NCBI GenBank assembly: GCA_963790205.1 | Contig: CAWBNQ010000003.1 | Location: 928,001 to 992,000, forward strand | From: Nitrospirota bacterium | GTDB taxonomy: Bacteria > Nitrospirota > UBA9217 | Direction of reading: 5' to 3' | DNA length: 64,000 nt | In this document: piece after piece, positions 1-64,000 of the stretch | Layout: each line of letters begins with the position of its first letter | Position numbering within the stretch: position 1 is the first letter of the stretch | Made by a program: the position numbers and the translations under genes | Notes under the pieces: generated by a model | What the model saw: the letters and a program-made list of their open reading frames with translations, nothing else | Databases searched by the model: none | Told to the model about the DNA's origin: nothing

Positions 1-1040
1 CCGATCTCGAGCAGGATATGAGGGACCTGGTCGGTCGTTGCCTGGATCACGGAATGTTCGTTGCTCTCGATGAGCGTCTGGCTCGGCAACAGCCTGCGGA
101 TCTCTTCCGCCATGACGTCCGGGTTCTGCGGCGGCATGATCGAACCGTACGTTTCGTGTTTTGCCTTTCGAATAAAAGCCGCGATGCTGGGTACCTCTGT
201 TTTGTCGCGATGCTCCAGAATATAGGTGCGCAGCCGCAGGTACGCAGTCATGTCGTCATCCCGATCGAAGGCCTGCAGCTTCGTGATGGGTACAAGGTCG
301 CCGACGCGCACCTGGATGATCTTGCGGCTCTTGTTGAACAGTTCGTTCGGCAGCATGGCCGTCCGAAGAACAGGATGCACCATGCCCGCCATATGAAAGG
401 CCGCACTGTTCGTCCCCTGGAAGAACACCGGGAGCACCGGCGCCCCGGTCTTCCGGATAATGCGCGCAATGCTCGGGCTCCAGGCGGGATCGGTGATCGT
501 GCCTTTCCGGGCATCGAAGTGAGAGACCGCGCCGGCGGGGAATACCACGAGCATGCCGCCGTCCTTCACCCACTGAATGGATTCTCTGACCGGCCTGATA
601 TTGTCGCGGACCGAGGTTTTCCCCTGGAAGGGGTTCACGGTGATCAGCAAGTCCCGTATTTCGGGTATCGCGTTCAGCAAATAATTGGCCATGAACTTTA
701 CATCGCAGCGCATCGAGCGGAGGACCGATGCGAGGATGACGGTTTCGATGCCCCCGAAGGGATGGTTTGCCACAACGATCACGGGACCCCTGGGAATCAT
801 GATACGGGAAAGGTCCGTTTCCGGCACATCGTATGAAACGCCCAGTTGTTCCAGGACCTTGTCCGGGAAGGGCCGGTTGTCATGCAGCCGGCTGACGTCA
901 TCGTAGAGGCGGTTCATCCGGGGAAAGTCGAGGACATGCTCGAGCGGTCCCTTGAACAGGGAGAACAGTTTGTTTTGCAGCGGGTCTTTAAAGGTCATGT
1001 TCAGGTTGAATATCCGGTTCGACTGAGCCTGGTTCATCAT
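1..1040 (-). CDS. Lysophospholipid acyltransferase fused to a probable C-terminal GNAT domain (OlsF-like ornithine lipid synthase); 3' end runs off the window
   Basis: Not in ORF track. Manual translation MMNQAQSNRIF... stays open to the edge, with acyltransferase motifs VANHPFGGIE and VFPAG and ending ...ILLEIG (start of GNAT part in such fusions). RBS AAGGAGG. Confidence 0.8.
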   Translation of the reverse strand, partial: MMNQAQSNRIFNLNMTFKDPLQNKLFSLFKGPLEHVLDFPRMNRLYDDVSRLHDNRPFPDKVLEQLGVSYDVPETDLSRIMIPRGPVIVVANHPFGGIETVILASVLRSMRCDVKFMANYLLNAIPEIRDLLITVNPFQGKTSVRDNIRPVRESIQWVKDGGMLVVFPAGAVSHFDARKGTITDPAWSPSIARIIRKTGAPVLPVFFQGTNSAAFHMAGMVHPVLRTAMLPNELFNKSRKIIQVRVGDLVPITKLQAFDRDDDMTAYLRLRTYILEHRDKTEVPSIAAFIRKAKHETYGSIMPPQNPDVMAEEIRRLLPSQTLIESNEHSVIQATTDQVPHILLEI

Positions 1041-1049
1041 GCCTCCTTG

Positions 1050-1110
1050 TATTCTGAACTTTGCACTCTGAACTCTGAACTACAAACTTTGAACTCCGAA
1101 CTCTGAACCG
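1050..1110. repeat. Degenerate heptamer tandem repeat (CTCTGAA-like)
   Basis: ttctgaa ctttgca ctctgaa ctctgaa ctacaaa ctttgaa ctccgaa ctctgaa. Confidence 0.9.
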
Positions 1111-2349
1111 TTACGCAACGCGGGCGCGAATGCTGTCCGTGATGCGATAGCCCCAGGACCATACGCCGGTGTCCGGGCAGGGCGACAGCCGGGAATCCCT
1201 TCCTATCACATACCGGTTCCCCCGCCAGACCACCGTTGAACTCAAAAGCGGCACGAACCACAGCATTCCGATGATAATGTCCTTGACCGGAACAAGGAAA
1301 TAAACGAGGGGCGATTGTTTGTGAAGATATGTGCGCGCTGCCGAGGCTTCGATCGCTCTTCCGAGCAGGGAATCGCCAAGGACCTTTATGAGTCCTGTGA
1401 GGGCCGCAAAGGAGAGCGTTTCGCGCGACGGGCCCTTGAGCAGGACCGGCAAGGTTGCCATGAATACCGGATTGGCAAGCAGTTCGGACAGATATTTCGC
1501 TCCGCCGATCTTCCACCGGAGCTTGCCCCATCGCGTGTGGCGGTTCAAAAATCGCCTGATGCCCCAGTACTCATTGACATTGCTGACCAGGTAGCTTGAA
1601 AGAACGACTTTTTTCCCGCTCCGCTGCATCTCCCTGCCGATGATGAAATCCTCGGCCAGGATGTCCTTGAAGGCGGCCAGCCCTCCCAGCTTCTCCAGGT
1701 CTTCTTTTTTCATGAGCATAGACTTCCCGATGACGCAGGGCATGCCCAGGAAGCGGTCGAGAAAGCTGACGCTCCCGAGGATGAAGGAATTTAAGTGAAG
1801 ATTTTCGAGGGTGGCGCCGATGCTGCGGCCGCCTGCGCCGCGGATCACATTGCTGACGAGGCCGATTGCCGGGTCGTGCGCATGGCGCGTGATCTCGCTC
1901 AGATAGTTTTCATCGACCATGACGTTGCTGTCGCTGATCAGAACAAAGGGATGGCGGGCCTTCCGGTATGCGGGTATGAGGTTGTTCACCTTGGGGTTGA
2001 GCCCGACCGCGCACCGCTCCACAACGATGGTAATGTTTTTGTCGGGAAACCTGTCCTGTACCTTTTTAGCCACTTTGTACGCGGGGTCGTTATGGTCCTG
2101 GAGGGAGAACAGGATCTCATATTCAGGATAATTCTGGGTGCAGAAGCTCGCGAGGTTGTCGAAAAGGTTGTCGTCAAGGCCCCGTAACGGCTTGAGGATC
2201 GAGACGGGCGGAAGTGCGGGTCCCCGGGCCGGAATAAAATCGGGGGATTTCCGTTTTTTCGCGATGAGCGACCAGGCTGCTCCCGCCTGGAGCAGGTAGA
2301 GCACGGTCCCCACGATCGAGATCGCCGCGCATATGCCGAAGAGTGTCAT
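1111..2349 (-). CDS. Ceramide-glucosyltransferase-like GT21/HpnI-family glycosyltransferase
   Basis: N-terminal TM, ILKPLRG, NPKVNNL, ISDSN, LAEDF, RHTRW, C-terminal TMs and VVWRG. Confidence 0.85.
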   Translation of the reverse strand: MTLFGICAAISIVGTVLYLLQAGAAWSLIAKKRKSPDFIPARGPALPPVSILKPLRGLDDNLFDNLASFCTQNYPEYEILFSLQDHNDPAYKVAKKVQDRFPDKNITIVVERCAVGLNPKVNNLIPAYRKARHPFVLISDSNVMVDENYLSEITRHAHDPAIGLVSNVIRGAGGRSIGATLENLHLNSFILGSVSFLDRFLGMPCVIGKSMLMKKEDLEKLGGLAAFKDILAEDFIIGREMQRSGKKVVLSSYLVSNVNEYWGIRRFLNRHTRWGKLRWKIGGAKYLSELLANPVFMATLPVLLKGPSRETLSFAALTGLIKVLGDSLLGRAIEASAARTYLHKQSPLVYFLVPVKDIIIGMLWFVPLLSSTVVWRGNRYVIGRDSRLSPCPDTGVWSWGYRITDSIRARVA

Positions 2350-2399
2350 GTGATCCCTCCTTTTTGGTGATGCCTGTTTGTCGAAGTATTCGTCATGCT

Positions 2400-3092
2400 C
2401 TAATTCCTGAAGAGTGTGATGGCGACGCCCTTATTGTGTCTGATGCACTGCTTCACCGAGTCGACGTTCTTTTCGCAGTTGAGCAGCGTTTTCCATGAGT
2501 AGAGATGCCGGGCCTGGTGAAAATCGCTGTTTGCGATGTAGGGATATTTTTTCAGGCTGATCACGTTGAATACATCGTCCCGGTTCGCTATTTCCCAGGC
2601 GTCGATGTATTTCGCGTATTTGTCCCGGTTGTTCCAGAGAAAGAGCGTGTCCTTATTCACGAGGTCGGGCGTGTGATGGGGATGGCAGGCAACGGTCAGG
2701 GCATTTTGATTCTTTGCCTCGAGAAAAATTTCTTCGTAGTCCATGCAGGCGGGAATGAATTCTTTGATGTCGAGAAGAAGGATATGGGCTGATTTATTCT
2801 TGGAGAGATAGTTTTTGCTGATTTCCACGCCCGGGATCACGAGCATCTCATATTTTTCCCAGGCCCGTTTTGCTTCCTCTTTGATGGAGTTGAAATATTC
2901 GTCAAAATTATCCCCCCGGACCGACAGATTGAACTGCCTGGCGAATTTGCCGATCGAGTTGTCGCCGCTCACGACATGGTCCGTAACGGCGATGACATCG
3001 AATCCGGCCTGGCCGAAAAGATCGACGGTGTCCCTCATCTCAAGCGAGCCGTCCGAGAAATTTGTGTGGATATGAAAGTCACACAGCATCAT
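2400..3092 (-). CDS. PHP-domain phosphoesterase
   Basis: DFHIHT..SDG, TDH, GVE, HPH, NSDFH metal ligands. Confidence 0.85.
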   Translation of the reverse strand: MMLCDFHIHTNFSDGSLEMRDTVDLFGQAGFDVIAVTDHVVSGDNSIGKFARQFNLSVRGDNFDEYFNSIKEEAKRAWEKYEMLVIPGVEISKNYLSKNKSAHILLLDIKEFIPACMDYEEIFLEAKNQNALTVACHPHHTPDLVNKDTLFLWNNRDKYAKYIDAWEIANRDDVFNVISLKKYPYIANSDFHQARHLYSWKTLLNCEKNVDSVKQCIRHNKGVAITLFRN

Positions 3093-3115
3093 TGACGGGA
3101 ATCATACGTTTTTTC

Positions 3116-3159
3116 TATTACGGGAGTATTACGGGAATATTAAGTTTCTGTTACGGAAA
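3116..3159 (-). promoter_or_regulatory. Pho-box-like 4x11-bp direct repeat; -10 TATGAT at 3101-3106
   Basis: + strand tattacgggag tattacgggaa tattaagtttc tgttacggaaa, 9 nt from the -10. Confidence 0.85.
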
Positions 3160-3183
3160 AGCCGTGGTCCGGAGCGGTTCTGG

Positions 3184-3216
3184 AAAGAAAGGGTGGGGCA
3201 GTTTCCTGCCCCACCC
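3184..3216 (-). terminator. Intrinsic terminator after the porin gene
   Basis: gggtggggcag-tttc-ctgccccaccc hairpin with U-rich tail on - strand. Confidence 0.8.
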
Positions 3217-3308
3217 GGAGGGGGGGATATACCACCGATGAAGATGGTAACCTGGTTTTAGAAGCCCTGGGCCAGGCTCAGGGCAACGTAAAAAGCATCA
3301 TGCTGCAC

Positions 3309-4703
3309 TTAGAACTTGAAGGTCAGGACGCCCTGGGCGCCCATGACCTTATCGGCGCTCGTATTCACGCCGGCAACAGCCGTGGGGGAGTCATAGGCCT
3401 CGCCGGGCTTGAAGTAGCCGAGGGTCCAGTTCCAGGAGAGGTTGTCATACATCTGCCAATTGACCTTCACGTCCACCTCGGCCCCGAGCTTTCTCGATGT
3501 GGCAGGCGTTGCGCCGTCCGACAATACCGCTTTGTTGAGCGCTACCGCCTGGACCGCCTGGAGATACCACAGGTCAACGCCGACGTTCAGGCCCTTGGCT
3601 GCGGCCACCATCGCGCCGACGTTGAGCGCCGTGGTGTTGGCAAAGCCCGTGTGCGTTTTTCCGGCGGCCGTGCTGACCTTGTACTCATACAGAAAAGAGT
3701 AGTGGGGATCGGCATCCATGAAGTTTACGAATTGACTATAATCATTCTGGTTCAGTTTTGCCCCGGTGCCGCGTCCAGCGGTGAAGTTGATGGTGGCGGG
3801 GTCCATCGCCACTTTACCCTCGATCACGACCTGGTTGCCCTTGAACTTTGCGTCGCCGCTCGGTCCGCCGAGCGATGGATTCGTCACCAGGTTCGCATCC
3901 TTCGCTTTGCCGGCCTGGAGGTCGGCTTCGGCCTTGAGGCCGAGAGGGCCGAACTTGCCGTTCAAGTTCAGTCCGAGGTTGTATATCTGCGTTTCGGGAG
4001 TTGCGGTTGACGGGATGGGGTTCTTGGCGAGCCCTATCGCGTTCTTACGGTCTTTCACCAACGAAAGGTCCGCGCCGACCGTCACGGCATCATTCAGCTT
4101 CAGCACATCGAGGAGCGCATAGGCATCGACGTCGTCTGCCTTACCGGGGTCTCCTTCGCCGACCTTAATGTCCGCAAATGCCGCAGTGTTGCCGCCGGTC
4201 ACATTCGCGACCACCCAGGCATCATCGCCGTACTTCATGTTGCGCAGGAACCAGCCGTTGCCGAGCTGCAGGAGCTGATGGCCGGCGTTCACATTGATCG
4301 GGAGGCCGGGAAGATTGAAGTTGATCCACGCCTCGCGGACGTCGAGCGATACCGGTTTTGCCGATCCCGTGCCGTTATTCCCGCCCCAGTCTTTTGTCGT
4401 TGTCTGGCCGTTGCCCTGCGGCGCCTCGAGCCTGCCCCAGTCGTCCCAGTCGTTCTCGATGGAGATCCTTCCCTTTACATCGTTTCCGGCCTTTGCGTCC
4501 ACCGTGAGCCGGACCCTCTCCTGGGTGTCTCTTGTCGTGCCGTTGTCGCCGGTAAAATCACTGGGATCGGCCTTCGTGTTCATGAAGTCCCTGCTCCGGA
4601 TGTCCAGGCTGCCGCTTACGGTCACGTCCGCGGCAAAGGCCGCGGCGCTGAAACACGTCAGGGCCGCAACTGAGAGTACCACAACTAACTTCTTCATCAT
4701 CAT
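3309..4703 (-). CDS. Outer-membrane beta-barrel porin
   Basis: Signal peptide (AAAFA/AD), amphipathic beta strands, REAW motif, C-terminal ...GVLTFKF. Confidence 0.8.
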   Translation of the reverse strand: MMMKKLVVVLSVAALTCFSAAAFAADVTVSGSLDIRSRDFMNTKADPSDFTGDNGTTRDTQERVRLTVDAKAGNDVKGRISIENDWDDWGRLEAPQGNGQTTTKDWGGNNGTGSAKPVSLDVREAWINFNLPGLPINVNAGHQLLQLGNGWFLRNMKYGDDAWVVANVTGGNTAAFADIKVGEGDPGKADDVDAYALLDVLKLNDAVTVGADLSLVKDRKNAIGLAKNPIPSTATPETQIYNLGLNLNGKFGPLGLKAEADLQAGKAKDANLVTNPSLGGPSGDAKFKGNQVVIEGKVAMDPATINFTAGRGTGAKLNQNDYSQFVNFMDADPHYSFLYEYKVSTAAGKTHTGFANTTALNVGAMVAAAKGLNVGVDLWYLQAVQAVALNKAVLSDGATPATSRKLGAEVDVKVNWQMYDNLSWNWTLGYFKPGEAYDSPTAVAGVNTSADKVMGAQGVLTFKF

Positions 4704-4825
4704 GTATCCTCCTTTAAGTAGTTTTGTCCGGGGTTTCCCCGAAACATTTTGACATCATTGTTGGATGGTTATGATCCTTGTCTGACTGCTTTTCTAGGAT
4801 AATGCGCGACAGCATAGGCGCTGAC

Positions 4826-4869
4826 TGTTACAGAAATATTACGAAAGTATTAAGTTTCTGTTACATAAT
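4826..4869 (-). promoter_or_regulatory. Pho-box-like 4x11-bp repeat; -10 TATGCT at 4811-4816
   Basis: tgttacagaaa tattacgaaag tattaagtttc tgttacataat. Confidence 0.85.
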
Positions 4870-4943
4870 TGGAGCGGTCTTGAATGAGGCTTATTTCGAG
4901 AGAGTTGAAATCGGCGCGATGGATTTCAAACAGATGCTCTTAT

Positions 4944-5042
4944 TCATACCCCCTGAATGATAAGAACAAGGAAGAGTATTCCGATGAGCAGCCCGGCGAT
5001 ATACAGGAAATATTCAATTGCTTTCAGGGTTATCTTTTTCAT
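4944..5042 (-). CDS. 32-aa single-pass membrane protein
   Basis: MKKITLKAIEYFLYIAGLLIGILFLVLIIQGV*, RBS AAGGAG; below ORF-track cutoff. Confidence 0.55.
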   Translation of the reverse strand: MKKITLKAIEYFLYIAGLLIGILFLVLIIQGV

Positions 5043-5109
5043 GCGAGAGTAGCTCCTTATCATGAATCAGTCAGCGCTCCTTTGCCGAAGCCGTCGGCAT
5101 CCGGACTCC

Positions 5110-6501
5110 TCATATCGGCAACAGTTTCAGATTAAATCCCCGCTCGATAAGCCAGGTAAAACCCAGCATGAAAATAACCAACGACACTCCGAAGGTCACT
5201 TTTCTGAATTCGATCTTATTTTTCAAAAGGTGCAAGACAGGCAGCATGATCAGGAATATTATTACTTGTCCGAGCTCCACGCCCAGGTTGAAGGAAACTA
5301 CCGATACGAGGAGGTTTGCTTTTCCGGCAATCAACTCCTGGAGAACGCTCGCGAAGCCGAAGCCGTGGACCAGCCCGAAGACAAAAGTCACGAGCCAGCG
5401 ATAATTCACTTTTTTCTTGAACAGGTTTTCAAGTGCGACGAAACAAATGGAAAAAGCTATTACCGATTCCACCACCCTGGAGTTCAAACTGACGACCTGC
5501 ATTGCCGCCAGGAGCAGGGTAATGCTATGCGCTATGGTAAACGCGGTTATTATCTTCAGAACTTCCTTGATAGACAGGCCGATCACAATGAGCGCCAGCA
5601 GAAATGTTATATGATCATATCCTGTCAGAATATGCTCGATGCCGAGCACTATGAATTCTCTTATATTTGCCCATAGAGACCTTTTTGCAGGGTTAAGTGA
5701 TAGAGAACCGTTCTCATTACCTTCGGGAGGGGGTTTGCTCGCAGAATCTGCCGATGGGGTGAACATCTCAGTAGGCAAGTTTTTCATGCCGCCGTTCAGC
5801 GCTTTTGTTTTTTTATTCAGCGGAACTCTTGCAGTATTTTTTCGTACTGCGGTATCCTTAATGCTGTCTGAACTGCCGCTTACAACGGTATTTCCGGTTT
5901 TGTGCCCTTCAGCAGGCACAGATGCAGGACCGTTAACGGAGAATTCCCATACCGGCGCGTTATGATCAAAAGTGGTCTGCATCGCAGGCGGGGAAAAATC
6001 AAAAACTTTTTGCAGGGCGTCTCCGGTAGCATCGGACAAATATCCATAGGCGAGGTTCACGTGCGCATTGTTCGTCTCTTCAAACAATAAGGTGTAATCG
6101 ATCTTGACCGGGTTTACAGGGTCATTAAAGCTGATATCATCTGCTGACAGCCATATGGTATATATGTTGCCGTTTCTGACTACCTTGTTTACCTTTACAG
6201 GATACGTTTTGCCATCGACTGTTATGGAAAGTTTTTTGTCTATATAAGGCTGCAGGATATCGGCTCCAATGTGCTGCAGTTGCTCATCGGAAAGTGCATC
6301 AGGGTCATAATGTCCTTCCTTTATTCCTTTTATTTCGGCCAATAAGGACGGGCCAAGATCTATGTTGCCGATAATAGTGTTTTTGCCAAAACACCACCTG
6401 GAGCCGCCCATGGGCAGGTTGTGAGCAGAAACAGGAACAGTGATTAAAAGGAATAAACCTGTTATGACGAATAAAAATAATTTTCTGAATGGCATAAACA
6501 C
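5110..6501 (-). CDS. HupE/UreJ-family membrane protein with N-terminal periplasmic domain
   Basis: Signal ..VSA/H, GIEHILTGYDH, AFTIAHSITL, FGLVHGFGFA, FNLGVELGQ. Confidence 0.85.
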   Translation of the reverse strand: MFMPFRKLFLFVITGLFLLITVPVSAHNLPMGGSRWCFGKNTIIGNIDLGPSLLAEIKGIKEGHYDPDALSDEQLQHIGADILQPYIDKKLSITVDGKTYPVKVNKVVRNGNIYTIWLSADDISFNDPVNPVKIDYTLLFEETNNAHVNLAYGYLSDATGDALQKVFDFSPPAMQTTFDHNAPVWEFSVNGPASVPAEGHKTGNTVVSGSSDSIKDTAVRKNTARVPLNKKTKALNGGMKNLPTEMFTPSADSASKPPPEGNENGSLSLNPAKRSLWANIREFIVLGIEHILTGYDHITFLLALIVIGLSIKEVLKIITAFTIAHSITLLLAAMQVVSLNSRVVESVIAFSICFVALENLFKKKVNYRWLVTFVFGLVHGFGFASVLQELIAGKANLLVSVVSFNLGVELGQVIIFLIMLPVLHLLKNKIEFRKVTFGVSLVIFMLGFTWLIERGFNLKLLPI

Positions 6502-6523
6502 AAAAAGGCCTCCTTTTCAGCTC

Positions 6524-7141
6524 CTAAGAGTCGATTCCCGAATTCAGGACACGGCCTTCCTCGGATGATAACGAAACGTGCTTCTCTTTGGCCCGCAGGA
6601 ACACGATCAGGCTGGATACGGCCAGTAAAAAGCTTAACATACTCATAGGCGGCAAGCCTCCATTCCACTTCTGGACATTCAGCGTATCCTTGTAGCCCAT
6701 CGCAAAAAGATGGCCGGCGACGAAGGTACACGCCAGGACCGTCAGCGTCCGTCGAACGGCCGGCTTTATTCCGGTCGCGTGCAGGCGCCAGAAACAATAG
6801 ACAGCCAGCACTCCCATAAGCAGCACCAGTTCTCCGGTCAGGCTCATCTTATCGCCGTCAAAGAAATTGGCGTAATAACCCTGCGAGAGGATCCCGAGCG
6901 ACAGAAAGATGTGGACGAACACCAGCTGCGAACACGCGTTGGTCCAGAAACGGACCTTGTCCTGCTCCGCGTGCATGAAGCCGAGGGACGCCATAAGCAG
7001 CGACTCTACCGCTGTCATGCATATCGCTTTGTTCATTATATAGACCGGCAGGTGAATGAGAGCAACATGGCCGAACCCGGCATACCGAATGACCGCGTAC
7101 ACAAGCGTAAACAGAAATGCTGTCAGAAATTGTTTGACCAT
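6524..7141 (-). CDS. Ferric-reductase-like (STEAP/MsrQ-type) transmembrane protein
   Basis: About 6 TMs; LPVYIMNKA, TM His in FVHIFLS and AGHLFAMG, C-terminal LPP. Confidence 0.6.
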   Translation of the reverse strand: MVKQFLTAFLFTLVYAVIRYAGFGHVALIHLPVYIMNKAICMTAVESLLMASLGFMHAEQDKVRFWTNACSQLVFVHIFLSLGILSQGYYANFFDGDKMSLTGELVLLMGVLAVYCFWRLHATGIKPAVRRTLTVLACTFVAGHLFAMGYKDTLNVQKWNGGLPPMSMLSFLLAVSSLIVFLRAKEKHVSLSSEEGRVLNSGIDS

Positions 7142-7144
7142 TCT

Positions 7145-8332
7145 TCAGTCCTCCTTGGTTTGTCGTTTTTCTAAGATCTCCGGTGACGCCGCCGCGTCCA
7201 CGAACGGGCACTCCGGATCGGAAGCGTAGAAGTCGCCGTCGACGAACCCGGCCACGGCGCGGCAGCCTCCCTTGCAGATCTCGAGATAATCGCACGACCG
7301 GCAGGGCTCCGGGGCCCGGTCGGTCCAACTGCGCAAGCGAGAGAGATGTTCCGAACCGCTCCACAGCCGGGGCAGTTTGAAAATGCTCTCCTCACCGGAT
7401 AAGAAGGAACAGCCCGCAAACCTGCCGTCCGAGCGGACCCCCAGCAGGACGTTGCCGGCCTCGCAGCCGTAGGCTGAGAACTGTTCCATCATATTTTTGT
7501 CCGGCCTGTGCCAGCAGAACATCGGGACAAAGGAGCAGTCGATCTTGGCCGGGACTCCGTATTCCATGGAGAGGCGCCTGATCGTCGGATAGAATTCCCG
7601 GTTCTGCAGCGGCGTTAATCGCCTTTCGAAATAGTCCAGCATTCCCCGTCCCGAGGGCTTCAGCCTCAGGAACTCCACATCGGCAAGTCTCCGCTCCCCG
7701 GCAAAGACAAACACCCCGGGCAAATGATCGAAGCTCTGACGGGTCACGACACAGTTCAGACCGACGTTGACGCCCGCCTTCAGAAGCATATCCATACCCC
7801 GTATTGCCGCTGCGAGAGCAGCGGAACTCCGCCCGGCTACCTCGAAACCCGCAGTGCCATCGATGCTGACGTTGACCTGGCCGAAAATTCGGCACTTTGC
7901 AGCGGTCTCTCTGGTCATCAGGAGCCCGTTGGTGGTCAGGTTCGGAACGATGCCGCGGGCGCGCACATAAGCGGCCAACTCAAAAAAGTCGGGGCGCTCC
8001 AGCGCCTCTCCGCCTCCCAGTGCCATATGGAACACACCCATCCCGGCCAGGAGGTCGACGGCCTTGCGAAACTCTTCAGACGACAGCTCTCGCGCATCTC
8101 TTTCCCCTGAATCCATATAGCAGTGCCCGCACCGGAGGGAACAGGCATTGGTCACCGAAAAATGGACTTCCAGCGGAGCGGAGAGAAGAGCTGTTTCCGG
8201 CATTTCCCACAACGGGCTGTGCTCATGGACCAGGCGGCGCATAAAGTCCCGGTCCACGTGCACCAGCATCGGAGGATTTTCCAGGGCCAGGATCCCTCCA
8301 AACGATTCAAACCGATACTTCATAACGCTCAT
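7145..8332 (-). CDS. Radical SAM/SPASM-domain protein (MftC/PqqE-like)
   Basis: CSLRCGHC, GGGE, TTNG, SIDG; SPASM CEAG..GC..CRSC....CKGGC..CP. Confidence 0.92.
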   Translation of the reverse strand: MSVMKYRFESFGGILALENPPMLVHVDRDFMRRLVHEHSPLWEMPETALLSAPLEVHFSVTNACSLRCGHCYMDSGERDARELSSEEFRKAVDLLAGMGVFHMALGGGEALERPDFFELAAYVRARGIVPNLTTNGLLMTRETAAKCRIFGQVNVSIDGTAGFEVAGRSSAALAAAIRGMDMLLKAGVNVGLNCVVTRQSFDHLPGVFVFAGERRLADVEFLRLKPSGRGMLDYFERRLTPLQNREFYPTIRRLSMEYGVPAKIDCSFVPMFCWHRPDKNMMEQFSAYGCEAGNVLLGVRSDGRFAGCSFLSGEESIFKLPRLWSGSEHLSRLRSWTDRAPEPCRSCDYLEICKGGCRAVAGFVDGDFYASDPECPFVDAAASPEILEKRQTKED

Positions 8333-8544
8333 CCCTTCTCTTCCCCCTGACTGAGTACGGGCATTTCTTTTAATTCTTCCGGTCGCCCGTGCTCATGGAC
8401 CTTTGCCGCGCTAAGGACCGCAGCAAGAGTGTTGAAAAGGACCGTCATGGCCGCTCCAGCGGTGAAGAAGGCTATTACATCTACGCCGATACTGCTTGAG
8501 TTCGGGTTGTAGCCGGTCTTGATCTTCAGAATTCGTCCTTTCAT
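8329..8544 (-). CDS. 71-aa peptide with GYNPNSSS motif and TM helix; candidate radical SAM substrate
   Basis: Purine-rich RBS; stop overlaps the rSAM ATG by 4 nt; basic N-terminus, hydrophobic centre. Confidence 0.75.
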   Translation of the reverse strand: MKGRILKIKTGYNPNSSSIGVDVIAFFTAGAAMTVLFNTLAAVLSAAKVHEHGRPEELKEMPVLSQGEEKG

Positions 8545-8635
8545 TTCCCTGCCTTCCTGCTTGGTTTTCTCTTTGTCACGACAGCTTTGCAGATCCTTTC
8601 CTTGTTCTCTCCTGGATAAAGTGTCCGCTGGTCCA

Positions 8636-9763
8636 TTACGGAAGCCTCCCTTCTTCGGCCCAGCGCTGATACTGGGCAGAAAAGACGTCTATGATCTGAG
8701 GTCCGTTCGGCTGGTGGATAATGAAGAGGTAGAAGACGGCCGTAGTCATCAACAGGGTGAGGACAGGACTGAGCCAGCGCAGAGCTCGAGGCCGGGTCTG
8801 CCAGAACTCCCCCCTTGTCAGAAGCAACAGCCAGAAGAGGGTTGTCAGGTTGAGGCCGGCCGCGATGTAGACCACAGTGTCAGGGATTATGATTGGATAG
8901 CCCGTGGTCTCCATGGAATAGAAAGTCGGCATTCTGATTGCGGTCAGCAGCACCCAGAGGAGAACCAATATCAGAAAAGTCCTGATCGAGGCCTGGGTAA
9001 GCCGCTTCCAGGGTTTCATCAGCAGGGCGGCAGCCCAGAGCATGACTACGACTCCCCACGCGACCCATCCCCAGGCCGATGTTTCTTTCCAGTAGCGGCT
9101 GGCCGTTTCGTAGGCCTCCTGGTCGCTTGTGGAGAGTTTTTTCCCGCCGTTCCCTGAAAGGGCCTCAAAGGCGAGATAGCTTTGCCTGCGCTTGTCCATG
9201 CGAGCATAGGCATATCCCAGTTCCCTCTGGACCTCTGCCTTCAAAAGAAAATCAGGGTGGTCCTTCAGCAACGCTTCGAACTTCTTCACCATGATTTCAT
9301 CGCCCTGATCGGCGAACAGAATCGCCTGATAGGTCTTGAAGGCCGCCTCCTGCTGTATCAGTTTTTCGAGGGAGGCCAGCTTCTCCTGGTAAAAGGAAAC
9401 CTGCCGGGGGGAGGCGTATTTCTCCAGATATTTCCGATCCCACTTGATCGCCTTCTTTATATCGACAATGTTGTCTTCATACAGGGTCCCCAGCATCTGC
9501 ACGGCGTAGCGGGCCGCCTCGCTTTCAGGATGCTTCCCGGCGATTTCCAGGTCGATGGCAGCTGCGTCGGCATAGCGGCCGTTGATATAGGCATGCTGGG
9601 CCTTTTGCCTCAGCTCGTTCACTGCCGGGCTGTCCTGGGCCGCAAATCCGGCGATCGGCAGCAAGAACAGGCCCCCAAAGAGCGTAAGAATAAGCAATGG
9701 AATGAGCTTGGTGCGCCTGATGGCGACAAGCTTTAGCACCAGCTTGTCCGTTATGGTTGCCAT
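8636..9763 (-). CDS. TPR-like periplasmic domain with C-terminal 4-TM anchor
   Basis: Signal peptide, helical repeats (AQHAYINGRYADA, ELGYAYARM), hydrophobic C-terminus; RBS GGAGG. Confidence 0.75.
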   Translation of the reverse strand: MATITDKLVLKLVAIRRTKLIPLLILTLFGGLFLLPIAGFAAQDSPAVNELRQKAQHAYINGRYADAAAIDLEIAGKHPESEAARYAVQMLGTLYEDNIVDIKKAIKWDRKYLEKYASPRQVSFYQEKLASLEKLIQQEAAFKTYQAILFADQGDEIMVKKFEALLKDHPDFLLKAEVQRELGYAYARMDKRRQSYLAFEALSGNGGKKLSTSDQEAYETASRYWKETSAWGWVAWGVVVMLWAAALLMKPWKRLTQASIRTFLILVLLWVLLTAIRMPTFYSMETTGYPIIIPDTVVYIAAGLNLTTLFWLLLLTRGEFWQTRPRALRWLSPVLTLLMTTAVFYLFIIHQPNGPQIIDVFSAQYQRWAEEGRLP

Positions 9764-9807
9764 TTATAGCCTCCGCCATTTTTAGCACTACATGATACTC
9801 CCTTATT

Positions 9808-9851
9808 TATTACGTTAATATTACATGGATGTTATATTTTCGTTACAATGG
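9808..9851 (-). promoter_or_regulatory. Pho-box-like 4x11-bp repeat; -10 TATCAT at 9792-9797
   Basis: tattacgttaa tattacatgga tgttatatttt cgttacaatgg. Confidence 0.8.
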
Positions 9852-9871
9852 AAAAAAACCGCCACGGAAAT

Positions 9872-9899
9872 GAAACCGGGGGCCGAAGGCCCCCGGTCT
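9872..9899 (-). terminator. Hairpin terminator after the metallophosphatase gene
   Basis: accgggggcc-gaa-ggcccccggt. Confidence 0.65.
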
Positions 9900-9927
9900 G
9901 CAGACATAATTACTGCAATTTTTTCTC

Positions 9928-10115
9928 CTATTCCTGCAATGTCACAGGGGCAAAAGGTAAGGCTGGTATTATTCGAATTAATGCTTTCAGTGGTCCGATT
10001 CATGCTGAACTGCAGCGGAATGACGATCTCGTCACCGGCTGCCAGGCCGTTGGCCGTAGCCCTTATCATCGGTTCGCCATTGTTCGAGCCGGTTGCATTG
10101 AGGCCGATGTTCTGG
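9928..10115 (-). pseudogene. Diverged, out-of-frame duplicate of the 3' end of the metallophosphatase gene
   Basis: Encodes QNIGLNATGSNNGEPMIR...TF(A)PVTLQE* versus in-frame QNTGLITDVTLVNATGSNNGEPMIR...TFTPVVLQE. Confidence 0.8.
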
Positions 10116-11801
10116 TTCCTGCAATACCACAGGCGTAAAGGTGATTTCGGTGTTATTCGGGTTGCTGAACGAGAGCGGAACGACAATCGAGTCCCCCGCG
10201 TCCAACCCGGTATGCTTAACCCTTATCATCGGTTCGCCATTATTCGAACCGGTCGCATTGACCAGCGTGACGTCCGTGATGAGGCCGGTGTTCTGGGCGA
10301 TCTTTGAGACAAGTTGCGGGGTGGTGGTGCTGTATTCGTTATCTGCGCTGCCGATTCCCTGGAGGTTGACAATACCGTCCAGGACAACGTGGATATTACC
10401 GGTAAGAGCTGGGCCGTTATTCGTGATCTCCAGGTTGCATCTGTACAGCTTGGTCGTAGGATTGTAGGTCATGTGGGTGGTTTTTACGCCGACCTGCGAT
10501 GAGACGTCGGTGAAGTGATTGAGAACGATCGTCTCGATCGGTGAAAGGGTCAGCGCCGACGACGGCTGAATCGCCGTTGTGCTCGCGTTGTTGACCTGGT
10601 AGGCGGTCATGGTGAGGGTCTTTCCTTCTACGTCAAAGGTCATGAACTCCATGGCCGGCCAGGCGGTGATGACGTGCGGAAAATTGCCCATATTGGTCAT
10701 GTCGGGCTGATAAACAGGCGCGCCGCCGCCGCCGCTGGTGATGTGCGGGACATTCAGGGCAATCTGGTCTCCGTTTGCCTGGGCGAGGGTATAAGCCCCG
10801 GTGCGGGCATAGTTGTGGCTGTGGCCGGCATAGACCAGGTCCACATTATACTGGGTAATGAGAGGTTCAAGTGCCCTCACTTTGAGGTTGTCGCCGTCTT
10901 TGCCTGCGGAATACGACGGCTCGTGGTACACGAGTATCTTCCACGGCTTGGTGGTCGTGGCGAGGTCGTTGACAAGCCAGTTGTACTGGTCGGAGCCGGG
11001 AGCAAAGCTTGAGTACTCGTCAACAACGGTGAAGTGGACCGGGCCGTAATCGAAGGACCAGTAGAGGTTATTGTAATAAGGATTGCCGCTGGCATCTGTT
11101 GTAGGAGCAGCTGTTTTAGAAGTCATATTCGTGTACGGAAAGGGAAAGTACTTCGGGAAAGTGGCGCTATACCCTGAAGCGTTATCATGGTTGCCCTTGC
11201 ACCCGTCGATGGGCGAATTCGCCGTGAACGTGACGATGTCCGTCTTGGTCGGGTCGAACCACTGGGAGGTCCAGTAGCTTTCGCCGTCGGTGCTTACCCA
11301 GTCACCGTTGTGAATAGTAAGGCGCTGATAATCCTCGTTGCCGGGCTGTGAATAGAAGGAGCGCATCGCCTGCATGACGTTATCCAGGGCAAACGGTTGG
11401 CTTCTTGAGTCTCCCATGGCGAGGAACCGTATCGAAGTGGCATTGTCCTCGGGCGCGGTAATGAACGATCCGGTGCCGTAGACGGCGCTGCTGGTCTGGT
11501 CAGCCACATGGTAGTAGTATTTCGTATTCGGCGTCAGTCCGGTGATCGTGTACCCGTGCTGCCGGTCGCCGAACTCGGGCGCCGTTACCGTCCCCATGCT
11601 GAAGATCGTGTCGGTGCCCCAGCTGACGATGTTCGTCTCGCCTGCGGTGTCGTCCTGCCAGACCACCTCCATCTGTGTATTCTGCCCCGGGTAGATCAGG
11701 TAGGGATGTTTCAGAATGCCGGCGAAAGCCGCCGTGCTGAACACGGCAAAGGCCAGCACAAAAACTAAACCGGTCAAAGCTTTTTTCGTCATGGTATTCA
11801 T
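10032..11801 (-). CDS. Secreted purple-acid-phosphatase-like metallophosphoesterase with FN3-like N-domain
   Basis: Start MNTMTKK after GGAG; signal AAFA/G; GLTPNTKYYY; GDSR, NGDWV, GNHD, YHEP, GHSH. Confidence 0.88.
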   Translation of the reverse strand: MNTMTKKALTGLVFVLAFAVFSTAAFAGILKHPYLIYPGQNTQMEVVWQDDTAGETNIVSWGTDTIFSMGTVTAPEFGDRQHGYTITGLTPNTKYYYHVADQTSSAVYGTGSFITAPEDNATSIRFLAMGDSRSQPFALDNVMQAMRSFYSQPGNEDYQRLTIHNGDWVSTDGESYWTSQWFDPTKTDIVTFTANSPIDGCKGNHDNASGYSATFPKYFPFPYTNMTSKTAAPTTDASGNPYYNNLYWSFDYGPVHFTVVDEYSSFAPGSDQYNWLVNDLATTTKPWKILVYHEPSYSAGKDGDNLKVRALEPLITQYNVDLVYAGHSHNYARTGAYTLAQANGDQIALNVPHITSGGGGAPVYQPDMTNMGNFPHVITAWPAMEFMTFDVEGKTLTMTAYQVNNASTTAIQPSSALTLSPIETIVLNHFTDVSSQVGVKTTHMTYNPTTKLYRCNLEITNNGPALTGNIHVVLDGIVNLQGIGSADNEYSTTTPQLVSKIAQNTGLITDVTLVNATGSNNGEPMIRVKHTGLDAGDSIVVPLSFSNPNNTEITFTPVVLQEPEHRPQCNRLEQWRTDDKGYGQRPGSR

Positions 11802-11958
11802 CGCTTCTCCTTTTTGCAAAAAGTTATGCTGCTGTTTGTGACACTTCTTAACCTTAGTATTGCCTGATGAATGATTATTCCACCTCCTTTCACGGTGCTG
11901 TGCAGCAGTCAAAAAAACAACTATTGCCGATATGGGTTCATTGCTCTATTGATCAGGT

Positions 11959-12627
11959 TTACGGGTTTGGCGACTCGCTATCCAGGTTCGCCTCGCTCAT
12001 GTCCGTCCCGTCCGCGTTCGCCCCACTCATGTTCGCCTTGCTCAAATCCGCCCCGCTCAAGTTAGCCTTTCTCAAGTCCGCCCCGTTGAGGTTAGCCTTG
12101 CTCAGGTTCGCCTTGCTCAGGTCCGCCCCGCTCAAGTTAGCCTTGCTCAAGTTCGCCTTGCTCAGGTCCGCCTTGGTCAGGTCCGCCCTGCTCAGGTTCG
12201 CTTTGCTCAAGTTCGCCTTATTCAGTTTTGACCTGCTCAGATCCACCCCGCTCAGGTCTTTCTCTTCCAAATTAATGCCGTTCAGGTCTGCCCCATTCAG
12301 ATCCGCCCCGCTCAGGTTCGCCCCGCTCAGATCCGTCCCGACCAGGTTCGCCCCGCCCAGGTCCGTCTCAGTCAGGTTCGCCCCGCTCAAGTCTGCCCCG
12401 CTTAGGTTCGCCCCGTTCAGGTTCGCCCCGCTCAAATCCGCCCCGTTCAGGTCCCGCCCCTCCAGGTTCATCCCGTTCAGGTCCACCCCACTCAGGTCAC
12501 ACTGGGGACATTGATTGGTTGCCCGTAATCTATCCAAATCAGCCTGCTCGAAGCCATACACGACGCTGCCCTTCAGAAACACGCAAAGGATGATTATCCC
12601 CAGCAGTGCTGCGGTCCTTCTTTTCAT
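11959..12627 (-). CDS. Secreted pentapeptide-repeat protein
   Basis: Signal peptide, CPQC, many A[DN]LSx repeats. Confidence 0.92.
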   Translation of the reverse strand: MKRRTAALLGIIILCVFLKGSVVYGFEQADLDRLRATNQCPQCDLSGVDLNGMNLEGRDLNGADLSGANLNGANLSGADLSGANLTETDLGGANLVGTDLSGANLSGADLNGADLNGINLEEKDLSGVDLSRSKLNKANLSKANLSRADLTKADLSKANLSKANLSGADLSKANLSKANLNGADLRKANLSGADLSKANMSGANADGTDMSEANLDSESPNP

Positions 12628-12799
12628 TTTTCTGTCTCCTTTTCACAAAGGATCTTTAGTCGCATATCCATACGGAAAAATTCCATTGGGCGGTTGGAAG
12701 TAACACTCGTACGTTCGAGTACTTCGAGACAAAGAAAAAAATGCGTTTTCTGATGACGCGGGATCATCCATTCGCTTCGAGTCGAGGATAGAGGAGAGG

Positions 12800-12843
12800 T
12801 ATTACGCGAGTGTTACGGAAATATTAAGTTTCCGTTACAATGC
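12800..12843 (-). promoter_or_regulatory. Pho-box-like 4x11-bp repeat; -10 TATCCT at 12785-12790
   Basis: tattacgcgag tgttacggaaa tattaagtttc cgttacaatgc. Confidence 0.85.
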
Positions 12844-13164
12844 TGAACGGCTTTGAATGAGGTAAGAGTAGTACGTTGCGGCGTATGTCGGCATGCGTTC
12901 GAGTAAACGTCTTTCACAGGGTCATTATAGAGAGCGCCTTCCTTCACGATGAACTCCCAGCTGTTCAGGCTGTAGCCGAAGGATTCGCGCTTAACGAAGC
13001 GCAATATTGTATTTCCCCGCTTGATAAAAGGGATAAACCATGGAACAGTTGCAATGGATCACGTCATACTTCATATCCCTAAAGCTGTCGTCGTGCGAAA
13101 ACAGGCGGGTGAAGTGATGAATTGCGATGGAGAAGTTTGGTCCCGGTCCTCGTCCCGGAGGTCC

Positions 13165-13572
13165 TTATGGAGAATGCCCCAGCCCGTCACAGTATGCTGA
13201 AATGACCGCGAAATCCGCAGCGACCCAGTCGAGCGACCGCAACTCGTGCGAAGACAACCAGAGCAGGGCCTTATGTTCGTGCAGCGTGATCTCACCCGAG
13301 ACGATGGCGCAGATGAAGGGGTACAGCGTTACGGAAAAATCTGGATAGTCATGGCTTACGGATGGCAATAGCCGGCCGGCTGTAATCTGCAGGCTCAGTT
13401 CTTCGGACACCTCACGGACAACGCATTGTCCAGGCGACTCGCCCCGTTCGATTTTTCCGCCGGGGAACTCCCATTTGAGGGGCAGGTTCATGCGTTCGCT
13501 GCGCTGGACGGCAAGGACCCTGCCATTACGCTCTATGATCGCGCAGGCGACCCGCATGGTTTTCTTAGACAT
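13165..13572 (-). CDS. MutT/NudG-like Nudix (d)NTP pyrophosphohydrolase
   Basis: WEFPGGKIERGESPGQCVVREVSEEL Nudix box. Confidence 0.9.
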   Translation of the reverse strand: MSKKTMRVACAIIERNGRVLAVQRSERMNLPLKWEFPGGKIERGESPGQCVVREVSEELSLQITAGRLLPSVSHDYPDFSVTLYPFICAIVSGEITLHEHKALLWLSSHELRSLDWVAADFAVISAYCDGLGHSP

Positions 13573-13790
13573 GTTCTTGAGACCGGGTGCCCGGCATGAC
13601 GGCGAATGCCGCCGTATGCTCTTTCTTTATCGTCCGCGTATGGAAATAATCTTATCATAGACACGGATGTTCTGCACCCGGCCCTTCGTCGGATTGCAGG
13701 GGGACCGCTGAGAAGAAAAGATTATAACAATGTTCCTGACAAGGCCTGTCTTTTAGTGTCATAATAAGTGTCATAATAGAAGGGGACAGG

Positions 13791-14525
13791 TTGGACGGAA
13801 ATCCACTGCCCGACCCGCGGATGACTATGGACTTCGCTTTTCCATTCGGCCTTGCGATCGCCAAGCTGCTGGCTTCCGACTACGTCTCCAGCCGCATACA
13901 GGTCAGGACTGAGTATGAGTCCGTGAAACGGATTCTCGAACTGTTCACCGCGCAGACCGTCAGGATCGTGGTAAACGTGCTCGTCCTGCTGGTGGCTGTT
14001 TATGGCGCCGGTTGGATCCTCAACCGCAGAATGAGCGTCCTGGTCATTTGCTCCGTGTACATGGCGTCGGTTGTCGAAAGCCTTGTGCGGCTGCTCCGGG
14101 GGCTGCCCGACCTTTTTTCTCTCCTCTTTGTGCACCACGGCAATCCCCGCTCTTTTATCAGCAAGCGGGTGCATCAGGAGGTTTACCAGCGACTCGTCGA
14201 AACCGATGCGCGCAGCTCGATATTCAAGCGATTGTTTAAGCAAATCATGCTCCGTTCGAATGAAGAGATCGCGCGCGAGGTGGCGCGAAAGGCCACCTCC
14301 GCGATCTGGAGCCGGGTGGTCGGACGGTTCACGGCCACGGCGACGGCCCTTCTCGCATACATCGTTGTTTTCCGGTTCATGGTCGCGCCCTATCTCATCA
14401 CCGGACACACGAAGCTCACGGTTTGGCAGGCGTTGCTCTATCCGATCGCCTACGCTTCCGACTACTTCTTCGGCACCTCTTTCCTGCATTATGTGCGCTC
14501 GCTCCGTTTTCGGCTTTTTGGGTGA
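13791..14525 (+). CDS. Hypothetical membrane protein
   Basis: 244-aa ORF with several hydrophobic segments; TTG start after GAAGGGG. Confidence 0.55.
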   Translation: MDGNPLPDPRMTMDFAFPFGLAIAKLLASDYVSSRIQVRTEYESVKRILELFTAQTVRIVVNVLVLLVAVYGAGWILNRRMSVLVICSVYMASVVESLVRLLRGLPDLFSLLFVHHGNPRSFISKRVHQEVYQRLVETDARSSIFKRLFKQIMLRSNEEIAREVARKATSAIWSRVVGRFTATATALLAYIVVFRFMVAPYLITGHTKLTVWQALLYPIAYASDYFFGTSFLHYVRSLRFRLFG

Positions 14526-14796
14526 AAGAGAAGCAGCGCTTTAGGCAGGATATCGGAGATACCAACAGTGACAATTTCAGCAAAAAAGATTCAATTGGTG
14601 CGTGTTTCCCGGTAAGCCTCATCGGCCGGCAGTAATGCAGTAATATCGTCACAGTGCAGACGCTCGAAGAAGGTTCTCGATTTTCGAATCCAGGTCCCGT
14701 GCGACAGCGAGAGCGTCCGGGTTTCCGCAGGGGGCCAGAAGACCGGCCATCTTGTCGTACGAAAAGCGGTTCCTGATGAACCTGATTTTTCGTATT

Positions 14797-15426
14797 CTAC
14801 CTTAAGACCGTAGGAACTTCCGCTATGATTGTTCCCAATACCGCGGCCTCTATCTTGCTCATCTCGCCCAAACTGCCGCGTCGTTCCGTCATACGCCGGA
14901 AGCGGGTGAAGTCTGTCGGCAGACCTTCGGTGTCCACAAGATAAGCAATTTTTTGGATGATCATCCTGATGTCTTCCGGATGTTTTATCCGGCCTTTTAT
15001 CTTGGGGAAATAGGTCACCTTCATCCGGCCCCTGGAGCTGTCGAAGTCGACATCCGTCACCCGGTGCAGCGCGAGAATAACATAATCCCCGAGTGATTGC
15101 CAAAAGATCTCGTCGTGGTCCTTCCAGGAGGGAAGGTGAAAGCGCAACAAGGCGGGCTGTTTTTTTCCATTTGGCATGATGCTCTTATAAAGAAAGACTG
15201 GAAAATCAGCTACCTCTTTAGTGTCGATCTTTTCGAGCTTTTCGAACAAATTGATCCTTTGCTGCTTTCGAAAGATCTTATCGATCTGATCTAAAACGCC
15301 GCCCTGCCCGAGACCGTCTTGAACTTTCTCGAGTACCGTTGTTAATGTGTTTGTCATTGTTCGACTCCTTTGACCGCAAGCTTTGAGTTTCGCTGCAGCG
15401 ATCTTAATTGCTGCGTCCCGATCCAA
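14797..15426 (-). CDS. Hypothetical protein (start uncertain)
   Basis: 209-aa ORF with natural composition; no motif recognised. Confidence 0.5.
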   Translation of the reverse strand: MDRDAAIKIAAAKLKACGQRSRTMTNTLTTVLEKVQDGLGQGGVLDQIDKIFRKQQRINLFEKLEKIDTKEVADFPVFLYKSIMPNGKKQPALLRFHLPSWKDHDEIFWQSLGDYVILALHRVTDVDFDSSRGRMKVTYFPKIKGRIKHPEDIRMIIQKIAYLVDTEGLPTDFTRFRRMTERRGSLGEMSKIEAAVLGTIIAEVPTVLR

Positions 15427-15513
15427 AAACCCGTCCGAACCTTTTTTACTATCTTACCACAAGCACATACAGTAATAATAGTGCAGCAGGCATTAAATCC
15501 CTATCCGGGGAAG

Positions 15514-15814
15514 TCAACTGAGTCGGTTCAGCACCTTTTCCGCGGCCTGCTCTATAACTTCATCTGACGTTTTTGCCTTGGAGAGAATAAAATAACCCTT
15601 TTTCCCGAGGAAAGCGATGAGCTGTTCGTATTTGATTTTTTTTTCATCGAAATGAATCAATGCGCTGCCGATAACAGGGTTTGTTGCCACAGACGTTATT
15701 CCTTCCAAATCCTGGATGCTTATTTCAAAGATCGCCGCATTCCGCGGATTACTGTGGATAAAGGGCGTCTGGACGCCTCAGTCTGCCGGGCACATAATGA
15801 TAATAATAATCCAT
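15514..15814 (-). pseudogene. HMA_2 (CoBaHMA-type) domain protein with a 1-nt frameshift near 15775
   Basis: RBS GAGGAG; MDYYYHYVPGRLR, extra C, then VQTPF...NPVIGSALIHFD; paralog of 27456-27827. Confidence 0.75.
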
Positions 15815-15829
15815 ATTGCTCTCCTCAGG

Positions 15830-15965
15830 TCAAAAGTCCGGAGCATAAAAATAATACCCGATGCCGAGCGTAAACGCGAAATTGCCGTAAAGCGCGTGTT
15901 CGATCGAAACGGCCAGGAGCGATCTACTTCCCAGATAGGTCGTCGCCCAGAGGAGAGCGGCAACG
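15830..15965 (-). pseudogene. C-terminal remnant of a CPBP (CAAX protease-like) gene
   Basis: LLWATTYLGSRSLLAVSIEHALYGNFAFTLGIGYYFY resembles CPBP motif 4; no N-terminal part present. Confidence 0.5.
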
Positions 15966-15968
15966 TCC

Positions 15969-16661
15969 TTATTTGCATTCCCACAGTGTGTACAGTTTTT
16001 CAGGGCTTCTCTCAACAACAAGCACAAGAAAGCCGCCGTCACGATGGCGGGCAACGAGCACGCCGTAATCCTGCAGTTTCGCGGCACTGGCCAGTTTTGC
16101 AGCTGCGCTCCACACTTCATAGAGACTCTGTACTCGTTCGCTCCTCGCCCCGTCGAAGAATCCGCGAGCATCGCTTCGCAACCGGACAATATGAATATGA
16201 AGTTGGTCCTGGCTTCTTGACCCCGGCGGGTTGACCACGAGTGCGATGGCGTCCTCGTCGGCAATTCGCTTCCTGGCCGCGGCCCAGGCAATGCTCCATA
16301 TGTCTTCGGGCCGCCGCGGGTCTTCGACACCCCTGATCCGTGCGCGCGGGATAACAAGGCCGTGTACAAAGCCGGGAACACAGCCGCACATTTTCCTGTC
16401 GCGGATCACGACATAAGCAGCGGTCTCGTCCCAGACCTCCGTCGTTGCCTTGCAGTCCAGGTTCCGCGCACAGGGGCTTTCGAGTCTCGGTGCCGGGCAG
16501 TGCTCGCAATAATCTGGAGTGTTGATATCGAGGCAGTTTGAAACGATGGTGAGGAGCGCATCCCGGGATTCAGCGGCGACCGCGCTCTCCGAGAGAAATG
16601 CGGCCGCAAGCAGCAGGCCCAGGAGCACGGTCCGGGCATAACGGAGAGAAAACAAGCTCAA
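15969..16661 (-). CDS. cdh: CDP-diacylglycerol diphosphatase family protein
   Basis: Signal/anchor, RDAL..IV..C, GVEDP, VN...SRSQDQLHIHI. Confidence 0.75.
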   Translation of the reverse strand: MSLFSLRYARTVLLGLLLAAAFLSESAVAAESRDALLTIVSNCLDINTPDYCEHCPAPRLESPCARNLDCKATTEVWDETAAYVVIRDRKMCGCVPGFVHGLVIPRARIRGVEDPRRPEDIWSIAWAAARKRIADEDAIALVVNPPGSRSQDQLHIHIVRLRSDARGFFDGARSERVQSLYEVWSAAAKLASAAKLQDYGVLVARHRDGGFLVLVVERSPEKLYTLWECK

Positions 16662-16709
16662 GAGGACCCCTCCTCATGCCTTCCGCCACATACTTTCGCA
16701 ACGCTCATA

Positions 16710-17159
16710 TTACCCCTGCATACCCAGAGACCATTCGGCTGTCATAGGATCAGCGGGATGATTGAAATTATCCAGATAGAAACTATCATTCATCATTGCG
16801 CAGACGATCCAGCCCAGACTGTCCTCTGTGTTCGTGATCTTGAAGGGGCCGGGACCGTATGCTCCACCGACAAACCGACCATCCTGAGTAAGTACCAGCG
16901 TAAGCGCGGACCATTTAGGGACCCCGTTAAACACCGTACGAGGATCACCCGCAGGCCCCCAATAGGGACGGCTTTTCCCGGGCGACCACTGACCGTGAAT
17001 GCTGATGGTTCTACAAGTGCCGAAAAAGATCGTACCTACATAGGTTAACCCCGTGGGATCCAATATCTTCGTATCAAGGATGATCTTAGGTGATGTGCCC
17101 AATAGTTTTGTTATATCAAGATTGGGCGCATTCAGTTCAAGTGCCAGCTTCGCAGTCAT
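16710..17159 (-). CDS. Hypothetical protein
   Basis: 149-aa ORF with RBS AAGGGGG. Confidence 0.55.
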   Translation of the reverse strand: MTAKLALELNAPNLDITKLLGTSPKIILDTKILDPTGLTYVGTIFFGTCRTISIHGQWSPGKSRPYWGPAGDPRTVFNGVPKWSALTLVLTQDGRFVGGAYGPGPFKITNTEDSLGWIVCAMMNDSFYLDNFNHPADPMTAEWSLGMQG

Positions 17160-17262
17160 TTATACCCCCTTTGTTTTGCCGGTTTTTCGCCCCTTTGGAA
17201 AAAACATGCAGTAACCAGCCGTTCAAGGTTTGACCTATTGTTCTGCATGCGGTTGTACAGTT

Positions 17263-17955
17263 TCAAATCGGCCCTGTCCCGCTGCGATCGAACCTGCCGT
17301 GCTTGAGGAAATGCGCGACCTGCCTCATCACCAGCGGGTCTTTCATGATAAACGTGTGGGTGTTGGGGACGATGATGAAGTCGCGCATCTCCGGCAGCAT
17401 GGCGCTCTTCACCGAAACCATGCCGTCGTCAGGCCCGTCCAGGAAAGCGGAGAACACAAGATTGATGCTGAAATTGCCCGCGATCACGCCGACGTCGATC
17501 CCGACCGGCTTCAAGCGATTGACCACGGACCCCGGCCCCCTGCCGATCTCCTGGCCGGCCGGGCCGGTGACCCAACGGTAGAGGGGGACCCGCATGAGCA
17601 GGTCGACGAGCTCGCTTCCCTGGTTCGGCGGGGAGAGCATCACGAGCCTGCTGCCCGCTGGCATTGAATGCCGCTGCAGGTACTGACGGACGATAAGGCC
17701 GCCCAGGGAGTGGCCGACGAAATGGATCTTGCCCGCTCCCTGCGCTTCGCAGCCTTGTACGGCGCGCGCAAGATGCGTTTCGGCGATCGTCTCGATCGTT
17801 TTGGTTGTTGAGGGATAGGCAAGGTTGACGGTCGAATAGCCGAGGCTTTGCAGATGCTGCTCAAGCCCGCGCAGGGACTGTCTGAAGCGGCCCAGGCCAT
17901 GGAGGAGGACCACCCATTCACCCGCGTCATCCATTGTTTGATTTTCTATGTTCAT
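17263..17955 (-). CDS. Alpha/beta-hydrolase (lipase/esterase-like)
   Basis: LLHGL, GHSLGG, PPNQGS, DDGMV, HTFIM. Confidence 0.88.
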   Translation of the reverse strand: MNIENQTMDDAGEWVVLLHGLGRFRQSLRGLEQHLQSLGYSTVNLAYPSTTKTIETIAETHLARAVQGCEAQGAGKIHFVGHSLGGLIVRQYLQRHSMPAGSRLVMLSPPNQGSELVDLLMRVPLYRWVTGPAGQEIGRGPGSVVNRLKPVGIDVGVIAGNFSINLVFSAFLDGPDDGMVSVKSAMLPEMRDFIIVPNTHTFIMKDPLVMRQVAHFLKHGRFDRSGTGPI

Positions 17956-18151
17956 CTCGACGGTTTCTTTGAAAAAAATCCTGTTTGACGCTTTGGCCGC
18001 GATAAATACTATTATACAATATCACAACAGGCAAGAGCATGTTTGGAACAGGTTCTTGGACTATGGACGCTCGGTACGGAACCGGAATTGCGTCCACTAT
18101 GTTATACTGGAAATAAAGCAATGAACATTCCATACCACAGGGAGGTGACCG

Positions 18152-18535
18152 ATGGGCTATCTGGAGGGCTTTAACTGGGACGCGATCAAGAAAGACCTGC
18201 AGCAGGGGCTGGAAAAAGGCATGGCGGCAGTGAAGCAAGGCGCCGTCGTGGTGCAGAAGAAAGCCGGGGAACTCACGGAAGAAGGAAAACGGCAGTACAA
18301 GGTATTAAGACTCAAAGCAAGGATCCACGAGGCGATTGCCGACCTCGGCGCAAAGACCTATGTGCTCATGAGCGGTGCCAAAGCCAAAAACCCCGCTCTC
18401 GATGCAGGGGTGAAGGAGATCATGGTCCGGATCCAGGACCTTGAAGCGCAGCTCGGGGTGCTCGAAGGCAAGAGCAGTGAGGGGCGCCCTAAAGCTCGCC
18501 CCAAGGCACGCACGAAAGCACATAAAAAGAAATGA
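18152..18535 (+). CDS. Hypothetical coiled-coil protein with basic tail
   Basis: RBS GGAGGT; helical amphipathic sequence. Confidence 0.7.
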   Translation: MGYLEGFNWDAIKKDLQQGLEKGMAAVKQGAVVVQKKAGELTEEGKRQYKVLRLKARIHEAIADLGAKTYVLMSGAKAKNPALDAGVKEIMVRIQDLEAQLGVLEGKSSEGRPKARPKARTKAHKKK

Positions 18536-18617
18536 AACAGAGAAAATATCCGCCCCAGAGTCCGCCACGGGTGCTTTTTTCCATTCGGGATCTTGGCTGA
18601 TGCCGGCTGGGACGGCC

Positions 18618-18893
18618 TCATATTTTCGGAACTTTCGTGTACGTCCTGCAGTCAGGATATCCCGAGCACCTGAAACGCAAAATCGTCCCTTCATCCTTGT
18701 ATAGATGCATGATGCTGCCGCAGGCCGGGCATAACGGCCTCTTCTCGACTTTCGTGCGACGGCCCTCGGTAAACTGCTTCCCGCATAGCAAGCAGAGATA
18801 GCGTTGCTTACCTGTCCGTGCAAACCCGTCGCGATATACGTTACTCGACTCACACGCCGGGCACTGTACGTTATTGATCGTGTCTTTAGGCAT
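18618..18893 (-). CDS. Double zinc-ribbon protein (IS1 InsA-like ribbon plus topoisomerase-C4-like ribbon)
   Basis: CPAC..GKQRYLCLLC and CPACG..M..FRCSGYPDC. Confidence 0.75.
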   Translation of the reverse strand: MPKDTINNVQCPACESSNVYRDGFARTGKQRYLCLLCGKQFTEGRRTKVEKRPLCPACGSIMHLYKDEGTILRFRCSGYPDCRTYTKVPKI

Positions 18894-19123
18894 TACTCAA
18901 GATTATAGTGGGCACTCTTCCTGAAAATTGCGCACGAATGTATCGCTGCCGACGGTGTGTCTGCAACAGAGAATAACGGTTGCCAGCCATGATGGTCGCA
19001 GTTCACTTTTACTGCAACCGATCTTTTACTCCCGGCTCGCCACGATAGGCGGAAATGCTTTCACTTTGGCATCTTTTTTCAGCTCATCCTGCATCTCCCG
19101 ACAGGACCGGCTAACTCCTTCCC

Positions 19124-19336
19124 CTAGGAATTACTTCGTAATATTTTTGCCAGGAATATCGGACATTGATCGTAGTTCTCGGTGCGGCAATACGCGGCGT
19201 CTTGTCGCTTGCTGGGCGCCAATGTCATGACGGACGCCGAGCAATTCAAGCTATGCTCGCTCCTGTAGGGACAAAGTGAGGTGCAATCGCCCGGCGATGG
19301 AACTTTAGTTGCAGTCATTGAGCGAGAAATGTACAT
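19124..19336 (-). CDS. Small Cys-rich protein
   Basis: RBS GAGAGG; five Cys ending YC..ENYDQCPIFL; directly below a repeat box. Confidence 0.65.
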   Translation of the reverse strand: MYISRSMTATKVPSPGDCTSLCPYRSEHSLNCSASVMTLAPSKRQDAAYCRTENYDQCPIFLAKILRSNS

Positions 19337-19374
19337 AGTTACCTCTCAAAGTTGCATGAAGCATACTTGATGAA

Positions 19375-19418
19375 TGTTACGTGAGTATTACAATGAACGT
19401 TAAATTCCGTTTAAAAAA
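19375..19418 (-). promoter_or_regulatory. Pho-box-like repeat (2 clear plus 2 degenerate units); -10 TATGCT at 19360-19365
   Basis: tgttacgtgag tattacaatga acgttaaattc cgtttaaaaaa. Confidence 0.65.
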
Positions 19419-19446
19419 AGTTGTAGGTAAGTAATGAAAGAGAAGA

Positions 19447-19475
19447 TAGACTTTGCATTAACACGCGACTACAAT
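19447..19475 (+). promoter_or_regulatory. Sigma70-like promoter of the DUF5132/HMA_2 cluster
   Basis: TAGACT-N17-TACAAT. Confidence 0.5.
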
Positions 19476-19501
19476 TGAGTACATAGAAAGGAGGTCACAC
19501 C

Positions 19502-19810
19502 ATGGCACTTTTGGACAATGGATTGAAAGGAAATCTTGCTACCGGTCTGGCGATCGGCATCGGTGCCGCAATACTGGCACCCGTAGTCATTCCTCTGTTT
19601 GCCAATATCGCGAAGCCGTTGGCAAAAGCCGCAATCAAAGGAGGCATGCAGCTGTATGAACGCGGAAAGGAAACATTTGCAGAGGTCGCTGAAATTACGG
19701 AAGATATTGTGGCTGAAGCAAAAGCGGAATTAGCTGAGTCGACAGCGGCAGCGGCGGCAGTTGCGGCAGCACCGGCTGCAGACTCCGAAGGCGGGTCAGT
19801 CACGTCATGA
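19502..19810 (+). CDS. DUF5132-like protein
   Basis: GLAIGIGAAILAP..KPLAKAAIKGG..YE....AE..EDIVAEAKAE; RBS AAGGAGG. Confidence 0.75.
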   Translation: MALLDNGLKGNLATGLAIGIGAAILAPVVIPLFANIAKPLAKAAIKGGMQLYERGKETFAEVAEITEDIVAEAKAELAESTAAAAAVAAAPAADSEGGSVTS

Positions 19811-20292
19811 TCCCGCCCGCTGTCATTGCCCATGCTTCAGCCGGGAGATTACGGATCCGGATCTCCTCACAAAAAGGGAACCTTGCAGCACTTAAGTCCG
19901 GGGGAGATCAGCTTGCCGCGTGTCCGGGGATTCTCTCCATTGAGGTGAACCCGGGTACGGGGAGCATACTTGTACTTCACCAAACGACGGTGCAAGTGAT
20001 TGCGGAGTATGCGCGGTCCAGGAGCCTTTTTTCGTTGGAGGACCAAAGGATATCAAGGGTGCCGTCTGCGGAGCTTCGCCGGGACCTTGGCGGTACGTTC
20101 AAGAGCATTGATCGGCAGATACAGAACCTCACGGGTGGAGATTTGGACCTAGGCGGGTTTGCAGTCGGAGCCTTGGTTATAGCGGGTAGTTTGCAAATCT
20201 TGTCAGGGACTGCAGGCCCAATACCGTGGTCAGCAGCGTACTGGTACGCATACAATCTCTACTCAAAAACAAAGGATGGGGAGAAAAAATGA
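19807..20292 (+). CDS. HMA_2 (CoBaHMA-type) domain protein with C-terminal TM region
   Basis: IAHASAGRLRIR, VNPGTGSILV, DL....GAL..G..Q......PW...WYA. Confidence 0.78.
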   Translation: MIPPAVIAHASAGRLRIRISSQKGNLAALKSGGDQLAACPGILSIEVNPGTGSILVLHQTTVQVIAEYARSRSLFSLEDQRISRVPSAELRRDLGGTFKSIDRQIQNLTGGDLDLGGFAVGALVIAGSLQILSGTAGPIPWSAAYWYAYNLYSKTKDGEKK

Positions 20293-20582
20293 CATAAGCA
20301 GCACCGAGGGAAGTAGGAACCCTTCCAGTCCGTGTCCGCCTTGTCAGCAACAAAAGTTTCTCGTTATAGAAAAAATCTGAATTTCTGAAAAACCCGTTTC
20401 CAGCATTATCACAACAAAAAAGTACGATAACGCTTTTGGGAACCTTGACAGGAGTAATGCTTATGAGCGACCGCAAACAAAAGGCACCGACGAAGAAGAC
20501 CGTGAAGCGCAGCTCGCGCGACTCGTCGTCGGAATCGGATCTGAAAATCACAACTACGAGGACTACAAAAGGAGGAGCAGAC

Positions 20583-21191
20583 ATGACAAACGCAGAAACC
20601 ATAGGTGGGGAAACGTCAGCCCAAGACATCGGCAAAGCAGGATCTGCCGTGAAAGAGGGCGTCGTGAGCAGTCTCAAAGGGATCAACGAGATCGAAGCGG
20701 AGATCGTCAGCCTCGTCAGGAACACCGTATCCAACACGCTTCGCGCAACAGGCTCAGTGGCCGATGAAGCAGTCGGCATCACGAAGGATGTGGTCAAGGG
20801 AGCCATTCAGGCCACGGAAGAGGTCGGCACCGGCCTCATTTTGAGCACCAAGAGCGTGGCAAAAGGGGTGGTCATGGGCGTGAGCGATGTTGGCGGCGAC
20901 ATTATTTCCGTGGCAGGCCAGACCGTCAAGGGCGCAGTCAAGGGTGCGGCCGAGGTCGGCGCGGATGTCGCCATGGTTGCCCGGCGGGCCGTGGACGGCG
21001 TGATCGAGGCCACCAAGGAAGTCGGGGGGAATGCCGAAGAGGTGGCGAAAGTCGCCGTCACTGGCGCAATTGAGGCGGCATCTGTAATCGGCAACACGGC
21101 GGTCAAGGCGGTCAAGGACATGCTGGTTGGAGTTGTTGAAGGAGTCAAAGAGGTCGCGAGCAGCGCGTTGCCGAAGACGAAAACGACTTAA
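20583..21191 (+). CDS. Gly/Ala/Val-rich 22-residue amphipathic repeat protein
   Basis: Start MTNAET after GGAGG; repeats such as TKDVVKGAIQATEEVGTGLILS / TKSVAKGVVMGVSDVGGDIISV. Confidence 0.8.
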   Translation: MTNAETIGGETSAQDIGKAGSAVKEGVVSSLKGINEIEAEIVSLVRNTVSNTLRATGSVADEAVGITKDVVKGAIQATEEVGTGLILSTKSVAKGVVMGVSDVGGDIISVAGQTVKGAVKGAAEVGADVAMVARRAVDGVIEATKEVGGNAEEVAKVAVTGAIEAASVIGNTAVKAVKDMLVGVVEGVKEVASSALPKTKTT

Positions 21192-21246
21192 TCCGTCATC
21201 GCCTGGCTTGTGACCAGCTTCCATTTCAGAAGGGGAGGTATCGTAC

Positions 21247-24200
21247 GTGGTCCAGGCCGTTCATACGTCGGTAAAAGGACGGGCCCGTTATAAGGTAGAG
21301 GGTCTGTACCGCTCGGAGCAGTTGAAACAGCAGATCGAGCAGAATCTTGCGCAGCACAAGTGGATCCTGAGCGTTTCGATCAATACCCTCACGGGAAGCG
21401 TTCTCGTGCTGTTCGATTCGCAGAACGGCAACCATGCATCGGCTGTAGCCTCCCTGCTGAATGCCGCGGTGGAACGTACCAACGGCGGGCCGGTCCAAGG
21501 AAAGGGAGACCCTTTCCCTTCTGTGTCGCAGGGGGAAGGAACGGTTATGGTACGCACCGTGCGCACCGTCGCCTCTCCTCTCCCCACTCCCGCTGGCAAG
21601 GAAGTGCCGAGCCTCCGGACCGTTCGCAAGCAAGTTTCCCGTGCCGATGACCAGCAGGGAGAAGCATGGCATTGCATGTCAAAGGGAGATGTGCTTCAGA
21701 GATGGGGTACGTCAGCGTCCAACGGTTTATCCGAAGAAGCAGCCCGCCTCTTGTTCATTCAGTATGGTCCCAACCTTCTGCCTGAGTCCGTTCCCCGCTC
21801 CGGCTGGAGCATGTTCTTCGATCAGTTCAAGTCCCTTCCCGTAGCCCTCCTCGGCGTTGCGGCCGGCATTTCCGTTGCTACCGGCGGATTTGCGGATGCC
21901 GTCGTGATCATGGGGGTCGTCGTCACCAACGCCTCAATAGGATATTATACCGAGAGCCAGTCGGAAAAGATCATCCACGGATTGAAGAGCCTCGTGCAGC
22001 CGACCTCAACCGTGATCCGCGACGGGGTCATGACGACCATCGATGCCAAGGTGGTCGTGCCCGGAGATCTAATCGTGCTGAGACCGGGAAGCTATGTCGC
22101 GGCGGACGCCCGTCTCATCGAGGCAAAATATCTGAGCATCGATGAATCGGCGCTCACCGGCGAGAGCATGCCGGCGATGAAAACCACCGATGAACTGCAG
22201 GTACCGGACATCCTCCTTGCCGACCGCACTAACATGGTCTATATGGGCACCCTGGTCACCGGGGGACAGGGCCTCGCCGTCGCGGTGGCGACAGGACGCT
22301 TTACCGAGGTCGGAAAGATCCAGACCATGGTGGGAGAGGCGCGGCCGCCCGAGACGCCCCTGGAACGGCAGATGGACCACCTGGGGGTCCAGTTGGTTTA
22401 TATCACCTGCGCCGTATGCGGCATCGTGTTCATCGTAGGCATCCTCCGCGGTTATGGTTTTCTCCAGATGCTGAAGACCTCCATTGCCCTTGCCGTAGCC
22501 GCCGTGCCCGAGGGGCTTCCGACCGTTACGACGACGACCCTCGCGCTCGGCATCAAGCGCATGCGCGGTCTGAACGTGCTCATCCGCCACCTTGACGCGG
22601 TCGAAACGCTCGGGTCGGTCGAAACCATCTGTCTTGACAAGACCGGCACGATCACTATGAACAAGATGTCGGTGGTCCAGATGCATGCCGGCATGCGCCG
22701 TCTCGATGTTGTCGATGGCAGGATCTTGGCGGAAGGAAAAAATATAAACCCCTATACGAGCGAGGACGTCCTCCGTCTGCTCCATTTGTCCGTGCTCTGT
22801 AATGAATCGATGGTATCGGGACAGGAAGGCGACTACGTTGTGGAAGGGTCATCAACGGAAAACGCCCTGGTGAACCTCGCGCTCACCGCCGGCGTGGATG
22901 TCAATTCGCTTCGCGCGCAGCACCCCATCGTGAAGATGAACCACCGATCGGAAGACCGGCATTATATGAACACCGTACACCGCTCGAACGACCAACAGCG
23001 GCTAATGGCTCTCAAGGGGAGTCCTTCCGATGTGCTGTCACTCTGCAAATGGTACGTCAACGACGGCCGGCAACTGGAGCTTGACGACGATGCCCGCGCG
23101 GTCTTCTACGCAGAAAATGAACGGATGGCCGGTGAAGCGCTCCGCGTGCTGGCCATGGCGTACGCCGTGACCAACGGGGACACCCTGCACAGCGACGGGA
23201 TCATTCAGCAGGGACTCGTCTGGGTCGGCCTCGTCGGCATGGCGGATGTGGTCAGGAGCGGCGTCAAGAATCTCATCAACACGTTCCACCGGGCCGGGAT
23301 CGATACCGTTATGATCACCGGTGACCAGAGCCCCACTGCCTATGCGATCGGCAAGGAGCTCAATCTGAGCAAGGGCGAGGAACTGGAGATCCTGGACTCC
23401 GCCAACCTTAGCCGGCTTGAGCCCGAGGTCATGAAGGCGCTTGCCGGGCGTGTCCATGTCTTCGCCCGCGTGAGCCCGGCCAACAAGCTCCAGATCGTCC
23501 AGGCGCTCCAGTCCGCAGGAAAGGTCATCGGTATGACCGGCGACGGCATCAACGATGGACCGGCGCTCAAAGCTGCCGATATCGGGATCGCCCTGGGACA
23601 CACGGGGACCGACGTGGCGCGGGAGGTAGCGGACGTGGTCCTGGAAGACGACAACCTCGAGACCATGATCGTGGCCATCAGTCAGGGGCGGACGATCTAC
23701 AATAATTTACGAAAATCGGTCCGCTACATGCTTTCGAAGAACACGAGCGAGATCATGATCATGTTCACGGCTCTTGCCGCCGGCATGGGGCAGCCGTTCA
23801 ACGTCATGCAGCTTCTCTGGATCAACATGATCTCGGACATCTTCCCGGGCCTTGCCCTTGCCCAGGAACCGCCCGAGCCGGATGTGCTCCTGCGGCCTCC
23901 CCGCGACCCCGAGGAACCGCTCATCAAGACCGCGGACTTTAAAAGGCTCCTCTTCGAGGCTTCCACTATCTCGGCGGGGACGCTGGCGGCGTACGGCTAC
24001 GGCGTTCTGCGCTACGGGCAGGGGCCCCAGGCCAGCACCATGGCTTTCACGAACTTTGTTACAGCAGGACTCCTGCATGCCATCAGCCATCGTTCCGAGA
24101 CCCACAGCATCTTTGACGCTGACCGGCTCGCACCGAACAACTATCTCACCGTGGCTCTGGCAGGCTCGTTGGGGTTGCAATCTCTTACCCTGGTCGTCCC

Positions 24201-24393
24201 GGGCCTCCGGAGCTTCCTGGGAATGAGCCCGCTGAACCCCTTCGACCTGGCAGTTTCGATCGGGACCGCTGTCGCTCCTTTGCTCATCAACGAGGCGACA
24301 AAAAAGATTGCTGCTCCGCCGTTGGTGCTGAATGGCAGTTCATCGGCCCCGATTTCGATATTGAACGGTAATCACGTTGCTGCAGTCACTTGA
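21247..24393 (+). CDS. P2A-type (Ca/Mn) P-type ATPase with N-terminal HMA_2-like domain
   Basis: VHTSVKGRARYK; TGES, VPEGL, DKTGT, TGD, GDGIND, N..E (TM5), INMISD (TM6). Confidence 0.93.
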   Translation: MVQAVHTSVKGRARYKVEGLYRSEQLKQQIEQNLAQHKWILSVSINTLTGSVLVLFDSQNGNHASAVASLLNAAVERTNGGPVQGKGDPFPSVSQGEGTVMVRTVRTVASPLPTPAGKEVPSLRTVRKQVSRADDQQGEAWHCMSKGDVLQRWGTSASNGLSEEAARLLFIQYGPNLLPESVPRSGWSMFFDQFKSLPVALLGVAAGISVATGGFADAVVIMGVVVTNASIGYYTESQSEKIIHGLKSLVQPTSTVIRDGVMTTIDAKVVVPGDLIVLRPGSYVAADARLIEAKYLSIDESALTGESMPAMKTTDELQVPDILLADRTNMVYMGTLVTGGQGLAVAVATGRFTEVGKIQTMVGEARPPETPLERQMDHLGVQLVYITCAVCGIVFIVGILRGYGFLQMLKTSIALAVAAVPEGLPTVTTTTLALGIKRMRGLNVLIRHLDAVETLGSVETICLDKTGTITMNKMSVVQMHAGMRRLDVVDGRILAEGKNINPYTSEDVLRLLHLSVLCNESMVSGQEGDYVVEGSSTENALVNLALTAGVDVNSLRAQHPIVKMNHRSEDRHYMNTVHRSNDQQRLMALKGSPSDVLSLCKWYVNDGRQLELDDDARAVFYAENERMAGEALRVLAMAYAVTNGDTLHSDGIIQQGLVWVGLVGMADVVRSGVKNLINTFHRAGIDTVMITGDQSPTAYAIGKELNLSKGEELEILDSANLSRLEPEVMKALAGRVHVFARVSPANKLQIVQALQSAGKVIGMTGDGINDGPALKAADIGIALGHTGTDVAREVADVVLEDDNLETMIVAISQGRTIYNNLRKSVRYMLSKNTSEIMIMFTALAAGMGQPFNVMQLLWINMISDIFPGLALAQEPPEPDVLLRPPRDPEEPLIKTADFKRLLFEASTISAGTLAAYGYGVLRYGQGPQASTMAFTNFVTAGLLHAISHRSETHSIFDADRLAPNNYLTVALAGSLGLQSLTLVVPGLRSFLGMSPLNPFDLAVSIGTAVAPLLINEATKKIAAPPLVLNGSSSAPISILNGNHVAAVT

Positions 24394-24420
24394 ACAGACA
24401 CCGTGCATGGAGAAGATTAA

Positions 24421-25620
24421 ATGAAAAAAGACTTCATGTTCACCTCGGAATCGGTGACCGAAGGCCATCCTGACAAGCTCTGCGATATCATCAGCGATGC
24501 CATCGTCGATCATGTCCTGCAGAAGGACCCGTATGCGAATATCATAGCCGAGTGCGCCGTTTCCACTGCCATTGTCTTCATCGCAGCGCGGTTCGCGACC
24601 TCGGCCAGGGTCGATTATGCCAATGTCGCCCGGCAGGTCATCAGCCAGGTCGACTATGAGGAGCGGGCCTTTAATGCAAAGACCTGCAGCGTCATAACCA
24701 GCCTCACCGAGGTACCGTTGGACGGCCGTCCGCTGGTTGATGAACGGACCCTGAGCGAGGAGGAGATCGAACGCATTCCCGTGCGGAACCTGGTGACGGT
24801 GTTCGGGTTCGCCTGCGATCAGACCGCGGCCTTTATGCCGCTTCCCGTCTGGCTCGCCCACCGTCTTGCAAGGAAACTCGTGGCCGTGCGGCTCCAGAAA
24901 ACGCTCGATTATCTTGCGCCCGACGGCAAGACCCAGGTCGGCATAGAATATTGTGACGGCAGACCGTCGCGTGTTCACAGCATCACCATTATTGCAAGCC
25001 AGAAGCGGACCGCAGCCAAAGGCGGGCCCGATGCCCAACGGCTCCAGGCCGATATCCGGGAGACAGTGCTGAACCCTGTTTTTCAGGACGAGGAGATCAA
25101 ACCGGATGCGCACACCCGGATCTTCGTCAATCCCGACGGACCTTTCATCGGCGGCGGTCCTGCCGTACACTCAGGGTTGACCGGGAGAAAGAACGCAATC
25201 GATACTTACGGCGAATACTCCCGCCATAGCGGGGCAGCCCTGAGCGGGAAAGATCCTTCGAGGATAGACCGGATCGGCGCCTATGCTGCCCGGTATGCTG
25301 CAAAGAATATCATCGCAGCCGGACTTGCAACCTCCTGCGAGGTGCAGCTCAGCTATTCCATTGGATTTTCGCGGCCGGTGAGCATCCAGATAGAGACCTT
25401 CGGGACCGGCAAAGTATCTGATGAAAGAATTGCCGATATCATAGAAAATAATTTCGACTTTCGGCCGGCCGGTATCATACGCCATTTCAACCTTCGATGT
25501 CTCCCTTCTCAGATCAAAGGCGGTTTTTATCGCAAACTAGCGGCGTACGGTCATGTCGGAAGAATGGACATCGGCTTGCCCTGGGAATTGACAGACAAGG
25601 CGCATCTCCTGAAAGGGTGA
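24421..25620 (+). CDS. metK: Divergent S-adenosylmethionine synthetase paralog
   Basis: FTSESVTEGHPDK, DGKTQ, GLTGRK, SGKDP, YGH..PWE; GAGDQG signature absent. Confidence 0.85.
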   Translation: MKKDFMFTSESVTEGHPDKLCDIISDAIVDHVLQKDPYANIIAECAVSTAIVFIAARFATSARVDYANVARQVISQVDYEERAFNAKTCSVITSLTEVPLDGRPLVDERTLSEEEIERIPVRNLVTVFGFACDQTAAFMPLPVWLAHRLARKLVAVRLQKTLDYLAPDGKTQVGIEYCDGRPSRVHSITIIASQKRTAAKGGPDAQRLQADIRETVLNPVFQDEEIKPDAHTRIFVNPDGPFIGGGPAVHSGLTGRKNAIDTYGEYSRHSGAALSGKDPSRIDRIGAYAARYAAKNIIAAGLATSCEVQLSYSIGFSRPVSIQIETFGTGKVSDERIADIIENNFDFRPAGIIRHFNLRCLPSQIKGGFYRKLAAYGHVGRMDIGLPWELTDKAHLLKG

Positions 25621-25647
25621 GAAAGGCAACGGAAGGGTCGGCGAACC

Positions 25648-26556
25648 ATGCATGAGACAGAGGAAAAGCACGTAAAAGGCCAGACGCTCGTTCTTGTTGT
25701 AACAATAGCCTATTTTTTCGTTGAATTGATCGGGGGGTTCTATTATCACAGCATCGCCCTCGTGACTGATGCGTCGTTCATGGCCGTCAATATCTCGGGG
25801 CAGGTCATCGCACTATGGGTGACCAGGCTTGCCCGCAGACAGCCGGACAAGGTCAATACCTTCGGGTACGAGCGCGCGAAAGTGCTGTCTGGCCTGTTCA
25901 ACGGGGTCCTGGTCGGCTTCATCCTGTTCTATGTTTTCACGGAAGCTTTCCAGAAGATTCTGCACCCTCAGCCCATTGAAGCGGATAAGGTTCTGGTGAT
26001 AGCCGTCCTGGGCCTCGCTGCGAACGCCTTCGGTCTCGTACAACTGTACCGGTACGCAAAGGACGTGAACATCAGAGGGGCGCTGCTCCTGCTCCTGAAT
26101 GATACCCTGGGTTCGGTCGGTGTCATTGGTTCTGCCATCATCATACGTTATACCCATCTTTATTTTGTGGACCCGCTTGCCGGCATCCTGATCGGCTGCC
26201 TTGCCGCGTATCCGACTTATTTTTTGATCAGGGACAGCATAAAGATCCTGATGGAGGGGACTCCTGCCAGAATCGATGTCGATGACGTCGCAGGATTTCT
26301 GCATCAATCGTTCCCCCAAATACATCTTGTCAAGGATATGCATATCTGGGGTCTTTCACCGGAGAAGGTTATCCTCGTGGCAAGAATCAGGACGAATGGA
26401 GCGGGATATGACCGGGATACCATAAAACTGATGAAGAACATGCTGCGGGAAAAATTCGGCTTATTTGACATTTACCTAGAGGGATACGAAACGCGGCAAC
26501 ACGAAGCAGCAACGGTGGCGCACGATGTGCTCACACCGAACTATCAAAAGGACTGA
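25648..26556 (+). CDS. Cation diffusion facilitator (CzcD-like), atypical metal site
   Basis: VE..GG...SIAL.TDA, TFGYERA, DP, LMEGTP, DMHIW. Confidence 0.88.
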   Translation: MHETEEKHVKGQTLVLVVTIAYFFVELIGGFYYHSIALVTDASFMAVNISGQVIALWVTRLARRQPDKVNTFGYERAKVLSGLFNGVLVGFILFYVFTEAFQKILHPQPIEADKVLVIAVLGLAANAFGLVQLYRYAKDVNIRGALLLLLNDTLGSVGVIGSAIIIRYTHLYFVDPLAGILIGCLAAYPTYFLIRDSIKILMEGTPARIDVDDVAGFLHQSFPQIHLVKDMHIWGLSPEKVILVARIRTNGAGYDRDTIKLMKNMLREKFGLFDIYLEGYETRQHEAATVAHDVLTPNYQKD

Positions 26557-26612
26557 AGTCAATTATAGTCCTATTTGAGAGAAGCCCCGGATTAGGAAGG
26601 GGGGAGCTAAAA

Positions 26613-26873
26613 ATGAACAAACGCACTCTGCAGGACATTGAGACGGGACCACGTCATCACGAGGTCGCGGTCGAAAACCTTGCGCAAAGCCTGAACCGGC
26701 CAAAAGAGCGTATAACGACCCTTTACCAGATAGTGTTGAGACACTATTCACGGACGGCACGGATCAAATTCTTTCTCTCTGCCCTCGTTTCGAAGCGGGT
26801 CAAAGACCTGCTGCGGGATAATACAACGACGGCTGATATAGAAAGCCGGAGGGGCCATTCGCGGGAGTTGTGA
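26613..26873 (+). CDS. DUF3562-like small helical protein
   Basis: VENLA......I..LY.......ARIK.FL..LV.KRVKD; RBS GGGGAG. Confidence 0.6.
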   Translation: MNKRTLQDIETGPRHHEVAVENLAQSLNRPKERITTLYQIVLRHYSRTARIKFFLSALVSKRVKDLLRDNTTTADIESRRGHSREL

Positions 26874-26946
26874 ACAGAATTGCTTCCTGTTGCGGTTCTA
26901 TTATTTGAGATTATATCGGGGTTTGCAGATCCACAAGGAGAAGCCA

Positions 26947-27249
26947 ATGCAGGGATGCGGTACGCGCGAGTACAGGAATATCAGTAAAACGAGGATCGAT
27001 AAACTGCTTACTGAGGCAGTCTCGCAGGGGGCCGTTATAACGGGATCTAACCCATGGGACATCGAAACGCGTCTGCACGGAATAGTATTACGAGGAAGGT
27101 GGGATGAGACCGAAAAGACCTTGGCAATCAGCGTAGTAGATGTTAAGTGGTATGTACCGTGCGAGACCGTATGGAGCAATATCGACGTCATGCTGCATGA
27201 TTTCATCGAGCAAAAGAAGAATATGGAAGGCGTAATGGATTTTGGATGA
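26947..27249 (+). CDS. Hypothetical protein
   Basis: MQGCGTREY... after RBS AAGGAG. Confidence 0.65.
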   Translation: MQGCGTREYRNISKTRIDKLLTEAVSQGAVITGSNPWDIETRLHGIVLRGRWDETEKTLAISVVDVKWYVPCETVWSNIDVMLHDFIEQKKNMEGVMDFG

Positions 27250-27455
27250 CCGACGATTGGTCCCGGCGAATCAAAATTTACTCAAAAGGGAAACAAAATT
27301 CAGACGCGATGGCCTAAAAAATGAACCGGCCACTTGGGGATTCCTCTAAGGCACTAGGAAACATGAAGAATGATGAAATCAACTCGATAAAAGAGAACGG
27401 AGCAGCGCAGATTTGACGCATGCAGGAAAAGAGGATAGACGGAGGGGACGTTGTA

Positions 27456-27827
27456 TTAAAGCAATAACGTCAGAAATGACAAGCCCGTACCTGAAAGGGC
27501 AGTGTCAATGAAAGCTCCTGATACCGCTTTGGCTACCACGTTGAATGCCGTAGTCGTCGCCTGATGAATCACTTGATCGTTGGTGACTGTTTTGTCGGGA
27601 TGATAAAAACCTCCCCTCGCAAGGGCGCTCAGGATGTCCTGATGATGAATCTCTGCCGGGTTGTAATGGATCAGAAGGCTGCCCGTCGTCGTGTTGAATT
27701 CGGCGGTTCCGATACCATGACCCATATCAACGAGGGCCTTTCGAACCTCATAGTGGACCGGGCTGTTTTTGAACAAGGGATTTTTTATCCGCAGTCTTCC
27801 CGGCACATTATGAACATAGCTTTTCAT
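27456..27827 (-). CDS. HMA_2 (CoBaHMA-type) domain protein
   Basis: YVHNVPGRLRIK, NTTTGSLLIHY; RBS AAGGAGG. Confidence 0.8.
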   Translation of the reverse strand: MKSYVHNVPGRLRIKNPLFKNSPVHYEVRKALVDMGHGIGTAEFNTTTGSLLIHYNPAEIHHQDILSALARGGFYHPDKTVTNDQVIHQATTTAFNVVAKAVSGAFIDTALSGTGLSFLTLLL

Positions 27828-28116
27828 GAGATGAAACCTCCTTCTTGAACGGGATTTTTACATACGATTTACAGTCAGGATATTCCGAGCACCTGAATCG
27901 TAACCCTATTTTTTCATGCATGTAAAGGTGCATCTTGAGGCCGCAGATGGGACAGGTTGGACGATTCCTCAATTCATGCCTCGTAAAGCCGAGAACAAAC
28001 TGTCTTCCGCACAAAACGCATCTGAGGCGCTGCTTTCCAGTTTTCACATGACCGTATTTATAAACTGCTTCAGAAGCGCACACCGGACACTTGAGATTGC
28101 GTATTTTCTCCGTCAT
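27808..28116 (-). CDS. Double zinc-ribbon protein, paralog of 18618-18893
   Basis: MTEKIR after GAGGA; CPVC..GKQRLRCVLC and CPICG..MHLY..FRCSEYPDC. Confidence 0.78.
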   Translation of the reverse strand: MTEKIRNLKCPVCASEAVYKYGHVKTGKQRLRCVLCGRQFVLGFTRHELRNRPTCPICGLKMHLYMHEKIGLRFRCSEYPDCKSYVKIPFKKEVSSHEKLCS

Positions 28117-28158
28117 TATCAAGTTCCTCAATTCTTTCTCAGAATGATAGAGGAGCCA

Positions 28159-28202
28159 CATGACATATATGTTACGGAAATATTACATTTCGGTTAAATG
28201 TT
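28159..28202 (-). promoter_or_regulatory. Pho-box-like 4x11-bp repeat; -10 TATCAT at 28144-28149
   Basis: catgacatata tgttacggaaa tattacatttc ggttaaatgtt. Confidence 0.75.
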
Positions 28203-28322
28203 TTCAGGTTTCTGAGCAGGTCTTTATGAAGTCAATATCAATGGGTATCCTATTTTTCAAGAGCATTGGGTCGATGATGCGGGTGCGAAGACATTGAAAA
28301 GAATGAGAAACCGTGAATTGTA

Positions 28323-29585
28323 TCACATTTTTGACCTGCTCTGGATCAAGTAGGCATAATAGGTAGCGGCGTACGTCGGGGTGCGTTCGAGCGTTTCGAA
28401 GTCCACACGGTAGAGCCCGAACCGGGCGTCCAGCCCCTGGAGCCATTCGTAGTTGTCGATCAAGGTCCAGTAGAAATATCCCCTCACATCGAGCCCGTCA
28501 CGGATGCATTTCTCGACGATATCCACGTGCTTCTTCATGTATTTCACTTTTTCCTCGGTATCATGCGTGGCAATCCCGTTCTCGGTTATCATGAGGGGGA
28601 GGTTGAGCCGTGACGCGTACCGGACGACCTTTTCCAGTCCGCGCGGATGGATCTCCCATCCCATTTTGGTCAGACCGTGACCGTCCACGTCCGCGTACCG
28701 GATCTCGACGCCCATTTTCTTGAACGGATTGAACCGGAGGTGGATGCGCGTATAGTAATTGATGCCGAAAAAGTCGAGTTTGTTCTTGATGGGCACCTCG
28801 ATCTCCACGGGCTTCGAGAAGGGGAACTTGACGATGAAGACCCCGGTCTGGAAAGCATTAATGATCGAATGATTATAAAAGTAGTTTGCCGTCTTTTTCA
28901 GGAGGCGGTCCAGGGGGTTCCATCTTTTCCACGGCGCAAAAGCGGACATGTTATGCGCGAGGCTCACCTGGGCGTCGGGAACATAGCGATGGATGATGTC
29001 GTATGCTTTCCCGTGGCAGGTGAAGATGTTTTTGAGGGCCATGAGCGAGCGGGGGACGTCCCTGAGGCCGGGAGGCGTGCAGCCTTCCAGATATCCGCCG
29101 AGCAGGATGACGTAGGGCTCGTTGAACGTGAGCCAGTAGCGTACCCCTTTGAGGGAGAAGACCAGCATCTCCGCAAAGCGGAGAAATTTTTCGATCGACG
29201 CTGTCCGGTGCCAGGGAGAACGCTCCATGAACCAGCGGGGATGGGTGAAGTGGTGGAGGGTGAGCATCGGCTCTATATGGTAGCTCCGCAGGATGTCGAT
29301 GATCTCCTGGTAATGCGCAATGGCCTCGTGGTCCCAGGTGTCTTCCTGCGGCTGGATCCTGCTCCACTCGATGGAAAAACGGTAGGAGTTGACCCCCAGC
29401 TCCTTCAGGAGCTTGAGGTCCTCGCGGAACAGGCGGTAGTGGTCCGTTATCTCCGGCTTATTGCCTATCAACGGGTCCCAGGTCGCCCAGTCCGCATGAA
29501 GAGAGCCTTCGAGTTGAAAGGCAGATGTTGCTACGCCCCACTGAAAATCTTCGGGAAAGACCTTTTTCTTATTCCGCTCCTTCAT
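28323..29585 (-). CDS. Glycoside hydrolase family 1 (beta-glucosidase-like)
   Basis: WGVATSAFQLEG, RFSIEWSRI, TFNEP, INYY, ITENG, DNYEW. Confidence 0.93.
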   Translation of the reverse strand: MKERNKKKVFPEDFQWGVATSAFQLEGSLHADWATWDPLIGNKPEITDHYRLFREDLKLLKELGVNSYRFSIEWSRIQPQEDTWDHEAIAHYQEIIDILRSYHIEPMLTLHHFTHPRWFMERSPWHRTASIEKFLRFAEMLVFSLKGVRYWLTFNEPYVILLGGYLEGCTPPGLRDVPRSLMALKNIFTCHGKAYDIIHRYVPDAQVSLAHNMSAFAPWKRWNPLDRLLKKTANYFYNHSIINAFQTGVFIVKFPFSKPVEIEVPIKNKLDFFGINYYTRIHLRFNPFKKMGVEIRYADVDGHGLTKMGWEIHPRGLEKVVRYASRLNLPLMITENGIATHDTEEKVKYMKKHVDIVEKCIRDGLDVRGYFYWTLIDNYEWLQGLDARFGLYRVDFETLERTPTYAATYYAYLIQSRSKM

Positions 29586-29608
29586 GAAGTCTCTCTGTTC
29601 TCCCGTTC

Positions 29609-29713
29609 CTATTTCCAGTGTATTACCATGAAAAGAAGCCCCGCCATCAAAACCACGAGCAGGAGTATCTCTTCGCTTTTTTTTAAGTTGTTCTTATTCA
29701 TGCTGTTATCCAT
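29609..29713 (-). CDS. 34-aa single-pass membrane protein
   Basis: MDNSMNKNNLKKSEEILLLVVLMAGLLFMVIHWK*; overlaps psiE stop; RBS GAGG. Confidence 0.5.
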   Translation of the reverse strand: MDNSMNKNNLKKSEEILLLVVLMAGLLFMVIHWK

Positions 29714-30131
29714 GTTTTGCCTCTTCCGTCTCTAAGAATTTTTCCGGTGAAAATACGACCGCGAGCGTCCTGAGCACTCCGATCACGAGAATCAGCGTTG
29801 CAAGCGCGATGATCATTTTCGCCTCCAGGCTGTGCTGGTAGAGCCCGATCATGATCTCGCGGAGTACAAAGACCAAGGCGGCATCGGTAATGAACGTTAT
29901 TTTAAGCCGGTGCACGGTAAAGTACTCTATGACGCTCCGAAGCAGTTCTATGACGATGAACATCGAAAGGATGTTGGTCACCATCATGTCGAAGGCCGCC
30001 GCGATGGTCTGGCTCCCGAAAACAGCGCGCAGGTCAAGCAGGACCCGCGCGATCCCCATCATCAGGGCGATGATCACGATCGGGATCATGAACTTGATCA
30101 TGCTGTCGACGATCCGGGTAAAGTATTTCAT
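29706..30131 (-). CDS. psiE: Phosphate-starvation-inducible PsiE-family protein
   Basis: 4 TMs; IL..FI.IELLRS..EY, D.AL..VLRE. Confidence 0.8.
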   Translation of the reverse strand: MKYFTRIVDSMIKFMIPIVIIALMMGIARVLLDLRAVFGSQTIAAAFDMMVTNILSMFIVIELLRSVIEYFTVHRLKITFITDAALVFVLREIMIGLYQHSLEAKMIIALATLILVIGVLRTLAVVFSPEKFLETEEAKHG

Positions 30132-30202
30132 GTCCTTTTGCCCTTCGTAATCGTGAAAAGACGTTGCGCAATTCCTTCGCTTACCCTGTGTGAGTCATAT
30201 AC

Positions 30203-30257
30203 TGTCACGGTTTTATTACGCGCATGTTACAATTGAGTTAAAATTTCATGACATGCG
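30203..30257 (-). promoter_or_regulatory. Pho-box-like 5x11-bp repeat upstream of psiE
   Basis: tgtcacggttt tattacgcgca tgttacaattg agttaaaattt catgacatgcg; -10 less clear. Confidence 0.75.
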
Positions 30258-30347
30258 GCCTTTTCATTTGCATTGCGACATCTTTATGTTATTGTATGCG
30301 CATACAGTGACCTGCACTTTAAGACTGCATATTGCGGGAGACAAACA

Positions 30348-31061
30348 ATGAAGATGGCGATATTCGGGGATATTCATGGAAACATTGAGGCCCTCAAGGC
30401 TGCGTACAGTGAGGCGCTTCGCGTCAAGGCGGATAAGATTTATCACTTGGGGGACGTGGGCGGGTATGCCCCGTTCGTGAACGAGGTCGTTGATTTTCTT
30501 GTTGAGCACGGCATCGAGGGCGTTCAGGGAAATTACGACGAAGCAGTGGCGAAGGACCGCGAACACTGCGGGTGCAAATATGAAGACCCGGTGCAGGCAG
30601 AGATGGCGCAGCTGTCCTTCGAGTGGACAAAAAAGAACGCATCGGTGAAAAGTAAAGAATACATGAAAAAACTGCCTTCTGAGATTTCACTCACCTGCAG
30701 CGGGAAAAAAGTTAAGCTCTTTCACGCAACGCCGAATAAGAACAATCTCTACTGGTATGAGGAACGGCCGGAGAAGTTTTTCAAAGAGATGACGGAAAAA
30801 ACCGACGCCGATGTTTTGATCTACGGGCACACTCATAAGCCTTATCGAAAGGACATCGACGGGAAGGTATTCATCAATGCCGGCAGCGTGGGCAAGCCGA
30901 AAGACGGCGATCCGAGGGCGTGCCTCGCCGTTGTGGAAGTAACATTCGGGTCAGTAACCACGGACTTTATCCGCGTGCAGTACGACGTGGAAAGAACAGC
31001 CGCCGCGATCATCGAAAGCGGTCTGCCGCCTTATTTTGCGGAGCAGTTGAAAAAGGCCTGA
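30348..31061 (+). CDS. Calcineurin-like metallophosphoesterase (YfcE/MJ0936-like)
   Basis: GDIHGN, LGD, GNYD, FH, GHTH, NAGSVG. Confidence 0.9.
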   Translation: MKMAIFGDIHGNIEALKAAYSEALRVKADKIYHLGDVGGYAPFVNEVVDFLVEHGIEGVQGNYDEAVAKDREHCGCKYEDPVQAEMAQLSFEWTKKNASVKSKEYMKKLPSEISLTCSGKKVKLFHATPNKNNLYWYEERPEKFFKEMTEKTDADVLIYGHTHKPYRKDIDGKVFINAGSVGKPKDGDPRACLAVVEVTFGSVTTDFIRVQYDVERTAAAIIESGLPPYFAEQLKKA

Positions 31062-31174
31062 AAAAGGCCTGACCAAAAAGAGACGTTCAGTGTCAAATTG
31101 TCCGTGTCATCGCCCTGGAGATCAATAGAATGCGGAGTGCGGAGTTGAATTCAGAAGAAAGAATTAAGAACTCA

Positions 31175-31246
31175 GACCTGGAGGCTGCGCTGGAGCAGTT
31201 CAGGGAGTTTGTTACTGATGTAGGCAGCGGGAAAAATAACGGATAG
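31175..31246 (+). pseudogene. Possible relic of a type I R-M methyltransferase (HsdM) C-terminus
   Basis: DLEAALEQFREFVTDVG...* resembles the HsdM tail from memory; no upstream ORF. Confidence 0.35.
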
Positions 31247-31448
31247 GGAGAGTAAATGTTGTGTCTCGATTAAAAATGGCACAGCGTGATGACGGATGCG
31301 AAGGGCGGGAAGATAAAAGCGATTGCGACCATGAAAGGGCGAAGGACAGGACCATGCAAATAAACCGGAGTTCCTTCTTAAGCATCTTAGGGCCGGGGTT
31401 CAGGCCCCTTCTCGCTTGACGACCTTTTTCATAGGTGACCCATAAGGT

Positions 31449-31480
31449 AAAAAAAGGGCCCCGGCTGGGGGCCCTTTTTG
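31449..31480. terminator. Bidirectional intrinsic terminator
   Basis: aaaaaaagggcccc-ggctg-ggggcccttttt. Confidence 0.85.
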
Positions 31481-31495
31481 TGATTGACGGCTCGG

Positions 31496-32710
31496 CTACG
31501 GCGTAAGGGTAAAGTTTTGCGTCACATCTCCCGCTGAAAGGTCCACATTGACGGATTGGGTCTGGTAACCGCTTGCCGAAGCCTCGGCCGCGTACAGACC
31601 GGCAACGTCGGGCTGCGGCGTCAGAGGGATCGGGAGCGTGCCCGTGCCGTAACTGCCGAGCAGCGGTGCGCCGATGGGGAGCGCGAGCGAGTAGGCGCCG
31701 GTCAGCAGGTCAGCCCCCATGGACTTCACGGTGATCGTCGGGCCCGCGGTAAAGGTCTGCTTCGTTGCGAGGTAAGCGACCGTGCTCGTGCTGGCTGTAT
31801 TCGTATTCAGGGTGATGATACCGCTGAGGGTTTGCATGGTCGAGGTCGGCAGACTGATCGGCAAGACGCTGGTGCTCGTGATCGTCGCGCCGGTTGTCCC
31901 GGTGGCGCTCGAGACCGGCACGCCGCTGATCACGGCCGTGACATGATTGTCAGCAGTGATGACAACGTCGTAGGCCCCCGCAGTGAGGTTGGAGAGGAAA
32001 AACTCACCTGTCTGCGGATCGGGCATTGTCGAACGGACTTCCGTGCCGCTGACCTGGGCGGAGACCATCACGTTATCGGCAAGCAGCGAAGGATCGATAA
32101 ACCCGTCGATGCCGGTGAGCAGGTTCGGAAGGACCGTGATAACAGGCTTCAGCGCGTAGCTGCCGTTGCCCCGTCTGACGACCGACTTCAACGCGTTGAA
32201 ATCCAGCACGAGGTCGACGTGCTGCCCGGGGGCCACGTCGAATTCGTGGATCAATTTGATCCCGCTTTGCACCCCGCTCGGCGTAGAGAGCGGGATCTCG
32301 GCCGTTGTGCCGGAGAGGACGACCGAGTTGGCAGGGGTCGTCCCGGTGTTCGCTGAGAGCACGAGGCGCAGCTGGGTATAATGGCCCGCCGGAAGCGATG
32401 TCTGTCCCAGCGTGTCGAGCACTCCGTTGGTCAAATTGAGCAGGTTGATCTTCTGCGGGAGGGTGAGCGTTATATCCGACCAGCCTGAAGCGTTTCCCGA
32501 AGCCGTCGAACTCTGGTGCACCCTGACTTTGCTCACCGTCACATTGACCGCGTCAAAACCTGCGGCGGGCGCATCGGTAAGTGAAACAGCCAGGGTCCCG
32601 GATTGGGAGGTGCTGGGGCTGCTTGAACTGCTGGAGTTGCCGCATCCGGACACAAGAACAGTCAGGAGTGTCGCACAGGACAAGGCCAAAAAGCTTCTGT
32701 ATTTGTTCAT
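31496..32710 (-). CDS. DUF4382-domain lipoprotein
   Basis: Lipobox VSGC; SLTDAP, INLLNLTNG, G.Y.QLRL, SGIKL, LDF, LKPVI. Confidence 0.85.
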   Translation of the reverse strand: MNKYRSFLALSCATLLTVLVSGCGNSSSSSSPSTSQSGTLAVSLTDAPAAGFDAVNVTVSKVRVHQSSTASGNASGWSDITLTLPQKINLLNLTNGVLDTLGQTSLPAGHYTQLRLVLSANTGTTPANSVVLSGTTAEIPLSTPSGVQSGIKLIHEFDVAPGQHVDLVLDFNALKSVVRRGNGSYALKPVITVLPNLLTGIDGFIDPSLLADNVMVSAQVSGTEVRSTMPDPQTGEFFLSNLTAGAYDVVITADNHVTAVISGVPVSSATGTTGATITSTSVLPISLPTSTMQTLSGIITLNTNTASTSTVAYLATKQTFTAGPTITVKSMGADLLTGAYSLALPIGAPLLGSYGTGTLPIPLTPQPDVAGLYAAEASASGYQTQSVNVDLSAGDVTQNFTLTP

Positions 32711-33254
32711 TTGAGTCTCCTCCTCGCGATAGAAAGTATTGTATTGAGGATAAGTATAGCACCTGAGTCTCTCCGGAGGCAGACGGAAAACGGAGGCCTT
32801 ATTTGTTGCGGTGTCATTAATTACGAAAGTATAACTAAAGACTGAGGGAAAATATGTGAATCAGGTTGCAGAATATAAGGGCAGTCATCAGTCGGCAGAG
32901 TAGAGAGTTCAGAAGGCCCTCTTGGCGAACAAAAGCGCCTCTCGCGGAGTACGGGGAGAACACCAGATGAAAATCCCTTCCGAAAATTTCAGGGAGGCGG
33001 GAAAGAGAACATCTGAGGTCAGATCCTTTTGTTTTGACATTCTCCCTTATTCCATGATTGCATCGCTGCATGACCCGCCCCCTTGTGGCTTGTCCGGGTC
33101 GAGTAGCGTTACGTTTGTCCCGTTCTCCTCAACTTCCACTCTGCTGATAGAACATCTCAGATCTACTTTCTTGTCATTGAAGTCCTTTGGGGACAGGCTA
33201 TGATGTTTGCGTTTGCACTCGTGCACTGAATTTCTTCCCATCTTTTCGCAATTG

Positions 33255-33283
33255 TTGACAAAGCTCAGCTTATAAAGTAGCAT
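33255..33283 (+). promoter_or_regulatory. Sigma70 promoter
   Basis: TTGACA-N17-TAGCAT. Confidence 0.55.
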
Positions 33284-33356
33284 GCTCCAGGCATATAGGC
33301 AGATCGGATTTTGAATGGGTTAAGAAGGGCAACACGATGGATACGGGATATGGCAT

Positions 33357-33554
33357 ATGGCATCATTACTCTGGGGTCTTTTGTTCGGCTCGATCGGCAT
33401 GGGCTACTTTGTATACGGTAAGAAACTAGGACGAGGCGTTCCGCTGATATCCGGCATTGCGCTGATGGCTTTCCCTTACTTTGTCACGAGCTCGGTTTTA
33501 ATCGTCCTGATCGGGCTTGTGCTGATGGCCGTGCCCTATTTTATCAGATACTGA
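33357..33554 (+). CDS. Small membrane protein
   Basis: GLLFGSIGMGYFVYGKK...G.ALM.FPYFV. Confidence 0.75.
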   Translation: MASLLWGLLFGSIGMGYFVYGKKLGRGVPLISGIALMAFPYFVTSSVLIVLIGLVLMAVPYFIRY

Positions 33555-33614
33555 GCCACGCTCCGCGCCCAAGCGGGAACCGGGGGCCTTCCTGCGCTGC
33601 TTTTCCTGAAAGAA

Positions 33615-33893
33615 ATGGACGATCCTGAGATTGACGAAGTGTCGGGCGTGGTCAGATGCGAACGGTGCGGATCCCGGCTCGAAGGCGAGATCGAATGCCC
33701 TTTTTGCTCCCTTTTCCAGAAACCCGTGAGAAAGGATGCCTTGCCGAAATGGGTCTACCTGACGGCATGCTTTCTTACTTCTCCGTTCAGCATTTATTTC
33801 ATTTTTAAAGACAAGCGTTTAAATATTTTTGAAAGAATCGCAGCTGTATCCGGCTGCTGTTTGTGGTTTGTTTTTTGCCTGTGGCGGCTTTAG
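33615..33893 (+). CDS. Zinc-ribbon membrane protein
   Basis: CERC..CPFC plus two hydrophobic segments. Confidence 0.6.
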   Translation: MDDPEIDEVSGVVRCERCGSRLEGEIECPFCSLFQKPVRKDALPKWVYLTACFLTSPFSIYFIFKDKRLNIFERIAAVSGCCLWFVFCLWRL

Positions 33894-34041
33894 GTGCATT
33901 TGGCAGTTCAAATTCTCTCCAGGAACATCTGAGGGGACATCGCAGCGGACCCATCACCGCTATTGGTCCGTTCTTTTTGAAAGTGACATCCTGTCTCTCT
34001 TGATTCATTGCCGACCGATCAGGAAAGAGCTCTTTGCATTC

Positions 34042-35004
34042 ATGAAGATAAATAAGCATGCGCAGCCTGTGGCCATACTGCTCGTGGTGGCCATGGTAGC
34101 CGTTGCGGGCTATGCCCGCGAAAAGGACATAATCTTTCCGGAGATTGCCGCCCTTGTCTTCGGATCATGGGTCATGAAAGAATCTCCCTGGCAAGGCAAG
34201 AACCGCCACCTCTGGCTGTCTCCTTCCCTTGCCGCCTTGACCGGGGTCATTATCCTGCGATTGACTCCGGCTGCACCCTCTGTCGCGATTGCGGCCGCTT
34301 TTATTGCGGTTGCCGTGCAAATGAAGTTGATGCGTTCGGCAGTGCTGCCGTCGCTTTCCGCCGCGATCCTTCCGGTCCTTCTTCATTGTGACAGCTGGTA
34401 CTATCCTCTGTATGTATCCGTTTTGACGGGAATCATCGCGCTCGGGCGTCATACGTTGGATCATTTCAGCGGGGAGACAAGCGCCCTCGACTTCGCAACT
34501 CCTGAAAATGGGAGCAGTGCTTCGCAAAAACCTTTCGATGAGTTGCTTCACTGGGGAAAGCTTTTGGCGGTTGTGTTGATCGTTACCGCCCTGGCGATCA
34601 CGTATCACTGGATGTTCGCAATTGCTCCGCCCTTGATCGTCACCTTCGTGGAGTTGTCGAAACCGAGCGGGACCTTGCGCCGAAAATCAGGACGGATCTT
34701 TGTGCTGCTCGTTCTCGCCGCTTTTTCCGGCGTGTTTTGGCTTTATGCAGGCACGCATGTTCTGCAATGGCCGGTATGGGTTTCCGCCGCGCTGTCCATG
34801 GTATCCGTTTACCTTTTTTTTCATACCTTGCGGCTGTCCTTCCCGCCCGCCGCTGCCATTGCGCTCCTGCCGACGATCATACCGGCCAAAAGTTTGTGGT
34901 CCTATCCCTGGCACGTCGCAATCGGAAGCGCGATCTTCATCCTCGTGAGCTTGTTCTGGTTCAAACAGCCGGAGCCCCTCAGTATTACCGCGGAAATTGA
35001 TTAG
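34042..35004 (+). CDS. HPP-family-like membrane protein (two repeats)
   Basis: FPEIAAL, PSLSAAILP, APPLIV, FPPAAAIALLP. Confidence 0.65.
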   Translation: MKINKHAQPVAILLVVAMVAVAGYAREKDIIFPEIAALVFGSWVMKESPWQGKNRHLWLSPSLAALTGVIILRLTPAAPSVAIAAAFIAVAVQMKLMRSAVLPSLSAAILPVLLHCDSWYYPLYVSVLTGIIALGRHTLDHFSGETSALDFATPENGSSASQKPFDELLHWGKLLAVVLIVTALAITYHWMFAIAPPLIVTFVELSKPSGTLRRKSGRIFVLLVLAAFSGVFWLYAGTHVLQWPVWVSAALSMVSVYLFFHTLRLSFPPAAAIALLPTIIPAKSLWSYPWHVAIGSAIFILVSLFWFKQPEPLSITAEID

Positions 35005-35347
35005 ACGCAGGGCATTGTGACTGTTCCTTCCTCGGTTCATGAAAGCGGGCAGAGCAATAGATCGAAGGAAAAAACGACTTTCTTCTTTTTCAAACTCCAG
35101 GATCGTAAAAAACTTCCCTCCCGCGCGGCGGAAGAGGCGGCTCAAGGGGCATGGTCCGGAAGAATTAATTCCAGGCGAGATGGCGTAATTTACCCTGCGG
35201 AAGAAAGGGGCTTGCGCTGAACCATTAAAATTGGTTTAAACCAATAAAATACCCTAAAAATACCCCTCCCGGGCGATATGCAGAGCTGTGAAAATGGTAT
35301 ATCGTAGTCCACAGTAATTCCTGCTCCCTATATAAGGAGGAAGAACA

Positions 35348-36244
35348 ATGAACAAGACACCGGGAAGGACCATTTATCTTTTTCTCTTCGGAATTGTGCT
35401 GTCTGTTCTCCTGCCCACGAGCTCCGGAGCTGCACAGCTACAGTTCAGGATCGCTTTTACGCAGGACCAGAAGAACGTTGAGAAGAAGTTAAACCCCCTG
35501 ATGGATTATCTGGCAAAGAAAGGGGTCGTTCCCTCCTATGAAGAGGCAAAGGACTATCCCGCTGCAGCCACCCTGTTTGCGAGCGGCGCGGTGGATGCGA
35601 TGTTCTGCGGATCGGGCGTGGCAGGCGCTTTCATGATCAGCGAACTGGCTGTGCCGCTGGTCCGTTCCGTGAATACGGACGGGCACAGCACCTACTGGGC
35701 GGTGATCCTCGCCCCAAAGGGTTCGCCGCTCTTCGCCGGCTCCGCCGAATATTTCAAGGGCAAGAAGGTGACCTTCACCGGCCTTGACTCGGCAGGCGAT
35801 TTTTATTTCGATTCCTTGCCCGGCGCGGCGCAGGCTGATGCAATACGGCTCAAGGCCGATTCCTACGGCGACGCCATCGAAGCGCTCGATAAAGGCCAGG
35901 CCGACATCGCTATCGTGAAAAACAGGGTATGGGACAGCGTGCAGCACCGGTATCCTAATCTCGCGATGGTAGGGGAGGACAAGGGGGAGAACCCCGACAA
36001 CACCTTGATCGTATCCGTAAACATGCCGATCTCCTTGAGAGCAAAGATCGCCGCCGACCTGGTCGCAATGCAGAACGATCCCTCGCCTGAAGCGCAGGCG
36101 GCCAGAAACAGCATGAAAATATCCGGGTTCATCAGAACGTCGGAGAAGGATTTCGAGCATACGCTGGCCCTGTTGAAGAGCGCCGGCGTAACCAAGTCGT
36201 TCCTCTTTGCCCGGAAACCCGTGAGCGTGTCTGCGCTGAAGTGA
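35348..36244 (+). CDS. PhnD-like phosphate/phosphonate-binding periplasmic protein
   Basis: Signal peptide; DY.A....F.SG.VD, STYWAVI, GK.V.F....SAG, G.AD.A. Confidence 0.75.
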   Translation: MNKTPGRTIYLFLFGIVLSVLLPTSSGAAQLQFRIAFTQDQKNVEKKLNPLMDYLAKKGVVPSYEEAKDYPAAATLFASGAVDAMFCGSGVAGAFMISELAVPLVRSVNTDGHSTYWAVILAPKGSPLFAGSAEYFKGKKVTFTGLDSAGDFYFDSLPGAAQADAIRLKADSYGDAIEALDKGQADIAIVKNRVWDSVQHRYPNLAMVGEDKGENPDNTLIVSVNMPISLRAKIAADLVAMQNDPSPEAQAARNSMKISGFIRTSEKDFEHTLALLKSAGVTKSFLFARKPVSVSALK

Positions 36245-36414
36245 TCTGTTTTTTTGAAACGTTCTCAGCATGCGTTGTTGCTGCTCTCCTTTGAACGGTC
36301 CACAAGATGGCTTTTCCCCCGAAGCCCTGCCGGATGCTTTCACAGCATCCGGCAATTTTTTTACTCTTGTATCAGCGCCGTTTTGATTCGGTTGATCATT
36401 CACCTATCCCTATT

Positions 36415-36460
36415 TGGAAAATTCTGCATTCCGAATTCCACATTCCGCATTTGGAACGCA
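36415..36460. repeat. Heptamer repeat (ATTCCGC-like)
   Basis: attctgc attccga attccac attccgc att. Confidence 0.75.
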
Positions 36461-36558
36461 TCAGCAAGAAGGTCTGTAAAAAAAAACTTTTTTATGGTAT
36501 ATTTCCTCTGTCTTGACCAGTCCTGCTCCAGACAGAAGGCCGTCAGCGAGGTGAGACT

Positions 36559-37128
36559 ATGAACGCAGTGATCGAGGCGATCAAGAAAAGACGGGCTGTC
36601 CGGGCCTATGAACCGAAGCCGGTCCCCCGGGACGTCCTGAACGCGGTCATCGAGGCGGGGAACGAGGCGCCGTCCGCAATGAACAGCCAGCCCTGGAGGT
36701 TTGTCGTTGTCGAAGACAAAGAGGCGAAGAAAAAGCTCCTGGCTGCCGCAATGCCCAAGGCGAAGGCGATCACCGAGAAAGTGAAGGACATCGACCCGGA
36801 GCGGTACGAGGCGATCAAGAAACGATACGCCGAACTGCCGGACCCGGTATATTATTCAGCCCCCGCGATCGTGTTCGTCATCGGCAACGGGATGTATGCC
36901 GATCATTCGTGCCCGCTGGCCTGCGAGAACATGATGCTGGCTGCCTGCTCGCTGGGCCTGGGGAGCTGCTGGGTGGGCTTCGGCGCGATGGTGACGGACG
37001 ATCCGGCGGTGAGGAGCCTTCTTGAGCTAAAAGAAGGGGACGCGATCTTCGGCCCGATACTTCTCGGATATCCAAAGACCAGTCCTCCTCGCCCGCCGAA
37101 GAAGGACCCGAAAGTTAAGTGGATTTGA
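36559..37128 (+). CDS. Nitroreductase family protein
   Basis: RRAVRAY, APSAMNSQPWRF, NMMLAA.SLGLGSCW. Confidence 0.92.
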   Translation: MNAVIEAIKKRRAVRAYEPKPVPRDVLNAVIEAGNEAPSAMNSQPWRFVVVEDKEAKKKLLAAAMPKAKAITEKVKDIDPERYEAIKKRYAELPDPVYYSAPAIVFVIGNGMYADHSCPLACENMMLAACSLGLGSCWVGFGAMVTDDPAVRSLLELKEGDAIFGPILLGYPKTSPPRPPKKDPKVKWI

Positions 37129-37157
37129 TATACAGTATAATAATAATGAAGGAGACT

Positions 37158-39263
37158 ATGGCGGGCAAGACAGTTATGGAGCACGGACCGACCGAAAAAT
37201 CCCTTGTTTCACTTCGGCGTCATGGTTTGAAGGCGGGCATCGCGTTTGCGGCGATACTTGCGCTGGCAACAGGAGCGACCGCCTTTGCAGGCGAAAATGT
37301 GACGTATGGGATGGAAAAGGTTGTGCCCTACGAGTATCGCGGAGACGTTCGCGAGTTGGCCCGGTTCCCCCTGGCGGCCCCGCAGAAGCAGCCGTATGTT
37401 CACCCGGTGCTAAGGCCGCCCAGGACGAAGAAAGCTCCGCTCCTTTTTGGTGCGCCGGAAACTCCGTCAATGAATGTTCCGCTTAAGGCCCCGCTTGCCC
37501 CCATGCCGGCTTCGATCGTGAATTTTCCCGGCATGAATTTCAGCGACTCCTGTACCGGAGGGCAGTGCGGCGCAGGCTGGCCCCCGGACCCGAACGGCGA
37601 TGTCGGACCAAATCATTATATCCAGGCGGTGAACGACGCCTATGCCATCTATAATAAGACCGGCTCGCGACTCGCTTCGTTCACCGAGGATTCGTTGTGG
37701 TCTGGCACGGGATCGAATCCCTGTAACGGCAATTCCGAGGGCGATCCGATTGTGTTGTATGATCAACTGGCAGACCGGTGGATACTCACCCATTTTGCCT
37801 TCGCGCTCGACAGCAATGGCAACCCCCTGGCGCCCTTTTATCAATGTATCGCGGTCTCGAAGACAAACGACCCGGTCTCGGGCGGATGGTGGCTCTATCC
37901 CCTGCGCATGGACCCGGGCGGCACGGGGAAGCCGCCCTCTGGCGCGATGAACGACTACCCCAAGTTCGGGATATGGCCCGACTGCCTCTATATGTCTGCG
38001 AACGAGTTTGCCATGCCTGGCGGTAGTTTCGTTGGGACGTCGTATGCTTCTCTCAGCCGCAGCGATTTGGAAAGCGGCGTGCCTCTTACCTGGTCGCTGG
38101 GCTTTCTTGATTACCCGGCGCATGACGTCTTTACCATGATCCCGAGCAGTGTGCTCGGCTCTGCGGCAGGCTCGCTGCCTCCTGCCGGGACTCCAAACTA
38201 CTTCGTCTCTGAATCGATAAATGGTTTCAACTTCGAGGTCAGAAAATTTACGGCAGGACCAAACTGCGGGGCCGGTGGAACACTGAGCTCGCCGGTAAAT
38301 GTAAGCCAGTCGAGCTATGCTTCGATTCCCGCCAATACCAACATTGTCCCTCAACCGGGCACCACGAACACGCTGGATATGATCGACGACCGTTTGATGC
38401 AGAAGGTGCGATATCGGAATATCAGCGGCACGGAATCCCTGTGGGTCGTTCATAATGTTCTGACTTCTTCCACCGGCACGGTTGTTCCCCAATGGGCGCA
38501 GATCGACGTTACCGGCGGCACGATTAATACAACGCCGGTCCAGCAGCAGATCTATGCGCCTGATACGGTGCTCCATCGTTGGATGGGCAGCCTGGCAGTG
38601 GACAATGCCGGGAACATGGCGCTCGGGTACAGCACCTCGAACAGCGTTTCGCCGAACTTTCCGAGCATCGCCTATTCAGGCCGCCTCGCAGGCGATGCAC
38701 TAAACACGTTGCCGCAAACCGAAACGCAGCTGATCGCAGGATCAGGTTCGCAGACCCTCTCGTTCAGCGGCCAGTTCGTCAGCCGCTGGGGCGATTACAC
38801 TGCGATGAGCATGGACCCCTCTGACGACTGCACCTTCTGGTACACGAACCAATATTACGGCAGCCCGTCGAACGGTGGCAGCGGCAACTGGCAGACGCGC
38901 ATCGGCTCGTTCAAGTTCTCATCATGCGCGCCGGTGCTCGTGTCCGCGCCGGTCGTCACCACTGCGGCGGTTACGAACATAAAATATTTGACGGCTACGG
39001 GAGGAGGCACCGTTATCGCCACTGGCGGGGCGCCGGTCACCGCCAGAGGGGTCTGCTGGAACACGACAAACAATCCTACCACAGCTGATACCTGCACGAA
39101 CAACGGAACGGGAACAGGCCCATTCACGAGTTCCATCACCGGGCTGACGCAGGCCAGCGTATATTATGTGAGGGCCTATGCCACCAATGCCGCTGGCACG
39201 GCATACGGCAATCAAGTGGCAGTGATACGCCCCAATCCTCCGACAGGACTGACGGTCAAGTAG
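37158..39263 (+). CDS. Large secreted beta-rich protein with C-terminal FN3-like domain
   Basis: Signal AFA/G; PPDPNGDVGPNH, GDP...YD..ADRW, DYPK, RWGDY; ARGVCW..YYVRAYATN. Confidence 0.75.
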   Translation: MAGKTVMEHGPTEKSLVSLRRHGLKAGIAFAAILALATGATAFAGENVTYGMEKVVPYEYRGDVRELARFPLAAPQKQPYVHPVLRPPRTKKAPLLFGAPETPSMNVPLKAPLAPMPASIVNFPGMNFSDSCTGGQCGAGWPPDPNGDVGPNHYIQAVNDAYAIYNKTGSRLASFTEDSLWSGTGSNPCNGNSEGDPIVLYDQLADRWILTHFAFALDSNGNPLAPFYQCIAVSKTNDPVSGGWWLYPLRMDPGGTGKPPSGAMNDYPKFGIWPDCLYMSANEFAMPGGSFVGTSYASLSRSDLESGVPLTWSLGFLDYPAHDVFTMIPSSVLGSAAGSLPPAGTPNYFVSESINGFNFEVRKFTAGPNCGAGGTLSSPVNVSQSSYASIPANTNIVPQPGTTNTLDMIDDRLMQKVRYRNISGTESLWVVHNVLTSSTGTVVPQWAQIDVTGGTINTTPVQQQIYAPDTVLHRWMGSLAVDNAGNMALGYSTSNSVSPNFPSIAYSGRLAGDALNTLPQTETQLIAGSGSQTLSFSGQFVSRWGDYTAMSMDPSDDCTFWYTNQYYGSPSNGGSGNWQTRIGSFKFSSCAPVLVSAPVVTTAAVTNIKYLTATGGGTVIATGGAPVTARGVCWNTTNNPTTADTCTNNGTGTGPFTSSITGLTQASVYYVRAYATNAAGTAYGNQVAVIRPNPPTGLTVK

Positions 39264-39292
39264 CTTTTTTGAATTGTCAAGGAGTACTCAGT

Positions 39293-39643
39293 ATGAGAAA
39301 ATATTTCTTGCGTTTGGCGGTGTTGCTTATAGTCTTATTGATGATGTCCTGCGGCGGTGGCGGCGGAGGAGGAATTATAATACCGACCGGTTCCGCGACT
39401 CTTACCTGGGTAGTTCCGACCATGTATGATGACGGCGTCACGCCGTTTACCGATCTCGCGGGATATAATATCCACTACGGCACTTCACCAGGCCGCTATA
39501 CGAGCACCATAAATGTCCGCAACGTGACCACCTATAGGGTGACAAATCTTCCCGCAGGGGCCACTTACTATTTCGTGATCACGGCCTATAACACGTCGGG
39601 AGTTGAGAGCGCTCCCTCAATTTGGGCAAGCAAAAAAATATAA
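39293..39643 (+). CDS. FN3-domain lipoprotein
   Basis: MMSC-GGGGGGG; LTW, GY.IHYG, YYF.ITAYN..G.ES. Confidence 0.8.
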   Translation: MRKYFLRLAVLLIVLLMMSCGGGGGGGIIIPTGSATLTWVVPTMYDDGVTPFTDLAGYNIHYGTSPGRYTSTINVRNVTTYRVTNLPAGATYYFVITAYNTSGVESAPSIWASKKI

Positions 39644-39721
39644 AAAAGCGATGTGCCGGGCAGCTTTGTTTTTTGCCCTCGGACGTCACACCGATCTCAA
39701 ATCTATTTGTAAGGAGATTTT

Positions 39722-40225
39722 ATGGACACTACTCATGAAGATGTTACCGGCGGGCACATCAGCTCGACCATCGGGCTCGAGATGCTTGTGCGGGACGTGA
39801 TGACAAAGGGCGTCATCTCGATCACGAAATTCGAGAGCATCATGCACGTGGCGGACATTTTAACGGAGAAAAACATAAGCGGGCTTCCCGTGGTGGACAA
39901 GGAAAAAAAGGTGGTCGGCATCATCACCCAGGCCGACATTCTCTCGATGGTGGGGGTGGGAAGGGAACATACGTTCAAGGACCTGTTGAAATACATGCTG
40001 GGAGAACCGCTTCCCGAACGCAGGCTCGGGGACCATGTGGGCGACATCATGACCTCCCCGGCGCTCACCATAAAACCAGGCGCGAACATTGCCGAAGCCG
40101 TGCGGATCATGGATGAGAAGAGGATCAGGCGGTTGACCGTGGTGGACGAAAAACAGGTGCTCATCGGGATCTTGACGAGGGCCGACATCCTGAAGGCGGT
40201 CATCAAAAAAATAAAAATGGCCTGA
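39722..40225 (+). CDS. CBS-pair protein
   Basis: VRDVMT..ISGLPVVD..GIIT..D; VGDIMT..IRRL.VVD..GILTRAD. Confidence 0.9.
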   Translation: MDTTHEDVTGGHISSTIGLEMLVRDVMTKGVISITKFESIMHVADILTEKNISGLPVVDKEKKVVGIITQADILSMVGVGREHTFKDLLKYMLGEPLPERRLGDHVGDIMTSPALTIKPGANIAEAVRIMDEKRIRRLTVVDEKQVLIGILTRADILKAVIKKIKMA

Positions 40226-40410
40226 CCGTTGTGAAACGATCGATAATCGGTGGATCAGAACAGGGATAGGGCGAGACAGTGCTTTGCGGGTAGCCGTTTC
40301 CGGTCCAATAAACCCGTAGGAAAACAAATCCGGGGCAGGGGAAGGTGAAAGGGTCAAATCCCCGCTCGTGGCCATACTGTCACGGACGAAGATCCGGCCC
40401 TTCAAGACCC

Positions 40411-41064
40411 TTACTTCATGAACTTCTTCGGGAACTGTTTCACTATCCCGTTTGTGAGCACGTCGGCAAACATGAGCATATGAGCGTGCCCTTTGTCGTA
40501 GGCCTCGATATCCGACGCCCAGTCTTTTTTAAGCCTCGATACGACCTCCGTCGTTGTAAGGGCGAGGTGCACGTAGAGCATGTTTTTCAGGGTCTGCACC
40601 GGCCAATTGGGGTTCGCGCCGCTCAAAAAAACCGCGATTTCATCGGCATTTTCCGTCCATCTCTTTTGTCCTTTTGCCACGCCGTCGTTGTCGCCCGTCT
40701 TGGCCGCCTTCACGATGTCCGCGGCGATCAGAATGTGCTCCCTGAGCAGGGCGGACAGCTTTGTGCCCGCGGCTTCGCCGTAGAACGGCTTGATGGCATT
40801 GCCGATGTCGTCCTGGTTCCTGAGAAGCCGTTCGGCGACGATACCGGTGTCGTCAAGGCCCGCCACGGCGCTGGTAATGAAGCTCCGGGTATAGACGATA
40901 TGGTCTTCCCAGAGCTGCCGCATGGCGTTCCGCAGGTCAACAACGGACTGCGTGTAGACCACGGCACCTCCCTTCATTTTTTCCATGGCCCGTGCCGGCG
41001 CGGCAAATGCCAGTGCCATAAGCACCATGCCCGCCAGAATTCCTGCAACAATGGTCTGTTTCAT
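40411..41064 (-). CDS. Secreted helical-bundle protein with periodic His/Glu
   Basis: Signal ARA/M; LWEDH, LLREH, W..NA..IA.FL..ANP.W, YVHL, GHAH. Confidence 0.75.
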   Translation of the reverse strand: MKQTIVAGILAGMVLMALAFAAPARAMEKMKGGAVVYTQSVVDLRNAMRQLWEDHIVYTRSFITSAVAGLDDTGIVAERLLRNQDDIGNAIKPFYGEAAGTKLSALLREHILIAADIVKAAKTGDNDGVAKGQKRWTENADEIAVFLSGANPNWPVQTLKNMLYVHLALTTTEVVSRLKKDWASDIEAYDKGHAHMLMFADVLTNGIVKQFPKKFMK

Positions 41065-41133
41065 GGGCGTATCCTCCTTTTTTTAACTGCATGTCCGAAC
41101 CTGCTTCAAGCATAGCGCAATAATTATAATAAA

Positions 41134-41183
41134 TCAAATAAGTTTTTTAGTTATTTGACAATTTCTCGAATTGAAGCTATAGT
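41134..41183. promoter_or_regulatory. Inverted-repeat operator TCAAATAA-N9-TTATTTGA overlapping promoter TTGACA-N17-TATAGT
   Basis: Read directly between divergent genes. Confidence 0.7.
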
Positions 41184-41209
41184 AGGAGTGAGAAAGGACG
41201 GGTGGCAGG

Positions 41210-41845
41210 ATGGTGACGCCGTTGAATATGGAAAAACCGGGAGGCGCGAGGGACCGGATCGTGCGTATTTTGCTCGAGCGCCGGAATACCGTCGAGGCGC
41301 TGGCGAGCAAGCTCGGGGTCACTGAAAACGCCGTTCGGGCGCAGATCGCGCTGCTGCAACGAGAGGGGATCGTCGAGATCCAGGGTGAGATAAAGGGCAC
41401 GCGCAGGCCGGCCGCGGTCTACGGCCTCCGTCCGGGAGCGGACATACATTTTTCCAAAGCCTATCCCGTTTTCCTCTCTCAGCTGATTCGCGTGCTGGCG
41501 CAAAAGTTGTCGCAGACCGAATTCAGGTCCGTTATGCGCGGCCTCGGGAAGCGGCTGGCAGGCTCCGTGCCGCGCCCCACCGGCGATCCCCGCGAGCGGG
41601 TCAAGGCGGGCCTCAAGTTCCTCAAGCTGCTCGGGTCCGCGGCCGAAATGACCGAAGAGAAGGGAACGATCGTCATTACCGGCTTTGGCTGCCCCATTGC
41701 AGAGGCGGTGAGCGCGGATGAGCGGTCCTGTATCGCGATGGAAACGCTCTTAAAGGAATTGACCGGGCTGCCCGTTGCCGAACGTTGTGATCATGGCGAG
41801 CGTCCAAGCTGCAGGTTTGAAATTAAAATACCCGCGGAGAGATGA
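41210..41845 (+). CDS. ArsR/SufR-like HTH regulator with C-terminal Cys ligands
   Basis: LA.KLGVT.NAVR.Q...L...G, RP...Y.L; GCPI, C, C..CRF. Confidence 0.85.
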   Translation: MVTPLNMEKPGGARDRIVRILLERRNTVEALASKLGVTENAVRAQIALLQREGIVEIQGEIKGTRRPAAVYGLRPGADIHFSKAYPVFLSQLIRVLAQKLSQTEFRSVMRGLGKRLAGSVPRPTGDPRERVKAGLKFLKLLGSAAEMTEEKGTIVITGFGCPIAEAVSADERSCIAMETLLKELTGLPVAERCDHGERPSCRFEIKIPAER

Positions 41846-41965
41846 AGCGCGTTCGGCCAGGATATGCTTTGATGGTCATCGGCTCCTTTTATTCCGGGCC
41901 GGACCGGTTCATTCGCTGTTCTTTGCCGGCAAATTCCACCATTCGCACCCTTTGAACATGCATGA

Positions 41966-43222
41966 CTAGGTATCTTCGCGTACGCGGCCGTCAGAGGTGT
42001 GGAGGTCGAGCTCTGGACGTTTGCCCGCTCGAGTGTCCCTTCCTTCATCGACAACCGTGATGTCTCCGTGCTTTACGCGCACGATGATCCTGTCTAGATC
42101 CTGCACGGGAACGCGAATATGCGCAATGCCGTCGATGTCCGTAAACAGGCCATCGGGGACGACGCTATAGCGCAGCGTCGGCAACGGCGCCTCCTCCAAC
42201 TTCCACGTTACGCTGAAGTCGCTGTTCGGCAGGCCGAACCCGTGAACGGCCCCCGAGCACTCGATCTCGCCGGGCGGTCCCGCGACCAGGCTGAGTTCCA
42301 CGTCGAGCGTGTCGGCGGTCACTTCGAGGACCTTTGGTTCCGAGGGGAAATCTCTGAGCCGGACACGGGCCGCCAGGTCGGCATAGTGGGGATTGGCGAA
42401 CAGGCCGCCGCCGATGATGCCCGCACCGACGAGGACCGACAACGCGATCACCGCTGCCTTCAACCGCGGGTTCTGCCTGAGCAGGGGATACAGTACCGAG
42501 CGGGAGTCTTCGCGCGCCGGGACCATCAGAACGTAGTAATAGAGGACGTGGGCAATGCCGAGGGCGATCAGCGCCGACCAGACGGCATCGGACAGATAGT
42601 GCCCGCCGTCGGTCATGCGCCCGATGCCGAGCAGCGTCCCCATGACCAGCCCCGTCGCGAGGGACGCCGCTGCCCGTCGCGGATGACTTCGCCGCCACAT
42701 CCACCAGCCGGCGCCGTAGAGATACCCCACCGAACAATGGCCGCAGGGGAAGGACTTGCCGCCCGCCTGAAAAGGAACAAGCGGTTGTGAGTATTCCGAA
42801 CTGCCTCCGAACTCGACGAGCTGCCGGGGCCGCGCGCGCCCCCAGTGGTCCTTGAGAACGAGGTTGATGATGAGTCCCGGCCCGATGATCACGCACAGGA
42901 GGATGAAGGTCCCGTACAGCCGGAGTTGTCTGGATTTTTCCCGCATCACCCCGGTTATAAGCAGGGCAACGCCGGTCACTGCCAAAGAGCCCGTTATCCA
43001 CGGCGCGGAACGGTAGAACAGCAGCCACAGCGGGTCGTTCGCGACAGGCCAGGGTCCCTCGAGTTCCGGATGGTAGAACGGCCGGATGGAGACAAGGTCC
43101 AGATCGGTGACCGCAAACAGGACCACCGTGGCGAGGGTGAGCAAGGCCAGCACGACCGCCTCGGGCAGCCAGTAGCTGCGGTAGCTTATGATCGGGCCTC
43201 GTTCATTATTCATTGACGGCAC
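41966..43222 (-). CDS. PAP2-family membrane phosphatase (LpxF/lipid A phosphatase-like) with extra C-terminal domain
   Basis: KDHWGRARP, SFPCGH, GRMTDGGHYLSD. Confidence 0.85.
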   Translation of the reverse strand: MPSMNNERGPIISYRSYWLPEAVVLALLTLATVVLFAVTDLDLVSIRPFYHPELEGPWPVANDPLWLLFYRSAPWITGSLAVTGVALLITGVMREKSRQLRLYGTFILLCVIIGPGLIINLVLKDHWGRARPRQLVEFGGSSEYSQPLVPFQAGGKSFPCGHCSVGYLYGAGWWMWRRSHPRRAAASLATGLVMGTLLGIGRMTDGGHYLSDAVWSALIALGIAHVLYYYVLMVPAREDSRSVLYPLLRQNPRLKAAVIALSVLVGAGIIGGGLFANPHYADLAARVRLRDFPSEPKVLEVTADTLDVELSLVAGPPGEIECSGAVHGFGLPNSDFSVTWKLEEAPLPTLRYSVVPDGLFTDIDGIAHIRVPVQDLDRIIVRVKHGDITVVDEGRDTRAGKRPELDLHTSDGRVREDT

Positions 43223-43225
43223 CTT

Positions 43226-43380
43226 GTTAGAAGTTTGAAGGGTGAAGTTTGAAGTCTGGTGAACAAGTAGAAGCTAGAAGTTTGAAGAGTGAAGTTTGAA
43301 TCCATGCGGAATCGGTTCCGGAATAGAAGTTAGAAGTTTTCGGTTATTTCATCCATCTCACTTCTCACTTCAAACTTCCA
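43226..43380. repeat. Heptamer array (GAAGTTT-like) with complementary arm (CTCACTT/CAAACTT)
   Basis: gaagttt gaagggt gaagttt ... gaagcta gaagttt gaagagt gaagttt ... ctcactt ctcactt caaactt. Confidence 0.85.
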
Positions 43381-45127
43381 TAAAAATCCTCACCCTCGTC
43401 CCTTTGCCCGGCGTGCTCTCTATCTGCATGTCCCAGCCGTGCGCCTTCACCAGATGCTTCACGATCGCCAGGCCGAGGCCCGTGCCGCCCATGCTTCGCG
43501 ACCGGCCGGGGTCTACGCGGTAGAACCGTTCGCCGATCCGCGGCAGGTGCTTCTGCCTGATGCCGATGCCGGTGTCTTCCACGAATAAATAAGTCGTACC
43601 GTTCTCCTCGGCATCGCCGAACTTCACCCCGCCTTTTTCCGTGAACTTTATCGCGTTGTCAACGAGGTTGGTCAGGATCTGGATAAGCCGATCCCGGTCC
43701 GCTGCAACGGTCCGCGGCGTCGGGAGTATCTGCGCCTCTATCGTCAGGTTCTTTTCAGCGGCCTTGCTGCGCAACAGCGTAAGGACATGGTCGGCGACCT
43801 CCTGGAGATCGACGGGCGACTTTTCCACCGTTATCACGCCCAGTTCGATCTTCGAGATGGTCATAAGATCGTCAATGAGGCTGTTGATCCGTTCGCTGTT
43901 CGCCTTGATGGTCCGCAGGAAGGTGACGGCATGGTCGCGGTCCTCAAGGGCGCCCTCGAGCAGGGTCTCGGCAAATCCGGTGATAGCCGTGATCGGCGTC
44001 TTGAGCTCATGGGAGATGTTGGCGACGAAATCTTTTCTCGTTTGTTCAAGTTTTTTGAGTTGCGTGATGTCGTGGAAGATGGCGACGAACCCCGACAGTT
44101 CGCGTTCGTTGTAAAAGAGCGGGGAGACCTGGACCACGCAGTATTGCTCCAGGGGGGAGTCGAGCTTTATCTCGGCGCTCGCGCTCTTCTCCTCCCGCCG
44201 GACCGCTTCCATCAGCGCCAGGAACTCGCTGTTCCGGACGACCTCGATGAACGGCCTTCCCTGGAGCGCGGTCTCGCCGAACAGGTTCCTGGCCGCCCGG
44301 CTCGACAGACGGACCGTATTGTTTGCATCGATTATGAAGAGGGCGTCGGGAATGCTCCTGAGGACCGTGTTCAGCCGATTGTGCTCCTCCTCATGGGCTG
44401 CGATGCTGTTCTTCAGTTCCCCGGACATGGCGTTGAGGCTTTCGGCGATCTCATCGAACTCGCCCGCCCGCTCAAGGAACAGTTTTCTGCCGACTTCCCC
44501 CCGTGCAAGCGCTTTGGAAAAGTCCCTTATCTGCCGCGTCAATCTTCGGATCCGTTCTATTTGCCACAGGGAGAAGACGCCTGTCGCGAGCAGGATGAGC
44601 GTGACGACAAGGATGATCCTGACCCTGAGCAGGTTGATCGCCGCATCGACGTCCTTGAGCGGCTTGCTTAAACGGATAAAGCCTTTGGAGTGCGCTCCGC
44701 CGTCGACGTGTATCGCCACGTAGAGGAAATCGTACTTCAGGGTATCGCTGAAACGGATTGCCATGCCGGTCCCGTTCAGCGCGGCCTGCTGTATCTCCTG
44801 ACGATGGCCGTGGTTCTCCATGCGGGTCGAATCGGTTTCCGAGTCCCCGAGGACCCTTCCGTCGGGCGCGATGACCGTGACCCTTGCACCGGTTGTTTCC
44901 TTGAGCTGTCTGCAAAGGCCGTCGAGCGGGGACGATGCCTCGAATGGTATGTCGGCGGAGATGAGTTTTGCCTGGACCGTGAGATTGTCGTGCAGGTCGT
45001 TGATGTAATTTTCCCTGACCGCATCGGTAATGGAGAGCTCGATAATGATCACCGCCAGGAGCAGAATGAGCGAATAGGTGATGAATATCCGTCGGAAGAT
45101 GCCGCGCTTCACGGAATTATTCGACAT
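43370..45127 (-). CDS. phoR: Phosphate regulon sensor histidine kinase
   Basis: TM, ENH..R.EI periplasmic domain, TM, HAMP, PAS, DFVANISHELKTP, NL.DNA.K, RFYRVD..RSR..GGTGLGL. Confidence 0.9.
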   Translation of the reverse strand: MSNNSVKRGIFRRIFITYSLILLLAVIIIELSITDAVRENYINDLHDNLTVQAKLISADIPFEASSPLDGLCRQLKETTGARVTVIAPDGRVLGDSETDSTRMENHGHRQEIQQAALNGTGMAIRFSDTLKYDFLYVAIHVDGGAHSKGFIRLSKPLKDVDAAINLLRVRIILVVTLILLATGVFSLWQIERIRRLTRQIRDFSKALARGEVGRKLFLERAGEFDEIAESLNAMSGELKNSIAAHEEEHNRLNTVLRSIPDALFIIDANNTVRLSSRAARNLFGETALQGRPFIEVVRNSEFLALMEAVRREEKSASAEIKLDSPLEQYCVVQVSPLFYNERELSGFVAIFHDITQLKKLEQTRKDFVANISHELKTPITAITGFAETLLEGALEDRDHAVTFLRTIKANSERINSLIDDLMTISKIELGVITVEKSPVDLQEVADHVLTLLRSKAAEKNLTIEAQILPTPRTVAADRDRLIQILTNLVDNAIKFTEKGGVKFGDAEENGTTYLFVEDTGIGIRQKHLPRIGERFYRVDPGRSRSMGGTGLGLAIVKHLVKAHGWDMQIESTPGKGTRVRIFMEV

Positions 45128-45806
45128 AATACCCCACGCCCCGTCTTGTTTTGATATGCACGGGGTCCGATGGATCGTCTTCAATTTGCGTGCGCAATCT
45201 TCTGATGTGCACGTCCACGGTCCTCGGCTCGACGAAGGACTCGTCCTTCCATACGGCATCGAGGAGTTGATCGCGGCTGAAGACCCTGCCTTTTCTCTCA
45301 ACGAGAAACAGGAGCAGTTTGAACTCCGTCGCGCTGAGATGCACGGAGGTGTCCTTCTTGGTCACGGTGAAGGTCTCCCGGTCGATGCGGAGCTCCCCGA
45401 GGCGGATGACCTTTTCTTTGGCCGCGAGCGCTCCCGTGCGCCGCAGGACCGTGTTCACCCGGGCGGCAAGTTCCTTCGGGCTGAAGGGTTTGGTCATGTA
45501 GTCGTCGGCGCCGGTCTCCAGGCCGCGTATCTTGTCCGCGACCTCGCCTTTGGCGGTCAGCATGATGATGGGAATGGTCTCTGTTCTCGGATTGCTCCTG
45601 AGCATGCGGCAGAGCTCAACGCCCTGGATGCCGGGGAGCATAAGGTCAAGGATGATGAGGTTATACCCGTCCTTGCGGACCTTCTCGAGCGCATCCTCCC
45701 CGGTGGAGGCTGAGGAGACTTTAAAGCCTTCTTTCCTGAGATTGTAGGAAACAAGCTCCACCAGATCGGGTTCGTCGTCTACAACGAGTATTTTTATCGT
45801 TTCCAT
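45117..45806 (-). CDS. phoB: Phosphate regulon response regulator (OmpR/PhoB family)
   Basis: VDDE, LDLMLP, MLTAK, GADDY.TKPFS, RTVDVHIRRLR; coupled to phoR. Confidence 0.88.
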   Translation of the reverse strand: METIKILVVDDEPDLVELVSYNLRKEGFKVSSASTGEDALEKVRKDGYNLIILDLMLPGIQGVELCRMLRSNPRTETIPIIMLTAKGEVADKIRGLETGADDYMTKPFSPKELAARVNTVLRRTGALAAKEKVIRLGELRIDRETFTVTKKDTSVHLSATEFKLLLFLVERKGRVFSRDQLLDAVWKDESFVEPRTVDVHIRRLRTQIEDDPSDPVHIKTRRGVGYYVE

Positions 45807-45982
45807 CGTTCCGGTGAAAATGAAGCTGAGACAGAATTTGACTCCCTTGAAACGGTATGCGGAAAACTATACCATAAACAGAAGGATTAATAAACGTGTT
45901 TTACGCGAAGAGAAATCAGGGGATTTTGATGCTATAATAATAAACATCAGAGGGTTAAAACGTTAACGATAAGGAGGGCAAC

Positions 45983-46489
45983 ATGAGGTATGTCAAATTG
46001 ATGGTCGCAATACTGGTATTGTCATTGCCTTTTACACTGGCTGTTCGTGCCGATGAGATGAAACAGGATGCCGCGCCCGCAACCGCGCCGGAAGTCAAAC
46101 CGGAAGCGAAAGGGGAGACGCAATCCGCTACGATCGATCACGGCATCAAGGAGAAACGCTTTGTCGCGACCGTCGGGCCGGACGGCGTGCAGCACGTGGA
46201 GATCACGGGCGGAGAATATTATTTCGATCCCAATTATATCGTCGTGAAGGTCAATGTGCCTGTAGAACTGAGCGTAAAGAAGGCGAAGGGGTACGTTCCC
46301 CATGACATCATGGTAAAGGCCCCGGATGCGGGTATTGATTTCAAAACAGAGCTCAGCGACAACGCAAAGATCATCAAGTTCACGCCCACCAAGGTCGGCA
46401 AGTACGAGATGGAATGCGACAAACGCTTCCTGTGGTTTAAGAGCCACAAGGACCGGGGCATGGACGGCTTTATAGAAGTCGTGCCGTAA
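45983..46489 (+). CDS. Periplasmic cupredoxin-domain protein
   Basis: Signal; FDP.YI.V, PHD, G.Y..EC......SH...GM.G type-1 Cu pattern. Confidence 0.8.
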   Translation: MRYVKLMVAILVLSLPFTLAVRADEMKQDAAPATAPEVKPEAKGETQSATIDHGIKEKRFVATVGPDGVQHVEITGGEYYFDPNYIVVKVNVPVELSVKKAKGYVPHDIMVKAPDAGIDFKTELSDNAKIIKFTPTKVGKYEMECDKRFLWFKSHKDRGMDGFIEVVP

Positions 46490-46544
46490 TCCGGCGGGCG
46501 CCCGGCGGCCCGGCGCGCGGCCGGAGAAGGAAAAGCTGAACGTC

Positions 46545-46988
46545 ATGGACTATCCCCTCATCGACAGACAACTGCTTTCCTACCTCCGGCTGGCGCACGC
46601 GGGTTTTAATTCTCTCGTTATGCTGATGTTTTTCCATCACGCGCGGCTCGGCATGACGATCAGGCGCGCGCGCAAAGCACACGGGCCGCTCCCGTTTCCG
46701 GTGATCAAACGGCACCGGAAGCAAGGGCCGATTCTGGCCGTGATGGGCATCTTCGGCTTCTGTATCGGTTTTACCCTCGTCATGCTCGATACCGGAAAAG
46801 TTCTTGAATTTCCATCGCATTTCCTTGTGGGATGCACTATCGTTCTCTGTCTTATCACTACCTTCGTTCTCTCACGGAAGATCAAAGGACCCGACTCGCC
46901 CTATCGCACGCCCCACTTCTACCTCGGCATCGCCATCCTCTGTCTTTACCTTGTCGAGGCTTTCCTCGGGATCGGAGTGCTGTTTTAG
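46545..46988 (+). CDS. DUF4079-like 4-TM protein with TM His residues
   Basis: LAH, RH..QG, SHF..G, PHF.LG. Confidence 0.65.
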   Translation: MDYPLIDRQLLSYLRLAHAGFNSLVMLMFFHHARLGMTIRRARKAHGPLPFPVIKRHRKQGPILAVMGIFGFCIGFTLVMLDTGKVLEFPSHFLVGCTIVLCLITTFVLSRKIKGPDSPYRTPHFYLGIAILCLYLVEAFLGIGVLF

Positions 46989-47131
46989 GAGACTTCTCAT
47001 TCATCTGGTTCATCTGGTAAAACAAGCCCTCACCATATGTTTTTTATTTATAAAAGAGCCGCAAAGCGGACCAGTGTGGTATAATCAGCCGCAAGGTGTT
47101 CAATAAAAAATGTTTTGAAGGGGAGGACTCC

Positions 47132-47473
47132 ATGAAGGGGCGAGTATCGTTTGCTGCAGTAGTGATGGGACTGGCAATTGCGCTGTTGACGGTCGGAGCA
47201 TATGCTGCCGATGCCCTCCATGATCCCGGCATCCAGAAGCGGTTTGAGCACCAGCAAAAGCGAATTGATCAGGGGATCGCTTCCGGTCAGTTGACCAAGG
47301 ATGAGGCGGCACTCGTGCAGGACAACTTGAACAGGATCATGGCGGACGAGGCCCGGTTAAAGGCTGCCGGCAAACTTACGCCGAAAGAAAAAGCCCGTCT
47401 TGAACATAAGCTCGACCTGAACAGCGACATGATCTATCGGGAGAAGCACAACGTAATCAAACGCATTGATTGA
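47132..47473 (+). CDS. Secreted helical hypothetical protein
   Basis: Signal AYA/A; QQ.RI.QG..SGQLT..EA and G.LT..E.A.L repeats. Confidence 0.8.
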   Translation: MKGRVSFAAVVMGLAIALLTVGAYAADALHDPGIQKRFEHQQKRIDQGIASGQLTKDEAALVQDNLNRIMADEARLKAAGKLTPKEKARLEHKLDLNSDMIYREKHNVIKRID

Positions 47474-47485
47474 AACGGTCCTTCC

Positions 47486-47526
47486 AACTGAGGCCTTCCC
47501 TGCCGGGGAAGGCCTCAGTTTTTTTC
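47486..47526 (+). terminator. Intrinsic terminator
   Basis: aactgaggccttccc-tgccg-gggaaggcctcagtt-tttttt. Confidence 0.9.
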
Positions 47527-47608
47527 GTCCGCCGATCAGCGCCGTAACGTGGCGTCTTTTCTGAAAAAAAGCTTGCAACCTCAGCATAAAATCAGTAATA
47601 TTAACGAC

Positions 47609-48244
47609 GTGAAAAAAATAAAGGATTTCTTCAAGAAATATTTCATCACCGGACTGCTCGTGATCCTTCCGATCTGGGCGACCTACTACGTGCTCTCCGC
47701 CCTGCTCGGCATGATCGACGGCATGCTGGGAGACCTGCCGCACGATCTTCTGGGGCTGAAATTCCCCGGCCTGGGAATCATCACGCTCGTTTTATTAATA
47801 GTGATCATCGGCATGCTGTCCGCCAATTATCTTGGCACCCGCCTCGTCCGGTACAGCGATCGTTTGATGCAAAAGGTCCCCCTGGTGCGCGGAGTATATA
47901 CCACGGTCAAGCAGATCATGGAGACCTTCTCCGTGAAACATAACTTCCACGGCGTGGCCCTCGTGGAGTACCCGCGCAAGGGATGTTACAGCGTCGGTTT
48001 CATGACCGGCGAGGTAAAGGGCGAGTCCATCGGCCTCACGGGAAAATTCAAAACAGTATTCGTTCCGACCACGCCGAACCCCACCGCCGGGTTCCTCCTG
48101 ATCCTGCCCGAAGCGGAAATTACGGAGATCGATATGACCGTCGAGCAGGGGATGAAATTCATCGTCTCCCTGGGGCTTGTGCCCATGGGGGAGATAGAGG
48201 CCAACAAGCTGAAACATCGCCACCATCAGGAGGCCGGCAAGTGA
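47609..48244 (+). CDS. DUF502 membrane protein (possibly leaderless)
   Basis: KYFITGLL..LP, P.VR.VY..VKQ, VEYPR, VFVPTTPNPT.G; TTGCAA-N17-TAATAT just upstream of GTG. Confidence 0.88.
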   Translation: MKKIKDFFKKYFITGLLVILPIWATYYVLSALLGMIDGMLGDLPHDLLGLKFPGLGIITLVLLIVIIGMLSANYLGTRLVRYSDRLMQKVPLVRGVYTTVKQIMETFSVKHNFHGVALVEYPRKGCYSVGFMTGEVKGESIGLTGKFKTVFVPTTPNPTAGFLLILPEAEITEIDMTVEQGMKFIVSLGLVPMGEIEANKLKHRHHQEAGK

Positions 48245-49638
48245 AACCGACCGTGGTTATTCTCGCCGCGGGCCTTGGAACGCGCATGAAATCCGGGCTT
48301 GCCAAGGCGCTCCATCCGCTTGCAGGCCGTCCCCTGATCCAGCACGTACTGAACGCGTCCCTGGCAGTCAATCCCGGGAACCTCGTCCTCGTCCTCGGCC
48401 ATCAGGCCGACAAGGTCCGGGAGGCGGTCAAAGAGTACAAGCCGGAGTTCGTTCTTCAGTATGAGCAGCTCGGTACCGGGCACGCCGTGCGCCAGGCCCG
48501 GGAAGCCATTGCGGGAGCCGCGGGACCGGTGATGGTCCTCTGCGCCGATACGCCGCTCCTCACCGGCGGGACGCTCAAAAAGGTTATCGAACTCCACCAG
48601 AAGTCGCGTGCGGCGATCACGCTTGTAACCGCCGTGGTTCCGGACCCGTTCGGCTACGGCAGGGTGGTGCGCGGCAAGACCGGGACCATGCGGATCGTCG
48701 AGGAAAAAGATGCAACGGCTTTGCAGAAAGAGATCAAGGAAGTAAATGCGGGCATCTACTGCTTTGAAAAGGAGTTCCTGCTTGCGTCCCTGGACGGGCT
48801 CGGAAAGAACAATGCCCAGGGAGAGTACTACCTTCCCGACGCCGTCGCTCTTGCGAGAAGGAAAAAACTCGGGGTCTCCGCTTTCGTCAGCGAGGACGTC
48901 GATGAGGTCATGGGCGTTAACACGCGGCATGATCTGAGCCGCGCGGAAGCCGTCATGCGCGACCGGGTGAACCGGACGTGGATGCTCGAGGGCGTCACCC
49001 TGCTCGACCCTGCCAGCACGTTCATCGGCAGCGAAGTCATACTCGGCCGTGATAGTGTTCTTTACGGGAACGTGCGGCTCGAAGGCAAGACCCGGATCGG
49101 CGAGGCCTGTACCGTGTACCCGGGATCGCGTATCGCGGACAGCGTGATCGGCAGCAACGTCACGGTGAAGGATTCCTCGGTGATCGAGGAGAGCGCTATC
49201 GCCCCCGGCGCCTCCATCGGCCCCTTCGCGCATCTGCGGCCGGGTTCCGTCATCGGCGCCAGGGCGAGGATAGGGAATTTCGTCGAGGTCAAAAAATCGA
49301 CGATCGGCGAGGGGAGCAAGGCGAACCACCTTTCCTATATCGGCGACGCAACCATAGGGCGGGACGTGAACATCGGCGCCGGCGTCATCACCTGTAATTA
49401 CGACGGATTTGAGAAGCACCTCACGGTGATCGAGGACGGCGTGTTCGTGGGCAGCGATTCCCAGCTGGTGGCGCCCGTGACCATCGGGAAAGGGGCGCTC
49501 ATCGCGGCTGGAGCCACCATCACCCGGAACGTCCCTCCGGACGCCCTGGCCATCAGCCGCGTTCCCCAGGACATCCGAGAAGGGTTTGCAAGCCGCAGAA
49601 GGAAACTGAAAAAGAAAATAGAGAAAAATTCCAAATAA
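48241..49638 (+). CDS. glmU: Bifunctional UDP-GlcNAc pyrophosphorylase/GlcN-1-P acetyltransferase
   Basis: GTG start; LAAGLGTRMKS, QLGTGHA, EYYL, GNFVE.K, HLSY.GDA, NYDG. Confidence 0.97.
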   Translation: MKPTVVILAAGLGTRMKSGLAKALHPLAGRPLIQHVLNASLAVNPGNLVLVLGHQADKVREAVKEYKPEFVLQYEQLGTGHAVRQAREAIAGAAGPVMVLCADTPLLTGGTLKKVIELHQKSRAAITLVTAVVPDPFGYGRVVRGKTGTMRIVEEKDATALQKEIKEVNAGIYCFEKEFLLASLDGLGKNNAQGEYYLPDAVALARRKKLGVSAFVSEDVDEVMGVNTRHDLSRAEAVMRDRVNRTWMLEGVTLLDPASTFIGSEVILGRDSVLYGNVRLEGKTRIGEACTVYPGSRIADSVIGSNVTVKDSSVIEESAIAPGASIGPFAHLRPGSVIGARARIGNFVEVKKSTIGEGSKANHLSYIGDATIGRDVNIGAGVITCNYDGFEKHLTVIEDGVFVGSDSQLVAPVTIGKGALIAAGATITRNVPPDALAISRVPQDIREGFASRRRKLKKKIEKNSK

Positions 49639-49752
49639 CAAGCATTAAGTTCCAGATGAATTCCAAGCACCAAGTACGAATATGCAAACGGTTGGAATGG
49701 TAATTTGGAATTTGAATATGATTTGAGATTTGTTATTTATGATTTTTCTGAA
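49625..49752. repeat. Heptamer-period inverted array between glmU and glmS
   Basis: aaattcc aaataac aagcatt aagttcc ... versus ggtaattt ggaattt gaatat gattt gagattt gttattt. Confidence 0.75.
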
Positions 49753-49771
49753 TGCAGGAGTGTAGCGACAT

Positions 49772-51601
<1,830 letters not shown>

Positions 51602-51692
51602 TTTAATTGCGAATTGCGTATTGGCGAATGTATTGTTTTGAGGATTTCGGATTGATGATTGCGGATTGACGGCATCCATTCCGCAATTCGCC
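51602..51692. repeat. Heptamer array (ATTGCGA-like) with complementary arm
   Basis: attgcga attgcgt ... atttcgg attgatg attgcgg attgacg ... ccattccgcaatt. Confidence 0.75.
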
Positions 51693-51759
51693 TGCGCCCA
51701 GCGTTTACGAGTGCCCCGCGCGAGTGCAGGGTGAAATTTTCAATCCACAATGATATTAT

Positions 51760-54003
51760 ATGGATTACCTAGATAATTTAAACCCTCCCCAGCGCGAGGC
51801 GGTGTTTTACGGCGATGGGCCGCTCCTGATCCTGGCGGGCGCGGGGAGCGGAAAGACGCGCGTGATCACCTGCAGGATAGCGCACCTGATCCGGGAGCGG
51901 GGCGTTGATCCGGGAAATATCCTCGCGGTCACCTTTACGAACAAGGCGGCGAACGAGATGCGGGAGCGGCTCGAGCGGATGCTCGATATTCCGCTCGGGC
52001 GCGGCATCGGGTACGGCGGGCTCTGGATCAGCACGTTCCACTCGGCCTGCGTCAGGGTCCTGCGGCAGCACATCAACGCGCTCGGCTACAAAAAGAACTT
52101 TGTGATCTACGACGAGACGGACCGCTCGTCGCTCGTGAAGGCCTGCGCGGCAGACCTGAGGATCGACACGGAGCGGTACCAGCCGCGCGCGATCGGGGCA
52201 AAGATCAGCGCGCTCAAGAACAACCTGACTGACGCCGGGGAGTTCGCAAGAACGGGCGCCGGGTTCGGTTTCGACGAGGCCGTCAGCCGGGTCTATTCGC
52301 TGTATGAGGAGAAGCTCAAAGAGTCGGGCGGGCTTGATTTCGACGACCTGCTCATGCTCACGGTGCGGCTCTTCGAACGGGACCGCGACGTACTTGCGTA
52401 TTACCAGGGCCTGTTCCAGCACATCCTGATCGACGAGTACCAGGACACGAACCGCGCCCAGTACCGGCTCGTGCGGCTGCTCACGGCGCAGCATAAGAAC
52501 CTCTGCGTGGTGGGGGACGACGACCAGAGCATTTACAAGTTCCGCGGGGCCGACATCTCGAACATCCTGAACTTCGAGAAGGACTATCCCGATGCGCGGG
52601 TGATCAAGCTGGAGCAGAACTATCGCTCGACGCAGAACATCCTGGGCGCCGCCGGCGCGGTGGTGGCCCGCAACCTCGGCAGGAAGGCCAAGGAGCTCTG
52701 GACGGAGAGGCGCGGCGGCGACAAGATCCTGTGCTACAAGGCGCAGGACGAGAAGGACGAAGCGCGCTATATCTGCAAGACAATTCAGAAAGAGGTGGAT
52801 GAGGGCAGGAGCCTGCGGGAGATGGCGGTGCTCTACCGCACCAACGCCCAGTCGCGCGCGCTTGAGGATTCGCTCAGGAACTGGGGCACCCCGTACCGGA
52901 TCTTCGGCGGCCTGCGGTTCTATGACCGCAAGGAGATCAAGGACGTCATCGCCTATCTCCGGGTCCTGCAGAATCCCGCCGATCTCGTGAGCCTGCACCG
53001 GATCATCAATGTGCCTGCGCGCGGCATCGGTGATACGACGATCGAGAAGCTCGAAACAGCGGCGACAGAGGCCGGCGTCAGCCTGTACCAGGAGGTGGTC
53101 GATCCGGAACGTGCGGCGATCACGCCGTCGGCGCGGAAAAAGCTCGGTGAGTTCGCTGCGATGATGGAACGCCTGCGATCGGACCTGGGATCGTTGTCCA
53201 TCACGGACCTTGTGCGCCGGGTCGTCCATGAGAGCGGATACGCGGCGGCCCTCGAACAGGATAAGAACGTGGAGTCCCGGATCAGGCTGGAAAACCTGAA
53301 CGAACTCATGACCGCGACCGAGGACTTCCAGGAGCAGAACCGGGACGCGTCGCTCGGGGCCTTTCTGGACCAAGTGGCCCTGATCACCGATTCGGAGCAG
53401 CAGGTTTCAGCCGAAGGCAGACGCGGCAGCGGCGACACGGTGACGCTCATGACGCTCCATAATGCCAAGGGGCTCGAGTTTTCCGTGGTCTTCATGGCGG
53501 GCATGGAGGAAGGGCTTTTCCCTCATTCACGTTCGGCGGAGAGCGAGGAGGAGCTCGAAGAGGAGCGCCGACTGTGTTACGTCGGGATCACGCGGGCCAA
53601 AGAACGGCTTATTCTTACCCACGCTGCCGAGCGCAGGCTCTATGGATATCCCCAGGCCAACCTGGTTTCGCGCTTTGTGCAGGAGATCCCGGCAGATGCC
53701 ATGGAAAAGACAGGCGGAGATGAAGCTGAAGCGTATACTTTCCGGGACCGGACGCAGTGGAGTTCCGGCCTCTCCAGCCCCGCAGAACAAGCCGTAAAAA
53801 TGACGAGTTTGCCACGCCAGTCGGCGAAAGCCGGGGCGAACGCCCCGTATTACAAAGGCGCCGTGGTGCGGCATGCGAAGTTCGGACTCGGCACGGTGCA
53901 GCGCTCGGAGGGGGCAGGGGACGAGCTCAAGATCAGCGTCAGTTTCCCCGGGCACGGGGTGAAGATGCTTGCGGTGAAATACGCGAACCTGGAAGTGATT
54001 TAA
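51760..54003 (+). CDS. pcrA: ATP-dependent DNA helicase PcrA/UvrD
   Basis: AGAGSGKT, TFTNKAA, DEYQD, GDDDQSIY, NYRS, EERRL.YV..TRA, C-terminal H.KFG.G. Confidence 0.95.
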   Translation: MDYLDNLNPPQREAVFYGDGPLLILAGAGSGKTRVITCRIAHLIRERGVDPGNILAVTFTNKAANEMRERLERMLDIPLGRGIGYGGLWISTFHSACVRVLRQHINALGYKKNFVIYDETDRSSLVKACAADLRIDTERYQPRAIGAKISALKNNLTDAGEFARTGAGFGFDEAVSRVYSLYEEKLKESGGLDFDDLLMLTVRLFERDRDVLAYYQGLFQHILIDEYQDTNRAQYRLVRLLTAQHKNLCVVGDDDQSIYKFRGADISNILNFEKDYPDARVIKLEQNYRSTQNILGAAGAVVARNLGRKAKELWTERRGGDKILCYKAQDEKDEARYICKTIQKEVDEGRSLREMAVLYRTNAQSRALEDSLRNWGTPYRIFGGLRFYDRKEIKDVIAYLRVLQNPADLVSLHRIINVPARGIGDTTIEKLETAATEAGVSLYQEVVDPERAAITPSARKKLGEFAAMMERLRSDLGSLSITDLVRRVVHESGYAAALEQDKNVESRIRLENLNELMTATEDFQEQNRDASLGAFLDQVALITDSEQQVSAEGRRGSGDTVTLMTLHNAKGLEFSVVFMAGMEEGLFPHSRSAESEEELEEERRLCYVGITRAKERLILTHAAERRLYGYPQANLVSRFVQEIPADAMEKTGGDEAEAYTFRDRTQWSSGLSSPAEQAVKMTSLPRQSAKAGANAPYYKGAVVRHAKFGLGTVQRSEGAGDELKISVSFPGHGVKMLAVKYANLEVI

Positions 54004-54007
54004 TACA

Positions 54008-54083
54008 TTAACCACAGAGCACGCAGAGAGTAAAACTAGAATCTTCAATTTTTAATGCATTACTCTGTGACCACTGTGGTTAA
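54008..54083. repeat. Intergenic inverted repeat
   Basis: ttaaccacagagcacgcagag ... ctctgtgaccactgtggttaa. Confidence 0.75.
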
Positions 54084-54096
54084 AAGGGGATTTTCT

Positions 54097-54384
54097 ATGA
54101 AAATTACAAAACAGGAAGTTGAACATGTGGCAAAACTCGGCAGGCTGGAGCTTTCGGAGCAGGAGAAGGTGCATTTAACGGACCAGCTCTCGAACATCCT
54201 CACGTATGTGGAAAAGCTCAATGAGCTCGACACCAAAGGCGTGGAGCCGACGTCTCACGTGCTGGACATCAATAATGTCATGCGCGACGATGTCCCCGGA
54301 GAGAGCCTTTCCCAAGAACGGGCGCTGTCCAACGCGCCCGACAAGGCAGCCGGACACTACCGCGTGCCGCTGATCATCGAGTAA
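54097..54384 (+). CDS. gatC: Asp/Glu-tRNA amidotransferase subunit C
   Basis: V.HVAKL.RL, IL.YVEKL.ELDT..VEP, R.D, NAP, VP.II. Confidence 0.95.
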   Translation: MKITKQEVEHVAKLGRLELSEQEKVHLTDQLSNILTYVEKLNELDTKGVEPTSHVLDINNVMRDDVPGESLSQERALSNAPDKAAGHYRVPLIIE

Positions 54385-54457
54385 GTGCGGATTGCGAATT
54401 GCGGAATGAAAGTTACCAGCCGCATGTTTTATTTTAGCTAAGGAATTGAGGAATGAA

Positions 54458-54835
54458 ATGTTCAGACTGATGCTGCGATCAAAGATCCACCGTGCAACCG
54501 TGACGGACGCGAACCTCGAGTACGAAGGGAGCCTGACGATAGACCCCCTACTCCTGGAGGCCGCTGATATGCTTCCGTATGAGCAAGTGAGGGTATCGAA
54601 CCTCAATAACGGAGAACGGTTCGAGACCTATATCATACCGGGCAAACGCGGGTCGGGTGATATGTGCCTGAACGGCCCGACGTCAAGGAAGGGAGCAAAA
54701 GGAGATAAGATCATCGTCTTCTGCTACGAGTATTACAACGAGCAGGAGCTGAAGACCTTCAAACCCAATATCGTGCTGGTCGATGACCATAATCTGATCG
54801 TTTCCGTAGGCCACACCATTAAAGATAAGGAGTAG
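54458..54835 (+). CDS. panD: Aspartate 1-decarboxylase
   Basis: [28 protein letters not shown]. Confidence 0.95.
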
Positions 54836-54837
54836 GC

Positions 54838-56298
54838 ATGGAGCTCTACCATCTCACGGTCCACGAACTGCACGACATGCTGAAAAAAGGCGAGACCACT
54901 TCCCAGGCCATTACTGAATCGGTACTTGGCAGGATCAAAGCCGTGGACGACAAGGTCAAGGCCTACCTTACGGTGACCGGGGACATCGCCCGCGCGCAGG
55001 CGCAGGCAGCGGACAAACGCATCAAGGCGGGTGACACTGCGTCGCCGCTTCTCGGCATACCGATCGCGATCAAGGACAATATGTGCACCGAGGGCATCAG
55101 GACCACCTGCGCATCGAAGATACTCGAGAATTTCGTCCCTCCCTATGACGCGACCGTTGTCCGGAAGCTGAACGAGGCGGGCATGGTCCTTTGCGGCAAA
55201 CCGAACATGGACGAGTTTGCCATGGGCTCGTCCACGGAAAACTCGGGGTTTTTCATCACGAAAAATCCGTGGGACCTCGAACGCATTCCCGGCGGATCGA
55301 GCGGCGGCTCGGCGGCAGCGGTAGCGGCCGATGAGTGCATCGGTTCGCTCGGCTCCGATACGGGCGGCTCCATCAGACAGCCGGCGTCCTGCTGCGGGGT
55401 TGTGGGGCTCAAGCCGACCTACGGAAGGGTCTCCCGCTACGGGCTGGTGGCGTTCGCGTCCTCGCTGGACCAGATCGGCCCGATCACCAAGGACGTCAAG
55501 GACGCGGCGCTGCTTATGAATGTCATTGCAGGCCATGATCCCAAAGACTCCACATCGGCAAATATTCCCGCACCCGATTTTACCAAAGCGCTCAAAAAAG
55601 ACGTAAAAGGCCTGAAGATCGGTTTGCCGAAGGAGTATTTCATCGAAGGCATGGACCCGGATGTGGAGAAAGCGATCAGGGACGCGGTCAAGACCCTCGA
55701 GGGCCTGGGGGCGAAGGTGGTCGAAGTTTCGCTTCCCCACTCGGACTATGCCGTTGCCACCTACTATATTCTCGCAACGTCCGAGGCGAGCTCGAACCTC
55801 GCGCGCTACGACGGCGTGAAGTACGGTTTTCGCGCCCAGGGCGCCAGGGACCTTCTGGACATGTACATGAAATCCCGCAGCCAGGGTTTCGGGTCCGAGG
55901 TGAAACGCAGGATCATGCTCGGCACGTACGCGCTCTCCGCCGGATATTATGAGGCCTATTACAAAAAAGGGCAGCAGGCGCGGACGCTGATCAAGCGCGA
56001 TTTCGATGAAGCATTCAAAAGCGTCGATGTCATCGCGACCCCGACGGCCCCCACGGCGGCGTTCAAGATCGGGGAGAAATCCTCCGACCCGCTCCAGATG
56101 TACTTGTCGGACATATTCACTATCAGCGTGAACCTTGCGGGCATCCCGGGGATGTCGCTTCCCTGCGGATTTACGAAAGGAAAACTTCCGGTCGGGCTCC
56201 AGCTCCTCGGCAGGCACTTCAACGAGGAAGCGATCATCCATGCGGCCTATGCCTACGAGCAGGCGACGGAGTGGCACAGGATGAAACCGAAATTGTAG
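54838..56298 (+). CDS. gatA: Asp/Glu-tRNA amidotransferase subunit A
   Basis: [29 protein letters not shown]. Confidence 0.97.
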
Positions 56299-56332
56299 AT
56301 TTCGGATTGAAAAAACATCAGCGAGGTAATTC

Positions 56333-57769
56333 ATGAAATACGAGGCAGTGATCGGGCTGGAAGTGCATGCGCAACTCCAGACGAATACGAAAATATTCTG
56401 CGAATGTGAAACGAAATTCGGAGAAGACGCCAACACCCGGACCTGCCCGGTCTGCATCGGCATGCCCGGCGTGCTGCCGGTGCTGAATAAAAAGGCCGTC
56501 GAGTTCATCGTTAAAACCGGCCTCGCCACGCACTGCACGATCAGCTCTTACAGCCGGTTTGCGCGGAAGAACTACTTTTATCCCGACCTCCCCAAAGGTT
56601 ACCAGATCTCTCAATATGAGCTGCCGGTTTGTGAAAAGGGCTATGTCGAGATCGTGGTCAACGGAAAGGTCAAGCGCATCGGGCTCACGCGGATCCATCT
56701 CGAAGAGGACGCGGGCAAGAACCTGCACCAGCCCGAAGGCGGGGCGAGCCTCGTGGACCTGAACCGGGCCGGCACGCCGCTCATGGAGATCGTGTCCGAG
56801 CCGGACATCCGCACCTCCGAAGAAGCGTCCGAGTATCTCAAAAAACTTCGCGCGATCCTCCGCTACATCGAGGTATCGGACGCGGACATGGAAAAAGGCA
56901 ACTTCCGGTGCGACGCCAACGTCTCGATCCGGCCTGTCGGCGCAAAGGAGTTCGGCACCCGGGCCGAGGTGAAGAACGTGAACTCCTTCAAGTTCGTGCA
57001 GAAAGCGCTCGAGTATGAGATCAAGCGGCAAGCGCAGGTCCTCGACGATGGAGGCAAGGTCATCCAGGAGACACGGCTCTTCGATTCGACCAAGGGCGTT
57101 ACCTTCTCCATGCGGAGCAAGGAAGAGGCTCACGATTACCGGTACTTCCCCGAGCCCGACCTCGTGCCCATCGTCGTATCGCGGGAAACCGTCGAGATCA
57201 TCGGAAAGACCATCCCCGAGCTTCCCGACGCCAGGCGGGAACGGTTCGCGAAAGAGTATGGCCTGCCCGAGTACGACGCCGATATGCTGACCCAGAGCAG
57301 GGCCACGGCTGATTATTATGAGAAAATGGTAAAAAAAGTCACACCATCCAATGCAAAAGAAGCCGCAAATTTGATGTTGGGAGAGTATTTAAGATTGCTG
57401 AATTTAGATAATAGAGATTTTAGTACTTCTACATTATCTCCGGAAATAAGTGGAGGAGTTATCGCTTTAATTGATAAAGGGGTCATTTCCAAAAAGATAG
57501 CCAAGACCGTGTTCGAGGAGATGTATAAAACGGGAAAGGACGCGGAAACGGTTGTCAAGGAGCAGGGGCTGGTACAGGTGTCGGACACCGGCGCCATCGA
57601 AACGATCATCGATGAAGTGATCAAGGCCAATCCGGCCCAGGCCTCGGATTATAAAGCGGGGAAAGAAAAGCTGTTCGGTTTCTTCGTGGGCCAGGTGATG
57701 AAGGCGAGCAAGGGCAAGGCGAACCCCGAGCTCGTGAACCAATTGTTGAAGAAGAAGCTGACCGAATAG
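56333..57769 (+). CDS. gatB: Asp/Glu-tRNA amidotransferase subunit B
   Basis: [39 protein letters not shown]. Confidence 0.97.
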
Positions 57770-57816
57770 TAAACTCGCAATTCGAATTTCGAAATTATAC
57801 GGTAGGGGGATAAACA

Positions 57817-58509
57817 ATGCTTCAGTCAATGCACAAACACATGAAATGGATTATGTGGGCCATCGTCGTTCTCGTGACGGTCACCTTTATGTTCTTCGGC
57901 ATGTATCCGTCATCCGTAAGCGGCAGAACGGTCGCGAGGGTGGACGGCTATGTGATCAGCGCCGATGACCTGAACCGGGTTTACCGGAACATGGAGGAGA
58001 ATTACCGGCAGATCATGAAAGACCAGTTCAACGAAAATTTTGCAAAGACGCTCAGGAGCCAGGCGCTCCGCGAACTGGTCCAAAACAGGCTGCTTGTTCA
58101 GGAGGCTGATCGCGTCGGCCTGCGCGTTACCGATGAGGAGCTCCAGTCCTATATCATGCAGATACCGGCCTTCCTCGTTGGGGGCAGGTTCGACAAAAGG
58201 GTTTATGAGCGCGCGCTCCAGAACATCAATATGACGCCGGCGCAGTTCGAAGCAAACCAGCGCGAATATCTGCTCAGGCAGAAACTGGAACATCTCGTTG
58301 AAGACGGCGTCGCGGTGACGGATGCAGAACTTTCCGCGGCGTACGCGTCCAAAAACCCGAAAGCTAAGCCCGGTGATTTTGAGAAGAACAAGGTCGCTTT
58401 CAAACAGACCTACCTGGCGGAGAAGCAGAGGACCGCACTCGACGCTTTCGTGAGGGGTCTCGGGAACAAGGCCACGATAACGATAGACGATAAGGCGCTT
58501 GCTTCTTAA
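57817..58509 (+). CDS. SurA/PpiD N-terminal-domain protein lacking a PPIase domain
   Basis: ML..M.K, TM, VA.V.G..I, LL.QEA...GL.V.D.E, F...G.FD...Y. Confidence 0.8.
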   Translation: MLQSMHKHMKWIMWAIVVLVTVTFMFFGMYPSSVSGRTVARVDGYVISADDLNRVYRNMEENYRQIMKDQFNENFAKTLRSQALRELVQNRLLVQEADRVGLRVTDEELQSYIMQIPAFLVGGRFDKRVYERALQNINMTPAQFEANQREYLLRQKLEHLVEDGVAVTDAELSAAYASKNPKAKPGDFEKNKVAFKQTYLAEKQRTALDAFVRGLGNKATITIDDKALAS

Positions 58510-58569
58510 GAGCGCCTGTTGTCTGACCTGAGCTTGCCGGGGGCTCCCACGGCTCCCGCTTTCGCTCTA

Positions 58570-59979
58570 TCAAAAATATCCCGGATACTGATCAGCGGCC
58601 AAACAGTCAAAGAGGTGAATCAGGCTTTTGCAACCTTTTTCCCAGTCGGCGATCAGAAGGCTTTCGTTTTCAGAATGGGCGGCCGTGTACGGGTCGCCGA
58701 CACCGAAGAGCAGGGCCGGTACGCCGCCGAGCGCGTCTGTCATGGTCTGTACAAACGGTATGGACCCGCCCGCCCCGACAACGACGGGTTTTTCCCCGTA
58801 GCCCTTTTCGAGCGCCGAAAGCGCCGCTTCAAACATCGGGCCCCGCGTATCGGTCCGCCACCAGCGCGAAGGCGATTCCGGCTCGATCTTCACCTCCACT
58901 CCCCAGGGCGCCTGTTTCAACAAGTGCTGCTTAAGCAGCGTGAGCGTCTCTTCCGGATCCATGTCGGGGACGATCCGGATGCCGACGCGCGCCCACGCCA
59001 CGTCGTTGATGATGTTTGCAGCCTGCTTGCGGCTGCTCGCCTCGATTGCGTTGACGGCAATAGACGGCCGGTGCCACATTTTTTCGTATACCGATCCGTC
59101 GCCGCCGGTGATCGCAACGCCTTCCAGAATATTCCCCTGTTTTCGATAGAGGGTTTCATCAAAGGGCAGGCTGTCCAGTGCCCTCTTTTCTGCCGGGGAG
59201 ATGCGTCGTACTTTGTCAAGCAGGCCCGGAATGGCGGGCCTGCCCTGTTCATCGACAAGGCTTGCGAGCATCTTTGACAATGCAAGTACCGGGTCCGGGA
59301 GCGGTCCGCCCCAGGTGCCCGAATGCACGCTCGACGAAAGGGAGCGCACCTCGACGTTCACCGTCACAATGCCGCGGAGCGAAGCGGTCAGAGAAGGGAC
59401 GCCGCTGTCGAAGTTTTCGCTGTCCGCAATAAGGACCACATCCGCCGAAAAAAGTTCTCGATGGTCCTGGAGCAGTTTATCCAGGTTCGTCGATCCCACC
59501 TCTTCCTCACCCTCGATCAAAACCTTCACGTTCACAGGCAGACCCCCGGTTGAAGCAAGATACGACGCGATGGCCGCGGCTTGCATCACGACCCCCGCTT
59601 TGTCGTCTGAGACCCCCCGTCCATACAGCCGTCCCTTTCGCTCGGTTGGCTCGAAGGGGGGAGATGTCCACAGTTCCTCCCGACCGATCGGCTGGACGTC
59701 ATGGTGAGCATACAGCAGGAGCGTCGGCTTCCCGGGCGCCCCCGTCCATTGACCGAATATTGACGGATGGCCGTCTCCGGTCTCAAGAATGCGGACGTTC
59801 TTGAGCCCGCTTCGTGACAGGAGCTTCGCCACGGCCCCGGCACTTATTCTGACCGGGACCGGATCGAAGCCCGGGAAACTCACGCTCGGGATGCGGACGA
59901 GGTCTTTGAGATCGTTCAGATGTTCAGCTTTATGTCTGCTGAAATGTTCGAGCGCGGAGTTCAGGGTTTGATTGCTCAT
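58570..59979 (-). CDS. M20-family metallo-dipeptidase
   Basis: YAHHDVQP, GRG.SDDK, EGEEEVGS, HSG, GGSIP, AHSENE. Confidence 0.9.
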   Translation of the reverse strand: MSNQTLNSALEHFSRHKAEHLNDLKDLVRIPSVSFPGFDPVPVRISAGAVAKLLSRSGLKNVRILETGDGHPSIFGQWTGAPGKPTLLLYAHHDVQPIGREELWTSPPFEPTERKGRLYGRGVSDDKAGVVMQAAAIASYLASTGGLPVNVKVLIEGEEEVGSTNLDKLLQDHRELFSADVVLIADSENFDSGVPSLTASLRGIVTVNVEVRSLSSSVHSGTWGGPLPDPVLALSKMLASLVDEQGRPAIPGLLDKVRRISPAEKRALDSLPFDETLYRKQGNILEGVAITGGDGSVYEKMWHRPSIAVNAIEASSRKQAANIINDVAWARVGIRIVPDMDPEETLTLLKQHLLKQAPWGVEVKIEPESPSRWWRTDTRGPMFEAALSALEKGYGEKPVVVGAGGSIPFVQTMTDALGGVPALLFGVGDPYTAAHSENESLLIADWEKGCKSLIHLFDCLAADQYPGYF

Positions 59980-60291
59980 GAAACACCTCTTCTGATGTGA
60001 TGACCTGACAGCGTATGAAAATACTTTTTTATTATATACTACATCCATCATTTCAACCAACTTTTTTTAATTTACCTCTATATGGGGAGAGGCGAAAAGG
60101 ACTTACCGCGCATGCCCGATCAAAATAAACGGCAGGGAGCGCCGGACAGGGAAAGCTTTAAAACAAATTAAGAATATCCTGCACGGACCATACTGCTTCC
60201 CGTATCGCGCGAATAACGTCGTATTCCGGAATAAAACAATATTATATTTTGGTGATATTAATTAAATAATATAAATGGCAACGAATAAAAC

Positions 60292-60336
60292 TTGACAAGA
60301 GCGGCCATGCCTGTTAATGTTGTGTGCATATGCACA
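60292..60336 (+). promoter_or_regulatory. Promoter TTGACA-N17-TAATGT followed by perfect palindrome TGTGCATATGCACA
   Basis: Palindrome at 60323-60336 over the expected start site. Confidence 0.75.
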
Positions 60337-60351
60337 ATAAAGAGGATGGAT

Positions 60352-60627
60352 ATGTCGCCAAGGTGCAAGAAGCCGCGGAACTGCAAATGCAAGTTTAAAG
60401 GCAAAGCGTTCAAGCCCACATGCATTCCGATGTCCGAGATCGAGCAGGTGCCCTTGTTGCGTGAAGAGCTTGAGGCTTTAAAACTTTGCGATCTTGATGA
60501 CCTTACTCAAGCGGAGGCCGGCACGAGGATGGGTGTATCAAGAGGAACCATTCAAAGAATCCTCACCGTTGCGAGGAAAAAGGTTGCGAAAGCCCTGAGC
60601 AAAGGCCAGGCTATCGTATTTGAATAA
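60352..60627 (+). CDS. DUF134-family HTH protein
   Basis: FKP..IP, EELEAL.L.D...L.Q.EA..RMGVSR.T..RIL..AR.K.A. Confidence 0.88.
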   Translation: MSPRCKKPRNCKCKFKGKAFKPTCIPMSEIEQVPLLREELEALKLCDLDDLTQAEAGTRMGVSRGTIQRILTVARKKVAKALSKGQAIVFE

Positions 60628-60661
60628 TCGTCGTATAAACCATACCAAGGAGGAACATCAC

Positions 60662-61042
60662 ATGAAAATCTGTTTTCCAGTCCAGAATGACAATGGCATC
60701 GAGAGCGCCGTGTACAATCACTTCGGCTCCGCACCGGTATTTGTCGTTTTCGATACGGACACGAACAGTGTCGCGTCGATCAACAATCGGGACCAGCACC
60801 ACACGCATGGCGCATGCAACCCGATGAAGGCACTTGACAATCAAAAAGTAGATGCTATTGTCGTTGGCGGCATCGGAGCGGGCGCGCTCACGAGGCTGAA
60901 CCAGATGGGGATCACGGTGCATCGCTCACAGGGGGAGACAATACGGGAAAATATTTCGATGTTTCAGGCTAAAACCCTTCCCGTACTGACGGTCCAGGGG
61001 TGCTGCGGCGGCCATAGCGACGACGGGGGCTGCGCCCATTAA
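60662..61042 (+). CDS. NifB/NifX-family protein
   Basis: HFGSAP.F, H.HGAC, GGIG.GA, C-terminal CCGGH..GCAH. Confidence 0.88.
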   Translation: MKICFPVQNDNGIESAVYNHFGSAPVFVVFDTDTNSVASINNRDQHHTHGACNPMKALDNQKVDAIVVGGIGAGALTRLNQMGITVHRSQGETIRENISMFQAKTLPVLTVQGCCGGHSDDGGCAH

Positions 61043-61073
61043 GAATCATCGTCAGCATCACAAGGAGAATAAG

Positions 61074-61442
61074 ATGGAAAACAAGGAATTCGTCTTCGTG
61101 CTCTCTCATTCGTATGATGCTATTGAACGCGCAGCTGCGGCGCTCCAACTTGCCACGAACATGGCGGCTTTCGACGCCAAAATAGATTTCTTTCTTATAA
61201 ATGAGGGAGTGCATCTCGCCAAAAAAGGATTCGCCGAATCGGTCACTTGGCAGAAGGGATTTTCACCTGTTGCTGAGCTTATGAAAAGCCTGGTTGAGGA
61301 GTTCGACTGCAAGTTTTATATCTGCGCATCCTGCGTAAAACCCTACGGGCTTGAAGGCGCTGAGTGGATTAAGAATGCAGAGGTCAAACCTGGCTCCTAT
61401 CTCGGCGAATTGCTTATGAAAAGGCAGAATGTGACGTTTTAA
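61074..61442 (+). CDS. DsrE-family protein
   Basis: FF..EGV.L, ICASC. Confidence 0.8.
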   Translation: MENKEFVFVLSHSYDAIERAAAALQLATNMAAFDAKIDFFLINEGVHLAKKGFAESVTWQKGFSPVAELMKSLVEEFDCKFYICASCVKPYGLEGAEWIKNAEVKPGSYLGELLMKRQNVTF

Positions 61443-61521
61443 AGAGGGTGCCGCTCACAGAATGATCCAAGCGTATCTCCGGAAAGAACTACGACTATCA
61501 CAGACAAAGAGGGAAAGAATT

Positions 61522-61923
61522 ATGGCTAGAATGCTGGCAGCAATCATCGTGAGCATCATGCTCGCTGCAGCAGTTAATCAGGCGCAGGCGGGCAATCCGC
61601 CAGCTCCGCTCAGTACTCCGGAGATAAGGCGGAGCATCAGCTCCGGCAAAAAGACGATCATCTTTTTTCTCAATCCGAACGGAGGCCCCTGTAGGGCTCA
61701 GAACGAGGTGCTCACCGGTCTTCAGAAGGACAGAAAGAACAATTTCAACGTTGCCTATGTGAGCGCAATGCAGCAGGAGAACCGGAAGGCTTTCTATGAC
61801 TATGGAGTGCGCGGTCTTCCGACGCTGGTGCTCGTGGACGGCAGCGGCAAGATCAACAGGGTGTTTCCTCCAGGCATCCAATCCTATGATGCTCTGGCAG
61901 CGGCGCTGGATGGCATCAAGTAG
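61522..61923 (+). CDS. Periplasmic thioredoxin-fold protein (GGPC, single Cys)
   Basis: Signal AQA/G; FF.NP.GGPC, YGVRGLPTL..VD..G. Confidence 0.78.
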   Translation: MARMLAAIIVSIMLAAAVNQAQAGNPPAPLSTPEIRRSISSGKKTIIFFLNPNGGPCRAQNEVLTGLQKDRKNNFNVAYVSAMQQENRKAFYDYGVRGLPTLVLVDGSGKINRVFPPGIQSYDALAAALDGIK

Positions 61924-62564
61924 TGGGTATTAATTTACCCAACATGGTTCTTGCCGTGGGCGCGGGTCTGGCGAGCGTGTTGTCGCCCTGCGTATTGCCG
62001 GTCGTGCCGGTCATCGTAGCTGGTGCAGACAGAAAGGACCGGCTTCGTCCCTTCTTGATCGTGCTTGGTCTGTCATCGACATTCATGGCCATGGGGGCGA
62101 TCTCATCGTTGTTCGGCGCCTACCTGATCGGCCGCACACGGTACATCGAGATCGCCGGCGACCTGATCATTATTCTCATGGGCGCGATGGTGCTTTTCGA
62201 CATGAGCGTTTTCAAACGCTTCTACCAGCTTTCAAATATTCAGGTGAACGGCAGCGGGCGTTTTAGCGGGCTGGTGCTCGGCATGGCTCTCGGCCTGGTC
62301 TGGGTGCCGTGCATCGGCCCTTTCCTGTCCAGCATCCTTGCCATGGTGGGAACGGATGGAAAAATATCGCAAGGCATCCTCATGCTCGGTTTTTACTCAA
62401 TCGGCCTTGCGATACCTATGCTTTTCGTAGCCTATTCATCACACATGCTCCAAAGCAGGCTTCGGGCGCTTGCACAGCATGATACAGTCCTGCGATACGT
62501 GTCCGGCAGCATTCTCATCGGGTTCGGAGTCTATTCGATCGCCATCGGGAACATCGCCTTTTAA
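61923..62564 (+). CDS. ccdA: CcdA/DsbD-type transmembrane electron transporter
   Basis: SPCVLP, W.PC.GP.L, YS.GL.IP. Confidence 0.88.
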   Translation: MGINLPNMVLAVGAGLASVLSPCVLPVVPVIVAGADRKDRLRPFLIVLGLSSTFMAMGAISSLFGAYLIGRTRYIEIAGDLIIILMGAMVLFDMSVFKRFYQLSNIQVNGSGRFSGLVLGMALGLVWVPCIGPFLSSILAMVGTDGKISQGILMLGFYSIGLAIPMLFVAYSSHMLQSRLRALAQHDTVLRYVSGSILIGFGVYSIAIGNIAF

Positions 62565-62669
62565 CGGCCTAGGGATCATGAGTCGTTAGGGAATTCCATG
62601 TGTTTACTTTACCCAAAAGCGGATAAGTACCGGCACCAGAAAAAAGAATCCCGGCTAAAGGAGGCAGTT

Positions 62670-63125
62670 ATGAAAACAGCAAGAATTGTCAGCGTGGCAG
62701 TTGCGTTATCAGTGCTTTTTCTCTTTTCGGCCGCCCTTGCGGGCCCCTGGCAAGGCTGGCGAGGGAGCGGGGGGTGGGGGATGGGCTCATCCTACCAGAG
62801 GATGTACAACCCGGCGACGGTGGAGACCGTTTCGGGCGTTGTTGAATCAGTGGACAAAATCACGCCGGTGAAGGGGATGTATTCGGGTATCCATCTCGCG
62901 CTTAAGACCGACAAGGAGACCATAGCCGTTCATCTCGGCCCGGAATGGTACATTGAGCGGCAGGACGTGAAGCTCGAAAAAGGCGACAAGATCGAGGTGA
63001 AGGGATCACGGATAACCTTCGATGGCAAACCGGCCATCATCGCGGCAGAGTGCAAAAAAGGTGACAGCGTTCTTGTCCTGCGGGATAGCGCGGGCGTTCC
63101 CGCATGGGCGGGGTGGAGAAGATAA
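62670..63125 (+). CDS. Periplasmic OB-fold protein (MamS/MamX-like domain)
   Basis: Signal; Y.P.TVET..G.V, VHLGP.WY, GD.IEV.GS, LRD..G.P.W. Confidence 0.7.
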   Translation: MKTARIVSVAVALSVLFLFSAALAGPWQGWRGSGGWGMGSSYQRMYNPATVETVSGVVESVDKITPVKGMYSGIHLALKTDKETIAVHLGPEWYIERQDVKLEKGDKIEVKGSRITFDGKPAIIAAECKKGDSVLVLRDSAGVPAWAGWRR

Positions 63126-63197
63126 ATAATTTAAAAAGGCCCGTTCTAAGCCGGGGCGGGCTCTTTCCTTGACCAAAAGGAACGATGGGGAGTCATT

Positions 63198-63680
63198 ATG
63201 TCTGAGAACGAGAAGGAAGAGCTGGAGGGGTCCTTAACAGGATATAAACAGAAAATCAACCATCTGTCCAAGGCGACACTGTCCTGGGACAAGGAACTGA
63301 TATTCGTCGGCAGGACCCAGGAAGGGTATGAGATAGAGTTTGACGCCCATGTCCAGTGGGGCTGCAAACCGACGGACGGCCTTCTCTTGAGCCTTGCCGG
63401 GTGCATGGGAATCGACGTGGTCATGTTCCTGCAAAAGATGAAAATGGAACTGGAAAGCTTCAAAGTGGACATTATCGGCGAGAGGAACCCCACTCCGCCG
63501 CAATATTTTAAAACAGTTGACCTGGTCCTGCATCTGAAAGGGAAAAACCTCAATCCCAAGAAAGTCGCCCGCGCCGTATCCCTTTCGCACGAAAAATACT
63601 GCTCCGTTTACAACTCACTGCGAAAAGACATGGATGTAAAGGTCTCGTATAACATTACCGATACCGCGTCCGGCAATTAA
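63198..63680 (+). CDS. OsmC/YhfA-family protein
   Basis: P...LL.SLAGC...DV, LS.EKYCSV. Confidence 0.88.
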   Translation: MSENEKEELEGSLTGYKQKINHLSKATLSWDKELIFVGRTQEGYEIEFDAHVQWGCKPTDGLLLSLAGCMGIDVVMFLQKMKMELESFKVDIIGERNPTPPQYFKTVDLVLHLKGKNLNPKKVARAVSLSHEKYCSVYNSLRKDMDVKVSYNITDTASGN

Positions 63681-63717
63681 TTTTCACGTTCATAACCATG
63701 GAAGGAGAATAATAAAA

Positions 63718-64000
63718 ATGAGAAAAAAATGGCTCATGTTTTCCCTTGTACTTGTCCTGAGCGCGGGTCCCGCAATGGCGGACGATCTTGCGAAATTTCA
63801 GGAAGAGAGCCGCGCTGTTGTTAAAGAAATGGTTTCCAGGCTTGGCGGCGCGCTGCAGAAAGAGATGACGGCAAATGGCCCGGCTGCGGCAATCACGGTA
63901 TGCAAGGACCTTGCCCCGGCAATTACCTCCGATCTTTCCCGCAAGACCGGGCAGCGCATCACGCGGGTTTCCTTAAGGACACGAAATCCCCTGCTTGGCT
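63718..64000 (+). CDS. DUF3365/Tll0287-like periplasmic protein, truncated by window end
   Basis: MRKKWLMF... signal; L..AL..E....GP..AI.VC...AP.I ... I.RVSL..RNP. Confidence 0.75.
   Translation, partial: MRKKWLMFSLVLVLSAGPAMADDLAKFQEESRAVVKEMVSRLGGALQKEMTANGPAAAITVCKDLAPAITSDLSRKTGQRITRVSLRTRNPLLG

Follow-up and report, generated by a model that had tools for sequence, protein, structure and literature searches.

Under Pho control, PlcP is described as providing diacylglycerol to the glycosyltransferases Agt or Pgt (PMC4796936, PMC3972451). The plcP-pgt and plcP-agt operons of Alphaproteobacteria, SAR11 and Burkholderia carry a Pho box and a small metallophosphoesterase gene just before a lipid glycosyltransferase gene. 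Pgt of Agrobacterium and Mesorhizobium, a Pho-box-controlled processive enzyme of CAZy family GT21, is reported to make glycolipid in phosphate starvation from diacylglycerol or ceramide (PMC3972451, PMC8231724). Operon versions with plcP and GT21 appear as types 3 and 5 in PMC4796936, and we found plcP-GT21 operons on Gemmobacter and Pannonibacter plasmids. OlsF (Serratia, Vibrio VC0489, Desulfovibrio Dde_3661) has an N-terminal O-acyltransferase and a C-terminal GNAT domain, and PMC12971839 describes its induction via PhoBR in Vibrio. TM0559 of Thermotoga maritima (PDB 2ANU) is a PHP-family protein from structural genomics, for which we found no published function.

We found a related operon in a Nitrospirota genome that is 98% complete, at the start of the 64,000-nucleotide stretch analysed here (the window). 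It is headed by a Pho box and consists of PHP, GT21, OlsF-like and flippase-like genes (Table 1). The open reading frames, domains and box confirm the three co-oriented genes below a four-unit repeat box that a sequence-only reading had described. The PHP and GT21 genes are separated by 50 bp, and the GT21 and OlsF-like genes by 70 bp. Past the window start, the flippase-like gene is followed by kinase genes and pstSCAB-phoU. The psiE and GH1 genes are detached here, whereas in relatives they usually adjoin PHP; GH1 is present in 31 of 40 PHP loci. In contrast to the plcP operons, the phosphoesterase here is a PHP barrel and lacks the calcineurin-like (LpxH-related) metallophosphoesterase fold of PlcP, the GT21 forms a separate clade with about 27% identity to plcP-linked GT21s, a physical complex is predicted, and GH1 and psiE accompany the pair.

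Table 1. Features of the operon and related loci (window positions unless a contig, C3 or C5, is given).
Feature	Position	Strand	Remarks
OlsF-like gene, 5' part	1..1040	minus	810 nt more past window start
GT21 gene	2349-1111	minus	412 aa, PF13506 at 155 bits
PHP gene	3092-2400	minus	230 aa, PF02811
Likely -10 hexamer	3101..3106	minus	read from sequence
Pho-box array	3116..3155	minus	four 7-bp units, 11-bp period; units as in pstS and porin promoters
Putative intrinsic terminator of upstream porin gene	3191..3216	minus	11 pairs, 9 G-C, T-rich tail
psiE and GH1 beta-glycosidase genes	28326..30131	minus	own box at C3:958242
PhoB-like response regulator gene	45126..45797	minus	TIGR02154 276 bits (cut-off 296), best in genome
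OlsF-like gene, complete	C3:929040-927190	minus	616 aa, remainder read from genome
Flippase-like gene	C3:927206-926076		outside window; LPG_synthase_TM, 376 aa; overlaps olsF stop
spt cluster	C5:363928-369057		epimerase/reductase-spt-GNAT-like and PAP2_3 gene; Spt model match

We then investigated the regulation of the operon. A matrix trained on the pstS and porin promoters only gave the operon box 29.7 bits, rank 5 of 8,678,370 positions. At least 22 bits were reached at 14 genome positions, compared with 0 in each of three local shuffles, and 16 of the 18 matches of at least 19 bits lie on a single 36-kb minus-strand stretch that includes pstSCAB-phoU. The box resembles the PhoB consensus (c/t)GT(n)AC given for D. 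vulgaris in PMC3333781. Among 40 relatives, 14 have a two-unit score of at least 16 bits no more than 250 bp from the PHP start, as against 0 of 40 coding controls; with the distance widened to 3.5 kb, 21 of 40 do, compared with 8 of 40 when the opposite strand is scored. These box statistics support the Pho control proposed earlier. A gap of 9 nt separates the final unit of the box from the likely -10 hexamer, and 8 nt separate the hexamer from the PHP start, which would leave the PHP mRNA with almost no leader. In the pstS and porin promoters, too, a TA-T-xx-T hexamer follows the box after 9 nt. No promoter came up in a sigma-70 scan, the outcome to be expected if the box takes the place of a -35 element. 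The putative terminator of the porin gene separates the box from that gene and insulates the operon. The PhoB-like gene is located at the edge of the island holding the boxes, and its product is likely the regulator that reads them.

In a survey of 301 Nitrospirota genomes, PHP was found in 81, the GT21 orthologue in 83 and both in 80, and 79 of the 82 PHP copies lie no more than 700 bp from the GT21 orthologue. The synteny of PHP, GT21 and OlsF, suggested earlier as a check, holds for PHP and GT21 and fails for OlsF, which is full-length in only 7 of 40 loci in the phylum. The conserved unit is PHP with GT21, and OlsF is a family-level addition. Elsewhere, 117 of the 120 longer PHP homologues among the matches listed carry MGDG-synthase/GT28 domains; these belong to Verrucomicrobiae wherever labelled, and no conserved phosphate-regulon neighbours were found at the GT28-fusion loci. 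The Acidobacteriota PHP gene has GT2 and GT4 genes on its flanks. One PHP-GT21 fusion (P0299) was set aside: it has a single member on a short contig, and its PHP part stops before the last metal ligands.

A model of the PHP-GT21 complex scored 0.76, while the best of three controls scored 0.00. Among solved complexes, 116 of 157 reach the mark for this score; among mismatched pairs, 2 of 215 do. At least 97% of the contacts agree between runs, with a partner pLDDT of at least 86. At the interface, Q28 of PHP is present in 100% of Nitrospirota copies and 0-19% elsewhere, and D60, F63, K92, K96, E260 and Y261 of GT21 are conserved at 85-100%, compared with 0-7% in 14 unlinked GT21s. The PHP interface positions overall are no more conserved than the remaining protein (0.77 in both cases). 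The predicted binding site for PHP is the cytoplasmic domain of GT21.

PHP belongs to the TM0559/2ANU family (E 1e-64, 44% identity to 2ANU). Its predicted structure (pLDDT 93, TM-score 0.9 to 2ANU) is a seven-stranded barrel that keeps every one of the nine metal ligands (H7, H9, D14, H39, E90, H103, H137, D190 and H192), as in TM0559, and residues 46-57 form an amphipathic helix. We defined a lid motif as a G[KR]-hydrophobic amphipathic segment following metal ligand H39 and counted it over 200 loci. It is present in 50 of 52 GT21-linked, 16 of 16 acidobacterial and 80 of 80 GT28-fused copies, and absent from all 25 Chlorobi and 27 other copies, that is, 146 of 148 in glycosyltransferase-linked clades versus 0 of 52 in the rest. 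The hydrophobic moment by itself gives a poor separation of Chlorobi (0.59 versus 0.63-0.69), whereas motif and charge do separate them. The lid group has a support of only 90 in a fast tree. TM0559, unlike the PHP here, belongs to a lidless branch with a hydrophilic segment and without a glycosyltransferase partner. The lidless half comprises Chlorobi, WOR-3, archaea and the TM0559 type and lies in pst operons or by unrelated genes; in 13 Chlorobi loci it adjoins a calcineurin-like phosphoesterase that is a distant PlcP relative (24-26%). One lidless copy (L100) blurs the correlation, since it sits by a BtaA-like DUF3419 gene. No PHP homologues were found in plasmids or phages, and ESM Atlas matches were PHP clusters only.

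We then investigated whether PHP and PlcP coexist. None of the nine PF00149 matches in the host genome resembles a PlcP, and nothing was found with TIGR01854, with a motif scan or with two PlcP queries from plasmids (best E 0.86). A YfcE-like gene near the island was considered as a hidden PlcP and is unrelated to it. In the phylum, a PlcP-type gene occurs in 29 of the 301 genomes, and PHP in none of these 29, compared with 7.8 expected under independence. The count of 29 is 33 query matches minus four weak matches of family f5 (27-34% identity, LpxH-like), none of which is in a PHP genome. TIGR01854 matches 35 of 301 genomes; one of them (G114, 32 bits) also has PHP, and this match was not picked up by the PlcP query. 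Among 181 genomes of one Acidobacteriota order, 47 have PHP and none has PlcP. Both counts, of exclusion and of the lid, come from a few clades and do not represent independent events. In the Nitrospirota family f10, a PlcP-type gene adjoins a GT28 from the same family as the GT28s that form fusions with PHP in other bacteria (four of four loci read, two of them HMM-confirmed). Like PlcP genes, the PHP gene lies under a Pho box next to genes for making phosphorus-free lipids. The earlier suggestion that PHP replaces PlcP gains indirect support from the phyletic exclusion, the fusion to diacylglycerol glycosyltransferases, the lid motif and the predicted complex. It does not extend to the family as a whole, because the lidless half sits in pst operons or by unrelated genes.

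PHP could well be a phospholipase C acting on PG, PE or a phosphosphingolipid, which we put at just under an even chance; a phosphatidate phosphatase is an unlikely identity. Alternatively, PHP might be a tethered phosphatase of soluble substrates (UDP, glycerol phosphate or phosphoethanolamine) that relieves inhibition and recovers phosphate, the lipid acceptor coming from elsewhere. Such an enzyme would account for four unrelated UDP-sugar transferase partners (GT21, GT28, GT2 and GT4), and the modelled docking site (GT21 57-64) adjoins the K53-P54 motif. The characterised PHP enzymes returned by our scans have soluble or nucleic-acid substrates, all with scores below cut-offs, and the nearest named models are nucleotide or RNA enzymes. 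The lidless relatives occur in pst operons without lipid genes, the phosphatases that free head-group phosphate are described as unknown in PMC3972451, and the PAP2 and DgkA genes of this genome could handle diacylglycerol. However, a soluble-substrate phosphatase leaves unexplained the absence of PlcP wherever PHP is present (0 of 81), the partnering of GT28 with either PlcP or PHP, and the amphipathic lid, and the modelled interface would be the barrel base, not the metal face. We consider this alternative improbable.

The GT21 protein scores above the PF13506 cut-off and has an N-terminal membrane anchor and the D/DxD/D/(Q/R)xxRW signature, with DSN at the DxD site (K53-P54, SDSN139-142, AED232-234 and RHTRW270-274). 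Its best NCBIfam match is HpnI (TIGR03472, 259.5 bits), and HpnI genes can also adjoin an LPG_synthase_TM gene, as if GT21 acted on a hopanoid or other non-glycerolipid and the cluster had no remodelling role. That match is below the cut-off of 310, though, and no squalene-hopene cyclase was found in the 98% complete genome, which already largely refutes an HpnI-like function. Several PHP genomes hold separate HpnI-like paralogues, from which the PHP-linked GT21s are set apart as a clade of their own (support 99), and the Pho box and OlsF context indicate remodelling. We therefore set the hopanoid role aside as highly improbable, and the missing cyclase supports the non-hopanoid lipid role proposed earlier. 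The GT21 tree is a quick version whose references are plasmid-borne plcP-linked GT21s, not characterised Pgt proteins. Glycolipid synthesis by GT21 had likewise been proposed; a GT21 with such a role would not be new, because Pgt and the plcP-GT21 operons are already known.

Orthology of GT21 to Pgt is not supported, as GT21 falls outside the plcP-linked clade in this tree, and it scores nearer to eukaryotic ceramide glucosyltransferase. Against the solved ceramide glucosyltransferase it gives 152.9 bits (E 1e-43), compared with 120.9 bits for a plcP-linked GT21 and 72.9 bits for HpnI. The host genome has an spt cluster, so the acceptor could be ceramide; its Spt model score of 582.8 bits (cut-off 640) exceeds those of the BioF and Kbl models. 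GT21 might thus be a true ceramide glucosyltransferase in a glycosphingolipid pathway, with PHP freeing ceramide from phosphosphingolipids and diacylglycerol being no physiological acceptor. Spt is found in 66 of 81 PHP genomes, and Caulobacter is reported to glycosylate ceramide in phosphate starvation (PMC6445935). Against this, 15 of the 81 PHP genomes have no Spt match, and 59 of 125 Spt genomes lack PHP. Five of the Spt-negative genomes were rechecked with protein: one has a broken spt and four have none (G069, G050, G057 and G063), and G069, a single contig that is 98% complete, keeps PHP-GT21-OlsF. Moreover, the PHP partners in relatives are GT28 enzymes of the diacylglycerol type, and Pgt is described as taking ceramide but favouring diacylglycerol (PMC3972451). 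An exclusive ceramide pathway is quite unlikely in our view. The acceptor of GT21 may be diacylglycerol or ceramide, and the pair persists without spt.

We then completed the OlsF-like protein beyond the window edge. A C-terminal GNAT domain (PF13444, residues 349-450), the check suggested by the sequence-only reading, is fused to an N-terminal acyltransferase domain (PF19576), so that the proposed OlsF architecture is borne out. The protein matches NF052615 over its full length with 404.4 bits, below the cut-off of 620, and is therefore called OlsF-like. For its single domains, the GlsA and GlsB (glycine-lipid) models outscore OlsB, so the amino acid substrate is not fixed. OlsF homologues are reported also to use lysine, and GlsBA to use glycine (PMC12971839). 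Mutants of OlsF and Agt in D. alaskensis are reported to lose ornithine lipid and glycolipid (PMC5193443).

The operon probably encodes a PhoB-switched, membrane-bound PHP-GT21 pair together with aminolipid synthesis for phosphorus-free lipids. PhoB would turn on the pair at the membrane, where PHP would dock through its barrel base, with its metal site and the basic amphipathic helix 46-57 left free to meet the membrane. PHP would likely cleave the phosphate-bearing head group off a membrane lipid, and GT21 would likely put a sugar on the freed lipid by moving a hexose from a UDP-sugar to diacylglycerol, possibly also to ceramide or a diether lipid. The OlsF-like protein likely makes a phosphorus-free aminolipid, probably ornithine lipid. 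More speculatively, the partner GH1 enzyme may undo glycosylation or carry it further.

GT21, OlsF and Pho control are already known, and the role of PHP was not found in print. Our search found no paper linking PHP enzymes and lipid remodelling; subscription journals and thesis work on the COG lay outside it. Tentatively, the lidded branch of the TM0559/2ANU family might constitute a second class of intracellular phospholipase C, unrelated to PlcP. Together with its glycosyltransferase it would make up a two-enzyme machine for head-group exchange, as a complex with GT21 in Nitrospirota and by fusion to GT28 in Verrucomicrobia, that converts phospholipids and phosphosphingolipids directly to glycolipids. 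If so, it might be the missing genetic basis of remodelling in PlcP-less anaerobes and soil phyla, and the orphan bacterial glycosyl-diether and glycosyl-ceramide lipids that have been linked to Thermodesulfovibrionia (PMC10667739) in serpentinite fluids might stem from it. Surveys of bacterial lipid remodelling take plcP as their marker, so that lineages carrying PHP would count as incapable of it. If our reading is true, a non-homologous enzyme would be added for a central step of lipid remodelling, a PHP family whose structure dates back 20 years but that has no assigned activity would gain a function, PHP chemistry would reach membrane lipids, and testable genes would be named for the glycolipids of phosphate-poor anoxic habitats.

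The conserved core of this operon is a gene pair encoding PHP, a PHP-fold metallophosphoesterase of the TM0559/2ANU family, and GT21, a membrane glycosyltransferase. In 301 Nitrospirota genomes, a full PHP orthologue occurs in 81, a GT21 orthologue in 83 and both in 80, and GT21 lies within 700 bp of 79 of the 82 PHP copies. As for the exceptions, one PHP lies 2.8 kb from GT21, one pair is split over contigs, and one genome has OlsF directly after PHP. We read 40 loci chosen from the 82 copies in detail. GT21 is adjacent in all 40, GH1 is present in 31, pstS lies within the stretch in 20, and a full OlsF and a flippase are found in seven and six. Of the proposed PHP-GT21-OlsF synteny, the PHP-GT21 adjacency is the conserved part, and OlsF is added at the family level. 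Of the 64 genomes in the window's family, 37 have OlsF, as do 33 of the family's 43 PHP genomes. In the window genome (4.34 Mb, 98% complete; window C3:928001-992000), psiE-GH1 has moved to about 25 kb from the PHP operon but has kept its own Pho box.

Features of the Pho-box-rich region and related loci (window coordinates unless a locus or contig is named)
Feature	Position	Strand	Remarks
PHP	3092-2400	minus	Pfam PF02811
GT21	2349-1111	minus	Pfam PF13506
OlsF-like gene	start 1040, end 810 nt past window edge	minus	PF19576 + PF13444
Pho box of PHP operon	3155-3116		four 7-bp units, 11-bp period
Desulfovibrio-type porin-like gene	3309-4703		own four-unit Pho box, 4826-4865
Pho-boxed operon	5110-9763		TPR membrane protein, 71-aa small ORF, radical SAM/SPASM, membrane protein, HupE/UreJ-domain protein
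Purple acid phosphatase-like secreted protein + pentapeptide-repeat protein	10032-12627		behind box C3:940828
CDP-diacylglycerol pyrophosphatase	15972-16661		PF02611; inside the 36-kb island; signal-peptide-like start
PhoB homologue	45126-45797
Lipid genes to pstS	L001:10373-13979		two kinases + receiver-kinase fusion
Sphingolipid-type cluster	G000:C5:363928-369057 (L284)		reductase-like, Spt-like, frameshifted GNAT-like, membrane protein, PAP2_3

The sequence evidence supports the predicted Pho control of the operon. With a matrix trained on the pstS and porin promoters only, the PHP-operon box ranks 5th among 8.68 million genome positions. Fourteen positions reach at least 22 bits, whereas three shuffles yield none. 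Of the 18 hits of at least 19 bits, 16 fall within a 36-kb stretch around the PHP operon. At each of three promoters (PHP, pstS and porin), a TA-T-xx-T hexamer follows the last box unit by 9 nt, an arrangement expected where PhoB sites stand in for a -35 element. A PhoB homologue is encoded in the window, and 14 of 40 relatives have a two-unit score of at least 16 bits no more than 250 bp from the start of PHP, versus 0 of 40 coding controls. The box unit resembles the validated PhoB consensus of D. vulgaris as presented in PMC3333781. Judged from sequence, the operon is very likely under Pho control.

Co-folding of GT21 and PHP scored 0.76, against 0.00 for the best control. Of 157 solved complexes, 116 reach the score mark, as do 2 of 215 mismatched pairs; these counts apply roughly, since the model was run on our own alignments. 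At least 97% of contacts agree between runs, with partner pLDDT of at least 86; sequence searches of the PDB returned relatives of PHP and GT21 only as separate entries. The modelled interface sets GT21 57-64 and 89-100 against PHP 25-30, 81-82 and 228-230. The GT21 interface positions are 79% identical in PHP-linked GT21s (62% overall) but 21% identical in 14 GT21s without the link (30% overall). On the PHP side, Q28 never varies in Nitrospirota and is seldom seen in other lineages, though taken together the interface residues of PHP are conserved only at the protein's average. The model supports binding of PHP to GT21. By secondary structure, the modelled PHP residues are at the barrel base, and docking there would keep the metal site and the lid (a basic amphipathic helix after metal ligand H39) free.

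PHP belongs to the same family as Thermotoga TM0559 (PDB 2ANU; E 1e-64, TM 0.9), for which we found no function in the literature searched. The protein has all nine PHP metal ligands, and no NCBIfam model matched at or above its own cut-off. The lid, with its G[KR]-hydrophobic motif, occurs in 146 of 148 copies in three glycosyltransferase-linked clades versus 0 of 52 others, and may have a single origin. Among the longer homologues, 117 of the 120 listed (246 found) are fusions to a GT28 MGDG-synthase-like domain, labelled Verrucomicrobiae wherever named. GH1 is near the GT28-PHP fusion in seven of 80 loci (L220, L221, L224, L231, L236, L246, L247), is about 32% identical to Nitrospirota GH1, and can be seen as an echo of the Nitrospirota PHP-GH1 linkage. 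Outside these lineages, in named loci (the best 80 of 581), PHP adjoins GT2 and GT4 genes in Acidobacteriota; adjoins calcineurin-like phosphoesterase, acyltransferase and GNAT genes in Chlorobi; and sits inside pstSCAB-phoU-phoBR, with no lipid gene, in WOR-3 and similar genomes. Many of the others have an uninformative context. In L133, L139, L143 and L149 (Acidobacteriota), a lidded PHP precedes another PHP protein of a different type (PF13263) along with two GT4 genes. In L092-L122 (Chlorobi), a lidless PHP precedes a calcineurin-like phosphoesterase of 360 aa that matches no Pfam or NCBIfam model, often followed by an acyltransferase-GNAT pair; this cluster is a candidate phosphate-starvation module.

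The sequence-only reading proposed that PHP may replace the phospholipase PlcP, and this is partly supported. PlcP is absent from the whole window genome by four tests. Checked against the plcP genes that two plasmids carry in plcP-GT21 operons, our PlcP-type query gave 32-34% identity at E about 1e-40. Among the 301 genomes, 29 clearly carry a PlcP-type gene, none of them together with PHP; one Acidobacteriota order has PHP in 47 and PlcP in none of 181 genomes, which fits replacement, although it is no test of exclusion. Since kin are not independent, all these counts amount to few events. In Nitrospirota family f10, the PlcP-type gene adjoins a GT28 of the same family as that fused to PHP in Verrucomicrobia, so one glycosyltransferase family takes either partner. 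In family f9 (L175, L176, L179), it adjoins an aminotransferase-like gene, not a glycosyltransferase. Against family-wide substitution, PHP coexists with a distant PlcP-like enzyme in Chlorobi, though the PHP there is the lidless type.

Glycolipid synthesis by GT21 enzymes in phosphate-starved cells is known from Pgt (PMC3972451, PMC8231724). A hopanoid acceptor was rejected, as GT21 scores below the HpnI cut-off and forms its own clade, and no cyclase is encoded in the genome. Ceramide is a serious alternative: the window GT21 scores above a plcP-linked GT21 and an HpnI against the solved ceramide glucosyltransferase, the genome has an spt cluster, and Spt is found in 66 of 81 PHP genomes. 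However, four of five rechecked Spt-negative PHP genomes indeed lack it, one being a closed genome that retains PHP, GT21 and OlsF. Spt-like genes occur in 125 of the 301 genomes. The frameshifted GNAT-like gene of the spt cluster, presumably bCerS, matched no model. The best reading of the acceptor is diacylglycerol, or both diacylglycerol and ceramide.

A Pfam scan of the full OlsF-like gene, taken from the genome, found the GNAT domain (PF13444) in question. The protein matches the OlsF model over its full length (404 bits, cut-off 620), and its single domains score best against glycine-lipid models. Its product is very likely an aminolipid and likely ornithine lipid, going by these matches; OlsF and ornithine-lipid precedents appear in PMC12971839 and PMC5193443. 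An LPG_synthase_TM flippase-like gene overlaps the stop of olsF; genes for three kinases and a receiver protein come next in the same direction, and then pstSCAB-phoU. In L001, between the lipid genes and pstS, one kinase lacks a phospho-acceptor domain, a PhoB-like receiver is fused to a kinase, and a further kinase has a CBS-like N-terminus (assigned by eye). A PHP-receiver-kinase fusion (P0284) occurs among the PHP homologues. About nine copies of a 7-bp tandem repeat, degenerate in sequence, fill the GT21-olsF gap (window 1041-1110); across the genome nine tracts of this kind were matched, and they probably form a family of short intergenic repeats. Elsewhere in the window, the porin-like gene, with a 60% identical paralogue on contig C6, is likely a phosphate-starvation porin, and the radical SAM operon could serve peptide modification or a metal cofactor under phosphate regulation.

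Pho control, glycolipid synthesis by GT21 and OlsF itself are known from earlier work. Neither the PHP step nor the predicted complex nor the partner-swapping pattern turned up in the literature searched. PHP is not a PlcP-family member because its fold differs. The CDP-diacylglycerol pyrophosphatase gene has no box of at least 19 bits; the enzyme would release phosphatidate, which is relevant if PHP is a phosphatidate phosphatase. In its predicted working, the window locus resembles a plcP-glycosyltransferase remodelling operon with an aminolipid synthase added.

Follow-up and report, generated by a model that had tools for sequence, protein, structure and literature searches.

A conserved membrane peptide encoded with a TPR-membrane protein and an MftC-like radical SAM/SPASM enzyme, with a serine as candidate modification site

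We analyzed a stretch of 64,000 nucleotides from a Nitrospirota bacterium (the window) and found on its minus strand all six open reading frames that a first-pass annotation had described as one co-oriented unit. The features of the locus, including those lying further upstream, are as follows.

4944..5042, minus strand: hydrophobic microprotein, 32 aa; a plausible but non-conserved gene
5110..6501, minus strand: HupE/UreJ_2 membrane protein with an exported N-terminal domain (PF13795, E 6.8e-47); accessory to type I loci
6524..7141, minus strand: STEAP1-like membrane domain, 205 aa; accessory
7145..8332, minus strand: radical SAM/SPASM enzyme, MftC-like, 395 aa (best profile TIGR03962)
8329..8544, minus strand: NPNSSS peptide, 71 aa (from the search for relatives and their alignment)
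8497-8499, minus strand: Ser16 of the peptide, the proposed target
8636..9763, minus strand: TPR-membrane protein, 375 aa, whose exported TPR-like domain precedes 3-4 membrane helices; part of the core
9805..9848, minus strand: predicted Pho-type operator 5' of the TPR gene, four repeats with an 11-bp period
10032..11801, minus strand: exported FN3 + metallophosphoesterase, purple-acid-phosphatase-like (start codon predicted from its ribosome site)
11959..12627, minus strand: exported pentapeptide-repeat protein; accessory
12797..12840, minus strand: predicted Pho-type operator 5' of the pentapeptide and phosphoesterase genes

The peptide stop and the enzyme start share an ATGA overlap, in agreement with the coupling proposed earlier, and neither a peptidase nor an ABC exporter was found within the unit by gene list or profile scans, again as first described. 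We compared neighborhoods by peptide, at type I loci (n = 32), other loci with Ser-type peptides (n = 55) and loci with Cys-type peptides (n = 19). The linkage of peptide, enzyme and TPR-membrane protein recurs, and these three constitute a conserved core that is present in many phyla; one carrier, the culturable Geomesophilobacter sediminis, has it at locus L032. All genes of the six-gene unit thus exist, but the unit had been drawn too small and too rigid. It reaches further upstream, to the metallophosphoesterase and often also to the pentapeptide gene (12 loci, the window included). The six genes are not one fixed system, because HupE and STEAP were missing from all 74 non-type-I loci; even among the 32 type I loci, HupE was present in 27 and the STEAP-fold protein in 12, and both are lineage add-ons. 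The microprotein matched one other locus among all those fetched and cannot be kept as a conserved member.

The STEAP assignment itself was borne out by structure comparison (top six Foldseek matches STEAP1/2/4; Z 17.3, rmsd 3.0, 176 aligned residues). His77 and His144, invariant in 11/11 sequences, fit a bis-His heme site, and the protein consists of the membrane part only, without the NADPH/FAD oxidoreductase domain, as in STEAP1. An Atlas search with it returned only unnamed clusters and a lead at 0.85 to a 19% PF01794 cluster. The initial proposal that the peptide acts as a cofactor or metal ligand in a membrane complex was not supported.

The exported phosphoesterase directly 5' of the unit is a partner absent from the first description. 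A phosphoesterase lies within 4.5 kb of the peptide at 29/32 type I, 39/55 other Ser-type and 8/19 Cys-type loci, and none was found near the remaining 16 Ser-type and 11 Cys-type peptides. The window protein combines an FN3 domain with a metallophosphoesterase domain carrying the D, GD, GNH, H and GHxH motifs of purple acid phosphatases; the Tyr ligand of GDxxY is missing (GDWVS), and the metal motifs of type II phosphoesterases are altered. The link to a phosphorus-scavenging enzyme suggested at the outset is supported by this phosphatase-like gene next door, and the chance that the peptide system serves this phosphoesterase is, in our estimate, just short of even.

For the box 5' of the TPR gene, we used an operator matrix seeded solely on this box and a porin array, which gave 14 matches genome-wide; 13 of these fall within a single island of 37 kb, to which the leaders of pstS and psiE belong. 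The previously proposed Pho-type box is accordingly a real repeat common to the pstS and psiE leaders, and the operator matches support Pho control in this lineage, where it is the predicted control element. A PhoB/PhoR-like pair is encoded at 43370-45806, with scores just under the cut-offs. On the coding strand of type II loci, no Pho array was found (19/19).

The TPR-membrane gene lies within 1.5 kb of the peptide at 32/32 type I and 45/55 other Ser-type loci (missed at 10) and was found beside 6/19 Cys-type peptides. Type I and type II TPR-membrane proteins are homologous (prob 98.5), a type II locus that encodes two peptides also encodes two TPR-membrane proteins, and an Atlas search with the membrane part gave no usable match. 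Complex prediction of the peptide with its TPR partner scored 0.49 compared with 0.00 for the best control, the runs shared at least 71% of contacts, and partner pLDDT was at least 52. The mark used was reached by 116/157 solved and 2/215 mismatched pairs, and at 0.60 or under by 18 of the 157 solved pairs and both mismatches, so that the model lends weak support to a peptide-TPR complex. The charge after the peptide helix is more positive than that before it in 166/209 peptides; however, with 15-residue windows, K/R was more frequent after the helix in only 44%, and a head-out topology is weakened because the leader is also basic. Retention of the peptide in the membrane, as first proposed, is supported, and the modified peptide probably remains with the TPR protein.

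Alternatively, the peptide and the TPR protein may form a general envelope module for signalling or metal handling that has no relation to the phosphoesterase, Pho control and the phosphatase genes being local recruits, a reading to which we assign an appreciable chance, although below that of a phosphoesterase-serving system. It agrees with the many myxobacterial loci that consist only of TPR protein, peptide and enzyme beside a response regulator, with type II loci that have no Pho box, and with the scattering of genes that can occur. However, loci of each of the three architectures repeatedly carry phosphoesterases, even those of the distant Cys clade, and one TPR-membrane protein bears a fused degenerate FN3 domain.

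The peptide consists of a basic beta-strand-like leader, the segment GYNPNSSSIG (residues 11-20), a membrane helix at about 21-44 and a variable tail, its C-terminal part also being described as a basic tail. We collected 297 relatives, and 528 clusters at 50% identity; exact NPNSSS was present in 266/268 proteins examined, and this conservation is far beyond chance. We rejected the idea that the peptide also occurs fused to larger proteins; the single match of this kind, 331 aa long, looks like read-through. Neither the peptide nor the TPR and STEAP-like proteins matched Pfam, NCBIfam, PHROG or, by sequence, PDB. In line with the first-pass annotation, the system corresponds to no named cluster in the libraries or papers searched; subscription papers and bioRxiv supplements lay outside the literature search, so RiPP atlases could list the peptides.

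The enzyme had been called a complete radical SAM/SPASM protein, which is consistent with its CxxxCxxC motif and eight further Cys, all invariant in 16/16 aligned relatives, and with the SPASM fold found by structure comparison. Among named enzymes, MftC and PqqE come closest, rather than anSME. The best-scoring family was mycofactocin MftC (TIGR03962, 158.5 against a cut-off of 265 bits); PqqE (TIGR02109) scored 92 against 381 bits and was the top PDB match by both sequence and fold. As in mycofactocin, a short peptide gene is coupled to the enzyme, but the C-terminal Val-Tyr core of MftA, MftB and the peptidase are all missing, and this peptide, unlike MftA, has a membrane helix and a variable tail end. 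Similarly, PqqD, pqqBC and the Glu-x3-Tyr core of PqqA are missing here. A profile search for an RRE against small MftB/PqqD sets gave no match, the predicted structure of enzyme residues 1-52 has pLDDT under 50, and an invariant R-x-E-x-F-G-G resembles MftB as judged by eye.

The enzyme lies within 2.5 kb of the peptide at 31/32 type I, 33/55 other Ser-type and 19/19 Cys-type loci. Where a high-scoring enzyme had no adjacent peptide, 9/9 such genomes carried a true GxNPNSSS peptide elsewhere, and this peptide was found in 0/20 genomes without the enzyme. The pairing is thus strict, contrary to what would have spoken against the system, and the peptide is very probably the enzyme's substrate, as co-occurrence and covariation both indicate.

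In a myxobacterial branch, Ser16, the residue after Asn, is replaced by Cys. We found G-x-x-x-N-C-S peptides at 9/11 loci examined, and the enzymes of those loci all have DCA, Gln220 and a residue other than His at 102, whereas all 13 Ser-type enzymes from myxobacteria carry DCS with Glu220, and 12 of these 13 also carry His102. Among 18 loci fetched later, DCA accompanied a Cys peptide in 14/14 and DCS a Ser peptide in 3/3 (one was unclassifiable), and for an orphan DCA enzyme a Cys peptide was present in trans. The switch forms one clade (support 96), so this covariation represents a single evolutionary event. From the Ser/Cys swap and the covarying enzyme residues, Ser16 is the likely modification site, and a sulfatase-maturase-like oxidation to formylglycine is our best guess for the product, a tentative one.

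Like anSME/AtsB, the enzyme has a SPASM fold, eight auxiliary Cys and a candidate substrate site that is Ser or Cys, but identity is about 18% and a direct alignment spanned the last Cys cluster only. The position of the catalytic Asp of anSME appears by eye to be Ser309 here. The sulfatase C/S-x-P-x-R motif recognized by anSME is missing from the 71-aa peptide, and no sulfatase was found among the scanned neighbor genes. The enzyme anSME turns Ser or Cys into formylglycine by way of the C-beta hydrogen and carries two auxiliary clusters whose ligands are all Cys (PMC8326336); by sequence, the eight invariant Cys here are compatible with such clusters.

A ring at the same site, either an ether or thioether from Ser16/Cys to the C-alpha of Asn15 or Ser17 or an oxazole-type ring formed via a (thio)aldehyde, is a somewhat unlikely alternative that also accounts for the Ser/Cys interchange, the near-invariant Asn and the next Ser. 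Such a ring, being labile, may cause the backbone to break and the leader to be lost, which would explain the missing protease. Precedents are the Thr-Gln C-alpha ether of the TQQ peptide (PMC8326336) and the thio-oxazole formed by SbtM through a thioaldehyde (PMC13638132). TqqB and SbtM likewise act on hydroxyl or thiol side chains, but on another peptide type, and a type II relative reached 48.8 of 350 with the SbtM model. However, descriptions of fully ligated auxiliary clusters concern C-C cyclases and anSME rather than thioether enzymes (PMC8326336). Moreover, one Cys-type peptide (L459) has Ser in place of the usual Asn.

Epimerisation or another mass-silent change in the Ser run would suit small residues in a rigid motif, and epimerisation is known SPASM chemistry; it leaves the enzyme residues covarying with Ser/Cys unexplained and is improbable. 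An aromatic crosslink from Tyr12 of YNPNSSS to Asn15 or Pro14 (modelled on cyclophane or dynobactin-like crosslinks), or MftC-like tyrosine chemistry, would agree with MftC as the best-scoring family and with Tyr/Phe at position 12 in 265/266 close relatives. The literature passages searched held no detail on the dynobactin crosslink. The alignment of homologues showed the motif to be conserved and this Tyr to be variable: apart from Phe, it is replaced by Leu, Met or Val in Ser-type and by Arg, His, Ala or Pro in Cys-type peptides. Judged from these replacements Tyr12 is dispensable and probably not the modification site, and the crosslink, dropped because of the non-aromatic residues, is very improbable. 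Action of the enzyme on a small molecule, as for Ahb/NirJ, with the peptide merely a structural subunit, is highly improbable: an RRE was not demonstrable and NirJ/Ahb models scored 112-131 bits, but this is far below their cut-offs of 500-650, the trees place the enzyme in a clade apart from the NirJ/Ahb-like rows tested (grouping with them had been named as a possible refutation), and peptide co-occurrence is strict, with covariation. Readings based on glycyl-radical and prepilin motifs were dropped because the phage tag described below has Asp as well as Gly and because Gly is not followed by a hydrophobic residue in Cys-type peptides.

Our best overall explanation, itself tentative, is a peptide with formylglycine at Ser16 that is bound to the TPR protein in the membrane and probably activates or retains a phosphatase. 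It starts from the observed genes, coupling, boxes and co-occurrence. The basic leader would dock on the enzyme in the cytoplasm, where the 5'-deoxyadenosyl radical would abstract the C-beta hydrogen from the Ser/Cys after Asn; an electron would pass to the auxiliary clusters and an aldehyde would result (-2 Da from Ser). Without a protease, the peptide would then insert head-out and tail-in, and its modified head would contact the periplasmic TPR domain. In the weakest step, the reactive head may serve maturation or tethering of the phosphoesterase, with lineage-specific suppliers of reductant or metal (possibly STEAP and HupE here, and TlpA and a DsbD-like domain in type II).

A comparable tag may be in use in phages. 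Phage enzymes of the phrog_7293 group share motifs with the bacterial enzyme, and phrog_7397-type proteins share a K-h-[RK]-x-[GD]-[FY]-x-x-N-S-S-S start; however, the phage proteins are soluble, 40-320 aa long and up to about ten per locus, and the enzymes have a shorter SPASM end and an unproven kinship to the bacterial one. NSSS-starting proteins co-occurred with this possibly related enzyme in 11/11 near-complete records, a count that covers tag-bearing phages, and the cultured-phage counts (173 and 175 records) represent essentially one lineage and are non-independent. It is conceivable, though unlikely, that N-[S/C]-S is a portable encoded tag through which one radical SAM/SPASM lineage makes formylglycine outside sulfatases, with bacteria displaying it on a membrane peptide that activates periplasmic phosphatases or binds them covalently, and with large phages, cultured ones of the RB43/KP15 type among them, tagging many unrelated small proteins.

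The Ser/Cys pair singles out the residue to examine. If the proposed explanation is true, these peptides would form a class of radical SAM substrates, widespread but without a name, that stay in the membrane as subunits and are at no point released. This class would be linked to the scavenging of phosphate by bacteria of soils and sediments, and it would offer a first handle on an abundant, unexplained phage protein family.

Gene calls and domain scans of the unit recovered six open reading frames, an ATGA overlap and no peptidase or exporter, all as the first-pass annotation had described:

4944–5042, minus strand: 32-aa microprotein
5110–6501, minus strand: HupE
6524–7141, minus strand: STEAP-like protein
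7145–8332, minus strand: radical SAM/SPASM enzyme
8329–8544, minus strand: 71-aa GYNPNSSS membrane peptide
8636–9763, minus strand: TPR-membrane protein

The enzyme fell under the cut-off for every NCBIfam model among the best 25 of 61, with the MftC model ranking first, and its plasmid matches were headed by annotated MftC (31–33% identity). Its AlphaFold model (pLDDT 73, residues 1–52 unresolved) matched PqqE, SuiB and anSME in structure. The system is real and is without a name in the literature searched, where no description of the peptide–enzyme pair was found.

In a search started from the enzyme, the motif lay within 1.5 kb in 17 of 30 loci, compared with 1 for the reversed control. For a test in trans, 19 genomes were picked for the absence of NPNSSS near the enzyme, with 20 enzyme-free genomes as a control. 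NPNSSS was encoded elsewhere in all nine genomes with the highest-scoring enzymes; it was not found in the remaining 10, which carry lower-scoring enzymes, nor in the enzyme-free genomes (0/20), where four pattern matches translated to other residues. The lower-scoring group harbored the variant G-[RH]-[SAG]-[PA]-N-C-S in 9 of 11 loci examined. A word search yielded 297 peptide relatives and a full HMM scan 528 peptide clusters; of 401 genomes from the window's phylum, 8 had the peptide, and a myxobacterial sample of 301 genomes included 52 with the enzyme.

Ser- and Cys-type peptides (named for position 16, the proposed target) share (N)-[S/C]-S and the glycines on either side of it. In the enzyme, positions 102, 220 and 267 covaried with Ser or Cys in the peptide, a rule obeyed by 17/17 classifiable loci among 18 fetched afterwards and by one orphan enzyme; because the Cys-type enzymes form a single clade in the tree, this covariation counts as one event, not 23. 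Formylglycine ranks first as the product, though tentatively. A review (PMC8326336) describes anSME as turning Ser or Cys into formylglycine through the C-beta hydrogen, with fully ligated auxiliary clusters. The loss of His102 with a thiol substrate fits a base that would be required for a hydroxyl alone. A small ring ranks second and is rather improbable; precedents in the literature are a Thr-Gln ether in the TQQ peptide (PMC8326336) and the SbtM route through a thioaldehyde to a thio-oxazole (PMC13638132). Aromatic chemistry at the residue before Asn13 is unlikely, since that position varies widely (Tyr, Phe, Leu, Met or Val, and Arg, His, Ala or Pro in the Cys variant).

The loci followed three architectures:

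Type I (Nitrospirota, Geobacter, Acidobacteriota, some deltaproteobacteria): phosphoesterase-TPR-peptide-enzyme-[STEAP]-HupE-[TonB system]
Type II (Planctomycetota, Bacteroidota, Fibrobacterota, others): FN3-TPR-membrane protein, helical protein, peptide 1, TlpA, phosphoesterase-thioredoxin-DsbD-like fusion (DsbD-like by eye), peptide 2, TPR, enzyme
Type III (myxobacteria): TPR-peptide-enzyme, genes scattered in some cases

Neighbours of non-redundant peptides flanked by 2.5 kb or more on each side, shorter contexts being left out (TPR profiles may overlook divergent copies)
Type I (n=32): TPR 32, enzyme 31, phosphoesterase 29, HupE 27, STEAP 12
Other Ser-type (n=55): TPR 45, enzyme 33, phosphoesterase 39, HupE 0, STEAP 0
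Cys-type (n=19): TPR 6, enzyme 19, phosphoesterase 8, HupE 0, STEAP 0

Types I and II have homologous TPR-membrane proteins. In type I, TonB-dependent receptors and ExbB/ExbD/TonB often lie downstream of HupE, and an NF038129 PEP-CTERM protein immediately follows the phosphoesterase at L032:15527–16108 and in 10 further type I loci. Specific to type II are an unnamed exported helical protein (L036:7149–7979; F30) and a DUF2950-like protein (L047:10719–11336; F35). Cassette genes are fragmented in four loci among long-read assemblies (L015, L019, L025, L028), probably through frameshifts of sequencing origin.

With 10-residue windows, 166 of 209 peptides carried more positive charge on the tail side of the helix, which suggests head-out insertion, a wider window being ambiguous. 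Complex prediction for peptide and TPR protein (0.49 versus 0.00 for the control) lends weak support to an association. The exported FN3-metallophosphoesterase of the window (10032–11801) retains its metal ligands, the purple Tyr excepted; its C-terminal segment (10032–10140) has a partial copy downstream in a different frame. The FN3-metallophosphoesterases of type II loci, such as L036:8692–10983, carry GDND and SWH in the places of GNH and GHxH, and are fusions with a CxxC thioredoxin and a DsbD-like membrane domain. Both larger architectures appear to supply reducing equivalents to the periplasmic side, through a STEAP1-like domain in the window and through TlpA and the thioredoxin fusion in type II. 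These routes suggest that the peptide system may serve maturation or retention of the phosphoesterase, but many type III loci are without a phosphoesterase.

An operator matrix seeded from two Pho-type arrays (11-bp period) and scanned over the whole 4.3-Mb genome gave 14 three-repeat matches, 13 of them within one island; a refined matrix, partly circular because trained on the same sites, gave seven arrays in total. Block-shuffled genomes gave 2 and 2 matches at the lower threshold. The arrays lie upstream of:

the TPR gene
pentapeptide-phosphoesterase genes
a porin
a PHP/glycosyltransferase operon
pstSCAB-phoU
psiE
one small gene

Coding-strand arrays occurred in 13 of 31 type I loci (other strand in 3), 11 of them 71–99 bases before the TPR start, and in 0/19 type II loci. 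A PhoB/PhoR-like pair is encoded inside the window. The box at 3113–3156 precedes a gene run (window 1111–3092 and 926.1–929.0 kb of contig G000:C3) encoding a PHP hydrolase, an HpnI-like glycosyltransferase, a probable acyltransferase of 616 aa and an LPG-synthase-like protein, which likely represents phosphorus-free lipid remodelling. The outer-membrane porin at 3309–4703 (DESULF_POR1-like, below cut-off) has its own box, and contig C6 carries a paralog with 60% identity to it. The array at 28156–28199 precedes two ORFs, an IS1/IS256-like zinc-finger ORF of 117 aa and one of 123 aa. Another Nitrospirota locus, L025, has two microprotein homologs (1697–1762 and 11851–11946), both at most ~450 bases downstream of such arrays.

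A phage motif, run as a pattern search of viral sequences, matched at least 154 viral loci, with up to ~10 NSSS-tagged proteins per locus. The phrog_7293 radical SAM enzyme was encoded in 24 of 28 phage records searched, and in 11/11 of those at least 90% complete. Phage Miller (KM236237.1) encodes the enzyme and two tagged genes, hypothetical genes with the tag at the start (L222:1592–2059 and 5470–5982) ~20 kb away from the gene for the radical SAM enzyme; some 175 related cultured phages conserve both kinds of gene. A profile from 10 phage enzymes scored 16/16 family members at 61–85 bits, above 14 other SPASM proteins (at most 40); with a profile from the bacterial family, MftC scored above the phage enzymes. 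Trees joined the phage and bacterial family enzymes (support 93, 95 and 87), with the alternative not rejected (AU p 0.18). These sequence comparisons are suggestive of kinship between the two.

The gene set would represent a form of radical SAM peptide modification without a name in the literature searched, and its proposed modification site is open to direct experimental test.

Follow-up and report, generated by a model that had tools for sequence, protein, structure and literature searches.

A calcium-type pump operon with ferrosome-like helper proteins as a candidate calcium store in a Nitrospirota bacterium

It is far from settled how calcium gets into the internal mineral compartments of bacteria. 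No function is known for the marker gene of such compartments, and several groups that mineralize calcium lack it. A locus within a 64,000-nucleotide stretch of Nitrospirota DNA (the window) bears on this question, as a single operon brings together a pump, a scaffold whose relatives are proven in organelles and an enzyme that is a candidate for handling phosphate, and is found in part in cultured cyanobacteria. Our tentative answer, held at somewhat less than an even chance, is that the operon proteins would form a small calcium store enclosed by a membrane and load it, probably with calcium phosphate; a plain calcium-export membrane patch is almost as likely as an internal store.

Gene order and conservation

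The open reading frames lie where an earlier note on this DNA had placed them, and their positions and family profile matches agree with the families it named. The locus reads as follows.

18618..18893, minus strand: second zinc-ribbon paralogue, divergent from the operon
19124..19336, minus strand: small cysteine-containing ORF with no family match, directly downstream of the left Pho-type box
19367-19394: promoter-like site of the operon, overlapped by the left Pho-type box
19375..19403, plus strand: left Pho-type box, TGTTAC / TATTAC / CGTTAA spaced by 11 and 12, in the orientation of the divergent gene on the minus strand
19447..19475, plus strand: further match to a sigma-70-like promoter, TAGACT-17-TACAAT, ahead of the operon (by consensus only)
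19502..19810, plus strand: DUF5132 protein of 102 aa, in which a single hydrophobic helix with GxxxG precedes a helix rich in Ala and Glu
19807..20292, plus strand: HMA_2 (CoBaHMA) domain with C-terminal hydrophobic helix, 161 aa, FezC-like layout
20436..21191, plus strand: 22-residue repeat protein, probably starting at 20463 or 20583
21247..24393, plus strand: P-ATPase of the P2A (Ca2+) type, 1048 aa, whose N-terminal HMA_2 domain has no cysteine
24421..25620, plus strand: MetK-like protein, 399 aa
25648..26556, plus strand: CDF-family transporter with altered site A, accessory
26613..26873, plus strand: DUF3562 small protein, accessory
26890..27249, plus strand: small protein with no assigned family, likely start 26947, accessory
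27456..27827, minus strand: stand-alone HMA_2 (CoBaHMA) protein, 123 aa, convergent to the operon
27808..28161, minus strand: double zinc-ribbon protein, upstream of the convergent HMA_2 gene
28170..28197, plus strand: right Pho-type box with all three half-sites, oriented for the zinc-ribbon and HMA_2 pair

The gene set is real, and its core is kept together across several bacterial phyla. This core comprises the DUF5132 protein, HMA_2 (CoBaHMA) proteins, the 22-residue repeat protein, the HMA_2-fused P2A pump and the MetK-like gene; the start of the first HMA_2 gene overlaps the DUF5132 stop. Cross-genome synteny, on which the earlier note had staked its proposal, revealed strong co-conservation: 25 of 27 DUF5132 carriers have the pump adjoining among 300 sampled genomes of one other phylum. 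DUF5132 occurs in 61 of 401 sampled Nitrospirota genomes (~15%) and in 9% of those of a second phylum. The CDF gene and the two small genes had been counted in the set and are local extras, with the CDF gene in 11, DUF3562 in 22 and a relative of the 26890..27249 protein in 9 of the 74 pump loci. The CDF transporter is atypical, as had been claimed; its site A reads DASFMAVN / LNDTLGS and lacks the two histidines usual there. A zinc-ribbon gene like that at 27808..28161 is present in 31/74 loci, and the two zinc-ribbon proteins of the window are 53% identical.

Searches of plasmids returned one pump locus (Microvirga), no DUF5132 match and no rewired MetK among the 30 matches listed, which were not read residue by residue. 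In one soil RNA run 5% of words were found; most of its contigs fall below 90% likeness and stem from relatives, so no claim is made for expression of the window genes.

The core was described as lying between Pho-type boxes and tied to phosphate status. The boxes are real and flank it: the 11-bp direct-repeat box has seven exact two-half-site matches in the window against 0.01 expected, and the same box is found upstream of pstSCAB. Both boxes, however, read as the pstS box does for genes on the minus strand, and face away from the operon. The box shared with pstS stands in the transcribed sense for the zinc-ribbon and HMA_2 pair and faces the opposite way at the core operon, where the third half-site of the left box is spaced by 12 bp, outside the three-half-site pattern. 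Phosphate control of the core operon is not general, as a sense-oriented box (score of at least 15) precedes DUF5132 in only 5 of 24 loci.

Scaffold, helper and repeat proteins

The proposed kinship with ferrosome helpers was borne out by profile matches to a true fez cluster (locus L151), whose FezB was identified by DYSCA and HNATT. A DUF5132 profile built from the present loci matches the GxxxG protein adjoining this FezB at 21.8 bits (best of 1000 shuffles, 6.7), and the HMA_2 profile matches the N-termini of FezB and of two neighbors. Three window proteins score above the Pfam cut-off for HMA_2 (PF19991), all without the cysteine motif CxxC; the profile match, a His before strand 1, basic residues and the missing CxxC mark them as CoBaHMA domains, with which HMA_2 is reported to be identical.

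Pfam assigns the scaffold protein to DUF5132 only, not to DUF1490. Judged by protein-language-model features, the families closest to it after its own are DUF6110 (0.89) and DUF1490/PacL (0.88), scores which are leads, below 0.9. The PacL of mycobacteria, with AE repeats and a glycine groove that is conserved, assembles into membrane patches together with P-ATPases (PMC13043812). Likewise, GxxxG is present in 41 of 57 DUF5132 proteins, which also have invariant Ala/Glu positions. By sequence, the DUF5132 protein is a distant relative of FezA-type scaffolds; by its features, it may also be kin to the PacL type. These likenesses favor a serious competitor to the calcium store, an effluxosome-like platform in which PacL-type DUF5132 stabilizes and clusters the pump in the cytoplasmic membrane, Ca2+ is expelled, the MetK-like and repeat proteins are regulatory and no organelle forms. 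An R-rich N-terminal motif common to FezB and CtpC points the same way. The three cysteine-free HMA_2 copies are left unexplained by such a platform.

The third core protein had been described as a Gly-zipper 22-mer repeat. The 22-residue period stands (z = 10.8 against 300 shuffles); the zipper does not, as the protein has only three GxxxG, lacks both a central GP and a transmembrane stretch, and reaches a maximum hydropathy of 1.25. It is predicted to be a soluble alpha-helical solenoid instead of a glycine zipper. A fold from 14 sequences had been poor (pLDDT 43); that from 73 sequences is a confident helical solenoid, and a perilipin-like lipid-coating helix, suggested by a 98-degree hydrophobic moment, was dropped after it. 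The top matches of the fold were designed repeat proteins only (best Z 16.5, rmsd 2.8, 162 aligned), which shows no function; no clear natural match was found among solved structures (best natural Z 7.6). The calcyanin-like part of the proposal fell away, since the repeat protein has no (GlyZip)3 domain and a genome-wide scan with a (GlyZip)3 pattern of our own, not the published authors' profile, found no calcyanin and one poly-Gly stretch only.

The pump and the MetK-like protein

The pump keeps Ca2+ ligands of the SERCA type (E422, D464, N832, E835, N860, S863 and D864). In SERCA numbering, equivalents of E309, D351, N768, E771, N796 and D800 are kept in 50/50 homologues, as is each of the TM4 PEGL Glu, the TM5 Asn/Glu, the TM6 Asn/Asp and the phosphorylated Asp. 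PEGL, DKTGT, TM5 N/E and TM6 N/D are shared with the P2A Ca2+-ATPases SERCA, SPCA1 and Listeria LMCA1, from which the pump differs in its N-terminal CoBaHMA, its TM8 and a score below all curated subfamily cut-offs. The SERCA two-site set with TM8 Glu908 is absent from nearly all of the 50, as this position is Gln in 36, Gly in 12, Glu in one and a gap in one, with G941 in the window pump. Because Gln or Gly replaces E908, the ion and stoichiometry are not fixed. A family-specific His stands three residues further on in 49/50.

The departure at TM8 and this His would suit a pump for a cation other than calcium (Mn2+, Mg2+ or Fe2+), whether exported or stored. The closest solved structures are SPCA1 (best), SERCA and a Listeria Ca-ATPase, and SPCA1 is a Ca/Mn pump; furthermore, a CDF or MntP gene follows the operon in some loci, and FezH-like P1B pumps adjoin it in four. 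However, in TM5 the Asn and Glu follow SERCA and not SPCA1, and the recurring transporter neighbors are calcium exchangers: Na/Ca-exchanger-family genes lie in 9/74 pump loci and, in a sister DUF5132 module, in 8/11, one of them confirmed as cax. Another cation is improbable. The neighboring CDF, MntP and calcium exchangers are usually exporters, as a platform for calcium efflux would have it. The same genome encodes several further P2-type pumps without these helper genes, which could export calcium by themselves; this speaks for the store and against the export platform.

The HMA_2 domain of the pump carries H..GRxR in 47/50 pumps and CxxC in 0/50, and H6, R12 and R14 are invariant across 64 such domains. 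Fusions of CoBaHMA to P2 pumps may already be listed in the 2024 account of the CoBaHMA family by Gaschignard. The D[Y/F]SCA / HNxxT motif, by which a P1B-6 FezB would be recognized, is absent from every pump ORF of the genome.

The protein encoded behind the pump had been called an atypical MetK, and so it is: ATP and triphosphate residues are kept and all four methionine-binding residues are swapped. It passes TIGR01034 (370.7 bits against a cut-off of 309.4), has all three Pfam domains and keeps His14, Asp163 and Phe230, along with the triphosphate and metal ligands. Glu55, Gln98, Asp238 and Lys269 are replaced family-wide, by Arg in 138/142, by residues other than Gln, by His in 142/142 and by Arg in 142/142, respectively (R57, V98, H250 and R281 in the window protein); in a second set Arg, His and Arg are each found in 116/116. 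The GDQG of MetK has become [RK]NQV, and a quick tree places these proteins in a separate clade. Unlike MetK (TIGR01034; E. coli 1RG9), the gene is a spare copy behind a P2A pump. It is nearly always spare, with the housekeeping metK here on another contig (C8), and follows the pump in 64/74 loci, none being seen in 10/74. The export platform leaves this placement unexplained. Two studies assign methionine binding to the four replaced residues (PMC3853416; PMC1282579). In archaeal MATs the methionine carboxyl is bound by other residues, so the substitutions alone do not prove that methionine binding is lost. A large MetK clade is labelled SAM synthetase in databases although its methionine-binding residues are replaced.

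A candidate calcium store among known systems

Read as sequence, the locus holds the parts, their co-conservation, Ca2+-type ligands, homology to fez helpers and a rewired MetK pocket. For the calcium store, the GxxxG helices of DUF5132 would associate with one another and draw the pump together, much as PacL does with CtpC, and the acidic helix of DUF5132, or anionic lipids, would meet the basic HMA_2 faces; a predicted complex of the pump HMA_2 domain with the soluble DUF5132 helix scored 0.22 against a mark of 0.32, which speaks neither for nor against such contact. The pump would move Ca2+ from the cytosol into a lumen instead of to the outside. The MetK-like protein may still bind ATP or triphosphate, its cationic pocket (Arg, His, Arg) taking an anion instead of methionine, and could release PPi and Pi beside the pump or regulate it. 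The solenoid would be a soluble scaffold. Against the store, the core operon encodes no phosphate transporter and no polyphosphate kinase. The compartment is what we infer, and the possibly homologous PacL scaffolds build plasma-membrane efflux clusters, not organelles.

Of the 74 pump loci, eight have ParA-family genes and three have PHA-granule-region genes; in three loci a fusion of a DUF5132-like protein with a Rho_N domain lies beside ParA. Such neighbors fit an object that needs placing, and ParA and the Rho_N fusions are unexplained by an export platform. ParA, granule and exchanger neighbors are minority features among related genomes. The 26890..27249 protein has no detectable kinship to the PHA-granule-region proteins.

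Fez clusters have been shown to make Fe-P organelles (Grant & Komeili, bioRxiv 10.1101/2020.01.10.902569). The present module resembles them in its P-type ATPase with R-rich/HMA_2 N-terminus, in small membrane proteins with GxxxG, in HMA proteins of both the HMA-plus-membrane and the stand-alone kind, and in its occurrence mainly in anaerobe-rich phyla. It differs in that a P2A pump with Ca-type ligands takes the place of P1B-6, FezB is missing, no FeoA or ferritin-like genes are seen, and the rewired MetK and solenoid are extra; ferrosome organelles have been seen, whereas this module is known from genes alone. As in the PacL/Ctp effluxosome, a P-ATPase gene adjoins one for a small single-helix scaffold, which has an Ala/Glu-rich helix besides its glycine groove. 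However, PacL is DUF1490 with P1B heavy-metal pumps, whereas here DUF5132 accompanies a P2A pump with extra CoBaHMA proteins, solenoid and MetK-like protein, and no C-terminal His metal motif is evident. Even as an export platform only, the module would extend PacL-type scaffolds to P2 pumps.

A third relative is the ccyA neighborhood. In Microcystis aeruginosa PCC 7806, two DUF5132 genes, two CoBaHMA genes and cax flank ccyA; in Cyanothece PCC 7425, ccyA lies near P-type ATPases, cax and an anion-transporting ATPase (10.1101/2024.07.07.602159; PMC8890360; PMC13642857). Deletion of cax3-cax4 at the Cyanothece locus is reported to have left its inclusions unchanged, a point against the calcium store. 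DUF5132 and HMA_2/CoBaHMA genes beside calcium transporters are thus common to both settings, and one of the present loci (L043) similarly has P-type ATPases and an anion-transporting ATPase nearby. The module may conceivably feed an intracellular calcium carbonate (iACC) compartment, as is thought for ccyA, and do so without calcyanin. iACC is reported in magnetotactic Nitrospirota and in bacteria lacking ccyA, and the rewired MetK is carried by two iACC formers, C. fritschii PCC 9212 and Fischerella sp. NIES-4106. Here there is, however, no calcyanin and no (GlyZip)3, the main transporter is a CoBaHMA-fused P2A pump, and the source portions available do not mention a MetK-like gene at ccyA. 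We give a carbonate compartment only a slim chance.

The calcium store can be taken further, to a third kind of lipid-bound mineral organelle in bacteria: a calcium-phosphate body with a ferrosome DUF5132/CoBaHMA chassis, a SERCA-like pump, ParA placing in some lineages and phosphate from an ATP- or triphosphate-splitting MetK descendant, its chassis a pump-swappable kit common to ferrosomes, the ccyA locus and effluxosomes. This fuller picture is speculative and rather unlikely.

Chlorogloeopsis fritschii encodes a rewired MetK (WP_016879532.1) right behind a 1064-aa P-type ATPase and, by annotation, a second trio of DUF5132, a 1008-aa ATPase and a 394-aa metK. Many Ca-rich polyphosphate or Ca/P-rich inclusions are reported in this species. 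Since many cyanobacteria contain Ca-rich polyphosphate, C. fritschii counts as no more than a lead; being cultured, with such inclusions and a pump–MetK-like pair, it makes the idea testable.

The core of the module and its accessory genes

The genes under study comprise an eight-gene operon and a minus-strand pair, flanked by Pho-type boxes:

19375–19403, left box
19502–19810 (+), DUF5132 protein
19807–20292 (+), HMA_2-membrane protein
20436–21191 (+), repeat protein
21247–24393 (+), pump, an HMA_2-P2A ATPase
24421–25620 (+), MetK-like protein
25648–26556 (+), CDF protein
26613–26873 (+), DUF3562 protein
26890–27249 (+), the 26890 protein
27456–27827 (−), stand-alone HMA_2 protein
27808–28161 (−), zinc-ribbon protein
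28170–28197, right box

All ORFs lie where the earlier note had placed them, and its family assignments were borne out by matches to DUF5132, three HMA_2 domains, P2-type ATPase, MetK, CDF and DUF3562. A search from the pump found the same neighbours in records titled Nitrospirota (the pump's closest relatives), Desulfobacterota groups, a planctomycete, one Polyangiaceae record and one Oligoflexaceae record, and on a Microvirga plasmid. In a sample of 300 genomes of the phylum to which a Desulfotignum record belongs, 27 hold a DUF5132 match, the seed excluded. All 27 loci were fetched: 25 carry an HMA_2-P2A pump within 7 kb of DUF5132, with a MetK-like gene in 23 of these; one has helpers, with no pump seen within the fetched stretches; and the lowest-scoring match, below the cut-off, lies inside a true ferrosome (fez) gene cluster. 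In the window's own phylum DUF5132 occurs in 61 of 401 genomes. Forty loci fetched from 37 of these genomes divide them into a P2A type (26, with MetK-like genes in 25), a P1B-pump type (10) and one with neither.

Altogether 74 pump loci, one of them a duplicate and kin among them not independent, hold a small HMA_2 gene (72), DUF5132 (71, a count partly built in since two of the three source sets were chosen via DUF5132), a MetK-like gene (64), the repeat gene (50), a zinc ribbon (31), DUF3562 (22), CDF (11), a Ca-exchanger family gene (9), the 26890 protein (9), ParA (8) and PHA-granule-region proteins (3). The core is therefore DUF5132, HMA_2, pump and MetK-like protein, often with the repeat protein, and it is kept together across phyla. 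The CDF gene and the small genes fall outside it, as local additions.

The Gly-zipper label given to the repeat protein fails. Its period is 22 residues (z 10.8). In calcyanin, a GlyZip is an extended apolar run of Gly-X3 with GP at its centre (PMC8890360), whereas a scan of the repeat protein found three GxxxG and neither GP nor a membrane helix. The predicted fold is a compact helical repeat (pLDDT 91.7, pTM 0.85; 73 homologues) whose best fold matches are designed repeat proteins. At locus L021 two divergent repeat genes lie beside a pump without DUF5132 or the HMA-membrane gene. The window also holds an extra, frameshifted HMA_2 gene (15514–15830, −), followed by a protein of unknown function (14797–15426, −) whose family (190–210 aa) lies near the cluster in six of the 74 pump loci, and a helical protein of unknown function (18152–18535, +; 127 aa) that several close relatives also encode near the cluster.

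A rewired MetK

The MetK-like protein shares 42% identity with the housekeeping MetK, which is encoded on contig C8. Equivalents of His14, Asp16, Asp163, Lys165, Arg244, Lys245, Lys265 and Asp271, which include the triphosphate and metal ligands, are kept in at least 140 of 142 family sequences. In the same set Glu55 is replaced by Arg (138/142), Asp238 by His (142/142) and Lys269 by Arg (142/142), and the Gln98 position is mostly hydrophobic. The Arg, His and Arg are invariant in 116 further matches, three of which are common to both sets. In E. coli MAT, Glu55, Gln98, Asp238 and Lys269 hold methionine, and even the archaeal MAT enzymes retain Asp238 (PMC3853416, PMC1282579). With its pocket changed from acidic to basic and the adjoining triphosphate site intact, the protein may take an anionic partner and release phosphate.

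A quick tree places 25 rewired MetKs on one side of a branch and 26 ordinary ones on the other (SH-aLRT 100). In 46 of 48 carrier genomes there is a second MetK-family match, classed as ordinary because it scores higher; of the other two genomes, one has the archaeal type and one has neither. His238 was found at 14 of 80 metagenome MetK loci: nine by module genes, four on short contigs and one with a downstream ORF that looks pump-like by eye. Module neighbours are absent from all 63 Asp238 loci, the remaining three being without class. Archaeal-type SAM synthetase is also present in 13 of the 48 carriers (for instance L014, 19457–20728), so some genomes have three MAT-fold genes. In the literature searched, partly seen and with the CoBaHMA family paper outside it, no description of the operon or the rewired MetK was found.

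Storage, export and the pumped ion

Profile comparison with Fez proteins, which the earlier note had proposed, links the module to ferrosomes. With a 57-protein DUF5132 profile, the GxxxG protein next to a FezB that has the motifs DYSCA and HNATT reaches 21.8 bits, against a best of 6.7 in 1000 shuffles, and the HMA_2 profile matches the same FezB and two neighbours. Clusters of this kind are defined by FezB, a P1B-6 ATPase, together with GxxxG and R-rich helpers, and form Fe-P organelles (Grant & Komeili preprint, 10.1101/2020.01.10.902569; mineral chemistry in 10.64898/2026.06.16.732667). Microcystis ccyA, the calcyanin gene, has cax and two genes each for DUF5132 and CoBaHMA proteins at its flanks (Bruley et al.). 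Apart from itself, DUF5132 is closest, as leads, to the families DUF6110 and DUF1490; DUF1490/PacL gathers P-ATPases into plasma-membrane clusters that serve efflux (PMC13043812), so that an organelle does not follow from the chassis alone. A PacL-like export platform is a possible reading, only slightly less probable than the store favored below. The module works like a fez or PacL chassis, but by the defining features of the fez, calcyanin and PacL families it belongs to none of them. We tentatively favor a ferrosome-like calcium or calcium phosphate store, at somewhat less than an even chance.

The best matches to the pump's C-terminal part are SPCA1, SERCA and a Ca-ATPase of Listeria. In 50 homologues there is no variation at the TM4 Glu, the phosphorylated Asp, the Asn and Glu of TM5 or the Asn and Asp of TM6; in SERCA numbering, the Thr799 equivalent is mostly Ser, and at the Glu908 position 36 homologues have Gln and 12 have Gly. 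The N-terminal HMA_2 (PF19991, the CoBaHMA domain) has the CoBaHMA signature of His and basic residues without CxxC. Ca2+ is the likeliest ion, and handling of another cation is improbable. Transport would be out of the cytosol, a lumen and the outside fitting equally.

Rewired MetK records are named from Chlorogloeopsis, Fischerella, Calothrix, Hapalosiphon and Nostoc. The PMC8890360 supplement lists C. fritschii WP_016879532.1, a rewired MetK, directly behind a cation-transporting ATPase of 1064 aa. Another locus there has the order DUF5132, 1008-aa ATPase, metK; neither shares a contig with ccyA in that listing. Many Ca-rich polyphosphate inclusions are reported for PCC 9212, and Ca/P-rich inclusions for PCC 6912 and Fischerella NIES-3754 (PMC8890360). 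Module carriage together with such inclusions in C. fritschii is a lead, not proof, for a store. Two reports speak against a simple link: cax3-cax4 deletion at the Cyanothece ccyA locus, which also includes P-type ATPases and an anion-transporting ATPase comparable to the ArsA ATPase beside the module at L043, left intracellular Ca carbonate (iACC) unchanged (PMC13642857), and magnetotactic iACC formers are described without ccyA or P-type Ca pumps (PMC11773610). A role of the module as feeder of iACC seems quite unlikely.

Other neighbours recur around related loci. An ArsA ATPase with an HSP20-like domain and PHA-granule-region proteins adjoin the module at L043 (4879–6990), L030, L136, L175 and L192. 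Membrane proteins that resemble DUF5132 and weakly match Rho_N at the C-terminus (L029 4981–5586, L039 2675–3283, L043 15208–15696) adjoin a ParA gene that comes after the MetK-like gene, and could anchor a membrane body to the DNA. A P1B pump with an MxCPCATVLAAS-like motif adjoins the P2A operon at L034 (6024–8300), L126, L141 and L144; the motif resembles that of the second pump of L151 (genome G158), a large canonical fez cluster with a FeoA-like gene (labelled by eye), FezB, several GxxxG proteins, an HMA protein and a second P1B pump. Other Nitrospirota families carry a sister module (L239, L240, L243, L244, L246, L248, L249, L250, L258, L270, L271) of two or three DUF5132 genes and a P1B ATPase with an HMA_2 N-terminus, whose membrane motif is DYGTGIRIA against FezB's DYSCA. 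It is accompanied by a Ca exchanger in eight of 11 loci and ParA in five, and its ATPase may be a pump for calcium.

Phosphate setting and Pho-type boxes

The window, on contig C3 of a 4.34-Mb genome, sits in a phosphate-starvation region: pstSCAB lies about 6 kb ahead of its start, and the region also has psiE, genes for a PHP protein and a purple acid phosphatase, and a PhoB/PhoR-like pair with scores slightly below the cut-off. Exact two-half-site box matches number seven in the window (0.01 expected) and three-half-site matches 11, at six places (0.02 expected). The boxes that the earlier note saw around the operon are real and share the motif of the pstS box; however, all are in the sense of minus-strand genes, away from the operon. 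The right box belongs to the zinc-ribbon and HMA_2 pair. The left box has its third half-site out of register and is oriented towards a divergent ORF; as it also overlaps a promoter-like sequence of the operon, it might act as a repressor site there. A sense-oriented box scoring at least 15 lies upstream of DUF5132 in five of 24 related loci.

The window also shows a compact Pho-type regulon, with pstS-type boxes at 3116, 4826, 9808, 12800, 28170 and 30214. Downstream of these lie genes for the PHP protein, a porin-like protein, an unknown product, a pentapeptide-repeat and purple acid phosphatase pair, the zinc ribbon and psiE. The 13 top box scores genome-wide all fall inside the same 37-kb stretch.
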